Below are positions 1 to 64,000 of a DNA stretch of 64,000 bases, piece after piece. The notes beneath the pieces were generated by a model. It was not told the DNA's origin. It was given only the letters and a program-made list of their open reading frames with translations, and searched no databases. A program made the position numbers and the translations under genes. Position 1 is the first letter of the stretch. Every line of letters begins with the position of its first letter. The stretch is from an uncultured Pseudomonadota bacterium (lineage in GTDB: Bacteria; Chloroflexota; UBA5177; JAJPKF01), in assembly GCA_963799725.1 (NCBI GenBank), contig CAWCYJ010000026.1:5120-69119 (forward strand), read 5' to 3'.

Positions 1-282
1 GTTGGCGGCTTCGGTGGCCGTATACGAGCCGGCACTGGTGCCGAGCGTGTTCACGAACATTTCGTGAATCGCCGCCGCTTGGGCGCTGACCGCCTGGTAC
101 ATCTGCGCATGCGCGGCGAACTGGGCTGCCGTCAAGGCCGAAACCTCATCGGCTGCGGCCGGAACCACCCCCGTCGTCGGGGCCGCCGCGGCCGCATTCT
201 GGGCGCTCATCGCCGAGCCGATGCCCTGCAGGTTGGCGGCCGCTGCCGACAGCGCCTCCGGCTGTGTGGTCACGAACGACAT
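1..282 (-). CDS. PE family protein, 3' end cut by the window edge
   Basis: Reverse translation from the ATG at 280-282 gives MSFVTTQPEALSAAAANLQGIGSAMSAQNAAAAAPTTGVVPAAADEVSALTAAQFAAHAQMYQAVSAQAAAIHEMFVNTLG..., the canonical PE domain. A GGAGGA-type SD lies just upstream. It is clearly paralogous to the PE gene at 5546-5845. It is absent from the ORF track because it runs off the window. Confidence 0.85.
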   Translation of the reverse strand, partial: MSFVTTQPEALSAAAANLQGIGSAMSAQNAAAAAPTTGVVPAAADEVSALTAAQFAAHAQMYQAVSAQAAAIHEMFVNTLGTSAGSYTATEAAN

Positions 283-392
283 TCAGCTTCCTCCTACCTC
301 GGTCCAGCAATTGCAGTTTCAGCAATCGCTTCGTGAATGAGAATAGACGCGGTGATCGCTGTGTGCCGCAGCACGAGCTGTGTGTTCGCAAG

Positions 393-419
393 TATTCACC
401 GAGCGGCAACAACTGTTCA
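393..419 (-). promoter_or_regulatory. Phased TATTCA / TGTTCA direct repeats upstream of the PE gene (candidate regulator binding site)
   Basis: TTCA cores at 395-398 and 416-419 are 21 bp apart and lie 113-137 nt upstream of the PE start. The same architecture recurs at 5948-5995 and 9056-9103. Confidence 0.4.
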
Positions 420-693
420 CCTGCGGTAACCGCCAAGTAACAGGACAGCTGGCCAACGGCCGGTCAGCACCGCCAAGCGATAGGTGACCTGCGAGAATGC
501 TCGGCACCGAAGCGGAGAAATTGTCGGTCCCGGCGCCGAGGCCGCGGCAACTCGCCGCATGCGGAAAGTCGTTTGGTCGCGGGAAAAGTAAAAATCCGGG
601 CGCGGCAAAGGCAATGCGCCTCCAGTTGTACATGCGTGCAGCAACAGCCGGCGCCAAAATGCCGACCGTCGCGACAGCAGTTACTATCTGGGA

Positions 694-2298
694 ATGCCGT
701 TGGCCAGCGGCGCGACTTTCGCTGGATATACCATCCTGCGGCTATTGGGCTCCGGTGAGATGGGTGAGGTCTACCTCGCTCAGCATCCCCGGTTGCCGCA
801 CTGGAACGCCTTGAAGGTGCTATCGGCGACGCTGACCGAAGACCGCGAGTTCCGCGACAGGTTCATGCGCGAGACCCCTATCGCCACGACCCTCTATCAC
901 CCGAACATTGTCGAGTTCCAGCACCGCGGTGAGTCTGAGGGACGGCTGTGGATCACAATGGACTACGTCAACGGCACGAACGCCGAGCAGCTGGTCGCCA
1001 ACCGGTTTCCGGCCGGCATGCCTCTCGGCGAAGTGCTGCCGACCGTCACGGCCATCGCCGACGCGCTGGATTACGCCCACAGCAGGGGCATGCTGCATCG
1101 TGACGTCAAACCCGCAAACATCTTGTTCGCCAGTCCGGCAGCCGGCGAACAACGAATACTGTTGACCGACTTCGGAATAGCCAGTCAGCTCGGTGACCAC
1201 AGCGGTGCGACGGTTGGCTACGCCGCTCCCGAACAATTGAGGGGCTCCGACATAGATGGCCGCGCCGACCAGTATGCGTTGGCGGCCAGCGCATTTCATC
1301 TGCTCACCGGTGAGTGCCCAGGCCGGCGGTCGAGGCTGGGCGATCGGCGCCGCGAAGCCGCGCGCTTAGACGACGTGCTTTCGAAGGCTCTTGCTCCCAA
1401 CCCCGCCGACCGGTTCGGTAGCTGCCGCGCGTTCGCCGATGCGCTCCAACAGTGTGTCGGAGCGTGGATGGGTGACCGCAGTCCCGAGGCGTACCTCAGC
1501 GTCGTCGACTATCCCAACGATGAGCCGGCATCCACGACCGAGCCGGTCACCGTTGCCGGGTCTGCTGCACCCGCGGAGATGCGACGTCGTCGGTGGCCGT
1601 GGATCCTCGGCCTGGCCGCAGCCGCTGTAATGCTGTGCGTCGGCCTGCTCGCCGTCGGCATCATGATCGGCCGCCGGAACGGAGCCAGCGTTACTCAGGG
1701 CGGCGGCCCCATGACGACCATCCAAACGTCTGCTCCGGCTGTCGCGCCGACCAGCACCACCCCTCGCAATATTCCGGGCCCGGGAGAAGCGCTTGACGGG
1801 TCGTACCGCTTCGACGTCAATCGCGCGCAGCAGACCTACAACGACACCCCCGACCCGCAACCGCCGAACGTCAGCACGTGGTGGGCTTTCCACACCTCGT
1901 GCACACCCGCGGCATGCGTTGCCACTGGAGTGCTGCTCGACGACGCCGACCACCAGAAGGTAAGCCCGAAAGGCGGCGACAAGCCCCTGGTGCTGGATTT
2001 CCGCGACGGCGCCTGGCAGTCGCGGCCGGAAACGGTGCTTTTCGCATGTGTGGGACCCAACGGCACGGCGGCCAAACAAACCACCGCACAGGCGATCCGG
2101 CTGCAGCAAGCACACGGCGCGCTGCGCGGCACCATGACCGTCACCGTCGAAAGCGATGAATGCGGTCAGAAAGGAGCGAGGATACAAATCCCCGCGGTCG
2201 CTGCGCGCATCGGCGACGTACCCACCGGGGTCGAGGTGACTGCTCCGCCGACGACCGCCTCAACTACGCCGGGCCCCACGTCCACGCCCGGCCGCTGA
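694..2298 (+). CDS. Transmembrane Ser/Thr protein kinase (Pkn family) with an extracytoplasmic C-terminal domain
   Basis: Hanks kinase motifs are present: GSGEMGEVY glycine loop, ALKVL lysine, HRDVKPANIL, DFGIA, YAAPE. One TM segment (WILGLAAAAVMLCVGLLAVGIMIG) is followed by a Cys-containing ectodomain and a Pro/Thr tail. Confidence 0.9.
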   Translation: MPLASGATFAGYTILRLLGSGEMGEVYLAQHPRLPHWNALKVLSATLTEDREFRDRFMRETPIATTLYHPNIVEFQHRGESEGRLWITMDYVNGTNAEQLVANRFPAGMPLGEVLPTVTAIADALDYAHSRGMLHRDVKPANILFASPAAGEQRILLTDFGIASQLGDHSGATVGYAAPEQLRGSDIDGRADQYALAASAFHLLTGECPGRRSRLGDRRREAARLDDVLSKALAPNPADRFGSCRAFADALQQCVGAWMGDRSPEAYLSVVDYPNDEPASTTEPVTVAGSAAPAEMRRRRWPWILGLAAAAVMLCVGLLAVGIMIGRRNGASVTQGGGPMTTIQTSAPAVAPTSTTPRNIPGPGEALDGSYRFDVNRAQQTYNDTPDPQPPNVSTWWAFHTSCTPAACVATGVLLDDADHQKVSPKGGDKPLVLDFRDGAWQSRPETVLFACVGPNGTAAKQTTAQAIRLQQAHGALRGTMTVTVESDECGQKGARIQIPAVAARIGDVPTGVEVTAPPTTASTTPGPTSTPGR

Positions 2299-2303
2299 TA
2301 CTG

Positions 2304-3763
<1,460 letters not shown>

Positions 3764-3765
3764 CG

Positions 3766-4098
3766 TCACATGGCGGCGATGATGTCCGGCGACCGGCCGG
3801 GCTGCGGGAACCGGCCCCGCAATGCCTGCAGGAGACGGTGAATTTCATCGATACGCGCATGTATTCGCAGCAGATCGCGAGACAACTCGTGGCCGTTGAG
3901 ATCGTGCTGCCAATCCGGCGACCCCGTCATCCGGTCTGCGAGCCGGTGTAGTTGAGCGAATTCAGATTGCAGAATGCTCTCGAAGAGCCGCGCCTGCGCT
4001 ACCTCGGCAGGCTGCACGTGTCGATCCAGCACCCCGGCAGTGGTTTTCGGTGCCAGTCGGTTATGCAGAAATTCAGATGACTCCACAGGCTGCGCCAT
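3766..4098 (-). CDS. Hypothetical protein (110 aa)
   Basis: Clean ORF with non-shadow composition that fills the gap between the ferredoxin and the PPE gene. No recognisable motif. Confidence 0.5.
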   Translation of the reverse strand: MAQPVESSEFLHNRLAPKTTAGVLDRHVQPAEVAQARLFESILQSEFAQLHRLADRMTGSPDWQHDLNGHELSRDLLRIHARIDEIHRLLQALRGRFPQPGRSPDIIAAM

Positions 4099-4312
4099 GT
4101 GATACCCCTAACCCCGGCATCAGATGTTCATCACACCGCAACCTACTCCCTCTCCCGGCGAGTTACATCCATCGCTGAAAGCTTTTCCAGCTGTTCATGT
4201 TTGGGCCACGGGAGCGACACCATTGACGCGGAAGGTTTACATTCGTCAAGCCGCGGCTGCGCTGCCCCGGCAAGCAAGCCAATGCCGGAGAAGGATATGG
4301 GTCCAGTTGACG

Positions 4313-5536
4313 CTAACCGGCGAACGGGGGCCGTGACATCACGGTGGGGCGGAATCCATATCTGGGGCCAGCACCGGCAGCACCGGCACCGGCACCGGCC
4401 AGCGGCATGCCGCCCAACAGATTTCCGGCTCCCCCAGTTGCTTCCGGAGCGGCAGCTACCGAGCTGATCGGCATTGGCGCGGTGGTAGTGGGTAACGCCG
4501 CACTCGCGCCGCTCCATGCGGGTGGCACCGACAATTTGCCGACCACAGGCGCGTTACCCAAGCCGGCCGATACCGGACCGCCAGCGCCGCCACCGCCGTT
4601 ACCGAGCAGGCCACCCAAACCGCCTAAGCCGCCTGCCGCTTTCGGTGCGGCGGCGGGTGCTGCCGCACCGATCATTCCTAGGGTCTTCGCCGTCTGAACG
4701 AAGTTGTTGCCCATACCGATGCTGAAGTAGGGCAAGCCCTCGGTGTTGTAGAAGAAGCCCGCGAATGGGCTGTAGGCATTTAACAGCCCCGACAACGATG
4801 AGGGCAGGACCGACGATCCGGTCAACAGCTTCCAGATCTCTGACAACAGCGTTGGGGAGGATGTCGTCGCCGACGAGGCGGGCGTCGCGAGACTTTGCAG
4901 CGTAGTCGGCGTTGATGAGACCAAGTGTGACAGTGTCGACTGCGAGTTGCCGGCCGCGGTGGCCGCGGCTTGGGTCACCGCTGCGGCTTGAGTTGCCTGC
5001 CCGGCGGGGTTGGTGGTCTGCGCCGGGGAGGCGAACGGCGTGACCCTGGTCGACGTTGCGGCCTGGCCCGCGTAGCCGTACATCGCGCCAGCGTTTTGAG
5101 CCCACATCTCACCGTATTGCGCCTCGAGCTGCGCGATCACCGGCGTGTTCTGACCAAAGACGTTGGTCATCACCGCCTGCGCCAGCTGGGCGCGGTTGGC
5201 CGCGATCAGAGGCGGAGGCACATGCGCGGCCAACGCGGTTTCGTAAGCACCGGCTGCCGCCGCGGCTTGGGTTGCCGCGTGCTCGGCTTGCGCGGCGGTG
5301 GTACTCATCCACGTCACATAGGGTGAAGCCGCTTCCGCCATCGCCGCCGACGCCGGACCCATCCACCCATCACTGGACAGGCGCGTGATCACCGTGCCGT
5401 ACCCCGTTGCGGCGGAATTCAGCTCGCCGGCCAGCGCATTCCAGGCCGACGCGGCGGCCATCAGCGGCCCCGAACCCGGACCCGCATAGATGCGAGCGGA
5501 GTTGACCTCTGGAGGTAACGCCCCGAAATCCAGCAC
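4313..5536 (-). CDS. PPE family protein (SVP subfamily)
   Basis: N-terminus [25 protein letters not shown] with the PPE motif. It carries the GxxSVPxxW signature ([11 protein letters not shown]) and lies 9 nt downstream of its PE partner. Confidence 0.92.
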
Positions 5537-5545
5537 TACTCCTCC

Positions 5546-5845
5546 TCAGCCGGCCGCGACAGCATTGGCGGCCTCGGTGGCCGCGTACGAACCAGCGCTG
5601 GTGCCCAGCGTGTTGACGAACATCTCGTGGATCGCTGCGGCCTGGGCGCTGACTGCCTGATACATCTGGGCGTGCGCGGCGAACTGGGCCGCCGTCAGAG
5701 CCGATACCTCATCGGCCGCCGCAGGTACGACTCCCGTCGTGGGGGCCGCCGCGGCCGCGTTCTGGGCTGCCAACGCCGAGCCGATGCCGGACAAGTTGAC
5801 CGCCGCCGCCGATAAAGCTTCTGGCTGAGTCGTGACAAACGACAC
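5546..5845 (-). CDS. PE family protein (99 aa)
   Basis: GTG at 5843-5845 is preceded by GAGGAGGA and gives (M)SFVTTQPEALSAAAVNLSGIGSALAAQNAAAAAPTTGVVPAAADEVSALTAAQFAAHAQMYQ... The ORF-track start at 5860 adds 5 non-canonical residues. Confidence 0.9.
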   Translation of the reverse strand: MSFVTTQPEALSAAAVNLSGIGSALAAQNAAAAAPTTGVVPAAADEVSALTAAQFAAHAQMYQAVSAQAAAIHEMFVNTLGTSAGSYAATEAANAVAAG

Positions 5846-5947
5846 TGGATTCCTCCTCAATAACCTTCAGCCTCAATGACCTTTGGGAGGTCATTTCGTC
5901 GTTGAGATTAGTCGGCTCACGTCGCGATAAGCGCCAGCGACGCCAAG

Positions 5948-5995
5948 TATTCATTCCTGGACGGCCAGTGTTCATACATAGGTAGCACCCGTTCA
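5948..5995 (-). promoter_or_regulatory. Three phased TTCA-core direct repeats upstream of the PE-PPE operon
   Basis: TATTCA (5948-5953), TGTTCA (5969-5974) and CGTTCA (5990-5995) are spaced exactly 21 bp apart, 105-150 nt upstream of the PE start. Confidence 0.4.
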
Positions 5996-6160
5996 CTGCG
6001 AGTTTGGTTGCCCGCTGATTTAACCGCCATACCTGCGCAAACATCAGGATGTGGGCGGGGTGGCGATGGCCCACAGACGCCCGGCGGGCTACCACTGTTC
6101 GGCTATCGTGCCGAATAAAATCTTGTCGCGGATAAAGCGTCGTTGCATTGCCCCCCACGC

Positions 6161-7414
6161 TTATCCGGCGGCGGGCGGGCGTGGGATGACGGGGTAGCGG
6201 AAGCCGTATTTGTGTACGAAGCCGCCGGTGCCGCGCCGACCGATGGCCGACAACGGCATACCGCGCAGCAGCCCCGATGGGCTCCCACTTTCCTCGGCAG
6301 CACGCACCGCACTGAGCGACACCGCACCCTGTGCCGCCGGATTAATTCCCCCTGCCGCGCTGGCCCAAGTCGATGGCACCGACAGCGAACCGATCGACTC
6401 GGCCTGCCCGATACCCGCCGCTACCGGCGCACCCCCGAAGCCACCGCCTAGGCCCAGCCCGGCAAACTGCGGCGTCGGATACCAGGCACCGCCCGAACCA
6501 GCCGTGGTTCCCGCGCCGAACGTCAACTGCTGGTTGATCGAGGCGAAGAATGAGGTCATCCCGAGCCCAAAGTATGAGAACCCCACGGTTTGTTTGAGCA
6601 GCGCGGTGTAGTTGGCGGTGGTAAGGGCCGGGCCGGTGCCGATGGGCGCGGGTAGCCACGACAACCATGACGGCTGCGTGGTGGCTGTGCTAGTCGAGGT
6701 CGCAGTCCCCGTCGACGACGAAAGCGGCTGCGCTGCCTGGGGCACCGCAGAAGCCGAAACCAGTTGCGGGGCCACCGATGTGGTGGTCTGCGCCGAGGTA
6801 CCCGCCGGCGTCGCCGTGGCCTGCGCCACCGCCGCCGACTGCCCGGCCACCCCACCGGGATTGGTGGTCTGGGCCGGCTCACTAAACGGCGTCACCGTCG
6901 ACGCCGTCGCCGACGCCCCGGCATACCCATACATCGCCGCCGCATCCTGGGCCCACATCTCGGCATAAAGCGCCTCCGTGGCCATAATCGCCGGCGTGTT
7001 CTGCCCGAAAAAATTCGTCGCGATCAACGCCATCAGCAACGCCCGATTAGCCGCAATCACCGGCGGCGGCACCGTCATCGCAAACGCCGCCTCATAGGCA
7101 GCCACCGCCGCCCGAGCCTGCGAGGCGGTCTGCTCCGCCAACGCCGCCGTCGCACTCAACCACGACACATACGGCGCCGCCGCAGCCGACATCGACATCG
7201 ACGCCGGACCCACCCACGGCCCACTAGTCAACTCCGAAACCACCGAACCATAGCCGCTGGCCGCCACATTCAACTCAGCCGCCAACTCATCCCAAGCCAC
7301 CGAAGCAGCCAACAACGGCCCCGCCCCAGGACCGGCATACATCCGACCCGAATTGATCTCCGGCGGCAACACCCCGAAATCCAGCAATGAAGATGCGCTT
7401 CCTGGTATCGACAA
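6161..7414 (-). CDS. PPE family protein (SVP subfamily), tandem copy A
   Basis: [24 protein letters not shown]..., with [11 protein letters not shown]. After the start region, about the first 263 residues are identical to copy B. The track start at 7414 is a TTG that adds MSIPGSASS; an alternative TTG at 7390 gives the canonical MLDFG. Confidence 0.9.
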
Positions 7415-7607
7415 GACTCACGGTCAACGACATTGAGGACGTTAGATGTCCCTGGCGCGACGCGACGCGCTCAGCACTGGTGCATTAGCCGGCGTGCACT
7501 GTCGTTCGCGGCGAAACAATGCAGCTAGGCGCGGGCCGACAAGGTGGCGCGTGACAAAAAATCTTGTCGCGGATAAAGCGCGGTCGGCGTTGGCCTGGTC
7601 TGGTGGT

Positions 7608-8834
7608 TTATCCGGCGGACGGCGGGCGTGGGATGACGGGGTAGCGGAAGCCGTATCTGTGCACAAAACCGCCGGAGGCGCGCCGACCGATGCCCGACAG
7701 CGGCATACCCCGCAGCAGCCCAGATGGGCTCCCACCTTCCTCGACAGCACGCACCGCACTGAGCGAGACCGCCCCTTGCGCCGTCGGGCTGAGGCCTGTG
7801 GCGCCGGCCCAGCTGGGCGGCACCGACAGCTGCCCGATCGACTCGGCCTGCCCGATACCCGCCGCTACCGGCGAGCCACCCAAGCCACCGCCCAGGCCCA
7901 GCCCGGCAAACTGCGGCGTCGGATACCAGGCACCGCCCGAACCAGCCGTGGTCCCCGCGCCGAACGTCAACTGCTGGCCAATCGAGGCAATGAACTGCGA
8001 CATGCCCAGCGGGAAATACCCGAGTATCCCTGCGTTTTGTTTTAACAGTGTGGTCCAGTTATTGGTGGTAAGGGCCGGGCCGGTGCCGATGGGCGCGGGT
8101 AGCCACGACAACCATGACGGCTGCGTGGTGGCTGTGCTAGTCGAGGTCGCAGTCCCCGTCGACGACGAAAGCGGCTGCGCTGCCTGGGGCACCGCAGAAG
8201 CCGAAACCAGTTGCGGGGCCACCGATGTGGTGGTCTGCGCCGAGGTACCCGCCGGCGTCGCCGTGGCCTGCGCCACCGCCGCCGACTGCCCGGCCACCCC
8301 ACCGGGATTGGTGGTCTGGGCCGGCTCACTAAACGGCGTCACCGTCGACGCCGTCGCCGACGCCCCGGCATACCCATACATCGCCGCCGCATCCTGGGCC
8401 CACATCTCGGCATAAAGCGCCTCCGTGGCCATAATCGCCGGCGTGTTCTGCCCGAAAAAATTCGTCGCGATCAACGCCATCAGCAACGCCCGATTAGCCG
8501 CAATCACCGGCGGCGGCACCGTCATCGCAAACGCCGCCTCATAGGCAGCCACCGCCGCCCGAGCCTGCGAGGCGGTCTGCTCCGCCAACGCCGCCGTCGC
8601 ACTCAACCACGACACATACGGCGCCGCCGCAGCCGACATCGACATCGACGCCGGACCCACCCACGGCCCACTAGTCAACTCCGAAACCACCGAACCATAG
8701 CCGCTGGCCGCCACATTCAACTCAGCCGCCAACTCATCCCAAGCCACCGAAGCAGCCAACAACGGCCCCGCCCCAGGACCGGCATACATCCGACCCGAAT
8801 TGATCTCCGGCGGCAACACCCCGAAATCCAGCAC
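7608..8834 (-). CDS. PPE family protein (SVP subfamily), tandem copy B
   Basis: GTG start at 8834 is preceded by GGAGGG and gives [25 protein letters not shown]... It carries [11 protein letters not shown]. Confidence 0.92.
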
Positions 8835-9055
8835 TACATCCCTCCGTCAGCGGCCGCACGCCAACAAGTGGCCACCCAGAGCTTTTTCATGACGTCGACG
8901 TGCGAAGCGCGGTACGTGGTCACAGCCGAAATGCGCTTTCTTTCCTCGGTTACCCTCAGCGTCAACAACATTGAGTACGGATACTTGTCACTGAAACAAT
9001 CGCTCGGTTGCGAGATTAGTTGGCAATGCAGGCAATCACCGCCGCCGACGCCAAC

Positions 9056-9103
9056 TATTCATTCCTGTACAGCAACAGTTCATCGGTCAGCAACGGCTGT
9101 TCA
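9056..9103 (-). promoter_or_regulatory. Three phased TTCA-core direct repeats upstream of PPE copy B
   Basis: TATTCA (9056-9061), AGTTCA (9077-9082) and TGTTCA (9098-9103) are spaced 21 bp apart. The flanking GCCAACTATTCATTCCTG matches GCCAAGTATTCATTCCTG at 5943. Confidence 0.4.
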
Positions 9104-9176
9104 TCCGTTGTTAGGCCGACCGTCGCCGACGGGGCGACCGCAGCGTCCGACGGACGCCGACAGCAGTCCAGGTGAT

Positions 9177-9299
9177 TTACCCGCCCGCCGGCGGCACCAC
9201 GTCGGTGGTCGGCGCCGCCACGGCAGCATTTTGCGCTGTCATTGCCGATCCAATGGCTTGCAAATTTCCGGCCGCCGCCGTCAACTCCGCTGGGTGCGG
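9177..9299 (-). pseudogene. PE gene remnant (N-terminal fragment without a start, premature stop)
   Basis: The minus-strand frame reads ...PHPAELTAAAGNLQAIGSAMTAQNAAVAAPTTDVVPPAGG*. This matches PE residues ~7-45, but an in-frame stop replaces the MSFVTT start and the helix-2 part is missing. Confidence 0.6.
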
Positions 9300-9346
9300 T
9301 TAGCTATGAGTCGCTACGGGAGCGCTCGGTTGCGCTGAGCCCGCGC

Positions 9347-11635
9347 CTAGCGGCGCAGGTCGGTGGCCGCGACTTGCACGTACACACCGGTGTCTTCGGC
9401 CATCAGCAGGCCACGACCGCGCGGCAACGGGCCACCCTTCATCTTCCCGCGGATGAAGCCCTCGTCGGGGTCGGCGTCCATGACCAGCAACGGCGCATTG
9501 GCCTGGTGCAGCGCCCGAAGCATCGGGTCGCTGCCTGCCGACGACCAGCCGCCGAAGGTGCGGGTGACGATGACATGCAAGCCGACATCGGCTGCCCGCG
9601 TCACCCAAGGCGCGGCCTTCTGCAGTGGCGAGTCGAAGCCCGGCGGCAGCTGCTGGACATCGTCGATGATCAAGAAGATCTCCGGCCCGCTCCACCACGA
9701 CCGCGACAGCAGCTCTTCGGCTGATAGGCCCGGCGGTGGTTCGCGGCTGGCCAGCATTGCCCCCAGCTCGTCCATCATCGCCGACACTCCGTCGAGGTTG
9801 TAGGCGAACTTCTCGACGTAGTCGGTGCCGAGCACGGTCAGCAGCTGACGGCGTGGGTCGACCAGCCACACCTGCGCGGAGGGTTTCGATGTCGGCGGCG
9901 CGATGCTCGCTCCCGGTGCGTACACCCGTCCGATCTCGCACATGATCGTAGCCAGCGTCGTGGTACGCCCGCACTCCCGCCGGCCCGTCACCATCAGATG
10001 CGCGTTCTCGGCGAAATTCAAATACACCGGCTGCAGATCCAATTCGTTGATGGCCCAAGCGATTCCGCCCGCGCCGACGCCCTCGCGGCGATCGGCTGCG
10101 GCCAACGCCTGCACCTGCTCCAGCCCGAATCGCGCCGGCAGCCTGCGCACTGGACGTGCTTCGCCGACGGCCACCCGGCTAACGGCTTCGGCGACGCTGT
10201 CAGACTCGAAAACCCTGTCCGGCGTGTTCGTCAGCGCGGGCCGGGCCACCAGCGTGTGCAGACCAGATTGCGGATCGCTGTCCAGCCGTACGTAATTCAC
10301 CGCGACCATGCCGCGGCCCGGCTTGACCGGGACGTCCTTGGCGAACCGGGAGCGCACGAGTTTCGCGTCCTCCACCGCAGCCAGCCGCAGCTCGATTCGG
10401 GACCCGAAGCCGCTGCGCACCGGCGGTCGCAGCTCCGATTCGCGGTCGGCGGTGGCGATCACGTGCACCCCGAACGACGGCCCCTGGTTGATGATCTGGT
10501 TCACCTGCTCGATCAGGATCTCGTTTTCTTCGGCCAGCGCCCGGTAGTTGTCGATCACCAGATAGACATCGCCGAACATGTCAGGCACGCGACCGGGGGC
10601 GCCGCCGAACTTACGCCGCCTGAACACGTCCATCGATGGGATGTCGTACTCCAGGAAAGTGCGTTTGCGCTCGCGAAGCAGTGCCAGCAGCTCAGCCACC
10701 GTGCGACGAACGCCGTACGGGTCGGTGGAGCCGACAACCTCGCCGACGTGCGGCAGCCTGGCCACCGTCATGAGCGCGGTGCTGCTGTAGGCCAGGACGT
10801 AGAACTGGACCTGCTCGGGCGTGTGGGTCATCGCAGCCGAGCAGATCAGCGTCTGCAACGCGGTGGTCTTGCCCGCACCGCCGGCGCCCAGGATCAGCAC
10901 GTTGGCACCGGCCCCGGAGGTGTCCACCGTCCACGGCGGCTGGTCGTGCTTGTACGGGCGGTCGATGATCCCGATTGGGAACACCAAGTTCCTGGCCGTG
11001 CCGTAGTCCTCCTGCCAGGGCTTGCCGCGGTAGCGGTTGACTATCTCGTCGACCGCTACCGGCACGTCCAGCGGCGGATGCCATAACCGGTAGGGCTCGA
11101 AGTCGATTCGGCGCAACTGGTCGATGATCACCGTGCCGACTTTGGGCGTTCGGATCGCTTCTTCTTCTTCGTCCTCTTCGTCGGCGGCACTGCTGGTGGG
11201 AAACACCTCGCCGTTATCGCTGAGTACCTCACCGTTCGTTTCGAAGTCCGGGCCACTGACGCTGACCTCGATGGGGGTGAACCCGGTGGTGAACAGTTGC
11301 GGGCGAATGTAATCGACGGAATGCGTCAGCGGCGTTTGCTCGTCGTCGAGTGACACTCCGCGGCGGTAGTCGCGCCACAGGAACTCCGCCTGGAATCGGA
11401 TGATCTCCTCGAGGCTCTTGCGGAAATAGCCCAGCCCGGCCTGAGCGGGCAGGTTGACCGCGTTCGGCACGCCGGCCGCCTGTGCAGCGCCGGCGGTCCG
11501 CGCTTTCAGCACCAGCCGGTAACCCATGTTCTCCATGAGCTTTTCGGCTCGGCTCTCGATGGCTTTCATCCACAGAGAGCCCACGCCTCCGCGGCCAGAT
11601 CGTTGAGGGAGAGCCCTTGCGGTGACAGCCGGCAT
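9347..11635 (-). CDS. eccC: ESX type VII secretion FtsK/SpoIIIE-family ATPase EccC, 5'-truncated (C-terminal ~760 aa only)
   Basis: Two P-loops (LGAGGAGKTTAL, TGRRECGRTTTL). The segment IESRAEKLMENMGYRLVLKARTAG resembles the end of ATPase domain 1. Full EccC proteins have TM helices plus three ATPase domains. The frame stays open up to the compositional junction, and the ATG at 11635 is probably fortuitous. Confidence 0.85.
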   Translation of the reverse strand: MPAVTARALPQRSGRGGVGSLWMKAIESRAEKLMENMGYRLVLKARTAGAAQAAGVPNAVNLPAQAGLGYFRKSLEEIIRFQAEFLWRDYRRGVSLDDEQTPLTHSVDYIRPQLFTTGFTPIEVSVSGPDFETNGEVLSDNGEVFPTSSAADEEDEEEEAIRTPKVGTVIIDQLRRIDFEPYRLWHPPLDVPVAVDEIVNRYRGKPWQEDYGTARNLVFPIGIIDRPYKHDQPPWTVDTSGAGANVLILGAGGAGKTTALQTLICSAAMTHTPEQVQFYVLAYSSTALMTVARLPHVGEVVGSTDPYGVRRTVAELLALLRERKRTFLEYDIPSMDVFRRRKFGGAPGRVPDMFGDVYLVIDNYRALAEENEILIEQVNQIINQGPSFGVHVIATADRESELRPPVRSGFGSRIELRLAAVEDAKLVRSRFAKDVPVKPGRGMVAVNYVRLDSDPQSGLHTLVARPALTNTPDRVFESDSVAEAVSRVAVGEARPVRRLPARFGLEQVQALAAADRREGVGAGGIAWAINELDLQPVYLNFAENAHLMVTGRRECGRTTTLATIMCEIGRVYAPGASIAPPTSKPSAQVWLVDPRRQLLTVLGTDYVEKFAYNLDGVSAMMDELGAMLASREPPPGLSAEELLSRSWWSGPEIFLIIDDVQQLPPGFDSPLQKAAPWVTRAADVGLHVIVTRTFGGWSSAGSDPMLRALHQANAPLLVMDADPDEGFIRGKMKGGPLPRGRGLLMAEDTGVYVQVAATDLRR

Positions 11636-11646
11636 GCTAGCTGTTG

Positions 11647-12327
11647 CTAACTATGCTGGATGTTAACGATTAGCCAGATGCCACCAGTCCCGTGTTTTGC
11701 CAGCTGCGAAACCGTGATCGTAAACTGTTGGCCCTGGTAACTGATGACGACCTTGATCGTCGGCTGTCCTGAGCTGTTCGTAAACGGGGTTGCGGTCGGA
11801 GTAGCAGTTGGAGCCGGAGATACGAAGGTATAGGTACCAGTGAAACCGTAGTTCTTAAGGGTCGTTTTCACTGCTTGGTATGGGTTCAGATAGACGGTAT
11901 ATGCACTTTGACCTTGAGTCGCCGCCGTCTGAATGTGTTGGATCTGTGACTTCGGTTGGGTAATGATGCCTGTACGTGGCGCAGTGGACGCCGTGGGGCT
12001 CGGAGTTGGCGTGGCCGTTGGGCTAGGAGTCGGCGTGGGGGTTGCGTGAGTACGAGTTGGGGTTGGCCTCTTCGTAGGTGCAGGCCTGGTTGGCGGTGGC
12101 TTCGTTGGGACGGGCGTCGTAGGAGCAGGTTTGGTCGGTACCGTCTTGGTATGAACGGGTTTCGTTGGAACCACCGTCGGGGTATGGTGGTGGCCCTTCT
12201 TGCTGCCATTCTTCGCCTGAGCGGCAAGTACGAAACCCAGTACGACGGCGACGATGATTAGGGCAAGGATCAGCGGAAGAAGCCACTTGTACCGTACAAA
12301 AAACGGCTGTTGGATCTCCTCAGTCAC
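11647..12327 (-). CDS. Single-pass membrane protein with a Pro/Thr-rich linker and a small C-terminal domain
   Basis: TM segment (WLLPLILALIIVAVVLGFVLAA) followed by a long PT-rich tract (TPTVVPTKPVHTKTVPTKPAPTTPVPTKPPPTRPAPTKRPTPT...) and a ~100-aa globular tail. Confidence 0.6.
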   Translation of the reverse strand: MTEEIQQPFFVRYKWLLPLILALIIVAVVLGFVLAAQAKNGSKKGHHHTPTVVPTKPVHTKTVPTKPAPTTPVPTKPPPTRPAPTKRPTPTRTHATPTPTPSPTATPTPSPTASTAPRTGIITQPKSQIQHIQTAATQGQSAYTVYLNPYQAVKTTLKNYGFTGTYTFVSPAPTATPTATPFTNSSGQPTIKVVISYQGQQFTITVSQLAKHGTGGIWLIVNIQHS

Positions 12328-12437
12328 TGCCTGCCCCCAGTGTCAAATGTTCTCGCGATCCCGAAAGTACCTGCCGCTCCGACTTGACCACCCTATGCTC
12401 AAAACTTCCTCCACTCAGCCGGCAACCGCCGGCCCTG

Positions 12438-13202
12438 CTAATGCTTGAAGCAAATATGTGGGAGTTTAGCTGTAACCTGGTGGCCGTAGCCCGAGTACTT
12501 GAGGGTACCTTGGATCCGAGCCTTCCCCACACCTGCCACTTTTACCGATCCAGACTCTTGGACTTGATGCAGGATGAACGAGCGCTGGTCGATGTAGAGC
12601 TGGACTACGAGTTTCGATTGCGCGTTCCCGGACTTTGCTTGGAAATTCCCTCGAACGATCCAGTCGGTGTGTCCATCCACCTTCGATTGTCCAACTGTCG
12701 CCGGATGTTGAAGAGCGAAGCTGGGAACGGCCCAGTACATCCCATTGGCTTTGAGGGTGGTCTTCTTGCAGAACCACTGGTGGTTTCCGTGTGCTGCCAC
12801 CCAGGCTCCAATCACGACGTTCTGCAATTTCTTAACGTTCTTGATTTGCTTGCTTACGGTCGTGGGGATCTTGAAGTGCCAGCTCTCTTTTAGGGTGTGC
12901 GATTTCCAGGAAAACGCCGCTTGAAGCTGACGGCCATCGTATACGTTGTTTTTCGTGCTTGACACCGTACCAGCCTCGAACACGCTGTTCTTCCCGGCTG
13001 TTTTTGCGTACGACGCAGCCAGCAGGTGGCTGGCAGTTGGAATCGTACTGGTGGGGGAGGGGCTCACGGTCGGAGTGGCGGCAGCCTTCCCCGGCGGGGG
13101 CGCAGCAAGACCGCCCGTTGATCTGAGACCAAAAGAACCAACGATCACGATAAAGACTCCGGCAGCCAAGGCCAGAGCCGCAACAAAATAGCGACTTTTC
13201 AC
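12438..13202 (-). CDS. Membrane-anchored or secreted hypothetical protein
   Basis: GTG at 13202 follows GAGAGG. An N-terminal hydrophobic anchor (YFVAALALAAGVFIVIVGSF) and a PT/S-rich linker are present. The ORF-track start at 13247 adds a Cys-rich, non-signal extension. Confidence 0.55.
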   Translation of the reverse strand: MKSRYFVAALALAAGVFIVIVGSFGLRSTGGLAAPPPGKAAATPTVSPSPTSTIPTASHLLAASYAKTAGKNSVFEAGTVSSTKNNVYDGRQLQAAFSWKSHTLKESWHFKIPTTVSKQIKNVKKLQNVVIGAWVAAHGNHQWFCKKTTLKANGMYWAVPSFALQHPATVGQSKVDGHTDWIVRGNFQAKSGNAQSKLVVQLYIDQRSFILHQVQESGSVKVAGVGKARIQGTLKYSGYGHQVTAKLPHICFKH

Positions 13203-13389
13203 AGGCAAAACCTCTCGGTTATGGTAACAGCACACTCGACGCATCACAAGGGCCTTCGGCTACTTACATAGAAGCTTGAGTCTCAAGGCAGCCGAAATTT
13301 GCGGCTGTTACACTCTATTCGGCCAGCACATCTTGCGACGATATGGCCTTTGGGCAAGTTTCTTGCCATAGTCCGCACTTGACCAATCG

Positions 13390-14533
13390 TTGCAGGGCCG
13401 CTATCATGTGCACCGGGGAGTTGTTGTTTTCTTTGAGAATTCGATTCATGGAGTACACTTGTTGAATCCGGTTGCCGGCATTGAGCGTCTGGGCATCATT
13501 ATGGAGCCCGAGCCCGGGGATCCCACGGAGGCCTTTGGCGTGCTTAACCCGGCCGTAGCTCGCGGTCGGGACGGCAATTTGTACCTGTTCGCCAGAGTCG
13601 TGGCCGACGGTAACTACTCCCGAATCCGAATGGCTCGGGTCATCTTTGACGATGCAGGACGGCCCTCCAGCCTCGAACGGATGGGTTTCGTCCTCGAGCC
13701 CCTAACGCCGTATGAAACTCACGGAATCGGGAACGGCGGTTGTGAAGATCCTCGTATTACCTTTGTGCCCGCCATCGACCGTTATGTGATGGCTTACACG
13801 GGCTTTGGACAAACGGGTCCCCGGATAGCATTGGCCATCTCCTACGATCTCTTTACTTGGGAGCGGCTCGGCATCGTGTCGTTCGGACCTCAGGACGGAA
13901 TCGATTTTGACGGATTCGACGACAAGGATGCGTTCTTCTTTCCTGAGCCGGTTCTCGCCCCGGATGGTGTCCTGTCGCTGGCATGTGCACATAGGCCGAT
14001 GACGGGCGTTGATCAGGATGGGAAGACTTCCAAGCAGCTCGCAAATCTACCAGGAAGCATCTGGGTCTCCTACGTACCTGTCAGCGAGGCCATAGCCCGA
14101 CCGCAAGCCCTTCTAACCCTGCGACAGCACCAGCTGGTGCTGAAACCCGAATACCCCTGGGAGCAGGTCAAGATCGGAGGAGGAACGCCACCGATCTCCA
14201 TCCCGTGTGGCTGGCTGTTACTGCACCATGGGATCGAAAATCTTTCTGAGCCGGGTGGGCCTCGACGCCTGCGGTATACGGCCGGAGCTTTCGTCCTCGA
14301 CCGGTTGGATCTCACTCGGGTGATCTGGCGATCCTCCGAGCCGGTTATGACTCCTGATAGTGCTCAAGAAGTCTTCGGCATCGTCAACAACGTCGTTTTC
14401 CCGACTGGCAGTCGACCTCATTGACGAACACACAGTCGACGTGTACTACGGGATGGCTGATGCTCGAATCGGAGTTGCCCGGATGTGGCTACGACCCGAG
14501 GCCTGCCAGGAGGACGCTACCGAAGCCGCCTGA
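13390..14533 (+). pseudogene. GH130-family glycosidase/phosphorylase (DUF377-type), apparent +1 frameshift near 14,405-14,412
   Basis: The sequence GVLNPAVARGRDGNLYLFARVVADGNYSRIRMARV...GGCEDPRITFV...YVMAYTG...NNVVFPTG is typical GH130. The expected C-terminus VDLIDEHTVDVYYGMADARIGVARM continues in the next frame to a stop at 14531-14533. The start codon is uncertain. Confidence 0.7.
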
Positions 14534-14917
14534 AGCCCTCGCTACTAGTTGTTTCGTCTCCGACGCCAACCGGTGAGCGCCTTCAGAAGCAGCCGCGAGG
14601 CGCATCCTATAGGGTTGTGGACTGGTGTGTATAACCCTGTGGGTCTTTTTGTGAAATTTTGCCAAAAACCACTGTGGAAAATGTGGATGAATCGGTTGAT
14701 TGAGTGTTCGGCTTGCGCTCATATCCAGCAAATACAACGATTTTTCTTGCTTAACATAATCTTGTCGACGTTGGTGCGAATCCACAGGAGGGGTTGCGTC
14801 TTTTCGCCAGTTTGATAGAGTCAAACTTAGCGAATGGCTCCGGATCGTTCAATCAAATGCAGCGATGCTTGAACGGTTCGGAGCAGCTCCAACCAAAGCC
14901 GTCCTCCTTTCCGTCCT

Positions 14918-14960
14918 CCCCCCGGTCGAATCCCTAACCCGACCGGGGGGTTCCCCTTTT
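14918..14960. terminator. Strong GC hairpin between convergent genes (bidirectional terminator candidate)
   Basis: CCCCCCGGTCG (14918-14928) pairs perfectly with CGACCGGGGGG (14940-14950), giving an 11-bp stem and 11-nt loop. TTCCCCTTTT follows on the + strand, and an A-rich tract sits on the other side for the minus strand. Confidence 0.6.
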
Positions 14961-14993
14961 CCTGGACCTTCGCCCGGCGTCGGGTCTTCGGAT

Positions 14994-15599
14994 CTAATCC
15001 TGGGGCTTGGTACGATTCACCACCCCATCCACGATCGAGCTCAAATCCCGAGCCCGATCCATCAGGCCCCGGTCTAGCGCTCCTTGATCTACATTGATGC
15101 GCACGAGATCCTCCGCTGAATGGGTGGCCGCTTGAGCCAATGACAGCGCCGCGAGAACGTCGCCTTTCAGGTTTCGGTTCCCCAACAGCAATAGGCTCTC
15201 GGCCATAGCAGCCAGCTGCGCGCCACCCTCGGCGATGGCAAGTGGAACCCTCACCGCCTCCGTAAAGGTCGACTTCAGGGATCCTCCCGTGTCGTTTCGT
15301 CCCGGCTGCCGAAGGGCGGCGAGCACAGAACGATACGCTGCGGCGTCAGCATCGGCGAGATCGGCTGCCTGGACTCTTAGTCGATCGGCCTTGGCTGCCA
15401 TCGCGTCGACGCCCTCTATGTGATTGGACGAGAATCTTGCCGCCATACCAACCAATCCGGCCGCCAAAGCCAGAGCTATCGCAGCGCACGCCCCACCGCC
15501 GGGTGCCGGGGTTCGATCGCCGACCTTTGCCAGGAAGTCGCCAAGGGTAAGGTCCGCAAATGGAGCATCAATCGGAGACTGTGGAGTCGGTACTTCCAT
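14994..15599 (-). CDS. Cyclodeaminase/cyclohydrolase family protein (FTCD C-terminal-like, methenyl-THF cyclohydrolase type)
   Basis: TPAPGGGACAAIALALAAGLVGMAA is the hallmark of the formiminotransferase-cyclodeaminase C domain. It lies 27 nt downstream of fhs on the same strand. Confidence 0.75.
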   Translation of the reverse strand: MEVPTPQSPIDAPFADLTLGDFLAKVGDRTPAPGGGACAAIALALAAGLVGMAARFSSNHIEGVDAMAAKADRLRVQAADLADADAAAYRSVLAALRQPGRNDTGGSLKSTFTEAVRVPLAIAEGGAQLAAMAESLLLLGNRNLKGDVLAALSLAQAATHSAEDLVRINVDQGALDRGLMDRARDLSSIVDGVVNRTKPQD

Positions 15600-15626
15600 T
15601 ACTCAGAAGCCTCTCTCGCCTGGACC

Positions 15627-17369
15627 CTATGAAAGTCCCACGATGTCGCCGTCCTCGTCGATATCGATTCGTTCGGCGCCGGGATGCGAGCCGAGTCCCG
15701 GCATCGTGCGCATGTCGCCACAGATGGGATAGACGAAACCGGCGCCAACCGAAGCTCTCACCTCTCGGACAGGTAGTGTCCAGGCTGCCGGTGCTCCCTT
15801 GAGCTTAGGATCAGAGCTAAGCGAGAGGTGGGTCTTTGCGATGCAGACAGGGAGTGAGCCAAAGCCTGCCTTCTCATAGGTCGCCAGCTGCCGCGTTGCC
15901 TCGCTGGAGTACTCCACATCGGCTGCTCCGTAGACTCTTGTCGCCACAGTTTCGATCTTCTCTTTCAGAGGAATATCGGTGGGATAGAGGAAGTGGAAGT
16001 CCGAAGGCTCGTCGGCGGCTTGAGCCACGGCCTCTGCCAGCTCTGCGCCACCTGCTCCTCCTTGCGCGACATGATACGTAACAGCCGAGCGCACGCCGGC
16101 CTCCTGAGCGATCCGTCTGATCACGGCATGCTCACTCGGATGATCCGTTGGAAATGCGTTAACTGCCACAACGGGCGACACCCCGTGAATCCTGACATTT
16201 TCGATTTGCTTGCGCAGATTGGCCGCACCCAGCTCCACGTCGTCGGGATTCTCGGCCAGCAGCTCTGGTGGGAGCGGCCTTCCGGCTACGATTCTGTACT
16301 TATCGGAGTGTGCTTTTAGCCCACGAACCGTGGCTACCAGCACTGCCGCGTCGGGTTTGAGCCCCGAAACACGACATTTGATGTTGAAGAAGCGTTCCGC
16401 ACCCATGTCCGCGCCGAACCCCGCCTCTGTTACCAGGAAGTCGCCTGTGTGAATTCCGATCAGGTCGGCCACAACCGAGGAGTTGCCCGTGGCGATGTTT
16501 CCAAATGGTCCCGAGTGCACGAGGACCGGCGTGTTTTCGATCGTCTGCAGCAGGTTGGGCTTGATCGCCTCTCGGAGAATCACCGCCATGGCGCCCGCGG
16601 CTTTCAGCTCCTCCGCAGTCACCGGATCTCCGCTGCCGGTGTAGCCGATAACGATCCGGCCGAGCCGCTCTCGCAGATCCTTCAGTGACCTGGACAGAGC
16701 GAGGATGGCCATGACCTCGGAGGCCGCCGTGATATCGAATCCGGTCTGGCGAGGCACTCCGTCCTCCCGAGAGCCAAGGCCGATAACGATGTTTCGTAGC
16801 GCTCGGTCGTTGACGTCGAGCACTCTTCTCCAGGTGATGTTGTGGGGATCGATCCGTAACTCGTTGCCGTTGTAGAGGTGATTGTCGATCATGGCGGAGA
16901 GCTGATTGTGAGCGGCGGTCACGGCATGCATGTCGCCGGTTAGATGCAGGTTGAGAACCTCCATGGGAACCGCCTGGCTATATCCGCCTCCAGCTGCTCC
17001 GCCCTTGATGCCGAATGTCGGTCCCATCGATGGCTGCCGGATGGCGACTGTGGCTCTCTTGCCGATGTGCTTGAAGGCCTGTCCGAGCCCTACTGTGACG
17101 GTTGTCTTGCCCTCGCCGAGAGGTGTGGGCGTTATGGCGCTGACCACCACGTACTTCGCCTTTGGTCGGTTGGCCAGCGAATCGATGGCATCGAGGGAGA
17201 TCTTCATGACGCCTCTGCCGTATGGCTCCAGCAGGTCGAGATCTAGCCCCATGCCGCCTGCTATCTCCTCTAGCGGCTCGAGCCGTGCCGAGCGAGCGAT
17301 GTCGAGGTCTGTGGGCATGGGTCTCAGAGCTTTCGTTTGCAGCTCAGGCGCGCGTGGTGTGGAACTCAT
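15627..17369 (-). CDS. fhs: Formate--tetrahydrofolate ligase
   Basis: At 580 aa it has PTPLGEGKTTVTVGLGQAF, GIKGGAAGGGY and the conserved C-terminal half (PVCIAKTHLSLSSDP). Confidence 0.95.
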   Translation of the reverse strand: MSSTPRAPELQTKALRPMPTDLDIARSARLEPLEEIAGGMGLDLDLLEPYGRGVMKISLDAIDSLANRPKAKYVVVSAITPTPLGEGKTTVTVGLGQAFKHIGKRATVAIRQPSMGPTFGIKGGAAGGGYSQAVPMEVLNLHLTGDMHAVTAAHNQLSAMIDNHLYNGNELRIDPHNITWRRVLDVNDRALRNIVIGLGSREDGVPRQTGFDITAASEVMAILALSRSLKDLRERLGRIVIGYTGSGDPVTAEELKAAGAMAVILREAIKPNLLQTIENTPVLVHSGPFGNIATGNSSVVADLIGIHTGDFLVTEAGFGADMGAERFFNIKCRVSGLKPDAAVLVATVRGLKAHSDKYRIVAGRPLPPELLAENPDDVELGAANLRKQIENVRIHGVSPVVAVNAFPTDHPSEHAVIRRIAQEAGVRSAVTYHVAQGGAGGAELAEAVAQAADEPSDFHFLYPTDIPLKEKIETVATRVYGAADVEYSSEATRQLATYEKAGFGSLPVCIAKTHLSLSSDPKLKGAPAAWTLPVREVRASVGAGFVYPICGDMRTMPGLGSHPGAERIDIDEDGDIVGLS

Positions 17370-17627
17370 CGGGTGGACTCCTCAGCGGCAAGGCGCCGTA
17401 TTAACCATTGAAGGTCGTTTTTGGCCACGCATCAGAAGGCCGAATGCCTGCCCTATAGCATCCTACGAACTCTGAGGGTCGCAGAAGCGGCCGGGTGAGC
17501 CGGTGCCTTGTTAAATGTCGTCGGGTCGAAGCTGGAGTGAGAGGGCCTACGTCCGTGCCTCGCCCGCGGCAGTTAAGCTCACGACGTTTAGTACACTTGC
17601 GGCAGGAATAACTTTCTGAGGAATCCA

Positions 17628-18239
17628 TTGAGACGAGGCTGGACCTGGCGTCTGTGCTTCCTGCTTGCGCTGCCACTCGTCTTATCCGCATGCTCGATTG
17701 GATCTTTGGGCAGCTCGAACCCGACGCCTACGCCTACCGCAGTTCCGACTCCGATCCCAACCGCGACGCCCGCACCCAATGCGGCGGCCGCTCTCACATC
17801 CGTCAAGACGATTGTCTGTTGGGGCCAGATCCCACAAAACATCAGTGGCTGTCCTACGCACTCGACCACGAGTCCTGGACCGTGTTACCAGGGATCGCCT
17901 CAGTGGTCGCCGCAAGCCGGCTGTCCCGTGACCTCCAAGCTTGAGAGGCGGCTGCGACAGAATCCTACCTCAGGCACAGGTGGGGGATCAGATCCCATAT
18001 GCCGGTGTCAGAACGTTCCGTCGGGCCTTTCGTTTACCGAGGCAAAAACGACCGCAAGCCGCGACATTATCAAGGTAGTCTGGAACTTTGGGGGACCATC
18101 CAGTTCCAAGAATCCATCCAACCCTGCCATTGATTACGTGGTGCTAAACCAGAAGGGCGGGTGGCTGGTGGATGACAGCTACTGCGACGGTTATCCCTCA
18201 ACCACGATCTACAAAACACCGGTCGAGCCGTGCGCCTGA
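17628..18239 (+). CDS. Cys-rich lipoprotein, unknown function
   Basis: TTG start after GAGGA. Signal peptide with lipobox LVLSAC, then a PT-rich linker. The mature domain has ten further Cys residues. Confidence 0.6.
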   Translation: MRRGWTWRLCFLLALPLVLSACSIGSLGSSNPTPTPTAVPTPIPTATPAPNAAAALTSVKTIVCWGQIPQNISGCPTHSTTSPGPCYQGSPQWSPQAGCPVTSKLERRLRQNPTSGTGGGSDPICRCQNVPSGLSFTEAKTTASRDIIKVVWNFGGPSSSKNPSNPAIDYVVLNQKGGWLVDDSYCDGYPSTTIYKTPVEPCA

Positions 18240-18264
18240 CGTGGTGTCGGGAAGCTAGTTGACG

Positions 18265-18585
18265 CTAGCCTTTTTGCTCGTCGGTGGGCGCACCATCTTG
18301 CTTTCCACCTGGAATCTGATCCAGCTCCGCCTGTAGCTGTGCCACCCTCGCCTGGGTTTGTGCTTCGTCGACGTCTCGGGCATGCTGAAATGCGGGATCA
18401 GGACCTTCAGTCGCGTCTACGACACTGAACGGCGAAGCGTAGCCGGCATTCCCAATCCCCAGTTGAGGCGTCATGCCCATGGAAAGCTGCTCGTCCTCGA
18501 TCGACCGAAACGCGCCCTCGCGCTTGGCTTCTTCAATCTCCGTTTTCTTCCAAGCCCGGCGTATCCAGTTCCAGAACGATCCCAT
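18265..18585 (-). CDS. Hypothetical protein (106 aa)
   Basis: Isolated ORF with reasonable composition and no motif recognised. Confidence 0.4.
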   Translation of the reverse strand: MGSFWNWIRRAWKKTEIEEAKREGAFRSIEDEQLSMGMTPQLGIGNAGYASPFSVVDATEGPDPAFQHARDVDEAQTQARVAQLQAELDQIPGGKQDGAPTDEQKG

Positions 18586-18808
18586 GGGTATGTCTCCTAA
18601 TGATCACGACGTAAAGTATTTGCGATTAGTCCAGCTTACTCCGTTGACCTCTTGGAACGCTATAGTTGCCGGACGTTTGGAGACGTGGCGGACGCCTTAG
18701 AAGTGCGTGACGAGACTCTGGAGGCCACAAGAGCTGGCATTCAGGTGATTGGCCATAATGGGCGAGAGATGGGCGGCTAGCCTAGGGATCTCCAACTCAT
18801 AACAGGAT

Positions 18809-19426
18809 GTGGAGCTGATGCCCATAACGAGCGACTCTGAGCCGAAGGAAGTTCTCCACGCCTATCTTCAGATGGGACGCGATGCACTGGTTTGGAAGAC
18901 GCAGGGCCTTTCCGAGTATGAGATCCGTCGTCCGCTGACACGCACGGGCACCAACCTATTGGGACTCATAAAGCATCTAGCCACTGGCGAGCTTGGATAC
19001 TTCGGGGAAGTTTTTGGGCGGCCTTCCACGGACCGTCTGACGTGGATGGAGCCTGATGCCGAAGCGAATGATGACATGTGGGCGACGCCGGCAGAGTCGA
19101 GGGAGTCGATCTTGGGACTGTACCAGCGGGCGCGCGCACATGCAGATGCCACCATCGATGCGCTACCCCTCGAGGCACGTGGCCGCGTTCCATGGTGGCC
19201 AGAGGATAGGAATGAAGTAACGCTACAGCGTGTGCTTGTCCACATGATCGCTGAGACTCATCGGCATGCCGGCCACGCCGACATCGTCCGGGAGCTTATA
19301 GACGGCGCAGCCGGCCATAGAGCCGACAGTGACAACATGCCGACGGTTGACGAGGCTTGGTGGACGGCTTATCGCAACCGGCTGGAAGACGCAGCCCGAG
19401 AGGCGTCCGAACTGGAGAAAGGTTAG
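18809..19426 (+). CDS. DinB-family (DUF664-type) metal-dependent protein
   Basis: The His-triad context typical of DinB/DUF664 proteins is present: LIKHLATGELGYF ... VLVHMIAETHRHAGHADIVRELIDG. Confidence 0.75.
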   Translation: MELMPITSDSEPKEVLHAYLQMGRDALVWKTQGLSEYEIRRPLTRTGTNLLGLIKHLATGELGYFGEVFGRPSTDRLTWMEPDAEANDDMWATPAESRESILGLYQRARAHADATIDALPLEARGRVPWWPEDRNEVTLQRVLVHMIAETHRHAGHADIVRELIDGAAGHRADSDNMPTVDEAWWTAYRNRLEDAAREASELEKG

Positions 19427-19702
19427 GGCTCGGGCCGCCTGGCCGACGGTCCTCCCGGGCGGGCGTTCGTTGCTTGTAGCTAACCACGATTGGGTGCTCC
19501 GTCCGGCGTCTCTCCGATGTAACTGCAGGAGCTTGACGGCGATCTCCATCCAACTGAAGCGAAGCCAATCACACAAATTGGCGGTGGACGCGTCGCCGCG
19601 TTATGCTCATGACATTGGCGGCTGCTAGGTGGGGAAGTAAATCCCACGATAACCAGAGGCGTCAAATGACGCCCAGCGCCAGCGAAAAGGATCGAGTTAT
19701 TC

Positions 19703-22109
19703 ATGTCCATTCCACGCGCCGTCTTTTATCGCACCCTGTCGGTCGTTGCGCTTGCGAGCATCCCGCTGCTTGGAACCCCCGTTGCGAGGTCCTTTGCCTC
19801 ACCCTATCGAGTCCCGGCCGGACGTGACAAAGGGATCAAATCTAGGTGTTGGCCGGGGACGGGTGGATGCTCCCGCAATTCCCAGATCACCCATTGTGGC
19901 CGGCGCTGAAAAGGCTGAAATCACCACCCACCTCCATGTCCCCAAGAGTGTTGATGTGCCCCTGGGTTCGACAGCCGACATCACGGTTACAGTCACCGCT
20001 CACTCAGGACGGGTTCCCGTGGGTACGGTGTCCCTTTGGGATGTGGATATCCCCGACAGTGCCACGATTGTGTCACACACCGTAACGCTCAATGGTCAGG
20101 GTAAAGCCACATTCCAAGTGAGGGAGCATCTCCCGGGCGTGCCCTTCCGGGTCAAACAGGCAAGTGTTTACTTTGTGCCGAAACGAGGGAGCGGCTTCGC
20201 ACCGAGCACCAGCCGCGACTTTGTCCTCGGGATGCATCAGTGGCCGGCCAGTGTATCGGTGAGTCTCGGCCGCAAAGACGGAAAGGGCCGGGCGGTACCC
20301 CTAACCGTCTCCGTCTCCAGCTCCCTTGCCGGCAGCGGTAGTGCGGAGTCTTTTCCGGTGGGCGATCTCAGCATTTCGGACGTGTCCAATGGTTCAGAAT
20401 GTAAATCCGAGATTAACGGAGCGCTTCTTTACGGGTCCTCAGGAAAGGCGAAGCTTGATGTTGACCTGCCGGCTGGGAAGAACAGACTGGGCGTAACTTA
20501 CCTGGGAGACGCCTACTTTGGAGCGCAAACACCTGTCGACTCCTCGGTAAATATCACCACAGGCGCACGGGCCAGCGGTACGTGCCCGGCAAACTGGGCG
20601 AGGCTGGCCTCGCATCCGTACGTGCCTCCCCTTTCTGGGGCAGACATTCCCATGTACAAGTACGGGTTCCCGCGTAATTACGGACAGTACAATCTTGGTG
20701 CGCTGGCTAATCCAGACGCTGGGATCCTGGTCGTTCAGCTGGATTGGTCCGACATCGAACCCGCTGCGGGCAAGTTCGATTTCACCAAGGCTGATAGGGA
20801 AGTTCAGTCCGCCATCTCCCACGGCAAGCGGGTCGCTCTGCTCCTGCGATTTCAGGCCGGCCTCTCTCTCAGTGGAACTAGCAACAGCTGCGGGTGGAAC
20901 TATGGCCATGCTCAGCTCTTACCCCGCTGGGTGGGCGAAGCGCTGGGGGCGACGGACTCCTTTTGCAGTCACGGTACCGCTCTGACCATCCCAAAGTATT
21001 GGGGTGCGCCGTTCCTCGCTCTGTGGAGGAGCTGTGTAGATGCGGTCGCTGCTCACTTTGCTCCCTATGCAGCAGATATCGCGTATGTTCGTGCACCCGT
21101 GGGCCTGGGCGACGAAGCGAAGGCCATCACCGGACCGAACTCCACGCCCACCAAGAAGGATCTCAACCAGCTCCTGAGCTGGGGATATAACCCCCAGCTT
21201 TGGGAGGCCTGGCAGGAGGACATGTTGTCGTATTACAGGAAGGCTTTCTCCTATTCGCCATGGGTCCTGTATACGATCAATCACCAAGACATCAACGACA
21301 AGTGCACGGATCCTGTGCCGGTGATACCCACCTTTCTACCGCGGGCGATTTCATGCTCCGGGCGGTCGGTCGAAGTGGATGTAGGAGAGTGGGCCGTCGA
21401 CAACGGATTCGGTCTAGCCCAAAACAGCCTGGACTCTTCGTGGATCTGGCGTAACCCCAACAAAGACGACCCGCCGGCGGGGAATGTCAACACCATCTTT
21501 GCCTACGCCATGCGACACACTCCTCATCCGCTCATCGAGCTACAGACGTTTGAGGCTCAGTCCTACTGGTGCAAGCTCGATGTCCCATCCGGTATTCCGC
21601 CCTGCCACCCTAATTCGCAGGCCTTTCTCAATACCGAGCAGGACATTAGCTATGCTCGGTCTCACGGAGTCGACACGATCGAATGGTACGAAGATGACCT
21701 GGCGAACCCCAAACTCGAACCGGTAATCGATCTGTGGCGCCAGCTGCGGGCTGTTCCTGGTCATGGCAAGGTACCCACGGTTGTGACCGCTACCCCCGCT
21801 CAATCCTCAGCTAAGGCGGGCTCCAAAGTTCATGTGGTTATCACTGTGGGCGCACCAGGCATTGCCGGGTTTATCCCCGGAGGGACGGTCCTGCTGTCAG
21901 ATGACATCACAGGGCGCCATCTTAAATCGGTGCAGATTGGTCCCGATACTGGCACGGCAAAGGTCACCGTGAAGATTCCCCGGACCACATACGGGCACGT
22001 CAACCTAGCCGCCTCGTATTTTGATAGGTTCGCGGTTGGGAAAACGAAGAATGGTACCGACCTTTGGTTGCCAAGCGAATCGAGTATCACTCGGATCTCA
22101 GTCAAGTAA
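19703..22109 (+). pseudogene. Secreted Ig-like-domain + TIM-barrel glycoside-hydrolase-like protein, signal peptide in a different frame
   Basis: ATG at 19703 encodes a good signal peptide (MSIPRAVFYRTLSVVALASIPLLGTPVARSFA) in frame 2. The 787-aa body (19746-22109) is in frame 0 and has no signal of its own. The body has Ig-like repeats at both ends and a central W..IEP..GKFDF-type glycosidase-like region. Confidence 0.55.
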
Positions 22110-22392
22110 GGCAAGGCGTGCACCGCACAGAAGCGTTTATTGACCATTGGCCACCCCAGGTTGGGACCTATGCCCCATGGATTTCTAAAGTGGACAGATC
22201 TGGGAACGGGGCACTAGAATGGCCCACGGTCGTCAAAGGTATTGTGCGCCGATTGTTGAGAGCATTAGTTCAAGTCGATGTTTAACGGGGACACGCCTTC
22301 CAGCTGTGTCAACACCGAGCTCGGGCCGAAGTCGTGAAAGTCAAAGCACCATCATGAGACTGTCGCCGTCAAAGCAAAAGGGGCCCAGCTCG

Positions 22393-24926
22393 ATGAAGAT
22401 ATATGCAGCCATCTGCCTGCTCGCTCCACTACTGTTCGCCACCCCAGCAAAGGGCATCGAGGCTCAATCCACCCTCTCTTGGTCCGCTCCGGTTACCGCC
22501 GCGCCGGCCCCATCCACAGGGGGCATATCGCTTAGCTCGGTTTCATGTGCCGGCGCCTCGCTATGTGCGGTGGTGGACGAAGACGGCCGGGTCTTGATTT
22601 CAGCTGACCCCACGGCTTCGCCTCCAACATGGAGCGCACCCACGGACATCGATCCGATGGGGGAGATCAAAAGCGTCTCCTGCCCATCCACTTCCCTCTG
22701 CCTCGCCGTCGACAGCACCGGAAACGTGCTCACCTCAACCAATCCGACAAGCCAGACTCCAACCTGGAGCCCTCCGCTGACGATCGATGCTGATCACATC
22801 CTGAGATCGCTGTCCTGCCCATCTACCTCCCTCTGCACGGCTGTGGACGACAAAGGCTATGCCGTGACTACGACGGACCCCGGGAACCCAGCCCCCACCT
22901 GGACAAAGCCGGAGGATATGGATGGCAACAGCATCCTCTTTGATGTGTCATGTGCGGCTCCATCTTTGTGCATTGCTATTGGCACCTGGTCAACCGCAGG
23001 TGATTACGGTCGATGCCAACTCGCCCGACCCCGACATGGACCACTATGGCCCGAACTGGAGAGTATGGACCTGAACTCCGATCTCGTGTCCCTCGACGAC
23101 TCTTTGTATGGGAGTTGACTGCGTGGGAGCGGCTTGGGTCACAACCGACCCGACGGCAGAGTCGCCGAGCTGGACGGCAACAGGACCGCAACAGAGCGGC
23201 AAGTCCGTCACAGGCGTTTCATGCGCTTCCAGCTCACTGTGTGTCTTAGCTGACGCGGAGGGCGAGGTGAGTACTTCCTCCAACCCCGCATCGGCCTCTC
23301 CGACCTGGACGCCAGCCAGTCGAAGCAGACCCCGCCGCACCACTGGCCTACCTTTCCTGCGCGGTGCCGAGCGTTTGCGTTGGCGGTCGACTCTCTTGGC
23401 AACGCCATTGATACATGCTCAGGCTGACGCAAGCTCACCATCCTGGGACCTGACCAGAGTGGATGCGACTAGCCGCGTCAGCGCCATCTCCTGTCTTTGT
23501 AGCCACGCTGTGCGGGAGCTGATCCATACGGCAGGGCGACGATCTCCACGGATCCGGCCGACCCGGCATCCGGCGTGGACTGCGGCCACGATCGATCCGG
23601 GACAGACAGCTGATCGGAGTCTCGTGTCCCTCGACTTCATTCTGTGTTGCGCTCGCAAGGGAGCAGCGGGGACTTCGATCGGACTTCGATCCCATGAATC
23701 CGAATCCGACATGGACCACGGGTGACCTAGGCGGCACATGGGCGACGGTGGGGGTATCGTGCCCACGTCGCTACTTCTGTGCGAACGTTGGTCAGGACGG
23801 ACAGGTTCCGAGTGACCACCAACCCCACTGACCCCACGCCCACCTGGGAGCTACGTTAAACGTCGGGGCAAGGTCTGACAGGGTCTGGAATGCCATCTCG
23901 TGTGCCTCCCAAGCTCTCTGCGTCGCTGTCGACAAGATCGGTAATGTGGTAATCTCCACGGATCCGACGGACCAGCAGCCTGTCTGGTCGAGTCCGGTTA
24001 ACATTGACCCCAACGGGCTGACCTTGAACGCCATTTCCTGCCCGACGACATCTCTGTGCGTTATCGTCGACGCCGATGGAAACGCCGTCATTTCAACCGA
24101 CCCCACGGCCGCTTCGCCGACCTGGACGATCCAAAAGATCGACCCTTATGGAGTGCTCAACTCGGTCTCCTGTTCTTCGGAGTCTCTGTGCGTCGCGGTT
24201 GATTCGGGAGGAAACGTGGTCCAGACGACCGATCCCTCCGCATCCTCGCCAACCTGGAGTGTGCTCCGGGTTGACTCCTCGGTTCTCACTTCCGTATCCT
24301 GCGGAAGCGACTCCTTCTGTGTGGCGGGCGATGACAACGGTAACGTCATCACCGGGTCGGTACCTGAGACGACCGGGACTGTGGTCGTATCGGCGAGCAG
24401 TCCTGCGGCAACTTACAAGCAGGCGGCACCGAAGATCGTATGTAGATACACCGGTTTCAAGAGTGGACAGACGGCACCAGCGACTCCCGCTGCTTCGACT
24501 GTGCCTTATCGAGCGGGAGATCCAGCGAATGCATATCGCGCGGCCTGTGCCGGGGCCAAAGACCCTTACTACAAGTTCTCCTACGTCAGTGGCTCGATGA
24601 CGGTGCATCTGGCGCCGACTCAAGTAGGTTACAAGCGTCCATCAACTCTCACTTCCGGATCGAAGGCCGTTCTGACGGCCTTTCTCCAATCGGCGTGGAA
24701 GGCAGGGATCACGGAGCGGAGGGTGACGATCACGCTTGGCTCCGGGAGCGGGGCTCAGAGATGCTCCGGGATGACAGGTACCTACGGGATCGTGAGCTGT
24801 AGCATCTCGAAGGTGACTGTCCCCCCGGGTAGCGAGCCTGTTTCCGTCGTCTTCGCCGGCGATCCAAAGGGGCCATCCTACGACTACAGTGGCTCTAAGT
24901 TCTCGACCATGGTCAACGTCACCTAG
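22393..24926 (+). pseudogene. Secreted ~43-aa Cys-pair repeat (propeller-like) protein with a C-terminal MBG/Ig-like region, interrupted by several frameshifts
   Basis: Signal peptide MKIYAAICLLAPLLFATPAKG. There are at least 15 tandem units of the form [VI]SC.s.SLC.AVD..GN.v.StdP....PtW....iD spread over three ORF-track pieces (22219-23118, 23108-23725, 23946-24926). Further units are readable in other frames across 22,980-23,945. Confidence 0.65.
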
Positions 24927-25007
24927 CTTAGGTTCAGTTAGCTAACGCAGCACTTAGACCCAGCGGGGCGCCCTGCTCGCGAGCGCTTGCGCACGCCAAA
25001 ACGACTG

Positions 25008-25094
25008 TGGTGCCGAGAGCGGGACTCGAACCCGCACGAGGTTGCCCTCATCGGTTTTTGAGACCGACGCGTCTACCGATTCCGCCATCTCGGC
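25008..25094 (-). tRNA. tRNA-Leu (anticodon CAA), class II with a long variable arm, CCA encoded
   Basis: The reverse complement is GCCGAGATGGCGGAATCGGTAGACGCGTCGGTCTCAAAACCGATGAGGGCAACCTCGTGCGGGTTCGAGTCCCGCTCTCGGCACCA. It folds into a 7-bp acceptor stem, a TCGGT/ACCGA anticodon stem with loop CTCAAAA, and a GCGGG-TTCGAGT-CCCGC T arm. Confidence 0.9.
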
Positions 25095-25305
25095 CCGGGA
25101 ACACCCGAATGGCTTCACTCCAAGCCTACCGGGAACGAAACCACTCGTGCCAATATCGCTCGTCAAGTGGCCAGAGGTAGATCACGACTGAAGGTGCTGA
25201 GCCGTTTGATAACAGACGGGCGACAGCGGAGTTTGGAGTCAGAGGCACTGGTTTTCTAAGCTGAAGTTAAACGCTTCTGCATCCAAATTTCTAGAAGGGG
25301 TCCCG

Positions 25306-28300
25306 ATGAAGAGTCAAATTCGTCCCTTGATGGCTCTGCTCCTCGCAATCGCCATTACAACCTTCGGCATTGCATCGCCGGGCAGAGTAGCCGCTCAGTC
25401 TCCTGGGACAAGCGGACCAGAGCAACGCGTCATCGTGGTCCTCCGCTCCACCCCCACGAGCGGCAAGTCCCATGGTCAGCTTGCTTCGAGACGCTCATGG
25501 GTGCTCCAAGCCCAAGCACCCGTCCTAGCCCAGCTTACTCAGGTGAAGGCGACACGTTTGCGTTCCCTCTGGCTAATCAATTCCATCGCGGCCAGAATGA
25601 CTGACGGAGCAATCGCCCGCCTTCGAGCCAACCCTTCTGTGCGAGCCATCGTCCCCGATCTTCCGGTGACTTTTCCACAATCGGGCTCGCATGGGCAGTC
25701 CGCGGCAATATCGCACCGGCCTAAATCTCGGGCCGCCGCCACCTGCACGTCGGCATCCCACGCCTTGCTGGAGCCAGAGGCTCTGCAACTTACAAACACT
25801 GCCTTTTCCAATCGCAAAATCTCGCAGGCGCAAAACCTCGTAAACGGCTCGGGGGTGACTGTTGCCTTTCTCGCCGACGACATCGACGTCAATACCCCAG
25901 ATCTCATTCGCTCCAACGGGAGCCACGTCATAACCAGCTACAGGGATTTCACCGGCGATGGCACGGCTAAGGTCACGACACCTGGCGGCGAAGCATTTGG
26001 TGATGCCAGCTCCATCGCCGCTCAGGGCCGGTATGTTTACAACGCCGACTCGTTCGTCAATGCTGCACTTCCGCAGCACAAGAGCTGCCTACCCATCCGC
26101 GTTGAGGGGATGGCACCCGGTGCTTCCCTCATGGCGCTTAAGGTGCTTGGAGGTGACGGCGGCGATGAAGCGACGATGATTCAGGCGGTTCAGTACGCCG
26201 TCGCGCACGGCGCCAATATCATCAATGAATCGATCAGCTCCTTCCGCAATCCGGACTCTGGTTACGACCCCATTGAGGCGGCGAATGACGCTGCCGTGGC
26301 TGCCGGTGTACTGGTGGTTGGGATTTCCTGGGATGGAGGTACCGCCGGAGGGACCATGTTCCCGCCGGGTACCGATCCCCGAATCCTCACAGCTGGCGCC
26401 TCTACTCAATTCCAGTCCTATCGCCAGGTTTCGTTCGCCGGTTCGCAGGTGATTAAAGGGGGCTACGACAGCAACAACATATCGGCAATCAGCTCCTCCG
26501 GCGTTTCAGACGACGGGACGAAGACTGTCGATGTCGTGGCGCCGGGCGATCTTGGTTGGGCGCTGTGCGCTCCCACGAACGCTCCCGTCTACTATGGGGA
26601 TTGCTACAACGATAACTATGAGAATTCTCCTATTCAGCTCTTTGGAGGCACAAGCGAAGCGGCACCCCTGACGGCAGGTGAAGCCGCACTCGTAATCGAG
26701 GCGTATCGAAACAGCCACGGTGGCAAGAGTCCTTCCCCCGAGGTTGTGAAGCAGATCATCATGAGTACATCCAGGGACCTGGGCTCGCCAGCCGGCGAAC
26801 AGGGTGCTGGCCTCATCAACAGTCTCGCCGCGGTACAGGCTGCCAACTCCTATCGGCTGTCACACCGAACTGGAACATCCATCCTCACGACACCCGCGTC
26901 ACTGCATACCAACCTCAATCCGGGCCAGAAGGCAACCTTTTCAATCTCGGCAACGAACAATGGCGCGGCAACCGAAACCGTGACTCCGAGGGTAGTCGCG
27001 CTGTCTCGCGCCCTTCGCCGAGAGCCACTTCGCCCCGTTCTTCAACGGGGCGAAAGCTAAGACCTTCGTGGATAACTATGGGCAGAAGGAACCCTACCTC
27101 ATCCAACACTTCAAAGTTCCTGCTGGAGCCCAGCGATTGGATGCCGCTATCGCCTGGCAGAGCGCCGTGGATAGCCTGCGCCTGACTCTATTCGATCCCC
27201 GGGGAAACGTGAGTGGCTACTCTTGGCCGCAGGATACCGGATACCCGTCTGGCCCAAGTTATAGCGAGTATGGACACGTGGGCATTCGAGATCCGCGTGC
27301 AGGGACCTGGACCGCGCTCATCTCGACTCCGGGCGATATTGCTGGATACTTCAAGGGAACGGTTCACCTCGACGTTTCGGAGTCTCGCTACTCTCCCGCT
27401 GGTCAGGTTTCTCCCAGCAGTCAGAGACTGTCACCGGGTCAGACGGGCGCCTTCCGCATCACAACGAAGGCTCCTGCCTCGGCAGGCGATTTTGAGCCAC
27501 AGATAGAGATCAGGGGAGTCACACCCTCAGGCCATACGACAGGTGCCGGAACGATTCCCATCCTCCTGCGTAACCTCGTTCCCCTCAAGGCGAGCGGAGG
27601 GTCATTCTCCGGAATCTTGACAGGGGGCAATGGACGTCCGGGCCGCGGACAGGGCCTCGTCTACAGCTTCAATTTGCCCAAGGGTCTTCGCGATGTTGAT
27701 ATTGGACTGAGACTGAAGGATTCCGGATACAACCTCGAGGGAATACTGAGCGATCCCACCCATACTCCGCTTGACGTACAGTCGACGGAAACCGGTACGA
27801 CGTCCAGCTACGCCACGACCTACTCGAATTCCATGCAGTTCTTCAGGCGCAATCCTGCACCGGGGCTGTGGTCTTTGCTGGTGTTCATCAACGACAACAT
27901 CTCCGGACGGGAGACAGCCGAACGGTTGAACGGGACAATTTCCTTCAATCGGGTCTCTGCTTCTTCAAACGATGTCCCAAATAGTGTCAAGACCCGGCTA
28001 GCTCGCGGTGCGTCCCGAGCCGCAACCATTACGGTCAAGAACACAGGCATAGCCCGGGAGAGCTTCTTTATCGATCCTCGCTTGTCAACTTCTGAGACCC
28101 TCACATCGGCCTCCGGAACTTACAAGCTCGCAGCTATGACAACTCGATACTTCTTTGTCCCGCCCGAGACGAGCCGGATAACCACGACTGCCGCCTCCAA
28201 ATCCCCTACCATTCCAATCGCAGAGGAAGTGGAGAACTTCTCGGGAGCTGCGCCCTATGGATACCTATATAGTCCTTTGTATGAGGGTACGGAAAGCACT

Positions 28301-28708
28301 CTGCGTGACGGCGAGCACGAGGTGATCGCTAATATTTCGTCAACCGAGATCACTCCAGGGCGGTGGATCGGTGTCGTCTCCGCCGTTGGGCCTTTCACAA
28401 CTGCGCCCCCAGCCACGTCGGTTACCGACAGCTATCGAATCAAAACACAAGCATTCGATCCGGCAGTTACTTCGAGTACAGGAGATGGCTGGCTATACCA
28501 GCTCGGAAAATCCGAGAGTTTTAAGCCGCTGACACTGGAACCGGGTGCATCAGGGAAGATTACCGTTGACTTCAAGCCGAACCGAGCCGCCGGAGATGTG
28601 GTCAGTGGAAAGCTTTACCTGGATACCCTAAGCATGTCGGGTGACGAAGCCATCACGGGTAGTACCGACGAGTTGGTTGCGATTCCTTACGAGTACACCG
28701 TTTCGTAG
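25306..28708 (+). pseudogene. Secreted clan-SB (S8/S53) peptidase with a large C-terminal beta-rich extension, split by a frameshift near 26,996-27,015
   Basis: Signal peptide, then an I9-like propeptide. Motifs include VAFLADDIDVNTPDL (Asp motif), IINESIS and FGGTSEAAPLTAGEAALV (Ser motif). The first ORF ends in an Arg-rich off-frame tail, and the second frame is already open from 26,996. Confidence 0.7.
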
Positions 28709-28912
28709 GTGCCTGGGTCCGCGACTCCGAAACTGAACGGTAACAGCAAAGAAACTTCGATTTCGATGGTCTATGGTGTGGGTGAGTCTTCAGTGACTAA
28801 ATTCCGTGGAATTAGAAGGTTGGTCAACCAACAACTATGAGGCTCGCCATCGAAGGGGGCTTGGCAGTATGTTCGTGAGCTTCACAAGACGAGTGCTAGA
28901 CCGGGGCTCGCG

Positions 28913-29385
28913 ATGATAAGCGGCAGCTTCGATCGCTTCACTGAACGTGCCAGAAGGGTCCTGACGCTAGCCCAGGAAGAGGCACAGCGTTTCAACCACA
29001 ACTACATCGGTACTGAGCACGTCCTATTAGGCCTTGTGCGAGAAGGGGATGGTGTTGCGGCCAAAGTGCTATCCAATCTTGGCGTCGAGCTGGCAAAGGT
29101 TCGTAGCGCCGTGGAGTTCATCATCGGTCGAGGTGAGCTGCCAGCTCTCCGGCGATATCGGGCTGACGCCAGCGAGCGAAGAAGGTGATCGAACTTGCCG
29201 TCGAGGAGGCGCGCAGACTTGGCCACCACTATATCGGCACAGAGCATCTCCTGCTGGGGCTGATCCGCGAAGGTGAAGGCATTGCGGCCGGCGTCCTTGA
29301 GAGCCTGGGAGTCAACTTGAAGGAAGTGCGGACAGAGGTGGTAAAGGTCGTATCAGTGGGTCCAAGTCCTCGGACTTACGGGACG
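28913..29385 (+). pseudogene. Clp N-terminal (Clp_N double-repeat) domain protein, two frameshifts at ~29,130-29,190
   Basis: Repeat 1 is FTERARRVLTLAQEEAQRFNHNYIGTEHVLLGLVREGDGVAAKVL. Repeat 2 is IELAVEEARRLGHHYIGTEHLLLGLIREGEGIAAGVL. The linker SGDIGLTPASE is readable only in the third frame. No stop separates it from ispF. Confidence 0.6.
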
Positions 29386-29904
29386 ATGTCGAGCCCCGGC
29401 ATAGAGCGGCTACTAGCCCTTCCGCGGATTGGCTACGGATTCGACGTGCATCGTCTGGTTGCGGATCGAGAGCTTCGGCTTGGTGGGGTACATGTGCCCT
29501 ACCATCTTGGCCTCCAGGGACACTCGGATGCCGATGTCCTGGTACATGCAATCATCGACGCCCTGTTGGGGGCAGCCGGCCTCAACGACATCGGGCACTA
29601 CTTTCCCAACCACGACCCTCGGTGGCAGGGCGTCTCCAGCCTCGACCTGCTCTCGAAAACCAGGGCAGAGCTGCAACAGCACGGCTACCTCGTTGGGAAC
29701 ATAGACAGTACGGTTGTCGCCGAAGAACCCAAGCTTGCCCCGTTTATTACTGAAATGAGAACGAACATTGCTGAGCGACTTCGGATCGATACCTCAAATG
29801 TCGGGATCAAAGCTACAACCGCCGAGGGCACTGGACCGGAGGGGCGTGGAGAATCGATCACTGCTCGTGCCGTCGCCCTCATCGTCGGGATGAGAGAGAC
29901 TTAG
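29386..29904 (+). CDS. ispF: 2-C-methyl-D-erythritol 2,4-cyclodiphosphate synthase
   Basis: RIGYGFDVHRL..GGV..P...GL.GHSDADVLVHAIIDALLGAAGLNDIGHYFP are the IspF metal and substrate motifs. The ATG at 29386 is the first start upstream of the domain. The ORF-track ORF (29185-29904) is in-frame with the Clp_N repeat. Confidence 0.85.
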   Translation: MSSPGIERLLALPRIGYGFDVHRLVADRELRLGGVHVPYHLGLQGHSDADVLVHAIIDALLGAAGLNDIGHYFPNHDPRWQGVSSLDLLSKTRAELQQHGYLVGNIDSTVVAEEPKLAPFITEMRTNIAERLRIDTSNVGIKATTAEGTGPEGRGESITARAVALIVGMRET

Positions 29905-29934
29905 CATCCCATAGGGCCGCCGCCGTCTTCTTCC

Positions 29935-29966
29935 CAACTCCTCTGTCTAGAGGAAGGAGTTGTTTC
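29935..29966 (+). terminator. Weak hairpin terminator candidate after ispF
   Basis: CAACTCCT (29935-29942) pairs with AGGAGTTG (29955-29962), followed by TTTCCCC. The U-tract is short. Confidence 0.3.
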
Positions 29967-30097
29967 CCCGACGATCAGCCTGCCGGATGCAAGCGCGCCT
30001 TTGTAGCAGTTCCCCAGGTTGTAAGACCCTGCTGTCACCTAATCTTTATGCAGGAGGCAGTCCCTGATGGCGCCTCCATTTGAAAAGGAGTGGAATC

Positions 30098-30562
30098 GTG
30101 GCTCAATTAAGCATTTATAAGTACATCCCTCACCGTCGGACCAAGTCGCGCCTCGAAGGAGATGCCCCCGGTCCGGTGAAGGTGAGCGATCAACTACCCC
30201 AGGACAGTCTGGCGGCGCGATTCAACGCCTGGTTGGCGGTCAAGGTGACCACTGCGGTAGGAACCATGTGGTGCGCTTATGTTTTTGCCGCGCTCGCTCT
30301 GGTAAGTCTTCCCGCTGCCATTCGCAGCGGTAATCCGGTAATTTTAGTGTCCTGGATCTCGCAGACCTTCCTACAGCTGGTCTTGCTCTCGGTCATCATC
30401 GTGGGTCAGAACGTGCTGGCGGCCGCAGCTGATAAGCGTTCCGAAGCAACGTATAACGATGCGGATGCGGTATTACACGAGGCGGTAAAAATCCAGGATC
30501 ATCTGGCAGCTCAGGACAAGCTGCTCACCGCTTTGGTGGAAAAGGTCGGCATTCAGGCGTGA
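30098..30562 (+). CDS. Small two-TM membrane protein (DUF1003-like)
   Basis: GTG at 30098 is preceded by AAGGAG. Two hydrophobic helices (TAVGTMWCAYVFAALALVSL, FLQLVLLSVIIVGQNVLAAA) are followed by a soluble tail. The family call is from memory only. Confidence 0.45.
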   Translation: MAQLSIYKYIPHRRTKSRLEGDAPGPVKVSDQLPQDSLAARFNAWLAVKVTTAVGTMWCAYVFAALALVSLPAAIRSGNPVILVSWISQTFLQLVLLSVIIVGQNVLAAAADKRSEATYNDADAVLHEAVKIQDHLAAQDKLLTALVEKVGIQA

Positions 30563-30629
30563 AGCATTAGCCTCGGTCTGGCGTTTAGCAAATTGAGATT
30601 GTCCCGATGAAGTCTGTGGGAGCTAGCCT

Positions 30630-31315
30630 ATGAAACGTTCTGAGATCAATTGCGATCATCCGTGATTGCGACAGCTTCTTGCGATCCCGTCAGTTCTTTC
30701 TTCCGCCCTTTGCCTATTGGCAGATCGAAGAATGGCAAGCAAATCTGGGAAAGTCCACCGAGATTGTTGATCGGCGACTGGGTTGGGATATCACCGACTT
30801 TGGACATGGAGACTTTACTCGCACCGGCCTCTCCATCTTTACGCTGAGAAACGGCGATCCCAAGAACTTGGAGGAACGGCAGGGGAAGCTCTACGCCGAA
30901 AAGGTTCTGATCGTTGATCCCAACCAGATCACTCCATTTCATTTCCACTGGGTCAAGATGGAGGACATCATCAACCGTGGAGGCGGAGATCTGGTCGTCG
31001 AGCTCTATAACTCTTCGAGAGCAAGGAGGCAAGGACGATACGGATGTCACGGTCATGGTTGACGGGATGGAGAGAGAGCTTCCGGCAGGCGGCAAGATCA
31101 GGCTGAGTGCAGGAGAAAGCATCACCTTACCCCCTCGGCTCTATCACTCATTTTGGGGCGAAAGGGAACGCGTGTTAGTGGGTGAGGTTTCCCTGACGAA
31201 TGACGACTACGTCGACAATCGCTTCTTCGAGACAGTCGGCCGCTTCCCCGAGATTGAGGAAGATGAAGATCCACTGTTCCTGCTCGTCGACGATTATGAT
31301 CGGTACTTGCGGTAG
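30630..31315 (+). pseudogene. D-lyxose/D-mannose ketol-isomerase (cupin), two apparent frameshifts (~30,650 and ~31,010-31,020)
   Basis: ATG at 30630 gives MKRSEIN, then a 1-nt shift restores AIIRDCDSFLRSRQFFLPPFAYW. The body includes GWDITDFG..., FHFHWVKMEDIINRGGG and LYHSFW. The C-terminal third lies in ORF 30914-31315. Confidence 0.65.
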
Positions 31316-31406
31316 CATCCGCGATCTGCTCGTTGCTGAAGCAGCTGAAGGCGCAAGTTGACCGAATCGTTGAATGGGCTCTCTACTGATGGAAACGGGT
31401 ACGCCG

Positions 31407-31709
31407 CTAGCGTTTACGTCCGCGGCCGTCCAGGCGGATGGTCCATGGCTCAATCTTCTCGACGTGAAGATGCGTTTCGCTCCATGGATCGCCATTAAGC
31501 TTTTCGCGGATCTCACTCTCCGAGCCCGCTTCAATTGCATGCACTACCCGGCGGTTGGTGGCAATGGGACCACCAAGAACGATGAACCCTTCGTCGACCA
31601 GTCTATCCATAAATGCCGCGTGCTCCGGCCATTGAGATTGCCCCTCCAGGGGCTGAGAGGGGTCCCATTGAGGACCAGATTGGCTGAGGAGAACGAGGAA
31701 CATTCCCAT
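31407..31709 (-). CDS. YciI-like (YCII) small protein
   Basis: At 100 aa it has the typical pattern MFLVLL...W.EH..FM..L...G..VLGGP.....V.H..E..S....R..L..DPW. Confidence 0.65.
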   Translation of the reverse strand: MGMFLVLLSQSGPQWDPSQPLEGQSQWPEHAAFMDRLVDEGFIVLGGPIATNRRVVHAIEAGSESEIREKLNGDPWSETHLHVEKIEPWTIRLDGRGRKR

Positions 31710-31740
31710 TGTTGAATTCTAGCCACAGCCAAAAGCAAAG

Positions 31741-33222
31741 CTAAACCTCTAGGGCGATCTCTGACTGACGCCTACCCGCTTCGGGCTCACTCGAGCCAAG
31801 ATCACGGGCTGTCTGACGAGCCGACTTATTGGCACGTTCACCGGTTGTCACCACTCCAAGCACCAGGATCACCAGACCCAAGCCCGCCGTGATCCACCAA
31901 GCGGCATGCGTTGCTGTCGCAAAAGTCTTGGTGAGTGTTGCGGAAACCACCCCACCCGCCACTGCTCCAAGCACGGCGACTCCGAGGGTGGATCCCACCT
32001 GCCTACTTGTCGAAGCCACAGCAGCCGCTACGCCCGCCTGGGATGGCGGCATCCCGGAAACGGCAGTGTTTGTGATAGGAGGATTCACAAGGCCGAGCCC
32101 GATCCCGAATAGGAAGTAGGCGCCAAGGAGGAAGGTCATGGGAGTCGTCGCGGTGAGCCGTGTAAGCATGACTGACGCCGCAATCAAGGCGAGAGCAGCG
32201 GCGACGAGCGTCGGGCGGATGGCTCCCCGACCAACCAGCATCCCCGACAGAGGAGCTAACAATAGCGTCATCGCTGCCATGGGCAGCAGGTAAAGACCCG
32301 CGTCGAACGGCGAGAGGCCGCGAACACTCTGCAGGTAAAGCGTGTTCAAGAACAGAAAGCCGCCCTGAATCCCGAAAGCGCAGACCGCGATGGCGCTGGC
32401 TCCGGAGAACGGAAGACTGCGAAAGAACCTGATCTCGATCAAGGGCTGTATGCGACGTAGCTCCCAAAGAATCAACGCTACAAAACAGGCTAGAGAAAGC
32501 CCGAACAGAGCCGGTATCTCGAGGGACGTCCAGCCAATCTGTGGGCCTTCGATGATTGTGTAGGTCAGGGAAGCGAGTGCCGCTGCCACCAAGATTTGTC
32601 CCACAACATCAATTCTTCTAGGCTGCGGTGCTCGAGATTCCGGAACGCATAACCTTGTCAATACGACTGCCAGGACACCGACTGGCACGTTCACAAAGAA
32701 CACAGAGCGCCACCCAGCGGTGTCCACCAGGAAACCTCCTACCAGAGGCCCAAGCGCCATGCTGATTCCAACGACGGCTCCCCAGATGCCTATCGCCTGG
32801 GCGCGTTCTCGAGGATCGGTAAAGACGTTGCGGATGATCGACATGGCGACGGGATTAAGCATCGAACCGCCGATGGCCTGTAGCGCGCGGAATGCGACTA
32901 ACAGCGGAAGGTTTGGTGCCAGGCCGCATAGACACGAGCCGACCGAGAAGATAACAAGCCCGATTTGAAAGATCCTCCGCCTTCCGATGCGGTCGGCGGT
33001 CGAACCCGAGAGCATTAGCAGGCTGGCAATGACGACGGTGTAGGCGTCGACTGTCCATTGAAGGCCAGAGAACGAAGCATGAAGGGAACGATGGATTGAG
33101 GGCAGCGCGACGTTCACAATCGTCACGTCCAGTCCCACAATGAGAAGGCTCATGGAGCAAATGCCCAGCACCAATAGGCGCTTGGGGCGGCTCAGAGTGG
33201 TAGAGAAGGCGTCGTTGTCCAA
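31741..33222 (-). CDS. MFS transporter, DHA2 (EmrB/QacA, 14-TMS) family
   Basis: At 493 aa it is strongly hydrophobic and has MFS motif A (GSTADRIGRRRIF). Size and topology fit the 14-TMS drug:H+ antiporter class. Confidence 0.85.
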   Translation of the reverse strand: MDNDAFSTTLSRPKRLLVLGICSMSLLIVGLDVTIVNVALPSIHRSLHASFSGLQWTVDAYTVVIASLLMLSGSTADRIGRRRIFQIGLVIFSVGSCLCGLAPNLPLLVAFRALQAIGGSMLNPVAMSIIRNVFTDPRERAQAIGIWGAVVGISMALGPLVGGFLVDTAGWRSVFFVNVPVGVLAVVLTRLCVPESRAPQPRRIDVVGQILVAAALASLTYTIIEGPQIGWTSLEIPALFGLSLACFVALILWELRRIQPLIEIRFFRSLPFSGASAIAVCAFGIQGGFLFLNTLYLQSVRGLSPFDAGLYLLPMAAMTLLLAPLSGMLVGRGAIRPTLVAAALALIAASVMLTRLTATTPMTFLLGAYFLFGIGLGLVNPPITNTAVSGMPPSQAGVAAAVASTSRQVGSTLGVAVLGAVAGGVVSATLTKTFATATHAAWWITAGLGLVILVLGVVTTGERANKSARQTARDLGSSEPEAGRRQSEIALEV

Positions 33223-33468
33223 GTTATTCCTGAGGCCAATCTATTACTGTTGCACTCGCTGCCCAAACGGATGGAGACTCCATGAAGCTTGCAGCTTTCT
33301 TGCCACCTACGGCGTCCCAAAGTTCGTAAGCCGGCGCCAAATTGAGCTCCATCTCATCAAATCGTCATAAATCTCTTAGGGCTTTCTCACTCCTCATCCG
33401 TATTGTGGAGATATGGGTGGACAGAATGAGGCATTATCTTTGCCAGATGTCGGTCAAGGTTTGGAATC

Positions 33469-34896
33469 GTGAGCAGTACGACTTACTTGGAACCTGACGA
33501 CACGAAACTGCTTGGGCGAGTGAACGGAAGCATCGCGGGGAGCGGGGGAGAGGTTGCCTCGGAGAGATGGCCTGAGTCTGTCAGACGACTTCTGGCTGTG
33601 GCTCTGCTCTCGATCGCTGGAGCCACGCTGATCGCAACCATCGGCATCTGGCTTGATGGAGGCGGCGTCACTGGAGTCCACACCAATGCGGATGCTCTTA
33701 CCAGCGCAGGACGTCTGACAGGACTGCTGGCCAGTTATAGCCTGATGCTTGAGCTGCTGCTCATGGCCAGATTGCCATTCCTCGAGCTGGCTGCAGGTTG
33801 GGCTCGGACCTCCGCGTGGCACAAGCTGAACGGAAAGGTGTGCCTGGCATTGGTGGTCGCCCACGTCGCCCTGGTGATTACGGGGTATGCTCTTGCCTCC
33901 CGACTTTCGCTGAGGTCGGAAGCAGTTCAGATGGTGCAGGGACTTTATGGCATGCCGGCTGCAGTTTTCGGAACGGCAGCCTTGATATTGGTGGTTGTCA
34001 CGTCGCTTGTGATCGTTCGCAGTCGCCTTAGATACGAGATCTGGTATCTAGTCCACCTCCTGGCCTATGCGGCTGTGCTGCTGGCCTGGTTTCATCAGAT
34101 TCCGACGAGCACGCTATTCGTGAACAATGGTTTGGCCACAGCATTCTGGACCGCTCTCTACGTCGGCACGCTTCAGCTGGTTGTGCTCTTCCGGATTGGG
34201 CAGCCGCTATTTCGAGCCCTTTGGCATCAAATGAAAGTGACTGACGTAACGGAAGAGGGCCTGGGAGCCGTCTCTGTCCTCATTTCCGGTAAACATCTCG
34301 ATTGGCTCAATGCCCAGGCGGGTCAATTCTTTCTCTGGCGTTTCCTGGCGCCTGGGTTATGGACGGAGGCTCATCCCTTCTCCCTCTCCATGGCTCCCGA
34401 TGGAAGGTCCCTGCGGGTCACGGTTAAGGCCGTTGGAGACTATACTTCTCGCTTGCCCAGGGTTCGACCTGGTACCCGAGTTATAGCGGAAGGTCCATTT
34501 GGATCATTCACCACCGCAGCGCGACGGCGCGACCGAGTCGCGATGATCGCGGGCGGTATCGGTATCACGCCAATTCGCGCACTCTTGGAAGAGATTCAGG
34601 GGAAGGTGGTGATCATCTACCGGATTATCCGTGAGGAAGAGGCGTACCTCCGACACGAGCTTGACGAGCTCGCTGCGAGGAAGGGTGCCGTGATCCACTA
34701 CGTGGTTGGGGATCACCGCGATCCTAGGAATCGCCACCTCATGTCGGAAAAGCATCTCAGATCGCTCGTACCCGATCTCGCTCAGAGGGATGTCTACCTC
34801 TGCGGTCCCATCCCTATGATGGAAGCGGTGGAAGCGACCATCCGGACGATCGGAGTACCAACCCGGAACATCCACACCGACAGATTTGCACTCTAG
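33469..34896 (+). CDS. Ferric-reductase/NOX-like flavocytochrome (transmembrane heme domain + FAD + NAD(P)H domains)
   Basis: An N-terminal multi-TM region with spaced His residues is followed by the HPFS motif (EAHPFSLSMAP), GPFG and a Rossmann segment (MIAGGIGITP). Confidence 0.8.
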   Translation: MSSTTYLEPDDTKLLGRVNGSIAGSGGEVASERWPESVRRLLAVALLSIAGATLIATIGIWLDGGGVTGVHTNADALTSAGRLTGLLASYSLMLELLLMARLPFLELAAGWARTSAWHKLNGKVCLALVVAHVALVITGYALASRLSLRSEAVQMVQGLYGMPAAVFGTAALILVVVTSLVIVRSRLRYEIWYLVHLLAYAAVLLAWFHQIPTSTLFVNNGLATAFWTALYVGTLQLVVLFRIGQPLFRALWHQMKVTDVTEEGLGAVSVLISGKHLDWLNAQAGQFFLWRFLAPGLWTEAHPFSLSMAPDGRSLRVTVKAVGDYTSRLPRVRPGTRVIAEGPFGSFTTAARRRDRVAMIAGGIGITPIRALLEEIQGKVVIIYRIIREEEAYLRHELDELAARKGAVIHYVVGDHRDPRNRHLMSEKHLRSLVPDLAQRDVYLCGPIPMMEAVEATIRTIGVPTRNIHTDRFAL

Positions 34897-34907
34897 AGAG
34901 GACAGGT

Positions 34908-35489
34908 ATGGCAAAAGGTACCCCGCATCGCTATCTTCCGGCGCTCCTCATGAGCGCCATGGCGGCGATTCCTATAGTCACGGCGGGAGAGATACTTGCT
35001 CACATTGGTAAGTCTTCGTCTTTGGCTCCCATTCCCAGCTCAGGAAATGGGTCAACCAAGACCACTCCCAACCCGACCGCGCAACCAACGGCTGCACCGA
35101 AGGCGACACCACAGGCTACTAAGCCCTCGCCCACGCCAACGTCTGCGCCGAAACCTACCGCGACGGCGAAACCCACACCCACCGCAACCTCCAAGCCGTC
35201 GGGACGTTCCTCCATCAATGGGACGTTTCAGGGCGGGTCGTACACGGACATGTTTGGCTACCTAACTGCCAGTATCACCGTGCGCAGTGGACGTATTGTT
35301 CGAGTCTCAATTTCTGCTCCCATGGACAATCCTCGTTCCGCATCCATCAATTCTCAGGTTGTGCCCATTCTTCGCTCGGAGACGCTCAAGGCGCAGAGCA
35401 GCAATATTAATGGCATCAGTGGAGCGACCGCCACCAGCGAGGCATACTACTACTCGTTGACCGATGCGTTGAAGAAGGCAGGACTGTAG
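34908..35489 (+). CDS. FMN-binding domain protein, membrane-anchored with a PT-rich linker
   Basis: The C-terminal region ...INGISGATATSEAYYYSLTDAL carries the FMN_bind flavinylation-site context (SGAT). It is coupled 11 nt after the reductase. Confidence 0.75.
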   Translation: MAKGTPHRYLPALLMSAMAAIPIVTAGEILAHIGKSSSLAPIPSSGNGSTKTTPNPTAQPTAAPKATPQATKPSPTPTSAPKPTATAKPTPTATSKPSGRSSINGTFQGGSYTDMFGYLTASITVRSGRIVRVSISAPMDNPRSASINSQVVPILRSETLKAQSSNINGISGATATSEAYYYSLTDALKKAGL

Positions 35490-35675
35490 GAAAGGCTAAG
35501 TACGGTTGGGCGGTTCGCCGCCGCCGGCCCGGCACGGCACACCTGAGAGACTTGAACGCCTTGCGGGAGCAAGTACGGCGGCTGATTAGAAGCAGTCAAC
35601 AGCCAGCTGATCCGTGAATTCGGTCAATTCTGTTGCGGATCACAAACGACAGATGGGGTCAAAGAAGGGGTCCCC

Positions 35676-36182
35676 ATGCCAAAATGGCACATGACCTCCT
35701 CCCGTCTGGCCGATCACCGATCTATCAGTGACGAGGCAATACTTGGAGCACTTGCCGCAGCCGGACTTCGCAACACCAAGCCTCGACGGCTGATTGCACG
35801 ACGCCTCGCCGAGTATGCTGAGGACAAAACAGACTTCGGAACCGAGGAGCTGTGGCGCCAGCTCCAGTCGACTCAACCTCAGCTGGGTCGGGCCACCCTC
35901 TTTCGCTCCATTGAGATCTTGTCTGACCTAGGCATCCTCGACCGAATCGAGCTGGGAGATGGTGGTATCCGGTATCGCGTCTGCAGCAGTGGCCATCATC
36001 ACCATCTCATCTGCGACCGTTGCAGGGCTATCCAAGAAGTGGACATTTGCCTATCGGACGCTCAGCTAGCGGGCGTGGCGTCTGATGCCGGCTTCATGGT
36101 CGATCGTCACGTGTTGGAGGTCTACGGCTTATGCAGCAAGTGCAGTGGAGAGGCTGAAAGAGCTACTTCCACTTCCGTCTGA
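35676..36182 (+). CDS. Fur-family metalloregulator (Zur-like by context)
   Basis: Winged-helix N-terminal half (RNTKPRRLIARRL), a His cluster (SSGHHHHLIC), and two CxxC pairs (CDRC, CSKC). It is convergent with the metal ABC operon. Confidence 0.75.
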   Translation: MPKWHMTSSRLADHRSISDEAILGALAAAGLRNTKPRRLIARRLAEYAEDKTDFGTEELWRQLQSTQPQLGRATLFRSIEILSDLGILDRIELGDGGIRYRVCSSGHHHHLICDRCRAIQEVDICLSDAQLAGVASDAGFMVDRHVLEVYGLCSKCSGEAERATSTSV

Positions 36183-37053
36183 TCTGCCGGAGCTGCCCTA
36201 ACTGCCACTGAACAAAGCTGACATTTGCCGGCTGGGTTTCAGTCACTCCGACAATCGGTATGGCGGATGCCTCCGCCAACTGTCGCATTCTGACGGTTGT
36301 GGGATCGACGACCTGGCTGTTGTAGAAGAGCATCCGCACAGAGCGGGCCTTTAGGGTCGATTCGAATGCGGCCACAGACGAGGGCGGCGGATCGATACCC
36401 TCCATCGTCGCCTTCTGGAATGCGGAGTCCATGGACTTCGCCCCAAGCGCTTTCAACATGTATCCAAACACAGGTTCAGTGGCAATGACTTTAGATCCCC
36501 GCATGATTCGTCTGGTGGCTCGGATTGCCCGATAAACCGGTCGAAGGGACGTCAGCCAGACGGCCTCTCGATGCCGAAAGTAGGTCGCCTGAGAGGGGCG
36601 CAGGTGGATGAGGTCACGAGTGATCGCTCGCGCCTCCCGTGGCCAGCCCCACGAGGCGTACCAAATGTGGGGATTGTCCCCAGGCAGCCGCCCGAGATAC
36701 TTCCCAACGTTGAAGACGATGCGCCCCGAATCCGGCGAGGCGCCGACTAACTTATCGAGCCAGGAGTCGTAACCGATACCGTTCTCGATTATCAATCCGG
36801 CTGCAGCCACCGCTTCTGCTGATGATGCGCTTGCTTCAAATTCATGGGGATCGGTGTTTGGGTTCTTCAGTAGGCTGGTCACGGCGACCTCGTTGCCTCC
36901 CAAGTCCTTGGCCATGCCACCATACTGACTCTCCGCCGCCACTACAGCAATCTTTCCGTTGGCTGCAGTTGGCCCGCAACCCGTGAGCCCCACGATGACC
37001 GTCCCCATCATCATTACGGCGACGGCGAGTTCTCTAGTCACCTTGTACATCAA
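36163..37053 (-). CDS. Metal ABC transporter substrate-binding lipoprotein (ZnuA/TroA family)
   Basis: Lipobox LTGC and NPNTDPHEFE, the cluster-9 SBP signature. It is the last gene of the C-B-A operon. Confidence 0.8.
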   Translation of the reverse strand: MMYKVTRELAVAVMMMGTVIVGLTGCGPTAANGKIAVVAAESQYGGMAKDLGGNEVAVTSLLKNPNTDPHEFEASASSAEAVAAAGLIIENGIGYDSWLDKLVGASPDSGRIVFNVGKYLGRLPGDNPHIWYASWGWPREARAITRDLIHLRPSQATYFRHREAVWLTSLRPVYRAIRATRRIMRGSKVIATEPVFGYMLKALGAKSMDSAFQKATMEGIDPPPSSVAAFESTLKARSVRMLFYNSQVVDPTTVRMRQLAEASAIPIVGVTETQPANVSFVQWQLGQLRQIRRKWK

Positions 37054-37134
37054 TTTCTAATTTGGGAGACCGATATTCGATCTCCCTCTGGCCAGAGCCG
37101 GCTCTACGGCCGGGAGCCAGTTGATCCTCGTGTG

Positions 37135-38001
37135 TCAAGCTGCGTAGGGCTCGCTAGCATCTGCAACATCGACGACACGGTGAGATCGCGGCCCGATAAG
37201 CCCTCGCCAGGCAAGAAATCTTGCGAGAAGGTAAAGCACCACGGCGGTGCTGGCGATGAAGAAGCTGACCGAGTAGTTGGTATAGAACGCCATGATGAGT
37301 CCGAACCAGGTTTCGGCGACACCCAGAAGCATGGCAATCGCCACAGTCGTGAACACTCGCGCTGTGAGGTACATGGCCGTGGCAGGTGGTGCGACCAACA
37401 GGGCAAAGATCAGCAGGACACCCACAATCTGGACGGCTTCCGAAACCGCCAAGGCAAGTAGCAGGAGAAACACTCCAGAGAGTAAGCGGACAGGAACGCC
37501 GGCTGCTTCCGCGGCGGTTGGGTTTACAGACATGAAGAGGAGAGGGCGGAAGATGATCGCGAGTCCCACCATAACCACGAGGCCGATAACTGCGCTGATA
37601 GTCACGGAGGTGAGATCGATTCCCAGTATGGTCCCGAACAGGATGCTGAACGCCTCGCTTGCGTAGGCCGTATATAACTCGAGGAACAGGATTCCCAGAC
37701 CCAGAGCGAAGGCGAGAACAATTCCAATAGCCACGTCGCGGCCTTCCACCCGCTCTCCCAGGGTGCCCATGGCGATAGCGGCCCCAATCGTGAACACGAG
37801 GAGACCCCATATCGGGTCAACTCCAAACAATACGGCTCCAGCTGCTCCCGAGAATCCAACATGGGAGAGCGCATGACCGGCGAACGCTACCTGACGCAGC
37901 ACGACAAAGTATCCGACGCAAGCGGCTACAATGGCCACTATAGTCCCGGCCAGAAAGGCGTTTTGCATGAAGTCGTACTGCAGAAAGTCAGGAGTGGGCA
38001 C
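37135..38001 (-). CDS. Metal ABC transporter permease (ZnuB/TroC, ABC-3 family)
   Basis: The hydrophobic 288-aa part of ORF 37135-38685 begins at GTG 38001 (VPTPDFLQYDFMQNAFLAG...). The upstream 228 codons of the track ORF overlap the ATPase gene in another frame and are not hydrophobic. Confidence 0.8.
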   Translation of the reverse strand: MPTPDFLQYDFMQNAFLAGTIVAIVAACVGYFVVLRQVAFAGHALSHVGFSGAAGAVLFGVDPIWGLLVFTIGAAIAMGTLGERVEGRDVAIGIVLAFALGLGILFLELYTAYASEAFSILFGTILGIDLTSVTISAVIGLVVMVGLAIIFRPLLFMSVNPTAAEAAGVPVRLLSGVFLLLLALAVSEAVQIVGVLLIFALLVAPPATAMYLTARVFTTVAIAMLLGVAETWFGLIMAFYTNYSVSFFIASTAVVLYLLARFLAWRGLIGPRSHRVVDVADASEPYAA

Positions 38002-38854
38002 AGTGTTCCCCCTGATCCATTCCGGCGACGAGTACGTATCCCTCTGCTCGGATGACGTGAATCGGAAAGCCAAATAGTGCTGACAGTGTCGCGCTCGTGA
38101 TGACTTCGTCCGGAGAACCGATGACTCCTCGACCATCCGCCAGATACAGGACCCGATCCATGACTGGAAGAAGCGGGTTGACGTCGTGGGCGACAAAGAG
38201 CACGGCAATGTTCTGCTCCTTGCAAACACCAGAGACCAGCTCGACCACTTCACTTCGGCTTCGAAGATCCAGATTTGCCAGCGGTTCGTCCAGTAAAAGC
38301 ACAGCCGGCCGTCCAACCAGGGCCTGAGCAAGCATGAGTCGCTGCTGTTCTCCACCGGAGAGCTGTGAGACAGGAGCAAGGGCGTAGGGCAAAGCTCGCA
38401 CGTCCCGCAAGGCGTCGTCGACTCTGCGCCGCTTTTCGGCAGAAGATATCGGAAGACCGAAACGACTGCCGTCGATCCCGAGCGCGACCATATCGCGCGC
38501 AAGCAGAGGCATCGGTCCAGTGAAGGCCTGATGCTGAGGAACGTATCCGATCCGTGCATCCCCCCTTCCCACCGGCCTTCCAAAAATCGAAGCGGTGCCC
38601 ACATCGATCGGAATGAGTCCAAGAAGTGTTCGGAGGAGCGTGCTCTTGCCCGCGCCGTTGGGACCGATGCATCCGACGAACTCACCTGGCTCGATAGTGA
38701 GGCTTAGATCACGGAGGACGGTGCGCCCACCAAGTGAAACGGACAGGTGGGAGAGGTCGATGGCAGACCCAGTGGCTGAAGATGAATCAGCAGCCGCTCT
38801 CCGTGGGCCTTCTGAGGAGCGTGAAGAAACGGTTCTGGTTGCAGTTTCCCCCAT
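37988..38854 (-). CDS. Metal ABC transporter ATP-binding protein (ZnuC/TroB type)
   Basis: Walker A GPNGAGKST, signature LSGGEQQR and Walker B LLLDEP. It overlaps the permease start by 14 nt. Confidence 0.88.
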   Translation of the reverse strand: MGETATRTVSSRSSEGPRRAAADSSSATGSAIDLSHLSVSLGGRTVLRDLSLTIEPGEFVGCIGPNGAGKSTLLRTLLGLIPIDVGTASIFGRPVGRGDARIGYVPQHQAFTGPMPLLARDMVALGIDGSRFGLPISSAEKRRRVDDALRDVRALPYALAPVSQLSGGEQQRLMLAQALVGRPAVLLLDEPLANLDLRSRSEVVELVSGVCKEQNIAVLFVAHDVNPLLPVMDRVLYLADGRGVIGSPDEVITSATLSALFGFPIHVIRAEGYVLVAGMDQGEHCAHS

Positions 38855-38876
38855 GGCGCCTCCCTAAGCCCTGGCT

Positions 38877-38899
38877 TATTGATACCACATATCGAAAAG
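38877..38899 (-). promoter_or_regulatory. Candidate Fur/Zur box upstream of the metal ABC operon
   Basis: The AT-rich imperfect palindrome TTATTGATACCACATATCGAAAA (TTGATA ... TATCGAA) lies 23-45 nt upstream of the ATPase start. It is the only AT-rich dyad in this promoter region. Confidence 0.35.
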
Positions 38900-39113
38900 C
38901 CAATGGGATTGCCCCAGCACCATTAAGTACTGGATGCGGCGGATTCCGCTGAGGTCACCTGCAATTAGCTACAAGCGGCGACGTCCCGCAGCGCAGTCAG
39001 GCACAAACCTAGAAGACGACAGAGGCAATCCGGGAAGAAGCACAACTCGAGGGGCGCCAACGTCTTCTAATCGGCGCCCCTCGAGTTGGGTAAGTCGCGC
39101 CTGGGTAGGAAGC

Positions 39114-39872
39114 CTACTGGTTGATCTGAATAATCGCGAAAACGGCTCCCGCCGGGTCTTCGATGACTGCCATTGGGCCCATGGGAGTCGGCTGCGGACC
39201 CGCCAGAATCTTTCCGCCCAATTCCTTCGCTTTCTCAACCTTTTCGTCAGTGTCGGTCACCGTGAAGTACACCAACCAGTGAGGCGGGACTGACTCGGGC
39301 AGCATCTTCGTCATATCCATGCCACCGCCAATTGCCCGGCCGTCAACTTTGAAAAGGGTATAGGGCGTGCCCTCACCCATGTCGGTGTCTTCGCACTCCC
39401 ACTTGAACACCTTTTCGTAGAAGGCCTTTGCGGTAGGCATATCGCGTGTGTAAAGCTCGCTCCAGCTAAATGAGCCTGGCTCGTTAACCAGCTCGGCTCC
39501 CTGGTGCAGCTGCGGCTGCCAGATTGAGATGTAGGCTCCTGTTGGGTCTCGGAGGACTGCCACACGGCCCTGACCCATTACGTCCATCGGCCCCATCAAC
39601 ACCTCGCCGCCAGCTTCCTTGGTGGACTGAACCGTCTCGTCGGCATCCTGGGAATGCACATAGGTCGACCAAACTGGTGGCTGACCAGGAGCGAACATAG
39701 GGCTGGCGGCGCCCACCATCTTGCCGTTGAGCATGAACATGGTATACCCACCACCGTCAGGTACCTCCTCAGGGTTCCAGCCAAACAGTCCGCTGTAAAA
39801 AGCGCGAGTCTTGTCTAAATCGGGGCTCGCCACGTCGATCCACATCGGCACTCCAGGGGCATAGTCAGGCAT
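39114..39872 (-). CDS. Two-domain VOC (glyoxalase/bleomycin-resistance/dioxygenase) family protein
   Basis: Duplicated beta-alpha-beta-beta-beta modules: WIDVASPDLDKTRAFYSGLFGW... and WSELYTRDMPTAKAFYEKVFKW..., each followed by GG...GP..... G..A...DP.GA.F. Confidence 0.8.
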   Translation of the reverse strand: MPDYAPGVPMWIDVASPDLDKTRAFYSGLFGWNPEEVPDGGGYTMFMLNGKMVGAASPMFAPGQPPVWSTYVHSQDADETVQSTKEAGGEVLMGPMDVMGQGRVAVLRDPTGAYISIWQPQLHQGAELVNEPGSFSWSELYTRDMPTAKAFYEKVFKWECEDTDMGEGTPYTLFKVDGRAIGGGMDMTKMLPESVPPHWLVYFTVTDTDEKVEKAKELGGKILAGPQPTPMGPMAVIEDPAGAVFAIIQINQ

Positions 39873-40104
39873 AGTCGTCTCCTTGGTTGGAAGTTTCGGC
39901 TCAGCTACATGTCGTCATGTACTTTGCAATCAGAGGGTAACACGCTGAGCAGTCAAAAGGGGGAGTTCTCAAGAGAGGAGTAGCTCGCCTCTCGCTGGTG
40001 GGAGAATCGTGTCTTGTAACGGGCATCAGCGTGGGTTTCACTACTCCCGCAGAACCTCAACTTGCGAGTGACGCGACGATCCGGTCCCCGGCTTTTGGCC
40101 CTTG

Positions 40105-40524
40105 TCAGCTGATCCTTGTAAGTGCGACGACCGGGATAACACGCGAAGTCTTTTCTTGATACTCGCGAAATCCCGGATACAGTGATGCTTGCTCCTCATA
40201 GAAGCGATCCCGTTCTTCCCCTTGCAGCACACTGGCTTTCGCCTGGAACTTCTCCTCACCCACCTCGACGGTTGCCTCAGGGTTGGCGAGCAGGTTGTGG
40301 TACCAGGCTGGGTTCGTAGGGGCTCCAGCCTTGGAGGCGAAAACGAGAAGTCGATCGCCGTCTGCAAGATACATTACAGGGGTTGTATGCTTGCGTCCAG
40401 TTTTAGCTCCTGTCGAGGTCAGAAGAAGCACCGGCGCTCCCTCAAATGCCCCCCCAACCTTTCCCTTGTTTGCCCGAAACTCCTCGATGATTTTTCGATT
40501 CCAGTCGCTCGGATCTGTTGTCAT
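40105..40524 (-). CDS. Deazaflavin (F420)-dependent nitroreductase family protein (DUF385/Ddn-like)
   Basis: The start MTTDPSDWNRKIIEEFRAN is preceded by GAGAGGA. LLLTSTGAKTGRKHTTPVMY...GAPTNPAWYHNL are hallmark motifs of this family. Confidence 0.8.
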   Translation of the reverse strand: MTTDPSDWNRKIIEEFRANKGKVGGAFEGAPVLLLTSTGAKTGRKHTTPVMYLADGDRLLVFASKAGAPTNPAWYHNLLANPEATVEVGEEKFQAKASVLQGEERDRFYEEQASLYPGFREYQEKTSRVIPVVALTRIS

Positions 40525-40747
40525 TTCCTCTCTCCTCTCTTTACAAGAGTATCGGACTAGGGCCATCCATCCATTGAAGGAGGTCGCCTCCGTCAGCGTT
40601 GACCTCACGAGGGGATTGAATGGTCGTATTTTGGAACAAGACCCCGGTGTCGTGCCTCCTTAGCAACCCTAACCAAGGATGGATCCAGTTGAGCACAAGT
40701 CCAGAGAGCGTATTGCCCAATTCATCCCGGATCGAGACGCTGTGATG

Positions 40748-41170
40748 TCAATATCTGAGAACAAAGCTCTCGTGCTTAAGGCTCATGAGGCCTTTTTCAA
40801 AGGGGATGTTGAGTCGCTTGGTGCGCTCCTTGACCCTGAGTGCCTACTCCATCAGTGCGGTTTTCTCCAGCCTGTAAGGGGAGCCAAAGCAATCATCGAC
40901 CTTGCCGGAAGGGCTAATCGAGGTGTGCCGGAAGGGACGCACACCGTCGTCAATGCGATCGCAGAGCACGACCTCGTGGCGATTCAATCAAGGACGGTCG
41001 GGCTGCATACTCGAGATTGGTTTCGAGATGCAACGGGCCGAAGGCTTGTTTACGACACGATGACTCTTGTCCGTGTGCGGGAGGGACGCGTCGTAGAGAT
41101 CTGGAATATTCAAGACACGGCAACCGTGCTCTCGCAGCTCGACGCTTGGCCGGATTCCGTTCAACGGTAG
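40748..41170 (+). CDS. SnoaL-like / ester-cyclase family protein
   Basis: The start MSISENKALVLKAHEAFFKGDVESL and the ending ...RVREGRVVEIWNIQD fit the typical NTF2-like SnoaL pattern. Confidence 0.6.
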   Translation, partial: SISENKALVLKAHEAFFKGDVESLGALLDPECLLHQCGFLQPVRGAKAIIDLAGRANRGVPEGTHTVVNAIAEHDLVAIQSRTVGLHTRDWFRDATGRRLVYDTMTLVRVREGRVVEIWNIQDTATVLSQLDAWPDSVQR

Positions 41171-41229
41171 CCGGAAGACTGAACCCCGAGCGATTGACAT
41201 CACGTCGCGTGCATCGGTCATCAGACAGG

Positions 41230-42988
41230 ATGGAGACTTCGAGTGACAGCAACCCGGCTCCTCCAAGAGCCGTTATTCCGGCTGCAGGAGTAACTCTCCT
41301 TTACACTGCACTTGCCTTTCTCCTTTACCTTCCTGTTTGGAGCGCTACGCGGCCGGTCATTGCCGGACGTGGACACGATCCCAAGATGTTCGTTTGGTAC
41401 ATGGCCTGGACACCGTTTGCGGTCTCGCATCTCTATGATCCGCTGCTGACGAACTTCGTGGCGTATCCCCACCATGTGAATTTGATGTGGAACACGTCGA
41501 TTGTCCTGCCTTCGTTTCTGCTGTGGCCGGTCACGGCGGCATTTGGGCCGCTTCTCTCCCACAACTTGCTCATGATGCTAGCGCCTGCCCTCTCGGGTGG
41601 GTGCGCGTTTGCCGCCCTCCGGCGGTTTGCTTCCACCCTTGGGGCCGCGATTGGGGGGCTTGTCTACGGCTTCAGCCCACCACTGCTGAGTCAAGACTCA
41701 ATCCATGCGCAGATTGCAATTGCTGTCTTTCCGCCGTTGGTTCTTCTGCTGATTCACATCATCGTTTCAACCTCAAGAAGGAGAGCACGAATCCTAGCCG
41801 GGACCGCCTTGGGAATCGTGACCACTGCTCAGTTGTTGACCGGAACTGAGATGCTGGCGATTACAGCCGTGTCTGCCACGGTTGGAATGGTAATAGCGGC
41901 GATCCTGCAATCCACACGCGGCTTTGGGAGCAGTCCAACGTCTCGCGGTTGGTCTTGCAGCAGCCTTGGTTTCATTTGTAGTGACGGCTGCGGCTCCCAT
42001 TTCCATCTTGCTGTTTGGACCAGAACGAATCACTGGGCAAGCTCAGCCTACGAACGTTTACGTGCAGGATCTTTCGGGAATTGTCGTCCCCGGACCCTCC
42101 CAGATGCTCAGGCTGCCGGAGATGGCAAGCATCTACCAGCATTTCACCGGAAACCCAATTGAGAGCTCCGGCTATATCGGTTTACCCCTAATCGCTCTCG
42201 TCTTGGTCATCGTGATCTGTCTAATTCGAAATCGGCTGGTGCTTTGGGGTTTCCTCACGGGCGTTGCCCTAGTGGTACTTTCTCTTGGTCCCAGCCTTCA
42301 TATTGAGGGAACTCTCAAAGGGATTCCCTTACCCTGGGCACTGCTACAAACCGTTCCCAGCCTCGACAGTGTTTTGCCCGGCAGAATTACGATTGTGGCA
42401 TTTCTGTGCGTTTCATGCATTATGGCAGCGGGTGTCGATGCTCTGCCCAAAGTTCGCAGCCAGAGCGGTCGAGCTGCCGCCGTGGTCGGCATCGGCCTCG
42501 TTCTTATAAGCCTCGTTCCAAACTCAATGGCGACGATGACGCCGGTGATTCCGAAGTTCTTTATAAGCCGAGGTGTTCAAACCATCCGGCAGGGAAGCGT
42601 GGCTCTCGTGCTCCCGGCACGAGCGAGCGACACCATCATGCTGTGGCAAGCGGAGTCCGGAATTCGCTTCCGAACGCTTACCGGCCGCGTCCTGTTACCG
42701 TCTCCCAATGGTCGGGGCACGCCAGGTTGCGCACGCACCAACTCATGCCGGGCAACTCGAGCTCCCGACAACCCACTCCTGCGACGAATCACCTCCCTCA
42801 CCAATCCTCGATTCCGTTACTCCAGATCGTTCGCCAGACAGGTCGAATCTCAGCTGCGAACCTATGGAGTGCAGAGAGTCATTGCCGGCCCAGGATATTC
42901 CAGGACAAGGATGGGAGAGATTCTCGGACGAGATTCCTGGAAGGGTGTAAACAAGGGAGATGTTTACGTTTGGATCCGCCAGAAGTAG
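41230..42988 (+). pseudogene. Large polytopic membrane protein of unknown function (glycosyltransferase-C-like topology), frameshift at ~41,915-41,928
   Basis: METSSDSNPAPP... is followed by at least 10 hydrophobic helices across two overlapping ORFs (41017-42162, 41924-42988). The join reads ...AAILQSTR / LGAVQRLAVGLAAALVSF at a TTTGGG run. Confidence 0.55.
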
Positions 42989-43061
42989 CAGAGGCTGTCT
43001 AAACTCCGGCGGTGCCTTCTTCGACTCGGTTTTGTCACCACATCCCTTGTCGTTCGGGAGC

Positions 43062-44019
43062 TTAGTTAAGAGGCTGCAGCTGCCGTTCAATCTCCGCCCG
43101 CCGGGGCTCCAGGAACGGCGGGAGCGATAGACCGCTCTCCCAGGTGTGCTGGATCCTCATCACCGGTGAATCCGGGTCCATCCGTCGCTATCTCGTAGAG
43201 CACGCCGCCAGGCTCCCGGAAATAGATCGACCGGAAGTAGTAGCGGTCAATCACCTGGGTTACTCCCACCCCGAGTCGTTGCAGCCGATCATGCCACTCG
43301 ATGTGTTGCTCTTCATCGGCAACTCGGAAGGCCACATGGTGGACGCCGCCAATACCCTGTCGCGCCGGAGGGAGATCCGGCCTTGCTTCAAGATGGACCT
43401 CGGCGCCAAGTCCACCGGCTCCAGTTTCGAAGATGGCCGCAGTACGCGAAGGGTTGTCGGGAAAGGCGTACTCTCCGGTCCGCTTGAACCCGAGGGCGTG
43501 CTCCAGAAAGTGCGCGCTGACATCAAGAGAATCTACGACGAGGGTTACGGCACCCAGCCCTCGGATCGCTACCTCAGCCGGCACCGGACTCTCTGTCCAT
43601 GGTTCTACCTCATTACTGACGGCTCCTGCGATCAGCTCGAGGCGCTGACCCTCACCATCCACAAACGGGAGAACCTTCCTATCACCCCGCTGCTCGATCT
43701 GTCCGCAAGAAACGTCGAGGGACTCGAAGTGCTTGCTCCACCACTCCAGTGCTGATGGATCAGGGACCGCGAAACCAACGGCCGCCACCTCGCCCGTTCC
43801 TGACGTGTTCGCCCCAACGTTCGGCCAGTCGAAGAACGTCATCTCGGTTCCGGGATTCCCAACCTCGTCTCCGTAGAAGAGGTGGTAGCTCGACGTCACG
43901 TCTTGGTTGACCGTCTTCTTGACGAGACGCAGACCAAGGACAGTCGTGTAGAAGTCCAGGTTTTGTCGAGCGCGACCAGTAATAGCGGTTAGGTGGTGAA
44001 GACCTCCGAGATCGGGCAT
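43062..44019 (-). pseudogene. Ring-cleaving dioxygenase, VOC superfamily (MhqO/YfiE-like), 1-nt frameshift near 43,130-43,140
   Basis: The N-terminus GLHHLTAITGRARQNLDFYTTVLGLRLVKKTVNQD....YHLFYGD..G.PGT..TFF is characteristic. After ...HLGER the expected tail LSLPPFLEPRRAEIERQLQPLN* is readable one frame over, ending at 43062. Confidence 0.7.
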
Positions 44020-44278
44020 GAATGCGGCTCCGTTCGAATCACTCGTTCATCTGAGACTACCTGAGGCAATTGTTGAGCCAACACTCGTCTCTGGTGAGGG
44101 CTGGCCGACACAGCGCTCATGTCCGGCCCCTTCGTCGTCTCCTGTCTCGTGAGATTAGTACGTACCGGTGCTGCCTGAGCTGTCACTAATCTGAAACGAT
44201 CCTCGAGACTCGATTCGACCGCCTTGGGCATATGTCACAGTGAAAGTCCCGGTCGTTATGTGGTGAGCTCGAAGCTGC

Positions 44279-44749
44279 TTAGGCTGTGAGGAGGACTGTC
44301 TGCTCACCCACGGCTGCAGCCGCGTGAAACTCCCAGAGGGTAACCGGATGCGGCCCGGGGCCGGAGGTGCGAACGACAGTCACTCGCAAACCCTGCCGGC
44401 TGGCTGGTCTCGCAATCCATCCAACTGCAGCACCCGGCTGATACTGGGATGCCGCTGACGGGTCAAGAAGAGAGGTGGGAAGCTCTAGCCGGCCCTTTTT
44501 GTGGATTGGAGCTACAAATTCAATTGGTCCAACTTGTGCCGGTCGGTTCGTTCGAGTGATCTTCGCGGTGTGATGCAAACGTCCCCCAGGCTTCTTCGTC
44601 GCTCCCGCGGCTACTCCACAGCCGGAGAGCTGAAGCACGACGACAACGGCGGCGACCAAAAGTAGCCCTCCCGGAAGTAGCCTGGTACGCGATCCTGGCG
44701 ACTTCGTCTTTGACGTTAGAGATGCGACGAATCCAAGTACTCTTTTCAT
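44279..44749 (-). CDS. Small lipoprotein, unknown function
   Basis: Signal with lipobox LQLSGC. Its N-terminus and 5' leader are paralogous to the next gene upstream. Confidence 0.6.
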   Translation of the reverse strand: MKRVLGFVASLTSKTKSPGSRTRLLPGGLLLVAAVVVVLQLSGCGVAAGATKKPGGRLHHTAKITRTNRPAQVGPIEFVAPIHKKGRLELPTSLLDPSAASQYQPGAAVGWIARPASRQGLRVTVVRTSGPGPHPVTLWEFHAAAAVGEQTVLLTA

Positions 44750-44810
44750 GTTCTTCTCCGTTTGTTGTTATTTCGCGACGGCTTGCTAACGCCATAGAAG
44801 ATCGAATCAC
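44750..44810 (-). repeat. Conserved 5' leader/promoter block, copy 1
   Basis: In gene orientation it reads GTGATTCGATCTTCTATGGCGTTAGCAAG...AATAACAACAAACGGAGAAGAACATG, a near-repeat of 45351-45413. Confidence 0.7.
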
Positions 44811-44849
44811 TCAGCGTCCTCCGAGTCAGAGACTCGCCGTGGCCCGGAG

Positions 44850-45350
44850 CTATACCCTCTCACTCGAGCTTCGAGTAAACCGAATGGACCAGCGACAGTG
44901 GCGCTTCACCTGAATACCGACATCCCGATAGGTGCCCGATACGAGGTTGGCCAGCCAGCCTGACCAGCTTCCTTGGTTTTTGTCGCGGCTGTACTTGATG
45001 TAGTCGCCGGTGCTCGGCTGCAAGTGAAACTGTACTACCTGATACCCATTGGTGCCGGTGACAGCAAGCGTACGTGCGCATCCTGGTCTGTTCCGCTCTT
45101 CGATAATCCATGCTCCACGGGGAACATGGAACCAGTAGGATGCACCCTTCCCGACTCGTGAATATGTGAGAGGAAAATGCACGTGGTGCACGTGGCGAGT
45201 GCTCGCCGCTTCCGTGTTCGTACTAATCGAGACAGCGAAGGGTACGACAACGCCCAAGATAAACGCCAGTAGAAGTGAGGTCACCGTACGCGAACCGCGG
45301 AACTTCATCGTTGACATGAGAGATGGCACAAAGCCAAGTGCTGCGGGCAT
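44850..45350 (-). CDS. Small secreted/membrane-anchored protein, unknown function
   Basis: The N-terminus MPAALGFVPSLMSTMKFRGSRTVTSLLLAFILGVVVPFAV parallels MKRVLGFVASLTSKTKSPGSRTRLL of 44279-44749. Confidence 0.6.
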   Translation of the reverse strand: MPAALGFVPSLMSTMKFRGSRTVTSLLLAFILGVVVPFAVSISTNTEAASTRHVHHVHFPLTYSRVGKGASYWFHVPRGAWIIEERNRPGCARTLAVTGTNGYQVVQFHLQPSTGDYIKYSRDKNQGSWSGWLANLVSGTYRDVGIQVKRHCRWSIRFTRSSSERV

Positions 45351-45413
45351 GTTCTTCTCCGTTTTGTGTTATTCCCCAACCTCTTGCTACCGGCGTAGAA
45401 AATCGAATCAATC
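45351..45413 (-). repeat. Conserved 5' leader/promoter block, copy 2
   Basis: In gene orientation it reads GATTGATTCGATTTTCTACGCCGGTAGCAAG...AATAACACAAAACGGAGAAGAACATG. Confidence 0.7.
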
Positions 45414-46282
45414 AGTATGCGGCAGACTGCGGGATTGTGCTTGTTTCCTTGCCGTGACTTAGAGCTCGGACGAGTTTCCTAGGCACCTGCTTGAGCACCA
45501 CGAATTGATGCTTTTCCAATGTTTCCTTGAAGTCACGACCGCGGGCACCCAGGAATGCAAAGCTTCTGGCATCGTAATAGAAGCGGAAAGGGGAAAGGGG
45601 AGCGCCTGGAATACGAGCGATTAAGGTAAGTGCGCTGCGACCGTCTAGTGTGGATCGCGTTACCCCGAATGTTGCCTTCACGTGATCACGAGGATTCTGA
45701 AGAATAGTCGCCACGAGGCTACCCTCTTGACCCGCCAGTGGGCTGGCCATCAGCTCACTGAGGACGGTCCTTCTGTGAGGAATGGGTGAAATCCAAGTTC
45801 GCGTCAAGTGGGACGAGTGCGCGGAGATTCTTAGCTCGACCGCAAGCTTCCCGTACTGCCTCACCTCGACCTTGGTGCCTTTCGGTTGTGTTTCCTCCCA
45901 GACATGCAGCAGCCCAGATAAGCGCTGACCGGGAGAGCCCGATAACTACGCGATACGTATCCTCTACGATTCGATCTCTGGACAATGCCACGGCAGCTGC
46001 TTTTGAAAGTACGACAGACGCGCTCGGCTTCTGTTCGGAAGCCGGCCAGTAATGGATAGCGGATCCTACGAGCAAAGCCAGGCAGGCTGCAGCAACCAGA
46101 AGGCCGCCAAGCCGTAGTCGAGTCGACGGCCAAGAGCGCCTGGGAGTTCTTGCTCCAACCGATTCCTGAAGCCTCTCTCGAACAAAGACCTCAATCGGCG
46201 GTGTGGAGGGGAACGAAAGATTCCTCCCCCAATCCTGTAAGGAATCTTCAAGGTCTTCGCTTTGCCGGTCCGTTCTAGTCAT
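45412..46282 (-). pseudogene. Anti-sigma factor-like single-pass membrane protein, split over two frames
   Basis: Its start overlaps the sigma gene stop by 8 nt. A cytoplasmic N-terminal segment is followed by a TM (LRLGGLLVAAACLALLVGSAI). The extracytoplasmic part continues in ORF 45412-45864 in another frame, with the overlap at 45755-45864. Confidence 0.55.
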
Positions 46283-46862
46283 TTTGTAGGCTCGCGGTCA
46301 GCGGCTCCCGATCTTGCTGACCGAGGATCTGTCGCAGTCTGCCAATCGAGCGCGAAAGCCGGGACTTTACCGTGCCCTTCGAACAATCCATCGCTAGTGC
46401 CATCTCTGACTCCGATAGCTCAAGGCCGTATCTGTAAGCGAGGACAATCTGATCTGTGACCGGGAGATGCTTTATCGCTGCTTCCAGAGTTGCTCGCCTT
46501 TCCGCGAGCAACACCTGCGCTTCAACCCATCCCGCAGACGTTGTCGCCCGCTCACTTAACAACTGCAGCTCCAGTCGCCGGTCACGCAGAACCGAGGCTT
46601 GTCGACGGCGTGCCTCATTCGTCACAATCTTGAGGAGCCATGGTCGAAAGGAGTGGCCCTCTTGGAACCGAGACAGTGCCCTATGAGCACGTAGAAATGC
46701 TTCCTGGGCCGCGTCCTCGGCAGCCCCCGCCTCTCGTGTAATAAGGTAAGCGGTTCTAAACGCCACATCTTGGTAGCGCCGTACGAGTTCGGCATAGGCG
46801 TCGATATCCCCACCTCGAGCTTTTGCAATCAGCTCGTCGTCCAGCAACCAGACCTCGCTTCT
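46275..46862 (-). CDS. ECF-type RNA polymerase sigma-70 factor
   Basis: Region 2 is YAELVRRYQDVAFRTAYLITREAGAAEDAAQEAFLRAHRAL..F......RPWLLKIVTNEA. Region 4 is LPVTDQIVLAYRYGLELSESEMALAMDCSKGTVKSRLSRS. The start is placed at MHHDRV; the track ORF extends to 47030. Confidence 0.85.
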   Translation of the reverse strand, partial: RSEVWLLDDELIAKARGGDIDAYAELVRRYQDVAFRTAYLITREAGAAEDAAQEAFLRAHRALSRFQEGHSFRPWLLKIVTNEARRRQASVLRDRRLELQLLSERATTSAGWVEAQVLLAERRATLEAAIKHLPVTDQIVLAYRYGLELSESEMALAMDCSKGTVKSRLSRSIGRLRQILGQQDREPLTASLQND

Positions 46863-47136
46863 TGCTTCTGTCTCTATTACCCGATCATGGTGCATTTGGT
46901 TCCCAGCCGCCTCAAAGTGGCTGCGCACCTGTCCGTCGCCGCCATTATCAGGCGTCGACAGAAGAGTCGGATGGATGAGCAACAGAGGTCCGAGCCGGCT
47001 GCTCGCGCATTTTCTGTGGATTGTGCCCACACACTAACTGCCTAGAATCGGCTGAGGTCGCTCGGGTAGCTGATCTTCGGGACGAGATAGCTGCCATTGA
47101 CTGATAGTCCCGTGAAGAGAACTGATGGAGAGTGTG

Positions 47137-47349
47137 ATGCATACCAGTGCACGGAATCGGCTGCCGGGAACCGTTACCGACATCAGACTCGGCACCGTGA
47201 TGGCTCAAATCGGAATACGCGTTGGCGACAACCAGATCGACGCTGTGATTACCCGGGACTCGGCGGAGGAGATGGAGCTGAAAGTTGGAGACCGGGTCTT
47301 CGCAGTGATTAAGTCGACCGAGGTCATGGTCAACAAGGAGAGTAGCTGA
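47137..47349 (+). CDS. Molybdopterin/molybdate-binding Mop (TOBE) domain protein
   Basis: At ~70 aa, SARNRLPGTVTDIRLGTVMAQIGIRVGDNQIDAVITRDSAEEMELKVGDRVFAVIKSTEVMV is the classic Mop/TOBE fold sequence. Confidence 0.8.
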   Translation: MHTSARNRLPGTVTDIRLGTVMAQIGIRVGDNQIDAVITRDSAEEMELKVGDRVFAVIKSTEVMVNKESS

Positions 47350-48302
47350 TGTACCGGCGAATATTGGCCGTCGCGGCTATACTTTCACTCAGTGTGCTGG
47401 CATTCTCTCCGACACCTCACAGCGCCAGCAAGCGGTCAGTGAAGGTGGCATATGCAGCTTCGCTGCAAGCGGCCAATGAAGGCACGGTGGGACCGGCTTT
47501 CGAGAAATCGACGGGCTATGGCTACCAAGGACAGGGGCTGGCATCCGGCGAGATCGCGAACGAGATCAAGGGGAGAATCCTTTCGCCTGACGTTGTGGAG
47601 TTTGCGGACCCGGCCGTCAATAGCCAGCTCATGGGCAAGGCCAACGGTAACTACGTCAAGTGGTACGTCGACTTTGCGCGTACTCGACTCGTCATCGGTT
47701 TCAACCCCAAAGGGAAGTTCGCCAGCCTTTTTCGCAAAGTCAATAAGCACAAGCTTGCCTGGTTTAAGCCACTAGTGGCAAAAGGCCTTCGGTTCGGTCG
47801 CACAGATCCACAGGTTGATCCAAAAGGTTACCGCGTGATCTGGGCATTTCGCCTCGCCCAGAAGCTGTTTGGACTCAAAAATTTCGAAAAGCAGGTTTTA
47901 GGTCCAGTCGAGAATTCCCAACAGGTCTATCCAGAGAACGTTCTCGTTTCACGTCTAGAGACGGGGGAGATCGATGCTGGTGTCTTTTATCTGGCCGAGG
48001 CAGAAGCGGCAAAGATTCCCTACATTAGCCTTCCGCACACGATCGACCTTGGAGAACTGAAGTACGCGAAAGTCTATGCAACACAGCACTTTGTTACTAA
48101 CGAGGGCAAAAAGCTCACGGGTGCGCCAATTCTCTACACGATCACGATCCCGAGCACTGTAAAGAACAGGGCTGGCGCCACTGCCTTCGTTAAGTTTGTG
48201 CTGTCAAAGAAGGGGGAAAAGCTCTCTTCCAAACTTGGATTGCTTACAACCAGGCACACTGTGGTGGGCGATAAGAGAGCGGTTCCTCGCCATATTTTCT
48301 AG
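47349..48302 (+). CDS. Periplasmic-binding protein of a molybdate/tungstate-type ABC system
   Basis: Signal peptide and ~300-aa PBP-2 architecture. It sits between Mop and a ModB-like permease with overlapping stop/start (TGATG at 47347-47351). Specificity is inferred from context. Confidence 0.6.
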   Translation: MYRRILAVAAILSLSVLAFSPTPHSASKRSVKVAYAASLQAANEGTVGPAFEKSTGYGYQGQGLASGEIANEIKGRILSPDVVEFADPAVNSQLMGKANGNYVKWYVDFARTRLVIGFNPKGKFASLFRKVNKHKLAWFKPLVAKGLRFGRTDPQVDPKGYRVIWAFRLAQKLFGLKNFEKQVLGPVENSQQVYPENVLVSRLETGEIDAGVFYLAEAEAAKIPYISLPHTIDLGELKYAKVYATQHFVTNEGKKLTGAPILYTITIPSTVKNRAGATAFVKFVLSKKGEKLSSKLGLLTTRHTVVGDKRAVPRHIF

Positions 48303-48361
48303 CGCTCGGTGCGGTCTCCGCGTGAGGGTCAGCGGACAAGAACTGTCCGGTCGGTAGCTGT

Positions 48362-49216
48362 TTGACAACAAGCACTGATCGAATGCCACATCGCCGTTCC
48401 TGGTGTGGACTGTCGTTGCTTCCAGGGACAGTCCTCCTATGCCTCATGGGATCCTTGCTCGTCGTCTTCCTTGCTCTGCCAATCTTTGCCTTGCTTGCCA
48501 ATCAAGCAGGCAACCAGATCTGGCCAGTGCTGGCGAATGCTCAAACCATTGCCGCCGTTCTTACCTCGCTTGTCAGTACCAGCATCTCGACCCTGCTGAT
48601 TACGATTTTCGGCGTCCCTTTGGCCTACTTGCTAGCACGCTTCAGATTTCCGGGGCGCGCTCTACTTGGTGGCCTTGTCTATCTACCTCTGGTCCTCCCA
48701 CCTTTGGTGGGTGGAATCATGCTGCTACTCGTCTGGGGGCAAGCCGGAACGGTGGGGCAGTTCCTAGAGCCGCGTGGCCTGAACTTCGTCGGTGAAATCT
48801 CGGGCATCGTTCTCGCTCAAATGTTCGTGAGCGCACCCTTCGTCGTGGTCGCGGCGCGTTCAGCCTTCGAACGAGTGGACACGGATCTAGATGAAGCGGC
48901 ACGGATTGCCGGAGCCGGAACACTCCAAATCTTCTGGTCGATCGCGGTCCCATTGAGCCTGCGGGCAATCATGGCTGGAGCGGCTCTTTCGTGGATGAGA
49001 GCATTCGGGGAATTTGGGGCAACGGTCATCATGGCTTACCATCCGTATTCCTTCTCTGTCTTCACCTACGTGCAGTTCAGTAGCTACGGACTCGGACCCG
49101 TTCTACCGATGGCTCTGTTGAGTGTGATCCTGGGAGCGGGCATCCTCGTGCTTGCCGCAGGGCTTGAGCGCATTGGTGTGCTTGGGATATTGGCTGCGCG
49201 GTTGACAAGTCGGTGA
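48362..49216 (+). CDS. modB: ABC transporter permease (CysTW/ModB family)
   Basis: Six hydrophobic segments and the EAA loop LDEAARIAGAGTLQIFWSIAVPL. TTG start at 48362, with ATG 48383 as an alternative. Confidence 0.7.
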   Translation: MTTSTDRMPHRRSWCGLSLLPGTVLLCLMGSLLVVFLALPIFALLANQAGNQIWPVLANAQTIAAVLTSLVSTSISTLLITIFGVPLAYLLARFRFPGRALLGGLVYLPLVLPPLVGGIMLLLVWGQAGTVGQFLEPRGLNFVGEISGIVLAQMFVSAPFVVVAARSAFERVDTDLDEAARIAGAGTLQIFWSIAVPLSLRAIMAGAALSWMRAFGEFGATVIMAYHPYSFSVFTYVQFSSYGLGPVLPMALLSVILGAGILVLAAGLERIGVLGILAARLTSR

Positions 49217-49435
49217 GCGAGCCACCGATGTGCCGCGAGACGATGCACCACAGTTCCCGTGACTGGCACTCGCTCAGGTTTCGCTGAGAAAGTGGGGCCT
49301 CCTTGGCTAACCCGAATAGGCCAGGGCGGATTGGCGCGTTAAGGCAAATTTCACCTTTTGTCAATGTCGGGGTAACGCTTCGTGGCTATGGTAAGCCGAC
49401 AGCAGGACTCGCATGATGATGCTGCACATTAAGGA

Positions 49436-50074
49436 ATGGAAGGATATCCCATGAAGACCATCAAGCTCGCTATCGTCGCCCTCGTCGCTGCCACTGCTAT
49501 CGCCGCAATGGTTCCCGGAGCCGCTCTTGCGGCCCACGCCTCTAAAGGCCACCCATCGCAGCACAGTGGAGTTATCTTTGGCTCGCTTAGTAACTACATG
49601 GTTGCGGCAACCACCACGGGAACAATAACGACCCCAGCTGGTGATGTTGCCAACTTTACCCTTGGAAAGAAGGCGAAGCTCGTTTCTGAGGACGGATCCG
49701 CGGCTCCCGCGAACGCCGACAATGTGGCTGCTTGGGTTGGCTGGCACAAAGGTGCGGCGACCGTGAGACGCCTGGAGTTTGGCGTCAACCCCTTCGCCGT
49801 AGGCCGAAATTATGGATTCAACGGTACATGCTCGGCCGTCACGCTCAACCCCGACTCCAGCCTTTCAGCCTTTACCATCACCTTTGGCAAGGGCCAGGCC
49901 AAGAGCGCAACCTACAACGTTGATACCAGTACTAAGTACTTCGAGAAGGGCAAAGCAGCCCCGGATACCGCGGTTGCAAGTGGCGAGCGACTGAACGGTC
50001 GGGCCAAGGAATTCACGAATGGTTCTTGGTTCGCATCGATTGTTCGCATTCGAGCTGCAAAGCACAAGAAGTAG
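49436..50074 (+). CDS. Secreted hypothetical protein
   Basis: Signal peptide MKTIKLAIVALVAATAIAAMVPGAALAAHA (the start may be 49451). A strong terminator follows. Confidence 0.6.
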   Translation: MEGYPMKTIKLAIVALVAATAIAAMVPGAALAAHASKGHPSQHSGVIFGSLSNYMVAATTTGTITTPAGDVANFTLGKKAKLVSEDGSAAPANADNVAAWVGWHKGAATVRRLEFGVNPFAVGRNYGFNGTCSAVTLNPDSSLSAFTITFGKGQAKSATYNVDTSTKYFEKGKAAPDTAVASGERLNGRAKEFTNGSWFASIVRIRAAKHKK

Positions 50075-50110
50075 AAAGAGTCGCTGTCAGCACTCAGGTA
50101 AAGCGTTCTT

Positions 50111-50150
50111 GCGCGACGCCGGATGTAATTCCGGCGTCGTGCCCTTTTTG
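50111..50150 (+). terminator. Rho-independent terminator
   Basis: GCGCGACGCCGGA (50111-50123) pairs with TCCGGCGTCGTGC (50130-50142), with one G-U pair and a 6-nt loop. CCTTTTT follows. Confidence 0.65.
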
Positions 50151-50284
50151 GATGCTCCTCGGCATCCGGTAGTCCTGAACCTATCGGGAGCATGTCCTAG
50201 GAGTGAAAGAGCGATTGAGAGCCGTTCGTTCCACATGCCGTTGATTTGATTGCCGACCGGCGAGATTTGGAAGGCCCCCACTTG

Positions 50285-51214
50285 TTATCCGTCCGTCTCG
50301 GCTCGCGGGTGTGGACCGACAATCCTATTTCGCATGTAGCCGATTCCCTCGATGTCCGTCTCCATGAGGTCACCCGCCTTCAGGAACTCCTTGGGATCGC
50401 GTCCATAACCGACGCCTGGTGGGGTGCCTGTCGCAATAAGCGTCCCCGCTGGCAGGGTCATACCCTTCGATAGTTGGGAAATCAGCTCGGCCACGGGGAA
50501 AATCATATCCTTCGTGGTTCCTTGCTGCTTCACCTCCCCGTTGACTCTCAGAGTCACCCGCAGGCGCTGCGGATCGGGTACTTCGTCCGCAGTCACGATC
50601 CAGGGACCAGTGGGACAGTATCCATCCAGGCTCTTCCCTTTGAAAAACTGACCGCCCCATCCGTACTGAAGATCTCGTGCCGACACGTCATTAAGAGTCA
50701 CGTAACCGAAGACATGGCTCAGGGCCACATCGGATCCCACATTCAAAGCCGGTCGACCGATCACCACCCCAAGCTCTGCCTCCCAATCGATCTGGGAGGA
50801 GATCTCGGGATCTACCAGGATGTCATCAAAGGGACCGCAAATGGTTGTTTGTGCCTTGGTGAATACGGTCGGCTTGTCGTCACCGCCGCCACGAGCTCGG
50901 GCAATCTCGCTCGCATGTTCGGCATAGTTCCGTCCAATTGCGACAACGTTTCCCCGAGGCGGATCGAGCGGCGCTAAGAGGACCGACTCGGTCAGCGGCT
51001 GGACGTGTTGCTGGAGGAGGCCCGATTCCCTTGCCCGATCCAACAGGTGAACGAGGTGGTCAATGCCTTCTACGCCAAGGTCAATAAGTTCAAGTAGGTC
51101 AGGAACAAAGGGCGTGTCGAGAGACTCTGCCAAGGTGCCGATATCGATTAATTGGTCGCCTTCTACGACTGCCAAGCGCCTTTCCGCGCCTCGCCGAAAC
51201 ATTGCTAGCCGCAA
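50285..51214 (-). CDS. Fumarylacetoacetate hydrolase (FAH) family protein
   Basis: NVVAIGRNYAEHA, DWEAELGVVIG, the metal-binding acidic residues and GDLMETDIEGIG are typical of FAH-family hydratases/decarboxylases. Confidence 0.85.
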   Translation of the reverse strand: MRLAMFRRGAERRLAVVEGDQLIDIGTLAESLDTPFVPDLLELIDLGVEGIDHLVHLLDRARESGLLQQHVQPLTESVLLAPLDPPRGNVVAIGRNYAEHASEIARARGGGDDKPTVFTKAQTTICGPFDDILVDPEISSQIDWEAELGVVIGRPALNVGSDVALSHVFGYVTLNDVSARDLQYGWGGQFFKGKSLDGYCPTGPWIVTADEVPDPQRLRVTLRVNGEVKQQGTTKDMIFPVAELISQLSKGMTLPAGTLIATGTPPGVGYGRDPKEFLKAGDLMETDIEGIGYMRNRIVGPHPRAETDG

Positions 51215-51292
51215 CTCTCAACCCCCATACCGTCGATTCCGTCTCCTCTGTCCACCAAGATGGCGACACAAAAGCGCCTGTCAGAAGGTTTG

Positions 51293-51625
51293 TTACCAGT
51301 TGAGCGGCTCGATGAAGATGTCGACCTCACCGCCGCAGGAAAGTCCCACACTCCAGGCCATCTCGTCTGAGATGCCATAGTGGACCAGCCGCGGAGTCTC
51401 TTCCTGGAGCACCTCCATGGCTTCCTCGAAGACTGCAGCCTCGAGACATCCGCCGCTGACAGAGCCTGCGATCTCTCCTGACAAACTTATCGCCATCTTT
51501 GCCCCGTTCGGTCTAGGAACCGAACCAGCCGTTTTCACCACGGTGGCAAGCGCTACCGAGTCACCGGCCTCCCGCCATCGCACAACATCCTCAAGTATGT
51601 CCTTCATCTGTACCTCTTGACTCAT
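51293..51625 (-). CDS. XdhC/CoxI-family N-terminal domain protein
   Basis: VALATVVKTAGSVPRPNGAKMAISLSGEIAGSVSGGCLE is the XdhC_CoxI signature. Only the N-terminal domain is encoded (110 aa). Confidence 0.7.
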   Translation of the reverse strand: MSQEVQMKDILEDVVRWREAGDSVALATVVKTAGSVPRPNGAKMAISLSGEIAGSVSGGCLEAAVFEEAMEVLQEETPRLVHYGISDEMAWSVGLSCGGEVDIFIEPLNW

Positions 51626-51775
51626 TCTCGCCTAGCCCGCAGTTTCTTGCGACAGGCAAATGACGGCAGTCACCCCGGCAAGGGATCGAGCCCGTACCCG
51701 AGCACGAGTACGATTGCACTCAAGACAGGATGAGCGGTCCAACCCGTCTACGCCGTGATCCGCCCGATCGGGAAG

Positions 51776-52924
51776 TTAGAGAGTCACGGCCTCCGGCTTA
51801 TGATCGCGGCTAAAGGATGGGGCGGAGTGATCGCGGCCGAGTAGGAACTCCTCTACGGCTTGAGCGATTCTCGGGGCCGCGCTTCCGTCGCCAAACGGGC
51901 TGACTGGGCGGCTCATCCTCGCGTAGACGTCGGGCTCCGCCAACAGCCGATGTGCTTGGCTCGCAATTACCTCTTCATCCGTACCCACCAGGAGCGCACA
52001 CCCAGCCTCGACAGCTTCCATCCGCTCAGTGTGGTTCCTCATCACTAGAACCGGTTTGCCTAGCACCGGAGCCTCCTCCTGGAGGCCGCCGGAATCAGTC
52101 AGAACAAAAGTGGATTGCGCCAATGCTTGGATGAACGGAAGGTAATCCATGGGGGGAACGAGCTTGACTCGCTCCTCGGATCCTAGGATCTCGTAAACAG
52201 GGCCCCTAACGTTGGGATTAGGGTGTACCGGGTACATGACGACCACTTCGGGATGTTGTCGGGCGATCTGACGGATGGCGCGACAGATGCCGCGCATCGG
52301 CTCGCCAAAGCTCTCTCGACGATGTGCCGTCACGAGAATAAGAGGCGCCTCTGTTACTGCCAGTCGAGGCAGTCTCTGCAACAGGAAGTGAAGTGCGTCG
52401 ACGACCGTATTTCCCGTAAGGTAGATGTTTTCCTGCGGTACAGCCTCAGCTTCCAAGGCTGCGACCGCTCGGTTAGTGGGTGCAAAGTGGAGGGTTGTCA
52501 CAGCGCTGATGAGCTTCCTATTGGCTTCTTCCGGGAATGGTTCGTAGAGCTCTCCCGTCCTCAGGCCTGCTTCGACGTGTCCCACGGGAATGCGGGCGTA
52601 ATGGGAGGACACAGCAGCGGCCATCGCTGTGGAAGTATCACCCTGCACTAGAACAAGATCCGGCTCTGCCTTCGACAGCACCTCGGGTAGCTGCTTGAAA
52701 ATCGCCGAGGCGACATCGGAGGGTGTCTGATTACGGGCCATGACATCTAGGTCGTAATCCGGCGTAATGCCGAAGGTCGGCAGAATCTGCTCGACCATTT
52801 CACGATGCTGTCCCGTGAGGCAGACGATGGGCTGCACTTCCGTCGAGTCCAACAGGGCACGCACCACGGGAGCCATCTTTACAGCCTCAGGGCGCGTACC
52901 GAACACCAGCAAAGCCTTCTTCAT
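51776..52924 (-). CDS. wecB: UDP-N-acetylglucosamine 2-epimerase (non-hydrolysing)
   Basis: MKKALLVFGTRPEAVKMAPV..., LVQGDTSTA, HVEAGLRT and DSGGLQEE are present, at 382 aa. Confidence 0.9.
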   Translation of the reverse strand: MKKALLVFGTRPEAVKMAPVVRALLDSTEVQPIVCLTGQHREMVEQILPTFGITPDYDLDVMARNQTPSDVASAIFKQLPEVLSKAEPDLVLVQGDTSTAMAAAVSSHYARIPVGHVEAGLRTGELYEPFPEEANRKLISAVTTLHFAPTNRAVAALEAEAVPQENIYLTGNTVVDALHFLLQRLPRLAVTEAPLILVTAHRRESFGEPMRGICRAIRQIARQHPEVVVMYPVHPNPNVRGPVYEILGSEERVKLVPPMDYLPFIQALAQSTFVLTDSGGLQEEAPVLGKPVLVMRNHTERMEAVEAGCALLVGTDEEVIASQAHRLLAEPDVYARMSRPVSPFGDGSAAPRIAQAVEEFLLGRDHSAPSFSRDHKPEAVTL

Positions 52925-53077
52925 CAGATCCCCAGTTCTAAGGCCGATTCCGAGGAGGGCAATCGTGCTCTTCGATACTTCTTTGGCGCGGTCATGACTC
53001 TGGTACTCTCAATTTCTGAAGTTTCACTGGGTGCTAATCGACCAACGGGCAACGTCATGGCACAGACATGATAGCGA

Positions 53078-54262
53078 TCAGCTCCCAGGGTTTCCATGGC
53101 ATGAAGGTGGTTCTCTTAAGGTCACACAGGCCAGAGCTTCACCGGTTCTCGTTAGAGTTTGGCTCCTGGGCCCGTTTGGATAAGTCCACAGCGTCACGTG
53201 ACTCTCCAAAAGTACCGCCTTGGCCCCGTCTGCTTGGAGGTGACGCAGCCACCAGGTGTCGATCGGGTCGGATGAAGTGCCGTTGTAGGTGCAGGCGATG
53301 TTTCCCGAAGCGCAGCCTGCTTCGCCGGCAAACCAAGGTTTGGGAAGCTTGAGGCCGGTGCGCCAGCGGGCGGGGTCTGTCCACGGCGAGTTCTCGTACA
53401 AATGGATGTCGTACACGTCAACTGGATACATTGATATCCAATATCTTTGGTCGTTTTGATTCTGAGTGAGAAGCCTTCCAGTATCGGCCACCGTGTACGG
53501 AAAGCGCGTCGAAGCCGCTCGAGCCGTGCGGTAGAGGTCGATCAGCCACGGGTGCACAATCCGTTGGTCGATGCAGTCATTACGCACCAAGTCTCCGGAC
53601 GCGATACAGTTGCGAAATGATCCGAGATTGGACGGGTTTGAAAAGTACTGCTCGAGCTGGTAGTAGGGCTCGGTCTGCAGCTCCATCATCGCCACCGTCG
53701 AGGCATCTGTACTGTTCGAGGCGATGTGCCTCAAAAAGAGCTTGAGGGCCCGAAGATAGTTGGCACGCATGGCATTGTGTTGTCCATCGAGCGCCTCGGG
53801 ATGGAATTGATTGAGCCAGCCGGAGCCGGGAGCATAAACGAACAGGACCAGGTCCACCTTCACTCCGGCCGCTGCGAACTGTCGAAGTGCATCATCCACG
53901 TTTTGAAGTGCACCAGGGATGTAGCCTTGGAATCCCCTGGTCCTGTTCCAAAGCATGAGCTGGTCGAGGCTTACCCACACCCGAAGGAAAGACCCAAGGT
54001 GATTGCGTCGAACGAAGGATAGATCCGACGTCAGCTGGGATCGCGCTGATATCTCTCCTTTTCCGTCTTCGTAGCATGTCGGCTGCAGCCAGGTCCATTC
54101 ATGACATCCCGTGAAATAGTCACTTGGATCGTAGTAGTTCATGCCGGTGTACGAGACGTGGAGATTAACGGTGGGGCCGGCAGAGTCGGGCGCGCTTCCG
54201 CTGCAAGCAGCAACTGAACTGCATACCGCGAGGGCCAAGAGGAGCCAAAATCGCCTTACCAA
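53078..54262 (-). CDS. Lipoprotein, clan GH-A (GH5-like) glycoside-hydrolase-like
   Basis: Lipobox VAACSG. There is an acid/base-like MELQTEPY and a nucleophile-like FAGEAG on an alternating beta/alpha pattern. The TTG at 54262 avoids the 74-nt overlap with the flippase implied by the track start 54340. Confidence 0.55.
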   Translation of the reverse strand: MVRRFWLLLALAVCSSVAACSGSAPDSAGPTVNLHVSYTGMNYYDPSDYFTGCHEWTWLQPTCYEDGKGEISARSQLTSDLSFVRRNHLGSFLRVWVSLDQLMLWNRTRGFQGYIPGALQNVDDALRQFAAAGVKVDLVLFVYAPGSGWLNQFHPEALDGQHNAMRANYLRALKLFLRHIASNSTDASTVAMMELQTEPYYQLEQYFSNPSNLGSFRNCIASGDLVRNDCIDQRIVHPWLIDLYRTARAASTRFPYTVADTGRLLTQNQNDQRYWISMYPVDVYDIHLYENSPWTDPARWRTGLKLPKPWFAGEAGCASGNIACTYNGTSSDPIDTWWLRHLQADGAKAVLLESHVTLWTYPNGPRSQTLTRTGEALACVTLREPPSCHGNPGS

Positions 54263-54266
54263 ACGC

Positions 54267-55733
54267 TTATACCGATCTCTGCAGCATGCCGGCTTTCCGA
54301 TGACGGTATTGAGTTCGGGCGTAACCGACCACATCTCCAAGAATGTGTGCGTAGAGGCAGAAGAGTGCGATCACAAATACAACTGACGACAGTAGAGGCG
54401 CACTCTGACCGAAGATCATCAGGCAGCCAATGCCGGCGAGCATGATCGCAGGTCGAAGGAAGACGGCTGGACGAGTACCGACAAGTCGGTATGCAAAGTA
54501 CGCGGGAATTGCCGCCGTCGCGAACGCTCCCACGGCGAATCCAGCTCCTGCGACGTCGATGCCGTGACCCGGTAACAGGATTAACCAAATCGCGAGACTG
54601 ACACCAAGCCCGAGGAAGCTGGCAATTGTTGGGATTCGAACGTGATCTGTGCTCGACAACGCGTCGATGGAAGGGCGCGATATGTCCGTAATGAATTGCC
54701 CGAGCATGATAAGCTGCGCCGCCACAGCACCCCGAGCGAACTCAGGATTGAAGAGCAGCGAAAGAATCCCTGATGCATTGATGATTGCCAGCCCGAAGGG
54801 AAGGCCAAGGATGAAGGCGAGCCACTCCGTCGATTGTTGTAAGAGGTGCCGAACAGAGTGAGATTCACCCGCCCCGTGAAGGCGAGCCATGGCAGCAAAT
54901 GTGACAAGCGAAATGGCCCGAGGTAGGAGCGGTAGAGGTGCTGTTATGGCGAGAGCTGCAGCGAATACCCCAACTGAAGCGTGGGATAGAAAGATACCGG
55001 ATATGGTGGTGCCGAGACTCCATCGCCCTAAACTGGCAATCGTTCCAGTTCCGTTGATCGAGCAGTATTTTAGTACCTCCCATCCACCTGCTCCTCTTCC
55101 AAAGCCGAAAGGCACAAAGTACTCACGTAGGGCGCCGGCAGCTATAACGGCAAAAATAAGATTGTTCAGGACGAACGGAATGAGTAGCCAGGTCGAACCG
55201 TGGAAGAGGAATATAGCGCCGAGTACCGCGAAGAACGCTACATCTGATGCCACTTCGTTTAGCAGGTAGGGGCGCACCTTCTGAATACCGTAATAGACAC
55301 TCTTGAAATAGAGGTAGAGGGTGTAAGTCGGTATCAAAACGGCCGAAAGCGCAACATCACCGGCAGAAATATGGAGGAGTGACTCAAGAAGCGGACTTAG
55401 TAGAAAGACAGCGATGCCGAGACAGCATGAGCCGGCTGTGGTAACGACAAATAGCAGCTGGAAGACGCTCTTCGATCGCTCTTCGTCCTGCCTCCCTAAG
55501 GATTCCGCCATAAACTTTGTAGCCGCGGCACCTACTGTTCCTGGAATCTGACCAAGAAATAGTGCCATTCCAAGGGCGACGCTAATCTCGCCAAGAGAGG
55601 CCGCTCCCTCGACACGCCCAACCACGAGATTGAAACCGAAGGGTACGAGTCCAGACGATACCAGGGCCAGGATCGTAAGGAGAACGTTGACTAGGACGCT
55701 TCGGTTCAGCGATCGATGCTGATCTTCAGTCAT
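54267..55733 (-). CDS. Polysaccharide biosynthesis protein / Wzx-type flippase (MOP superfamily)
   Basis: At 488 aa it has about 12-14 TM helices, and its position in a sugar-nucleotide/transferase locus fits. Confidence 0.75.
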   Translation of the reverse strand: MTEDQHRSLNRSVLVNVLLTILALVSSGLVPFGFNLVVGRVEGAASLGEISVALGMALFLGQIPGTVGAAATKFMAESLGRQDEERSKSVFQLLFVVTTAGSCCLGIAVFLLSPLLESLLHISAGDVALSAVLIPTYTLYLYFKSVYYGIQKVRPYLLNEVASDVAFFAVLGAIFLFHGSTWLLIPFVLNNLIFAVIAAGALREYFVPFGFGRGAGGWEVLKYCSINGTGTIASLGRWSLGTTISGIFLSHASVGVFAAALAITAPLPLLPRAISLVTFAAMARLHGAGESHSVRHLLQQSTEWLAFILGLPFGLAIINASGILSLLFNPEFARGAVAAQLIMLGQFITDISRPSIDALSSTDHVRIPTIASFLGLGVSLAIWLILLPGHGIDVAGAGFAVGAFATAAIPAYFAYRLVGTRPAVFLRPAIMLAGIGCLMIFGQSAPLLSSVVFVIALFCLYAHILGDVVGYARTQYRHRKAGMLQRSV

Positions 55734-55931
55734 GCGGATCCGCTCTGGGATTGTTTGAAAATGAAAGAGTGATCTATTCTCTCCGGAGTCTCAACATTGC
55801 ATGGTCGCCTTCCATTTAATCTGCCTGACGAGACCCAGAGTCAGCGGCAGCACGCTTTGCTACTCGACCCAATCGACACAGAGTGGCATCAGTATATCGT
55901 TCTGACGGGGTTTCTGTGCTAAGCGCTTTGG

Positions 55932-57788
55932 GTGATTGGATTCTTGTTGAAGGGCGTTAGCCAAGAAGGGGTGACAACTTCCATCGGCGCTTTCGATCCG
56001 GCGGTTAGACCAAGCCCTGACCGCCTCAGAACAGACGAGTTTGCGCAAGATATTCTGGCTGGTGCGACGCGGGCCCTAGCCTTGGAGGGTAAAGAGGCTT
56101 CCTCCGCCCTAGATTTAGTGAGCTTGCTACGCCAGAATCAGGTTCCTTTGCTCTCGCTTCAACCCGTCCTCTCCGATGCAGAAGAGGGGCCCTTTGGGGA
56201 ACCCACGAGGCTAAGTAGCGAGACATTTCTTCAGGCCGTAAGAGAAGATCATTCAGTTTTCGACGAGGTGCATGGTCACTTCGTGGAGCTGGCTGAGGAA
56301 TGGGACCGCAGTGGAGTGGAATGCATCTGCTTCAAATCCGCGGGAGTCGCCCCGTCCTTTCCTTATACAAGCGAGAATTTCGATATTCTCGTGAGGCCCG
56401 GCACGGAGCAAATAGCTAGGCGTGTTTTGCTCGGACTGGGATACGTCGAGCTGCGCAACATTGAAGAGCCTCAGAAATGGCTGTTCCGGCTATTTGAAGC
56501 AGGAAGAAGTCGCTCTGCAATTCATGTGCACACGCGGGTGGGCTGGGGCCAAGGTTTCATGATCGAACCCGAGATCTGGAATCGGCGTAGACAGTCGACA
56601 GACGATCGTTGGACCTGGGTTCCCGGTCCGGATGACGTCGTGCTCATTAACACCGCCCACGCAGTCTTTGAAAACAAGGCCATCAGCTTGCATGACCTAC
56701 TAAAGGTTCGAGCAGCATGTCGAGACGGCGTGGACTGGGAGTATATCGATTACGTTGCCAATCGACGTGGCTGGCTAAAGGGCCTTGCCCTCGGGCTCTT
56801 CATCATGAGGCACCTCGAAGGTCAGCTCCTCGAGAACCGGTTGATCGATGGTGGTCCGTCGCTTTCCGTCGCTGGGGAAAACGTGCCAACCACGTCGATC
56901 GGTGTTGCGACCTCTGAAGTGCCCGTGGTCCCGCGTCCCATCTCCTTCGTCACAAGCAAGAAGCTGTTCTTTGAAAAGGTGTGGGCCGACAAGCAGACGA
57001 GTACCTCGTCGAAGCCGGTGCTAACGGCGCTCGCGGTGATTCGCGGGTTCAAAGGACAGATGGGTGCGCACCCCCAAAACTCGTGGTTGGTTTCGTTGAG
57101 CGGGCTCGATGGAAGTGGTAAGAGCCGGCAGGCAGAGGCTCTTGCCAGCTGCTTCAAAATCGCGGAGCTTCGACCAAGAATCACGTGGGCCCGGTTGGGC
57201 GCGACGCCCCTTATGACGAAGCTAAGCGATACGTACCGGCAGCGAAGAACGGGCCAGAACGCTGAGGCCCAGCACGACCCCTTCAACACACAACCGCTTC
57301 AGCCAAGAAGGGGCTGGGCACTGAAGATTTGGGCGACGATGAGCGCTGCCGATTTCGCGATTTGGCTGCTTCACGTGAGATGGCGACTGATTCGGGGTGA
57401 TATCGTCATCTGCGACCGCTATCTGGCCGATCTAGATGTGGAATTAAGTCAGAAGCTTCAGGAACATCCTGGTTGGAATCGAAGGTTGCTCAGCCTTTTG
57501 AAAGTGGCGGCCAGGAAGCCGAACCAAGCCTTCCTACTTGAAATCGATCCGGGTCTGGCCAGCCAACGGGCAGATTTCGATCCAGGCCAGGGAGACTTGA
57601 AACAAGAGGCCGACGCATTTGGGATTGCGGCAAAGGAGTACAATCTTGTTGCCTTCGATGTTTCTCAATCGTTTGAAGAGACATCCCGCTCGCTTGCACG
57701 TGACGTGTTATCAGCCTATCTCAATCGGTACGGAACGAGAGGTAATCTCCTCTACTTCTCCAATCCCTGGCAGTTGAATCGCCCGTAA
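55932..57788 (+). CDS. Fusion protein: uncharacterised nucleotidyltransferase (NTP_transf_5-like) + thymidylate-kinase-like P-loop domain
   Basis: The N-terminal half has FKSAGVAPSFPYTSENFDILVRPGTEQIARRVLLGLGYVE ... IHVHTRVGW, the PF14907-type pattern. The C-terminal half has SLSGLDGSGKSRQAEALA ... VICDRYLADLDVEL, a dTMP-kinase-like Walker A and DRY box. Confidence 0.6.
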   Translation: MIGFLLKGVSQEGVTTSIGAFDPAVRPSPDRLRTDEFAQDILAGATRALALEGKEASSALDLVSLLRQNQVPLLSLQPVLSDAEEGPFGEPTRLSSETFLQAVREDHSVFDEVHGHFVELAEEWDRSGVECICFKSAGVAPSFPYTSENFDILVRPGTEQIARRVLLGLGYVELRNIEEPQKWLFRLFEAGRSRSAIHVHTRVGWGQGFMIEPEIWNRRRQSTDDRWTWVPGPDDVVLINTAHAVFENKAISLHDLLKVRAACRDGVDWEYIDYVANRRGWLKGLALGLFIMRHLEGQLLENRLIDGGPSLSVAGENVPTTSIGVATSEVPVVPRPISFVTSKKLFFEKVWADKQTSTSSKPVLTALAVIRGFKGQMGAHPQNSWLVSLSGLDGSGKSRQAEALASCFKIAELRPRITWARLGATPLMTKLSDTYRQRRTGQNAEAQHDPFNTQPLQPRRGWALKIWATMSAADFAIWLLHVRWRLIRGDIVICDRYLADLDVELSQKLQEHPGWNRRLLSLLKVAARKPNQAFLLEIDPGLASQRADFDPGQGDLKQEADAFGIAAKEYNLVAFDVSQSFEETSRSLARDVLSAYLNRYGTRGNLLYFSNPWQLNRP

Positions 57789-58128
57789 GATGACCACCTC
57801 CCTCCACCCGTAGCTACAGAGACGCATCCGGCTCTGAGTGCGTGTCCTCATGCGCCGCATGCAGAGCACGATTCAAACATTTCCCTTCTCCCTTTAATGG
57901 CCTCTCCGCATCCACCTATCTCCCGCTCTAGGGCAGTTCGCTCGTTGTTCAAACGTGCCCTCCTAGACGGGCTATTTACCTCCACCATGAGCGGAGCTAT
58001 AGGGGTTAAGAAAACTGAACGGAAGCAGTGCCTTTCTCAACTCATAATCAACCGGTCTCTGTACAAAGAACTGTCCACACGTTGTTAGAGTAGTTTCATC
58101 AAGAAGTGAAATCTGTCTGGAGTTTTCG

Positions 58129-60105
58129 TTGACTGGAGCCAGTTCCCCGGCGCCGCCCCTTGGCACACTACCTCCCTCTGTGGTTACGCTTATTCCCTAT
58201 GGAGAGGCGCGCAGGCTTAAAGTCGCTGCGATCGCGGCTTCTGACACCGAGGTCACCGTGCTGGCTGAGGACCCACAGGATCGCGAAACAATCGCCACTC
58301 TCGAGGAGATCACCGGGATGTCGATCGCGCCGATTGAGACATCAGTCCGGACCATTGACCTCCTCCTCGATCGATTGTCAGGGTGTGTGGACGACGGTGA
58401 GCTGTGGCTACAGAGCCGGCATATACATGCTCTCAGCCGTCTTGTAGACCACAGCGTCAATCTAAGGCATCTTGAGGAGGTTCGATCCCTCGTGGATCGA
58501 GCGCTTGAGTTTGCTCCGTACTCAGCTGAAATTTGGCTGATGAAAGCCAGGATATCCACCCATCGAAGGGATGTCGTGCACGCTCTTCGAATTGCTTCCC
58601 AAATCGCGCCAAACGATCGCCGAATTCTTCGTTGGGCTCAAAGTATGAATGAGCTGGCGGAGGCCTCAGGCACTCCAACAGAAGTGACTTCCGCACCAAC
58701 GATCGGCACTGTCCCACAGGTCCTTGACAAAGATCTTGAACCTACCAAATCCGAGGGTCTGGAACAGGGTTCGGACGAGAACGAGCCCACGATCGCGGCA
58801 GTCACTATCGCACCCTCTGAAGCTCGCGAACCAAGCCTAGACATCGGAGTGGCCCACGTGGACGAACCGTCCGAAGTCTCGGATGCGTCAACAACCACTG
58901 TCGAGCCGGAGTCTGTCCAAGATCTAGAGCCCGACGAAGATCGAGCTGAGCCGACCACCTCCAGTCAGCCGGCTTCACAAGCCCCGGTGGCCGTTGCTGA
59001 CAGGCCTGTCGTCACCGAGGAGACTTCATCGGCCCAAGATGCAAGCGCACAACCTGAGGCGGAGTCAGCGCCAAGGTTGCGAGCGGCGCCTGGTGATCTC
59101 CCAGTTGCGGAAGGACTGGCGGCGGCTATCGAGATTAGTCGCATTAGAGACATGCGTACCCTTCTTGAGCGAGTCTCAAAGGAAATGAGAGAGGTCACTG
59201 CAGCAAGCAGTGTGACTACCTTCTTCCGAAGGCAGAACTCTTGGTCGGGGTTCAGCACCAATCCAGAGCTTCAAGATCAACTTCTTAGGGTTCTTCCAAA
59301 GAGCAATCGGCTTGCCGCCCAGGTTGTGAAGCTGGGCGTTCCTGCGGTTATTACCAACACCGATCTGCGGCTTGAGGATGTAGGTACGACCATTCGGGAG
59401 GCCGGAGTCAGGTCCTTTGCTCTCCTTCCCATTCAAAGGGATGGAGAGATTGGTGGTCTGATTTATATCAACTACGCCGAGACCGATCGAGCCAATGACA
59501 TCTTTGGCTCGGACCTTGGGAGGACGATTGAGCTGATTCTGTCCTGTGCCGGTCTGGCAGCTGCTGCGATTGACCAGAGGGCAGTAGTCGAAGAGTCATC
59601 CACCTTTGATCCCCTTACCGGTGCCTACAACCTCAGGCAGCTCGAGCACCTGCTATCGATCGAGCTGGATCGGGCGAAGCGCTATCGCTACTCGGTGGCA
59701 TTGCTTTCCTTTGACGTGGATGACTTCGCTGAAGTGAACCGAAAATTCAGCGAAGAACTTGGGAGTCAAGTACTCCGCCACATGGCGCAACGGGTCTTGG
59801 AGCTGGGAAGAACCAGCGATGCCCTGGCTCGACACGGAGCCGACGACTTCATGCTTATGCTGCCACAGACGACAGGCAAGGGGGCTGAAACGATGGCCCG
59901 GAGAATGCATGAGGCATTCGAGAAGCCGATCGTTGTGGACGGTTTCCACGTGTACATCAGTCTGAGTATCGGCATGGCGTCGTTTCCGGAAAGGGCTGAT
60001 GACGCAACGCAGCTGCTCCATGCGGCAGAAATAGCGCTCTACAGCGCTAAGGCGCAGGGAAAGAATCGGACAACCGTGGCCGATACGTTGAGTTTGGGTA
60101 GCTGA
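58129..60105 (+). CDS. Multidomain signalling protein: T2SSE_N-like + TPR-like + acidic linker + GAF + degenerate GGDEF domain
   Basis: The N-terminus VVTLIPYGEARRLKVAAIAASDTEVTVLAEDPQDRETIATLEEITGMSI is GspE-N-like. There is a GAF-like region. In the GGDEF fold (DPLTGAYNLRQL...SFDVDDF...) the active site reads GADDF (59835-59849), and the RxxD I-site RTSD (59809-59820) is intact. Confidence 0.75.
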   Translation: MTGASSPAPPLGTLPPSVVTLIPYGEARRLKVAAIAASDTEVTVLAEDPQDRETIATLEEITGMSIAPIETSVRTIDLLLDRLSGCVDDGELWLQSRHIHALSRLVDHSVNLRHLEEVRSLVDRALEFAPYSAEIWLMKARISTHRRDVVHALRIASQIAPNDRRILRWAQSMNELAEASGTPTEVTSAPTIGTVPQVLDKDLEPTKSEGLEQGSDENEPTIAAVTIAPSEAREPSLDIGVAHVDEPSEVSDASTTTVEPESVQDLEPDEDRAEPTTSSQPASQAPVAVADRPVVTEETSSAQDASAQPEAESAPRLRAAPGDLPVAEGLAAAIEISRIRDMRTLLERVSKEMREVTAASSVTTFFRRQNSWSGFSTNPELQDQLLRVLPKSNRLAAQVVKLGVPAVITNTDLRLEDVGTTIREAGVRSFALLPIQRDGEIGGLIYINYAETDRANDIFGSDLGRTIELILSCAGLAAAAIDQRAVVEESSTFDPLTGAYNLRQLEHLLSIELDRAKRYRYSVALLSFDVDDFAEVNRKFSEELGSQVLRHMAQRVLELGRTSDALARHGADDFMLMLPQTTGKGAETMARRMHEAFEKPIVVDGFHVYISLSIGMASFPERADDATQLLHAAEIALYSAKAQGKNRTTVADTLSLGS

Positions 60106-60109
60106 TCAG

Positions 60110-60526
60110 ATGATGAATATGGTGCGGCTGCCCGGTGCCACCACGCTTACAAATGCGGACGAAGAATCACTTTCGGGAGGAGACGCCCCGTTGCCAATTG
60201 ACAAGGTGGTGATACACGGAACGGAGTTCACCCGAGTCGATGATCGATATCTCCTTCAGAGGGAAGTCGAGCAGGCTCTCGCCCAGTCTCAAGTGGGATC
60301 GACACCCCATGTGCAGAGGCTGACGACTCTCCTTGAAGACATCGTGAGCGCCGCGGACTCGGTTGCGCTCGAAGTGATGGAAGCACAGGCACGCGACGCT
60401 ACGCGGTCCGCTAATCTCTCTATTCCAACCGACACAGCCGCTCGACTTCTTCTGGCCGAGGTACGAGACGGTCTAAGAGAGCAGATCTTGACGATCGATA
60501 CCTTCATGCAGCGGATTGAGGGTTAG
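60110..60526 (+). CDS. Hypothetical protein (138 aa)
   Basis: It is tightly packed between the GGDEF gene and the sugar transferase; its stop overlaps the next start (TAGTG). Confidence 0.5.
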   Translation: MMNMVRLPGATTLTNADEESLSGGDAPLPIDKVVIHGTEFTRVDDRYLLQREVEQALAQSQVGSTPHVQRLTTLLEDIVSAADSVALEVMEAQARDATRSANLSIPTDTAARLLLAEVRDGLREQILTIDTFMQRIEG

Positions 60527-61239
60527 TGGTGGCACGACTTAGCGAGGCACTTTCCGGATTCGAGACGTCCATCGTCTCACGGGATTCGAGTAATAGCGAC
60601 TTTAGGGGTACGCAGACGGCTCCTTCCTACGAGCGCTGGCTGGACCTTTTCGGGGCGGGAGCGATCATGCTCCTGGCGGCACCAGTCTTTGGCCTCCTGG
60701 CGCTGCTGATCAAAGCCACCTCCAGAGGACCTGTCTTCTTCCGTCAGGAGCGGATGGGAATAAATGGTCGTCCATTTGTATGCTTGAAGTTCCGGACGAT
60801 GTACCACAACGTAGACTCGACCCCGCATGAAGAGTACTTCCGGGACTACATGAAGGGCAAGAGTGCGCCAGGCGAATCGGAACGAACATACAAACTCAGA
60901 CGAGATACCCGCATCACCCCGGTGGGGGGCATCATACGCCGGCTGGGTTTGGACGAACTACCTCAATTGATCAACGTACTGATCGGCGATATGAGTCTCG
61001 TGGGCCCACGGCCGCCGCTCGAATACGAGGTTGCCCACTACAGCGAGCATCACTTGCGCCGACTTTCAGTGAAACCCGGAATTACTGGATTGTGGCAAGT
61101 ATGCGGACGAGACATCGTGGACTTCGAGACGATGGTTGAGATGGATATCGAATACGTCGAGCGGCGCTCATTGTGGCTCGATCTTTCGATCCTTTTTGTA
61201 ACAGTACCCTCCCTAATTTGGGCCTATATCAGACATTGA
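60526..61239 (+). CDS. Undecaprenyl-phosphate sugar phosphotransferase (bacterial sugar transferase family, priming enzyme)
   Basis: RGPVFFRQERMGINGRPFVCLKFRTM, DELPQLINVLIGDMSLVGPRP and KPGITGLWQV are present. Confidence 0.88.
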   Translation: MVARLSEALSGFETSIVSRDSSNSDFRGTQTAPSYERWLDLFGAGAIMLLAAPVFGLLALLIKATSRGPVFFRQERMGINGRPFVCLKFRTMYHNVDSTPHEEYFRDYMKGKSAPGESERTYKLRRDTRITPVGGIIRRLGLDELPQLINVLIGDMSLVGPRPPLEYEVAHYSEHHLRRLSVKPGITGLWQVCGRDIVDFETMVEMDIEYVERRSLWLDLSILFVTVPSLIWAYIRH

Positions 61240-61267
61240 CAGGCCAGCCGACGGAAAGGCAAAACTC

Positions 61268-62362
61268 ATGAATGAAGTTAGATTTGGCGTAGTAGGTGCG
61301 GGCTATTGGGGCCCCCACCTGATTCGGAACATTAGCGAAATCCCAGATTCGAGGCTCAGCGCGATCGTCGACCTCTCTCAGGAGCGGTTGAGTGCACTGC
61401 GCCCGAGATATCCCTCGGTGTTGCTGACCGATGACTACCGTGACGTTTTGAATGACGACATCGATGCGGTGGTCATCGCGACGCCGGTGAATACACATCA
61501 CCGACTTGCGAAGCAGGCTCTTACAGCCGGAAAGCATGTACTCATCGAGAAACCGATCACGCGCAACTCTGAGGAGGCAAGGGATCTCATTCAGCTCGCC
61601 GATCAGAAAGGCCTGAGTCTGATGGTTGGCCACACTTTTGAGTACAACCCGGCGGTGATCGCGCTCAAAGAGGTCGTGATGCGGGGAGACGTTGGACGCG
61701 TTCTGTATGTCGACGCAGCCCGGTTGAACCTGGGGCAGTACAGGAGTGATGTCAACGTGCTCTGGGATCTGGCGCCTCACGACGTATCAATCCTGAACTA
61801 CATCCTCGATTCGACCCCGACACATGTGAGTGCCAGAGGGAATGCATGCATACGACCGGGAAAGCATGATGTCGCTTACCTCGAGCTAAAGTACCCCAAG
61901 GCGGTATTAGGACACATTCACGTGAGCTGGCTGGAGCCATGCAAAGTACGCCGGATCACCATTGTCGGCGACGAGAAGATGGTTGTTTACAACGACGTCT
62001 CTGAAGAAAAACTGCGCATTTACGACAAGGGCGTGGTCAAGACGACATCATCAGGCGACTTCGCCGATTTCCAGCTCAGCTACCACAACGGCGGAGTGAT
62101 GATACCGCCCGTACCAAGCGGGGAGCCGCTGAAATTAGAGATCATGCACTTCATCGAGTGCATTCGAAACGGACAGAAGCCGAAGAGTGATGGGCTATCG
62201 GGCCTCAACGTGATTAAAGTTTTGGAGGCCGCTGACAAATCGCTCCATAACGGAGGGATGCGCGACCCAATCTCAAGTCTTGAATCCTTTGATTTTCTGC
62301 GACCAGTTGAGGTCGCGGGAGCTGGGGAGTTAGCCGGATCGGCCGTTGCAGAGGACCTATAG
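61268..62362 (+). CDS. Gfo/Idh/MocA-family NAD-dependent sugar(-nucleotide) oxidoreductase
   Basis: An N-terminal Rossmann segment (VRFGVVGAGYWGPHL), then EKP and the central GxxG..V motif. It resembles WbpB-type UDP-sugar dehydrogenases. Confidence 0.8.
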   Translation: MNEVRFGVVGAGYWGPHLIRNISEIPDSRLSAIVDLSQERLSALRPRYPSVLLTDDYRDVLNDDIDAVVIATPVNTHHRLAKQALTAGKHVLIEKPITRNSEEARDLIQLADQKGLSLMVGHTFEYNPAVIALKEVVMRGDVGRVLYVDAARLNLGQYRSDVNVLWDLAPHDVSILNYILDSTPTHVSARGNACIRPGKHDVAYLELKYPKAVLGHIHVSWLEPCKVRRITIVGDEKMVVYNDVSEEKLRIYDKGVVKTTSSGDFADFQLSYHNGGVMIPPVPSGEPLKLEIMHFIECIRNGQKPKSDGLSGLNVIKVLEAADKSLHNGGMRDPISSLESFDFLRPVEVAGAGELAGSAVAEDL

Positions 62363-62414
62363 CAGGCCTCGCTTGTTTATCTAGCAGACACAAAAACAAG
62401 GAGAAGATTGAGAG

Positions 62415-62858
62415 ATGCACGCAGACGAAAGAACCGAGCAGATCGTTGATGCAGGGAGTCCACTTCCCGAAGGTTCGGATCAGCAGCCGAGTCGAGGAGA
62501 TTTCCTGAAGTGGGGGACGGTGGCCTTGGGAGGACTCTATGTCGGCCCGAAGATCACGTCCTTCGCTGTAAACGGCACCGTTGGCCAGGCTGGTTCCCCA
62601 GCCCCGGGAAGTCACAGCAGTAGCTCGAGCAGCAGCTACAGCTACAGCAGCAGCACGAGTGAATCGATCTCCCTACCCACCACGGGTGGAGCAGCAGGTC
62701 AGCATACTGCGGCAACGGTTGGAAACGGCGTAAGCTCTGAAGCCTGGATCCCAGTGGCAGCCGCCGGAACGGCAGCGGCCGGATGGTATCTACGCAAGCA
62801 GGGAAAGAAGAATCGCTTGGCCGGAGAAACGGTGAATGGCGTTGAAGAAACGCGATGA
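62415..62858 (+). CDS. Very small Ser-rich LPXTG-anchored surface protein with a Tat-like (SRGDFLK) signal
   Basis: SRGDFLKWGTVALGGLYVGPKITSFA is signal-like. A Ser tract (SHSSSSSSSYSYSSSTSES) follows. Then come LPTTG, a hydrophobic segment (WIPVAAAGTAAAGWYL) and a basic tail (RKQGKKNR). Confidence 0.6.
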   Translation: MHADERTEQIVDAGSPLPEGSDQQPSRGDFLKWGTVALGGLYVGPKITSFAVNGTVGQAGSPAPGSHSSSSSSSYSYSSSTSESISLPTTGGAAGQHTAATVGNGVSSEAWIPVAAAGTAAAGWYLRKQGKKNRLAGETVNGVEETR

Positions 62859-63096
62859 CATAAAGGTCTGGGAGGTCGAGGGCGAGGCTGTCGTGTACGA
62901 TCCGAGCTCGGGCATGGGGCATGTGCTGAACCCGACAGCTCTGCGGATATGGTCGCTCTGCGACGGCCGTTCGGAACAAGACATCGAGAGCGCCCTCGGC
63001 CACGACTTCCCAGAGAAGAAGGATGCCATCCGACATGACGTCGCAGCGGCAATTCGGCAATTCCTCGAGCTCGGCTTGGTGGAGTGCGCCGCTTGA
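62836..63096 (+). CDS. PqqD-family protein (peptide-chaperone / RRE-like)
   Basis: At 86 aa, VEGEAVVYDPSSGMGHVLNPTALRIWSLCDGRSEQDIESAL...AIRHDVAAAIRQFLELGLV is the typical PqqD fold sequence. It overlaps the upstream gene by 23 nt. Confidence 0.8.
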   Translation: MALKKRDDIKVWEVEGEAVVYDPSSGMGHVLNPTALRIWSLCDGRSEQDIESALGHDFPEKKDAIRHDVAAAIRQFLELGLVECAA

Positions 63097-63953
63097 CCAG
63101 CCTCCAACAGCTATCGCATGCCGAAGTAGACAACTTCGAGTTTCCGGGCCTTTCCCTCCAACTGGAATCCGACGACCCAGAGCTGAGGGAGGGCTTCGGC
63201 CTGGTGTTCGAGGATTTGGTCCGTACCGAGGCCTCGCCTACCAGCCATGAGTATCGGATCAAGAAACAGCCGGCTGACCTGTACTCGCTGGAGTTCGACG
63301 GCCACCCTGTGGTGCAAGGAGTCACGAGGGGCGAAGCCTTCGGGTACCTTGAGTGGCACGTGACGAAGCTATGCCTTCAAGGGACGCAGTGTGGCATAGC
63401 ACTTCATGCTGCCGCCGTTGCCTACGAGGGACGCTCACTTCTGCTTGCCGGTACTTCGGGTTCCGGCAAGACAACGTTGGCCCTCTCTTTGATGCTCAAG
63501 GGCGCTGAGTATCTGTCGGATGAAGCTGTCTTTCTCTCGCCGTCAGGCGGCAAGCTTACTGCTTTCCCACGAGCGCTTGCTCTTAAAGAAGGGCGAGATC
63601 ATTGGATTGACTTCCCGGAGCGATCTAGCGTCACTGAGAATTCGTCGGCATGGCACATCGCAGGCAAGACGTACATTTTCCCCAGGAGATTTGGGTTGAA
63701 AGTGGCGAATCAGCCTGTCTCAGCAACGGCTGTGATCCTTCTTGAACGAGCAGCCGGCCCGCTTAGCTTTGTAAGAATTGCTCCAGGAGAGGCCCTTTTG
63801 CCTCTGCTTCGACAGGTATTCCCTACCGAGCCCCATGACCAGATCATGTCTACGGTGACCGGGCTGCTAAGAGCGGCGCCCTGTTACCGGCTTCGGACGA
63901 GTGACCTATCTGATGCCACGGAGGCAGCCTGGTCGTTGTTAGAGGGGCGGTAG
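63084..63953 (+). CDS. HprK-related kinase (HPr kinase C-terminal-like P-loop protein)
   Basis: LHAAAVAYEGRSLLLAGTSGSGKTTLALSLMLKGAEYLSDEAVFL matches the HprK-like Walker A context. The GTG start overlaps the PqqD stop by 13 nt. Confidence 0.75.
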   Translation: MRRLTSLQQLSHAEVDNFEFPGLSLQLESDDPELREGFGLVFEDLVRTEASPTSHEYRIKKQPADLYSLEFDGHPVVQGVTRGEAFGYLEWHVTKLCLQGTQCGIALHAAAVAYEGRSLLLAGTSGSGKTTLALSLMLKGAEYLSDEAVFLSPSGGKLTAFPRALALKEGRDHWIDFPERSSVTENSSAWHIAGKTYIFPRRFGLKVANQPVSATAVILLERAAGPLSFVRIAPGEALLPLLRQVFPTEPHDQIMSTVTGLLRAAPCYRLRTSDLSDATEAAWSLLEGR

Positions 63954-64000
63954 GAATCGTAATCCATGCCGTGTAGCGTCAGCGAGAGACACCTCTTGGC

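What the first reader, a model, noticed from the sequence alone, without database searches (positions are those of the whole stretch)
11600..11700. Organism-level junction at ~11,636-11,646: a mycobacterial ESX locus is cut mid-eccC and abuts unrelated, lower-GC DNA
Seen: up to ~11,635 every gene is a mycobacterial hallmark (PE, PPE, EccC, CYP143-type P450 with ferredoxin, Pkn kinase). That DNA is very GC-rich, and the ORF track is crowded with Arg-rich antisense shadow ORFs. From 11,647 on, the gene content is different (fhs, GH130, LPXTG protein, PT-rich linkers). GC is visibly lower there, intergenic stretches are AT-rich, and shadow ORFs thin out.

The eccC frame is open right up to the switch and begins inside ATPase domain 1. 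Only two P-loops are present, whereas EccC proteins carry TM helices plus three FtsK/SpoIIIE ATPase domains. Roughly the N-terminal 600 aa are therefore missing. The stop codon of the next gene (11647) is only ~11 nt from the last eccC codon. I see no IS element, integrase, tRNA, or inverted or direct repeat at the joint.

Inference: a contig concatenation, chimeric assembly or contaminant join is much more likely than biology. If it were real, it would be a >50-kb inter-phylum insertion that inactivated an ESX secretion ATPase.
Basis: partly seen in the sequence, partly recalled or inferred. Interest (0 to 1): 0.75.

Follow-up and report, generated by a model that had tools for sequence, protein, structure and literature searches.

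The report
Chimeric contig: Mycobacterium joined to Chloroflexota
A deposited 103-kb metagenome contig switches abruptly, in the middle of a secretion-ATPase gene, from Mycobacterium DNA to DNA of an unrelated soil bacterium (Chloroflexota); this is almost certainly an assembly error and not a gene transfer.

Summary

- **Left flank.** Window 1-11562 is a native-order Mycobacterium ESX-5 locus: PE, kinase, CYP143, ferredoxin, PE/PPE array and the 3' 2.2 kb of eccC5. It is 80-87% nt identical to Mycobacterium genomes.
- **Breakpoint.** Homology to about 40 Mycobacterium loci stops at the same base, 11562. That point is inside ATPase domain 1, and about 650 N-terminal codons are missing.
- **Right flank.** From 11563 to 64000 the DNA is Chloroflexota-like: GC 52-62%, GC3 58-69%, a different tetranucleotide signature, and relatives named Chloroflexota.
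- **Spacer.** The 84 nt between the break and the next stop codon scores compositionally as right-flank DNA. The "eccC" ATG at 11635 is therefore fortuitous.
- **One contig.** Proteins from both sides, including the exact 762-aa fusion ORF, are recorded on a single NCBI contig of 103,482 bp. The joint is inside a deposited contig, not between concatenated records.
- **No sign of a real insertion.** There is no repeat, tRNA, integrase or IS at the joint. A near-identical copy of the flanking gene sits on another NCBI contig without the mycobacterial genes.

Verdict: an inter-genome misassembly. It is an artefact of low biological interest, but the record should be flagged. Read mapping, which I could not do, would be the proof.

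The parts
1..11562 (.). Mycobacterium segment: an ESX-5-type locus in native gene order. It probably continues left of the window.
   Evidence: Collinear blastn matches to Mycobacterium loci L003, L043, L040, L004 and L010. Tetranucleotide correlation is 0.89-0.91 with Mycobacterium loci and 0.41-0.57 with the right flank. GC is 62-67%.
1..282 (-). PE gene that starts at 282 and runs off the window start, with 94 codons visible.
   Evidence: Translation MSFVTTQPEALSAAAANLQGIG.... It is 86% nt identical to a PE gene in L003.
694..2298 (+). Ser/Thr protein kinase (Pkn-type).
   Evidence: Pfam Pkinase, E = 4.9e-34. Recorded on the 103,482-bp NCBI contig.
2304..3500 (-). Cytochrome P450 CYP143.
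   Evidence: E = 9e-201 to PDB 8amo, 'Putative cytochrome P450 143'.
3488..3763 (+). Small 3Fe-4S ferredoxin, divergent from CYP143. The likely start is 3551 or 3569.
   Evidence: Translation ...[28 protein letters not shown]...[15 protein letters not shown]. The block is conserved at 85% nt in L004.
4313..8834 (-). PE/PPE array: PPE-SVP genes at 4313-5536, 6161-7414 and 7608-8834, and PE at 5546-5860.
   Evidence: Pfam PPE (E = 7e-65 to 2e-68) plus PPE-SVP. Pfam PE, E = 8e-34.
9177..9284 (-). 35-aa PE remnant just downstream of eccC.
   Evidence: Translation MTAAAGNLQAIGSAMTAQNAAVAAPTTDVVPPAGG.
9347..11562 (-). 3' part of eccC5: the end of ATPase domain 1 plus complete domains 2 and 3, and the stop codon. 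About 650 N-terminal codons are missing, covering the TM region and the D1 Walker A.
   Evidence: 80-87% nt identity to 40 listed Mycobacterium loci, all ending at window 11560-11562. Protein homology starts at IESRAEKL. Full-length relatives are 1393-1397 aa, with D1 GTTGSGKS about 150 aa upstream of the break. Pfam FtsK_SpoIIIE.
11562..11563 (.). Breakpoint of the chimera (within 2 nt either way).
   Evidence: All Mycobacterium alignments end here. The relatives read ...LMMASQT|IESRAEKL, while the window reads ...GSLWMKA|IESRAEKL.
11563..11646 (.). 84-nt spacer. It is most likely the native 3' flank of the Chloroflexota 226-aa gene. Its left 73 nt supply the spurious first 25 codons and the ATG (11635) of the called 762-aa ORF.
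   Evidence: No match in 76 fetched loci or elsewhere in the window, nor in plasmids or viral contigs. The third-order Markov log-odds is -4.7, typical of right-flank 84-mers (mean -3.0); only 0.85% of left-flank 84-mers score that low.
11647..12327 (-). 226-aa membrane-anchored, PT-rich protein of a Chloroflexota-specific family. It is the first gene of the right flank.
   Evidence: Homologues are named Chloroflexota or Chloroflexi bacterium. Syntenic with L070/L071. No Pfam hit.
12438..13244 (-). 268-aa PT-rich hypothetical protein.
   Evidence: 36% aa identity to the syntenic 245-aa gene of L070. Recorded on the 103,482-bp contig.
13408..14530 (+). GH130 glycoside phosphorylase, frameshifted near 14408.
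   Evidence: Pfam Glyco_hydro_130. 67% aa identity to L070 GH130, with the last 41 residues in another frame.
11563..64000 (.). Chloroflexota-like chromosomal segment. It carries fhs, FTCD_C, ispF, tRNA-Leu, a sigma factor, wecB, ABC transporters and GGDEF, among others.
   Evidence: Pfam annotation. The best named fhs hit is Chloroflexota at 82%. Each 5-kb chunk correlates 0.75-0.89 with the rest of the right flank and 0.40-0.54 with the left. Correlation with the L070 relative is 0.855.

Best explanation
The window is part of a chimeric metagenome contig. During assembly, or through a chimeric template or read fed to the assembler, a path through a Mycobacterium genome was joined to a path through a Chloroflexota genome from the same sample.

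The Mycobacterium path ends inside eccC5 at window 11562. The Chloroflexota path starts 84 nt downstream of a 226-aa gene, at window 11563. A gene caller then read through the joint and produced a fictitious 762-aa 'EccC' whose first 25 codons are Chloroflexota intergenic DNA. Nothing functions here, because the two halves were never on one molecule in a cell.

**Shown:**
- the two flanks have different taxonomic and compositional identities;
- the breakpoint is placed to within 2 nt;
- both flanks lie on one deposited contig;
- no mobile-element features are present.

**Inferred:**
- the join arose in silico or in the library rather than in vivo;
- the 84-nt spacer belongs to the Chloroflexota parent.
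For: 1. **Same deposited contig.** The exact 762-aa joint-spanning ORF, the kinase, the 226-aa and 268-aa ORFs, GH130, fhs and four far-right proteins are each recorded from NCBI on one contig of 103,482 bp.
2. **Left flank is bona fide Mycobacterium.**
   - 66 Mycobacteriaceae-type loci match, mostly Mycobacterium isolates and soil MAGs. The 40 alignments listed show 80-87% nt identity over eccC.
   - The flank is collinear over the whole 11.5 kb.
   - It contains CYP143, ferredoxin, PE and PPE-SVP genes.
3. **Sharp break in a conserved gene.** Homology stops at one base, between ...MMASQT and IESRAEKL, a stretch identical in the five relatives translated. All listed nucleotide alignments end there too.
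4. **No amelioration and no decay.** GC3 is 74-84% and the tetranucleotide correlation with Mycobacterium loci is 0.89-0.91. The remaining eccC, the three PPE genes, the P450 and the kinase are intact ORFs.
5. **Right flank is Chloroflexota-like housekeeping DNA.** This rests on named relatives, GH130-hyp-226aa synteny with L070/L071 and composition. In those relatives the 226-aa homologue is followed by luciferase-like, Rieske and Iso_dh genes, none of which is in the window.
6. **Single breakpoint.** The 84-nt spacer is compositionally right-flank-like.
7. **No insertion signatures.** There are no direct or inverted repeats, tRNA, integrase or transposase at the joint (Pfam).
8. **A sister copy without the mycobacterial genes.** A copy of the 226-aa protein with 2 substitutions is on another NCBI contig of 41,186 bp. 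The 90% clusters of eccC and the kinase contain no second NCBI member, and those of the kinase, 268-aa ORF, GH130, FTCD_C and fhs have one member each. That contig therefore carries different DNA beyond the gene.
9. **Known artefact.** Chimeric contigs are a recognised product of metagenome assembly (PMC8201837; PMC11261854).
Against: - No reads, coverage or assembly metadata could be examined, so the artefact is inferred and not observed.
- The parent of the 84-nt spacer was not found in any collection. No shared k-mer or microhomology that would explain the misjoin could be demonstrated.
- The sister-contig argument rests on cluster membership, not on its DNA, which could not be retrieved.
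- GUNC's authors call misassemblies 'relatively rare' compared with mis-binning.
- Only one junction is visible. What lies left of window position 1 on the 103-kb contig is unknown.
Confidence: 0.9

Rival explanations
1. Post-assembly join. Two genuine, separate contigs, one Mycobacterium and one Chloroflexota, were placed in the same bin and then merged end to end without an N gap by a scaffolder, gap-closer or submission script. The error would then lie in scaffolding or processing, not in the assembly graph.
For: - Both flanks are on one deposited 103,482-bp record, and the joint has no N run.
- There is no detectable overlap or repeat at the joint, as expected for a blunt end-to-end join.
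- The Chloroflexota side ends in non-coding DNA, and the sister contig also seems to end within about 1 kb of here. This suggests a natural contig end in this region.
Against: - Scaffolders normally leave Ns.
- The data cannot distinguish this from a graph-level chimera.
- It is still an artefact, so the biological conclusion does not change.
Confidence: 0.07
2. Real inter-phylum event. A Chloroflexota genome acquired at least 11.5 kb of Mycobacterium ESX-5 DNA, or a Mycobacterium acquired at least 52 kb of Chloroflexota DNA inside eccC5, very recently and by illegitimate recombination.
For: - The joint is contiguous sequence inside a deposited contig.
- The mycobacterial genes other than eccC are intact, as expected for a very recent transfer.
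Against: - There is no amelioration at all.
- There are no integrase, IS, tRNA or repeat signatures.
- The break falls inside a gene rather than at an element boundary.
- The right flank is housekeeping chromosome (fhs, ispF, tRNA-Leu, sigma factor), not an island.
- A near-identical sister copy of the flanking gene lacks the mycobacterial neighbours.
- From established knowledge, ESX-5/EccC5 is needed for viability in slow-growing mycobacteria, so a Mycobacterium host with this disruption is unlikely. PE/PPE substrates would also be useless in a Chloroflexota host that lacks the rest of ESX-5.
Confidence: 0.02
3. Three-part chimera. The 84-nt spacer (11563-11646) comes from a third source, such as another genome or a low-quality stretch of a single bridging read. 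There would then be two breakpoints, at 11562/3 and about 11646/7.
For: The spacer matches nothing retrievable. Its GC of 63% lies between the two flanks.
Against: - Its Markov log-odds is typical of the right flank.
- Genes are normally followed by some intergenic DNA: the equivalent spacers are 61 nt in L070 and 101 nt in L073.
- One breakpoint is more parsimonious than two.
Confidence: 0.1

Closest known systems
Inter-genome chimeric contig (misassembly) in metagenome assemblies, as described for MAG quality control (GUNC, PMC8201837; assembler benchmark, PMC11261854)
   Same: One contig carries genes of two unrelated lineages. Taxonomy and composition switch abruptly, no mobile-element features are present, and a gene is cut at the joint.
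   Different: The diagnostic read-level evidence (coverage step, clipped reads) was not available. No shared repeat that could have caused the misjoin was found.
ESX-5 type VII secretion locus of slow-growing mycobacteria (eccC5, cyp143, ferredoxin, PE/PPE array; M. tuberculosis Rv1783-Rv1791 region, from established knowledge)
   Same: The left flank carries the eccC5 3' part, CYP143 (E = 9e-201 to 8amo), a 3Fe-4S ferredoxin, PE and PPE-SVP genes. It is collinear with ESX-5 loci of Mycobacterium MAGs and of the M. celatum, M. kyorinense and M. shimoidei genomes.
   Different: - eccC5 lacks about 650 N-terminal codons, and eccB5 and everything upstream are absent.
- The gene order places the PE/PPE array between eccC and cyp143, as in L003, L043 and L040.
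- The best nucleotide identity is only 87%, so the species is not among the reference genomes.
Genomic island or horizontally transferred block
   Same: It shows a compositional step and foreign gene content next to native genes.
   Different: There is no integrase, tRNA target, direct repeats or IS. Only one boundary is seen. The 'foreign' block is a core locus of another phylum at its native composition, and the 'host' side is ordinary housekeeping DNA.

Membership tests
Chimeric (misassembled) metagenome contig | Genes of two unrelated lineages lie on one contiguous record. | tested here: met
   The left flank gives Mycobacterium loci at 80-87% nt. The right flank has Chloroflexota-named relatives and synteny. 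Both are on one 103,482-bp NCBI contig.
Chimeric (misassembled) metagenome contig | Oligonucleotide composition and GC3 switch abruptly at the same point as taxonomy. | tested here: met
   The 84-nt spacer assigns to the right flank.
Chimeric (misassembled) metagenome contig | The joint is not supported by reads: a coverage step, clipped or discordant reads, or a single bridging read. | not testable with these tools
   No reads or assembly metadata were available, and the source record could not be fetched.
Chimeric (misassembled) metagenome contig | Close relatives of each parent continue natively past the joint. | tested here: inconclusive
   **Mycobacterium side: met.** All full-length relatives continue into an intact EccC5.

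**Chloroflexota side: indirect only.**
- Distant relatives continue into luciferase-like and Rieske genes.
- The near-identical sister contig lacks the mycobacterial genes by cluster membership, but its DNA was not retrievable.
Genomic island / HGT insertion | Integrase or transposase, a tRNA or other att target, and flanking direct repeats. | tested here: not met
   No repeats at the joint. The only tRNA is 13 kb away. No recombinase Pfam domain was found in any ORF scanned.
Genomic island / HGT insertion | Host DNA lies on both sides of the foreign block. | not testable with these tools
   The window starts inside a mycobacterial PE gene.
Functional EccC (T7SS FtsK/SpoIIIE ATPase) | N-terminal TM helices plus three ATPase domains with the D1 Walker A. 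| tested here: not met
   Only the D2 (GAGGAGKT) and D3 (GRTT) P-loops are present. About 650 N-terminal residues, including D1 GTTGSGKS, are absent. The first 25 codons are non-homologous.
Mycobacterial ESX-5 locus (fragment) | eccC5 is linked to cyp143, ferredoxin and PE/PPE-SVP genes, collinear with Mycobacterium genomes. | tested here: met

The most novel reading that the evidence does not exclude
The junction is physically real. A soil Chloroflexota bacterium very recently captured at least 11.5 kb of a Mycobacterium ESX-5 locus (PE/PPE, CYP143, kinase, truncated eccC5) by illegitimate recombination. Alternatively, a Mycobacterium carries a Chloroflexota block of more than 52 kb inserted in eccC5.
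Probability: 0.02. Interest if true: 0.85.

Novelty: not a real feature. Interest (0 to 1): 0.08.

Why it matters
Biologically it does not matter, because the join is an artefact. It does matter for data hygiene.

- A public NCBI contig of 103 kb appears to fuse two phyla. It carries a fictitious 762-aa 'EccC' protein that has already entered protein collections.
- Left uncorrected, such a record can create false claims that PE/PPE, ESX or CYP143 genes occur in Chloroflexota, or the reverse. It can also inflate HGT estimates and contaminate taxonomic reference sets.
- For the scan itself, this is a useful positive control. A tool-free reader correctly spotted a chimera from sequence alone.

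Tried and rejected
**Attempts to fetch the source contig**
- Exact-protein look-up of four window proteins: none on record.
- A 42-mer across 11618-11659: absent from genome contigs and metagenome contigs.

**Attempts to get the native Chloroflexota continuation**
- The sister protein P0019 could not be located on a retrievable contig.
- A back-translated search of the 226-aa C-terminus in metagenome contigs found no relative.
- An fhs relative on a 55-kb ENA contig (L077) turned out not to be syntenic.

**Attempts to identify the 84-nt spacer**
- There were no hits in the 76 fetched loci or elsewhere in the window, in plasmids or in viral contigs.
- I considered and rejected the idea that it is a noisy or frameshifted version of eccC. 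No 7-mer-seeded match to the upstream eccC sequence of any relative was found.
- I considered that the SphI/NheI/HpaI sites at 11632-11667 hint at a synthetic linker. I rejected this because the hexamers occur 19, 12 and 4 times in the window and nothing matches in the plasmid collection.

**Other points**
- The tool reported a match from query residue 12. I rejected this as a spurious joining of pieces after inspecting the alignments.
- fhs proved a weak taxonomic marker, at 80-82% identity to both Chloroflexota and Actinomycetota.
- The GGDEF protein search returned no organism names.
- No terminator was found downstream of the 226-aa gene.
Full report

Yes, apart from the exact coordinate and one gene claim.

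In 1-kb windows, GC is 62-67% over 1-11000 and 52-62% over 12000-64000. At 200-nt resolution the fall occurs between about 11,500 and 11,700.

Pfam confirms the left-hand genes:
- a Ser/Thr kinase (694-2298);
- a P450 (2304-3743);
- three PPE-SVP genes;
- an FtsK/SpoIIIE protein (9347-11635);
- a PE gene at 5546-5860.

A second PE gene starts at 282 and runs off the window start. The P450 matches M. tuberculosis CYP143 structures at E = 9e-201. A 3Fe-4S ferredoxin (CVGHAQC...CP) lies divergently at 3488-3763.

To the right are two PT-rich proteins without Pfam hits, then GH130, FTCD_C and fhs.

**2. Where exactly is the joint?**

A back-translated search with the 762-aa ORF returned 66 Mycobacteriaceae-type loci, mostly Mycobacterium isolates and soil MAGs. 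In blastn, the best 40 alignments are 80-87% identical over about 2.2 kb. Every one of them ends at window 11560-11562.

At protein level the relatives read ...GRAYWIHLMMASQT|IESRAEKLMENMGYRL..., while the window reads ...GRGGVGSLWMKA|IESRAEKLMENMGYRL.... eccC homology therefore starts at codon 26 of the ORF. The ATG at 11635 and the first 25 codons are not eccC.

Full-length relatives are 1393-1397 aa, with about 650 residues upstream of the break. The D1 Walker A (GTTGSGKS) lies about 150 residues upstream of it, and only the D2 and D3 P-loops remain in the window.

The 84 nt at 11563-11646 match nothing in the 76 loci fetched or elsewhere in the window, nor in plasmids or viral contigs. A third-order Markov log-odds score (Mycobacterium model minus right-flank model) gives -4.7 for these 84 nt. 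Left-flank 84-mers average +3.0 (sd 2.8) and right-flank 84-mers average -3.0 (sd 2.5). Only 0.85% of left-flank 84-mers score as low.

The simplest reading is a single breakpoint at 11562/11563. The 84 nt would then be the native 3' flank of the 226-aa gene. Equivalent spacers in relatives are 61 and 101 nt.

**3. What are the two sides?**

*Left.* The whole of 1-11562 is collinear with ESX-5 regions of Mycobacterium loci L003, L043, L040, L004 and L010. The order is eccC5, PE/PPE array, ferredoxin/CYP143, kinase, and a further PE.

Its tetranucleotide usage deviation correlates 0.89-0.91 with Mycobacterium loci, but only 0.41-0.57 with the right flank. GC3 of its genes is 74-84%. The best nucleotide identity is 87%, so the species is not among the GTDB representatives. 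The closest relatives are soil MAGs and the M. celatum, M. kyorinense and M. shimoidei genomes.

*Right.*
- The 226-aa protein belongs to a small family whose named members are all 'Chloroflexota/Chloroflexi bacterium'.
- The best named fhs hit is Chloroflexota at 82%, but actinobacterial fhs reach 80-81%, so fhs alone is weak evidence.
- The order GH130, hypothetical, 226-aa homologue is conserved in L070/L071, with 67%, 36% and 34% aa identity.
- Each 5-kb chunk of the right flank correlates 0.75-0.89 with the rest of that flank and 0.40-0.54 with the left. Correlation with L070 is 0.855. GC3 is 58-69%.
- The gene content is ordinary chromosome: fhs, ispF, tRNA-Leu, an ECF-type sigma factor, wecB, Zn and other ABC transporters, MFS and GGDEF.

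I rate the phylum assignment as probable, not certain.

**4. Is the joint inside a real record, or an artefact of how the window was built?**

It is inside a real record. Exact-sequence look-ups covered the joint-spanning 762-aa ORF, the kinase, the 226-aa and 268-aa ORFs, the 338-aa GH130 call, FTCD_C, fhs, and proteins at 25, 43, 52 and 61 kb. Each is recorded from NCBI on one contig whose length is 103,482 bp.

The junction therefore exists in a deposited contig, and a gene caller has already turned it into a fictitious protein.

**5. Artefact or biology?**

Nothing at the joint looks like a mobile element or a recombination site.
- There are no direct or inverted repeats beyond chance.
- There is no tRNA; the only one is at 25008-25094.
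- No recombinase domains were found.
- No terminator was found.

Other observations point the same way.
- The break falls in the middle of one of the most conserved peptides of EccC5.
- The mycobacterial DNA is completely unameliorated and its other genes are intact.
- In distant relatives, the 226-aa homologue is followed by luciferase-like, Rieske and isocitrate/isopropylmalate dehydrogenase genes, none of which occurs anywhere in the window.
- A protein differing from the 226-aa ORF by two residues (P0019) is on another NCBI contig of 41,186 bp.

The 90% clusters of the 268-aa ORF, GH130, FTCD_C, fhs and the kinase each have a single member. The eccC cluster has no second NCBI member. That sister contig therefore shares neither the right-hand neighbours nor the mycobacterial genes, and must carry other DNA beyond the 226-aa gene. 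This is indirect, because its DNA could not be fetched. It does suggest that the assembly graph is broken within about 1 kb of this site in two assemblies, and that the mycobacterial neighbour is unique to this contig.

Chimeric contigs are a recognised product of metagenome assembly. GUNC's authors define them, while calling them rarer than mis-binning (PMC8201837). A benchmark reports from about 3 to more than 20 chimeric contigs per genome, depending on the assembler (PMC11261854).

**6. Mechanism**

I conclude, with confidence of about 0.9, that a Mycobacterium path and a Chloroflexota path from one sample were joined at 11562/11563. The cause was either the assembler or a chimeric template or read.

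A blunt post-assembly join without Ns is a minor variant (about 0.07). A three-part chimera remains possible for the 84-nt spacer (about 0.1, and not exclusive of the main explanation). A genuine inter-phylum transfer is not excluded without reads, but I rate it at about 0.02.

From established knowledge, ESX-5/EccC5 is required in slow-growing mycobacteria, and PE/PPE proteins need the full ESX-5 machinery. Neither direction of a real event makes biological sense.

**7. Comparison with what is known, and novelty**

The left flank is a fragment of a known kind of locus, mycobacterial ESX-5, from an unsampled species. The right flank is an ordinary Chloroflexota chromosomal segment. The 'feature', meaning the junction itself, is not a biological feature. 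Its interest is low, and the practical value lies in flagging the record.

**8. What could not be done**

I could not do read mapping, inspect the remaining 39.5 kb of the contig, or align the sister contig. These are listed under decisive next steps.

Noticed in passing
window 13408-14530 (+): The GH130 gene appears frameshifted near 14408. The L070 homologue aligns at 67% aa up to 14409, and its last 41 residues continue in another frame to 14530. This is either an indel error in the assembly or a real pseudogene.
   Followed up: partly
window 8835-9346, especially 9177-9284 (-): Only a 35-aa PE remnant lies directly downstream of eccC, and no intact ORF fills the 0.5-kb gap. Relatives have PE/PPE genes here.
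   Followed up: partly
window 29185-29904 (+): One ORF combines a Clp_N domain (residues 5-56) with IspF/YgbB (residues 81-233). It may be an unusual fusion or an over-extended ORF start.
   Followed up: no
window 11647-12327 (-) and protein P0019: A near-identical copy of the 226-aa protein (2 substitutions) is on a different NCBI contig of 41,186 bp. That contig shares none of the other window genes tested. Two assemblies seem to break within about 1 kb of the same place.
   Followed up: partly
window 15627-17369 (-): The Chloroflexota-side fhs is 80-82% aa identical to fhs of many Actinomycetota, including Carbonactinospora, Streptomyces and Actinomadura. This is unusually high cross-phylum similarity and could reflect older gene exchange.
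   Followed up: no
window 11632-11667: An overlapping SphI/NheI site (GCATGCTAGC) and an HpaI site sit next to the joint. The hexamers occur 19, 12 and 4 times in the window, and the spacer matches no plasmid, so this is judged to be chance.
   Followed up: yes
window 11647-13244 (-): Two adjacent genes encode membrane-anchored proteins with long Pro/Thr-rich linkers and no Pfam domain. Some homologues of the 226-aa protein carry PF27998. The function of this family is unknown.
   Followed up: no
window 1-282 (-): The window begins about 5 codons before the end of a PE gene. The mycobacterial block therefore either continues further left on the 103-kb contig or ends at a contig edge inside a PE gene.
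   Followed up: no
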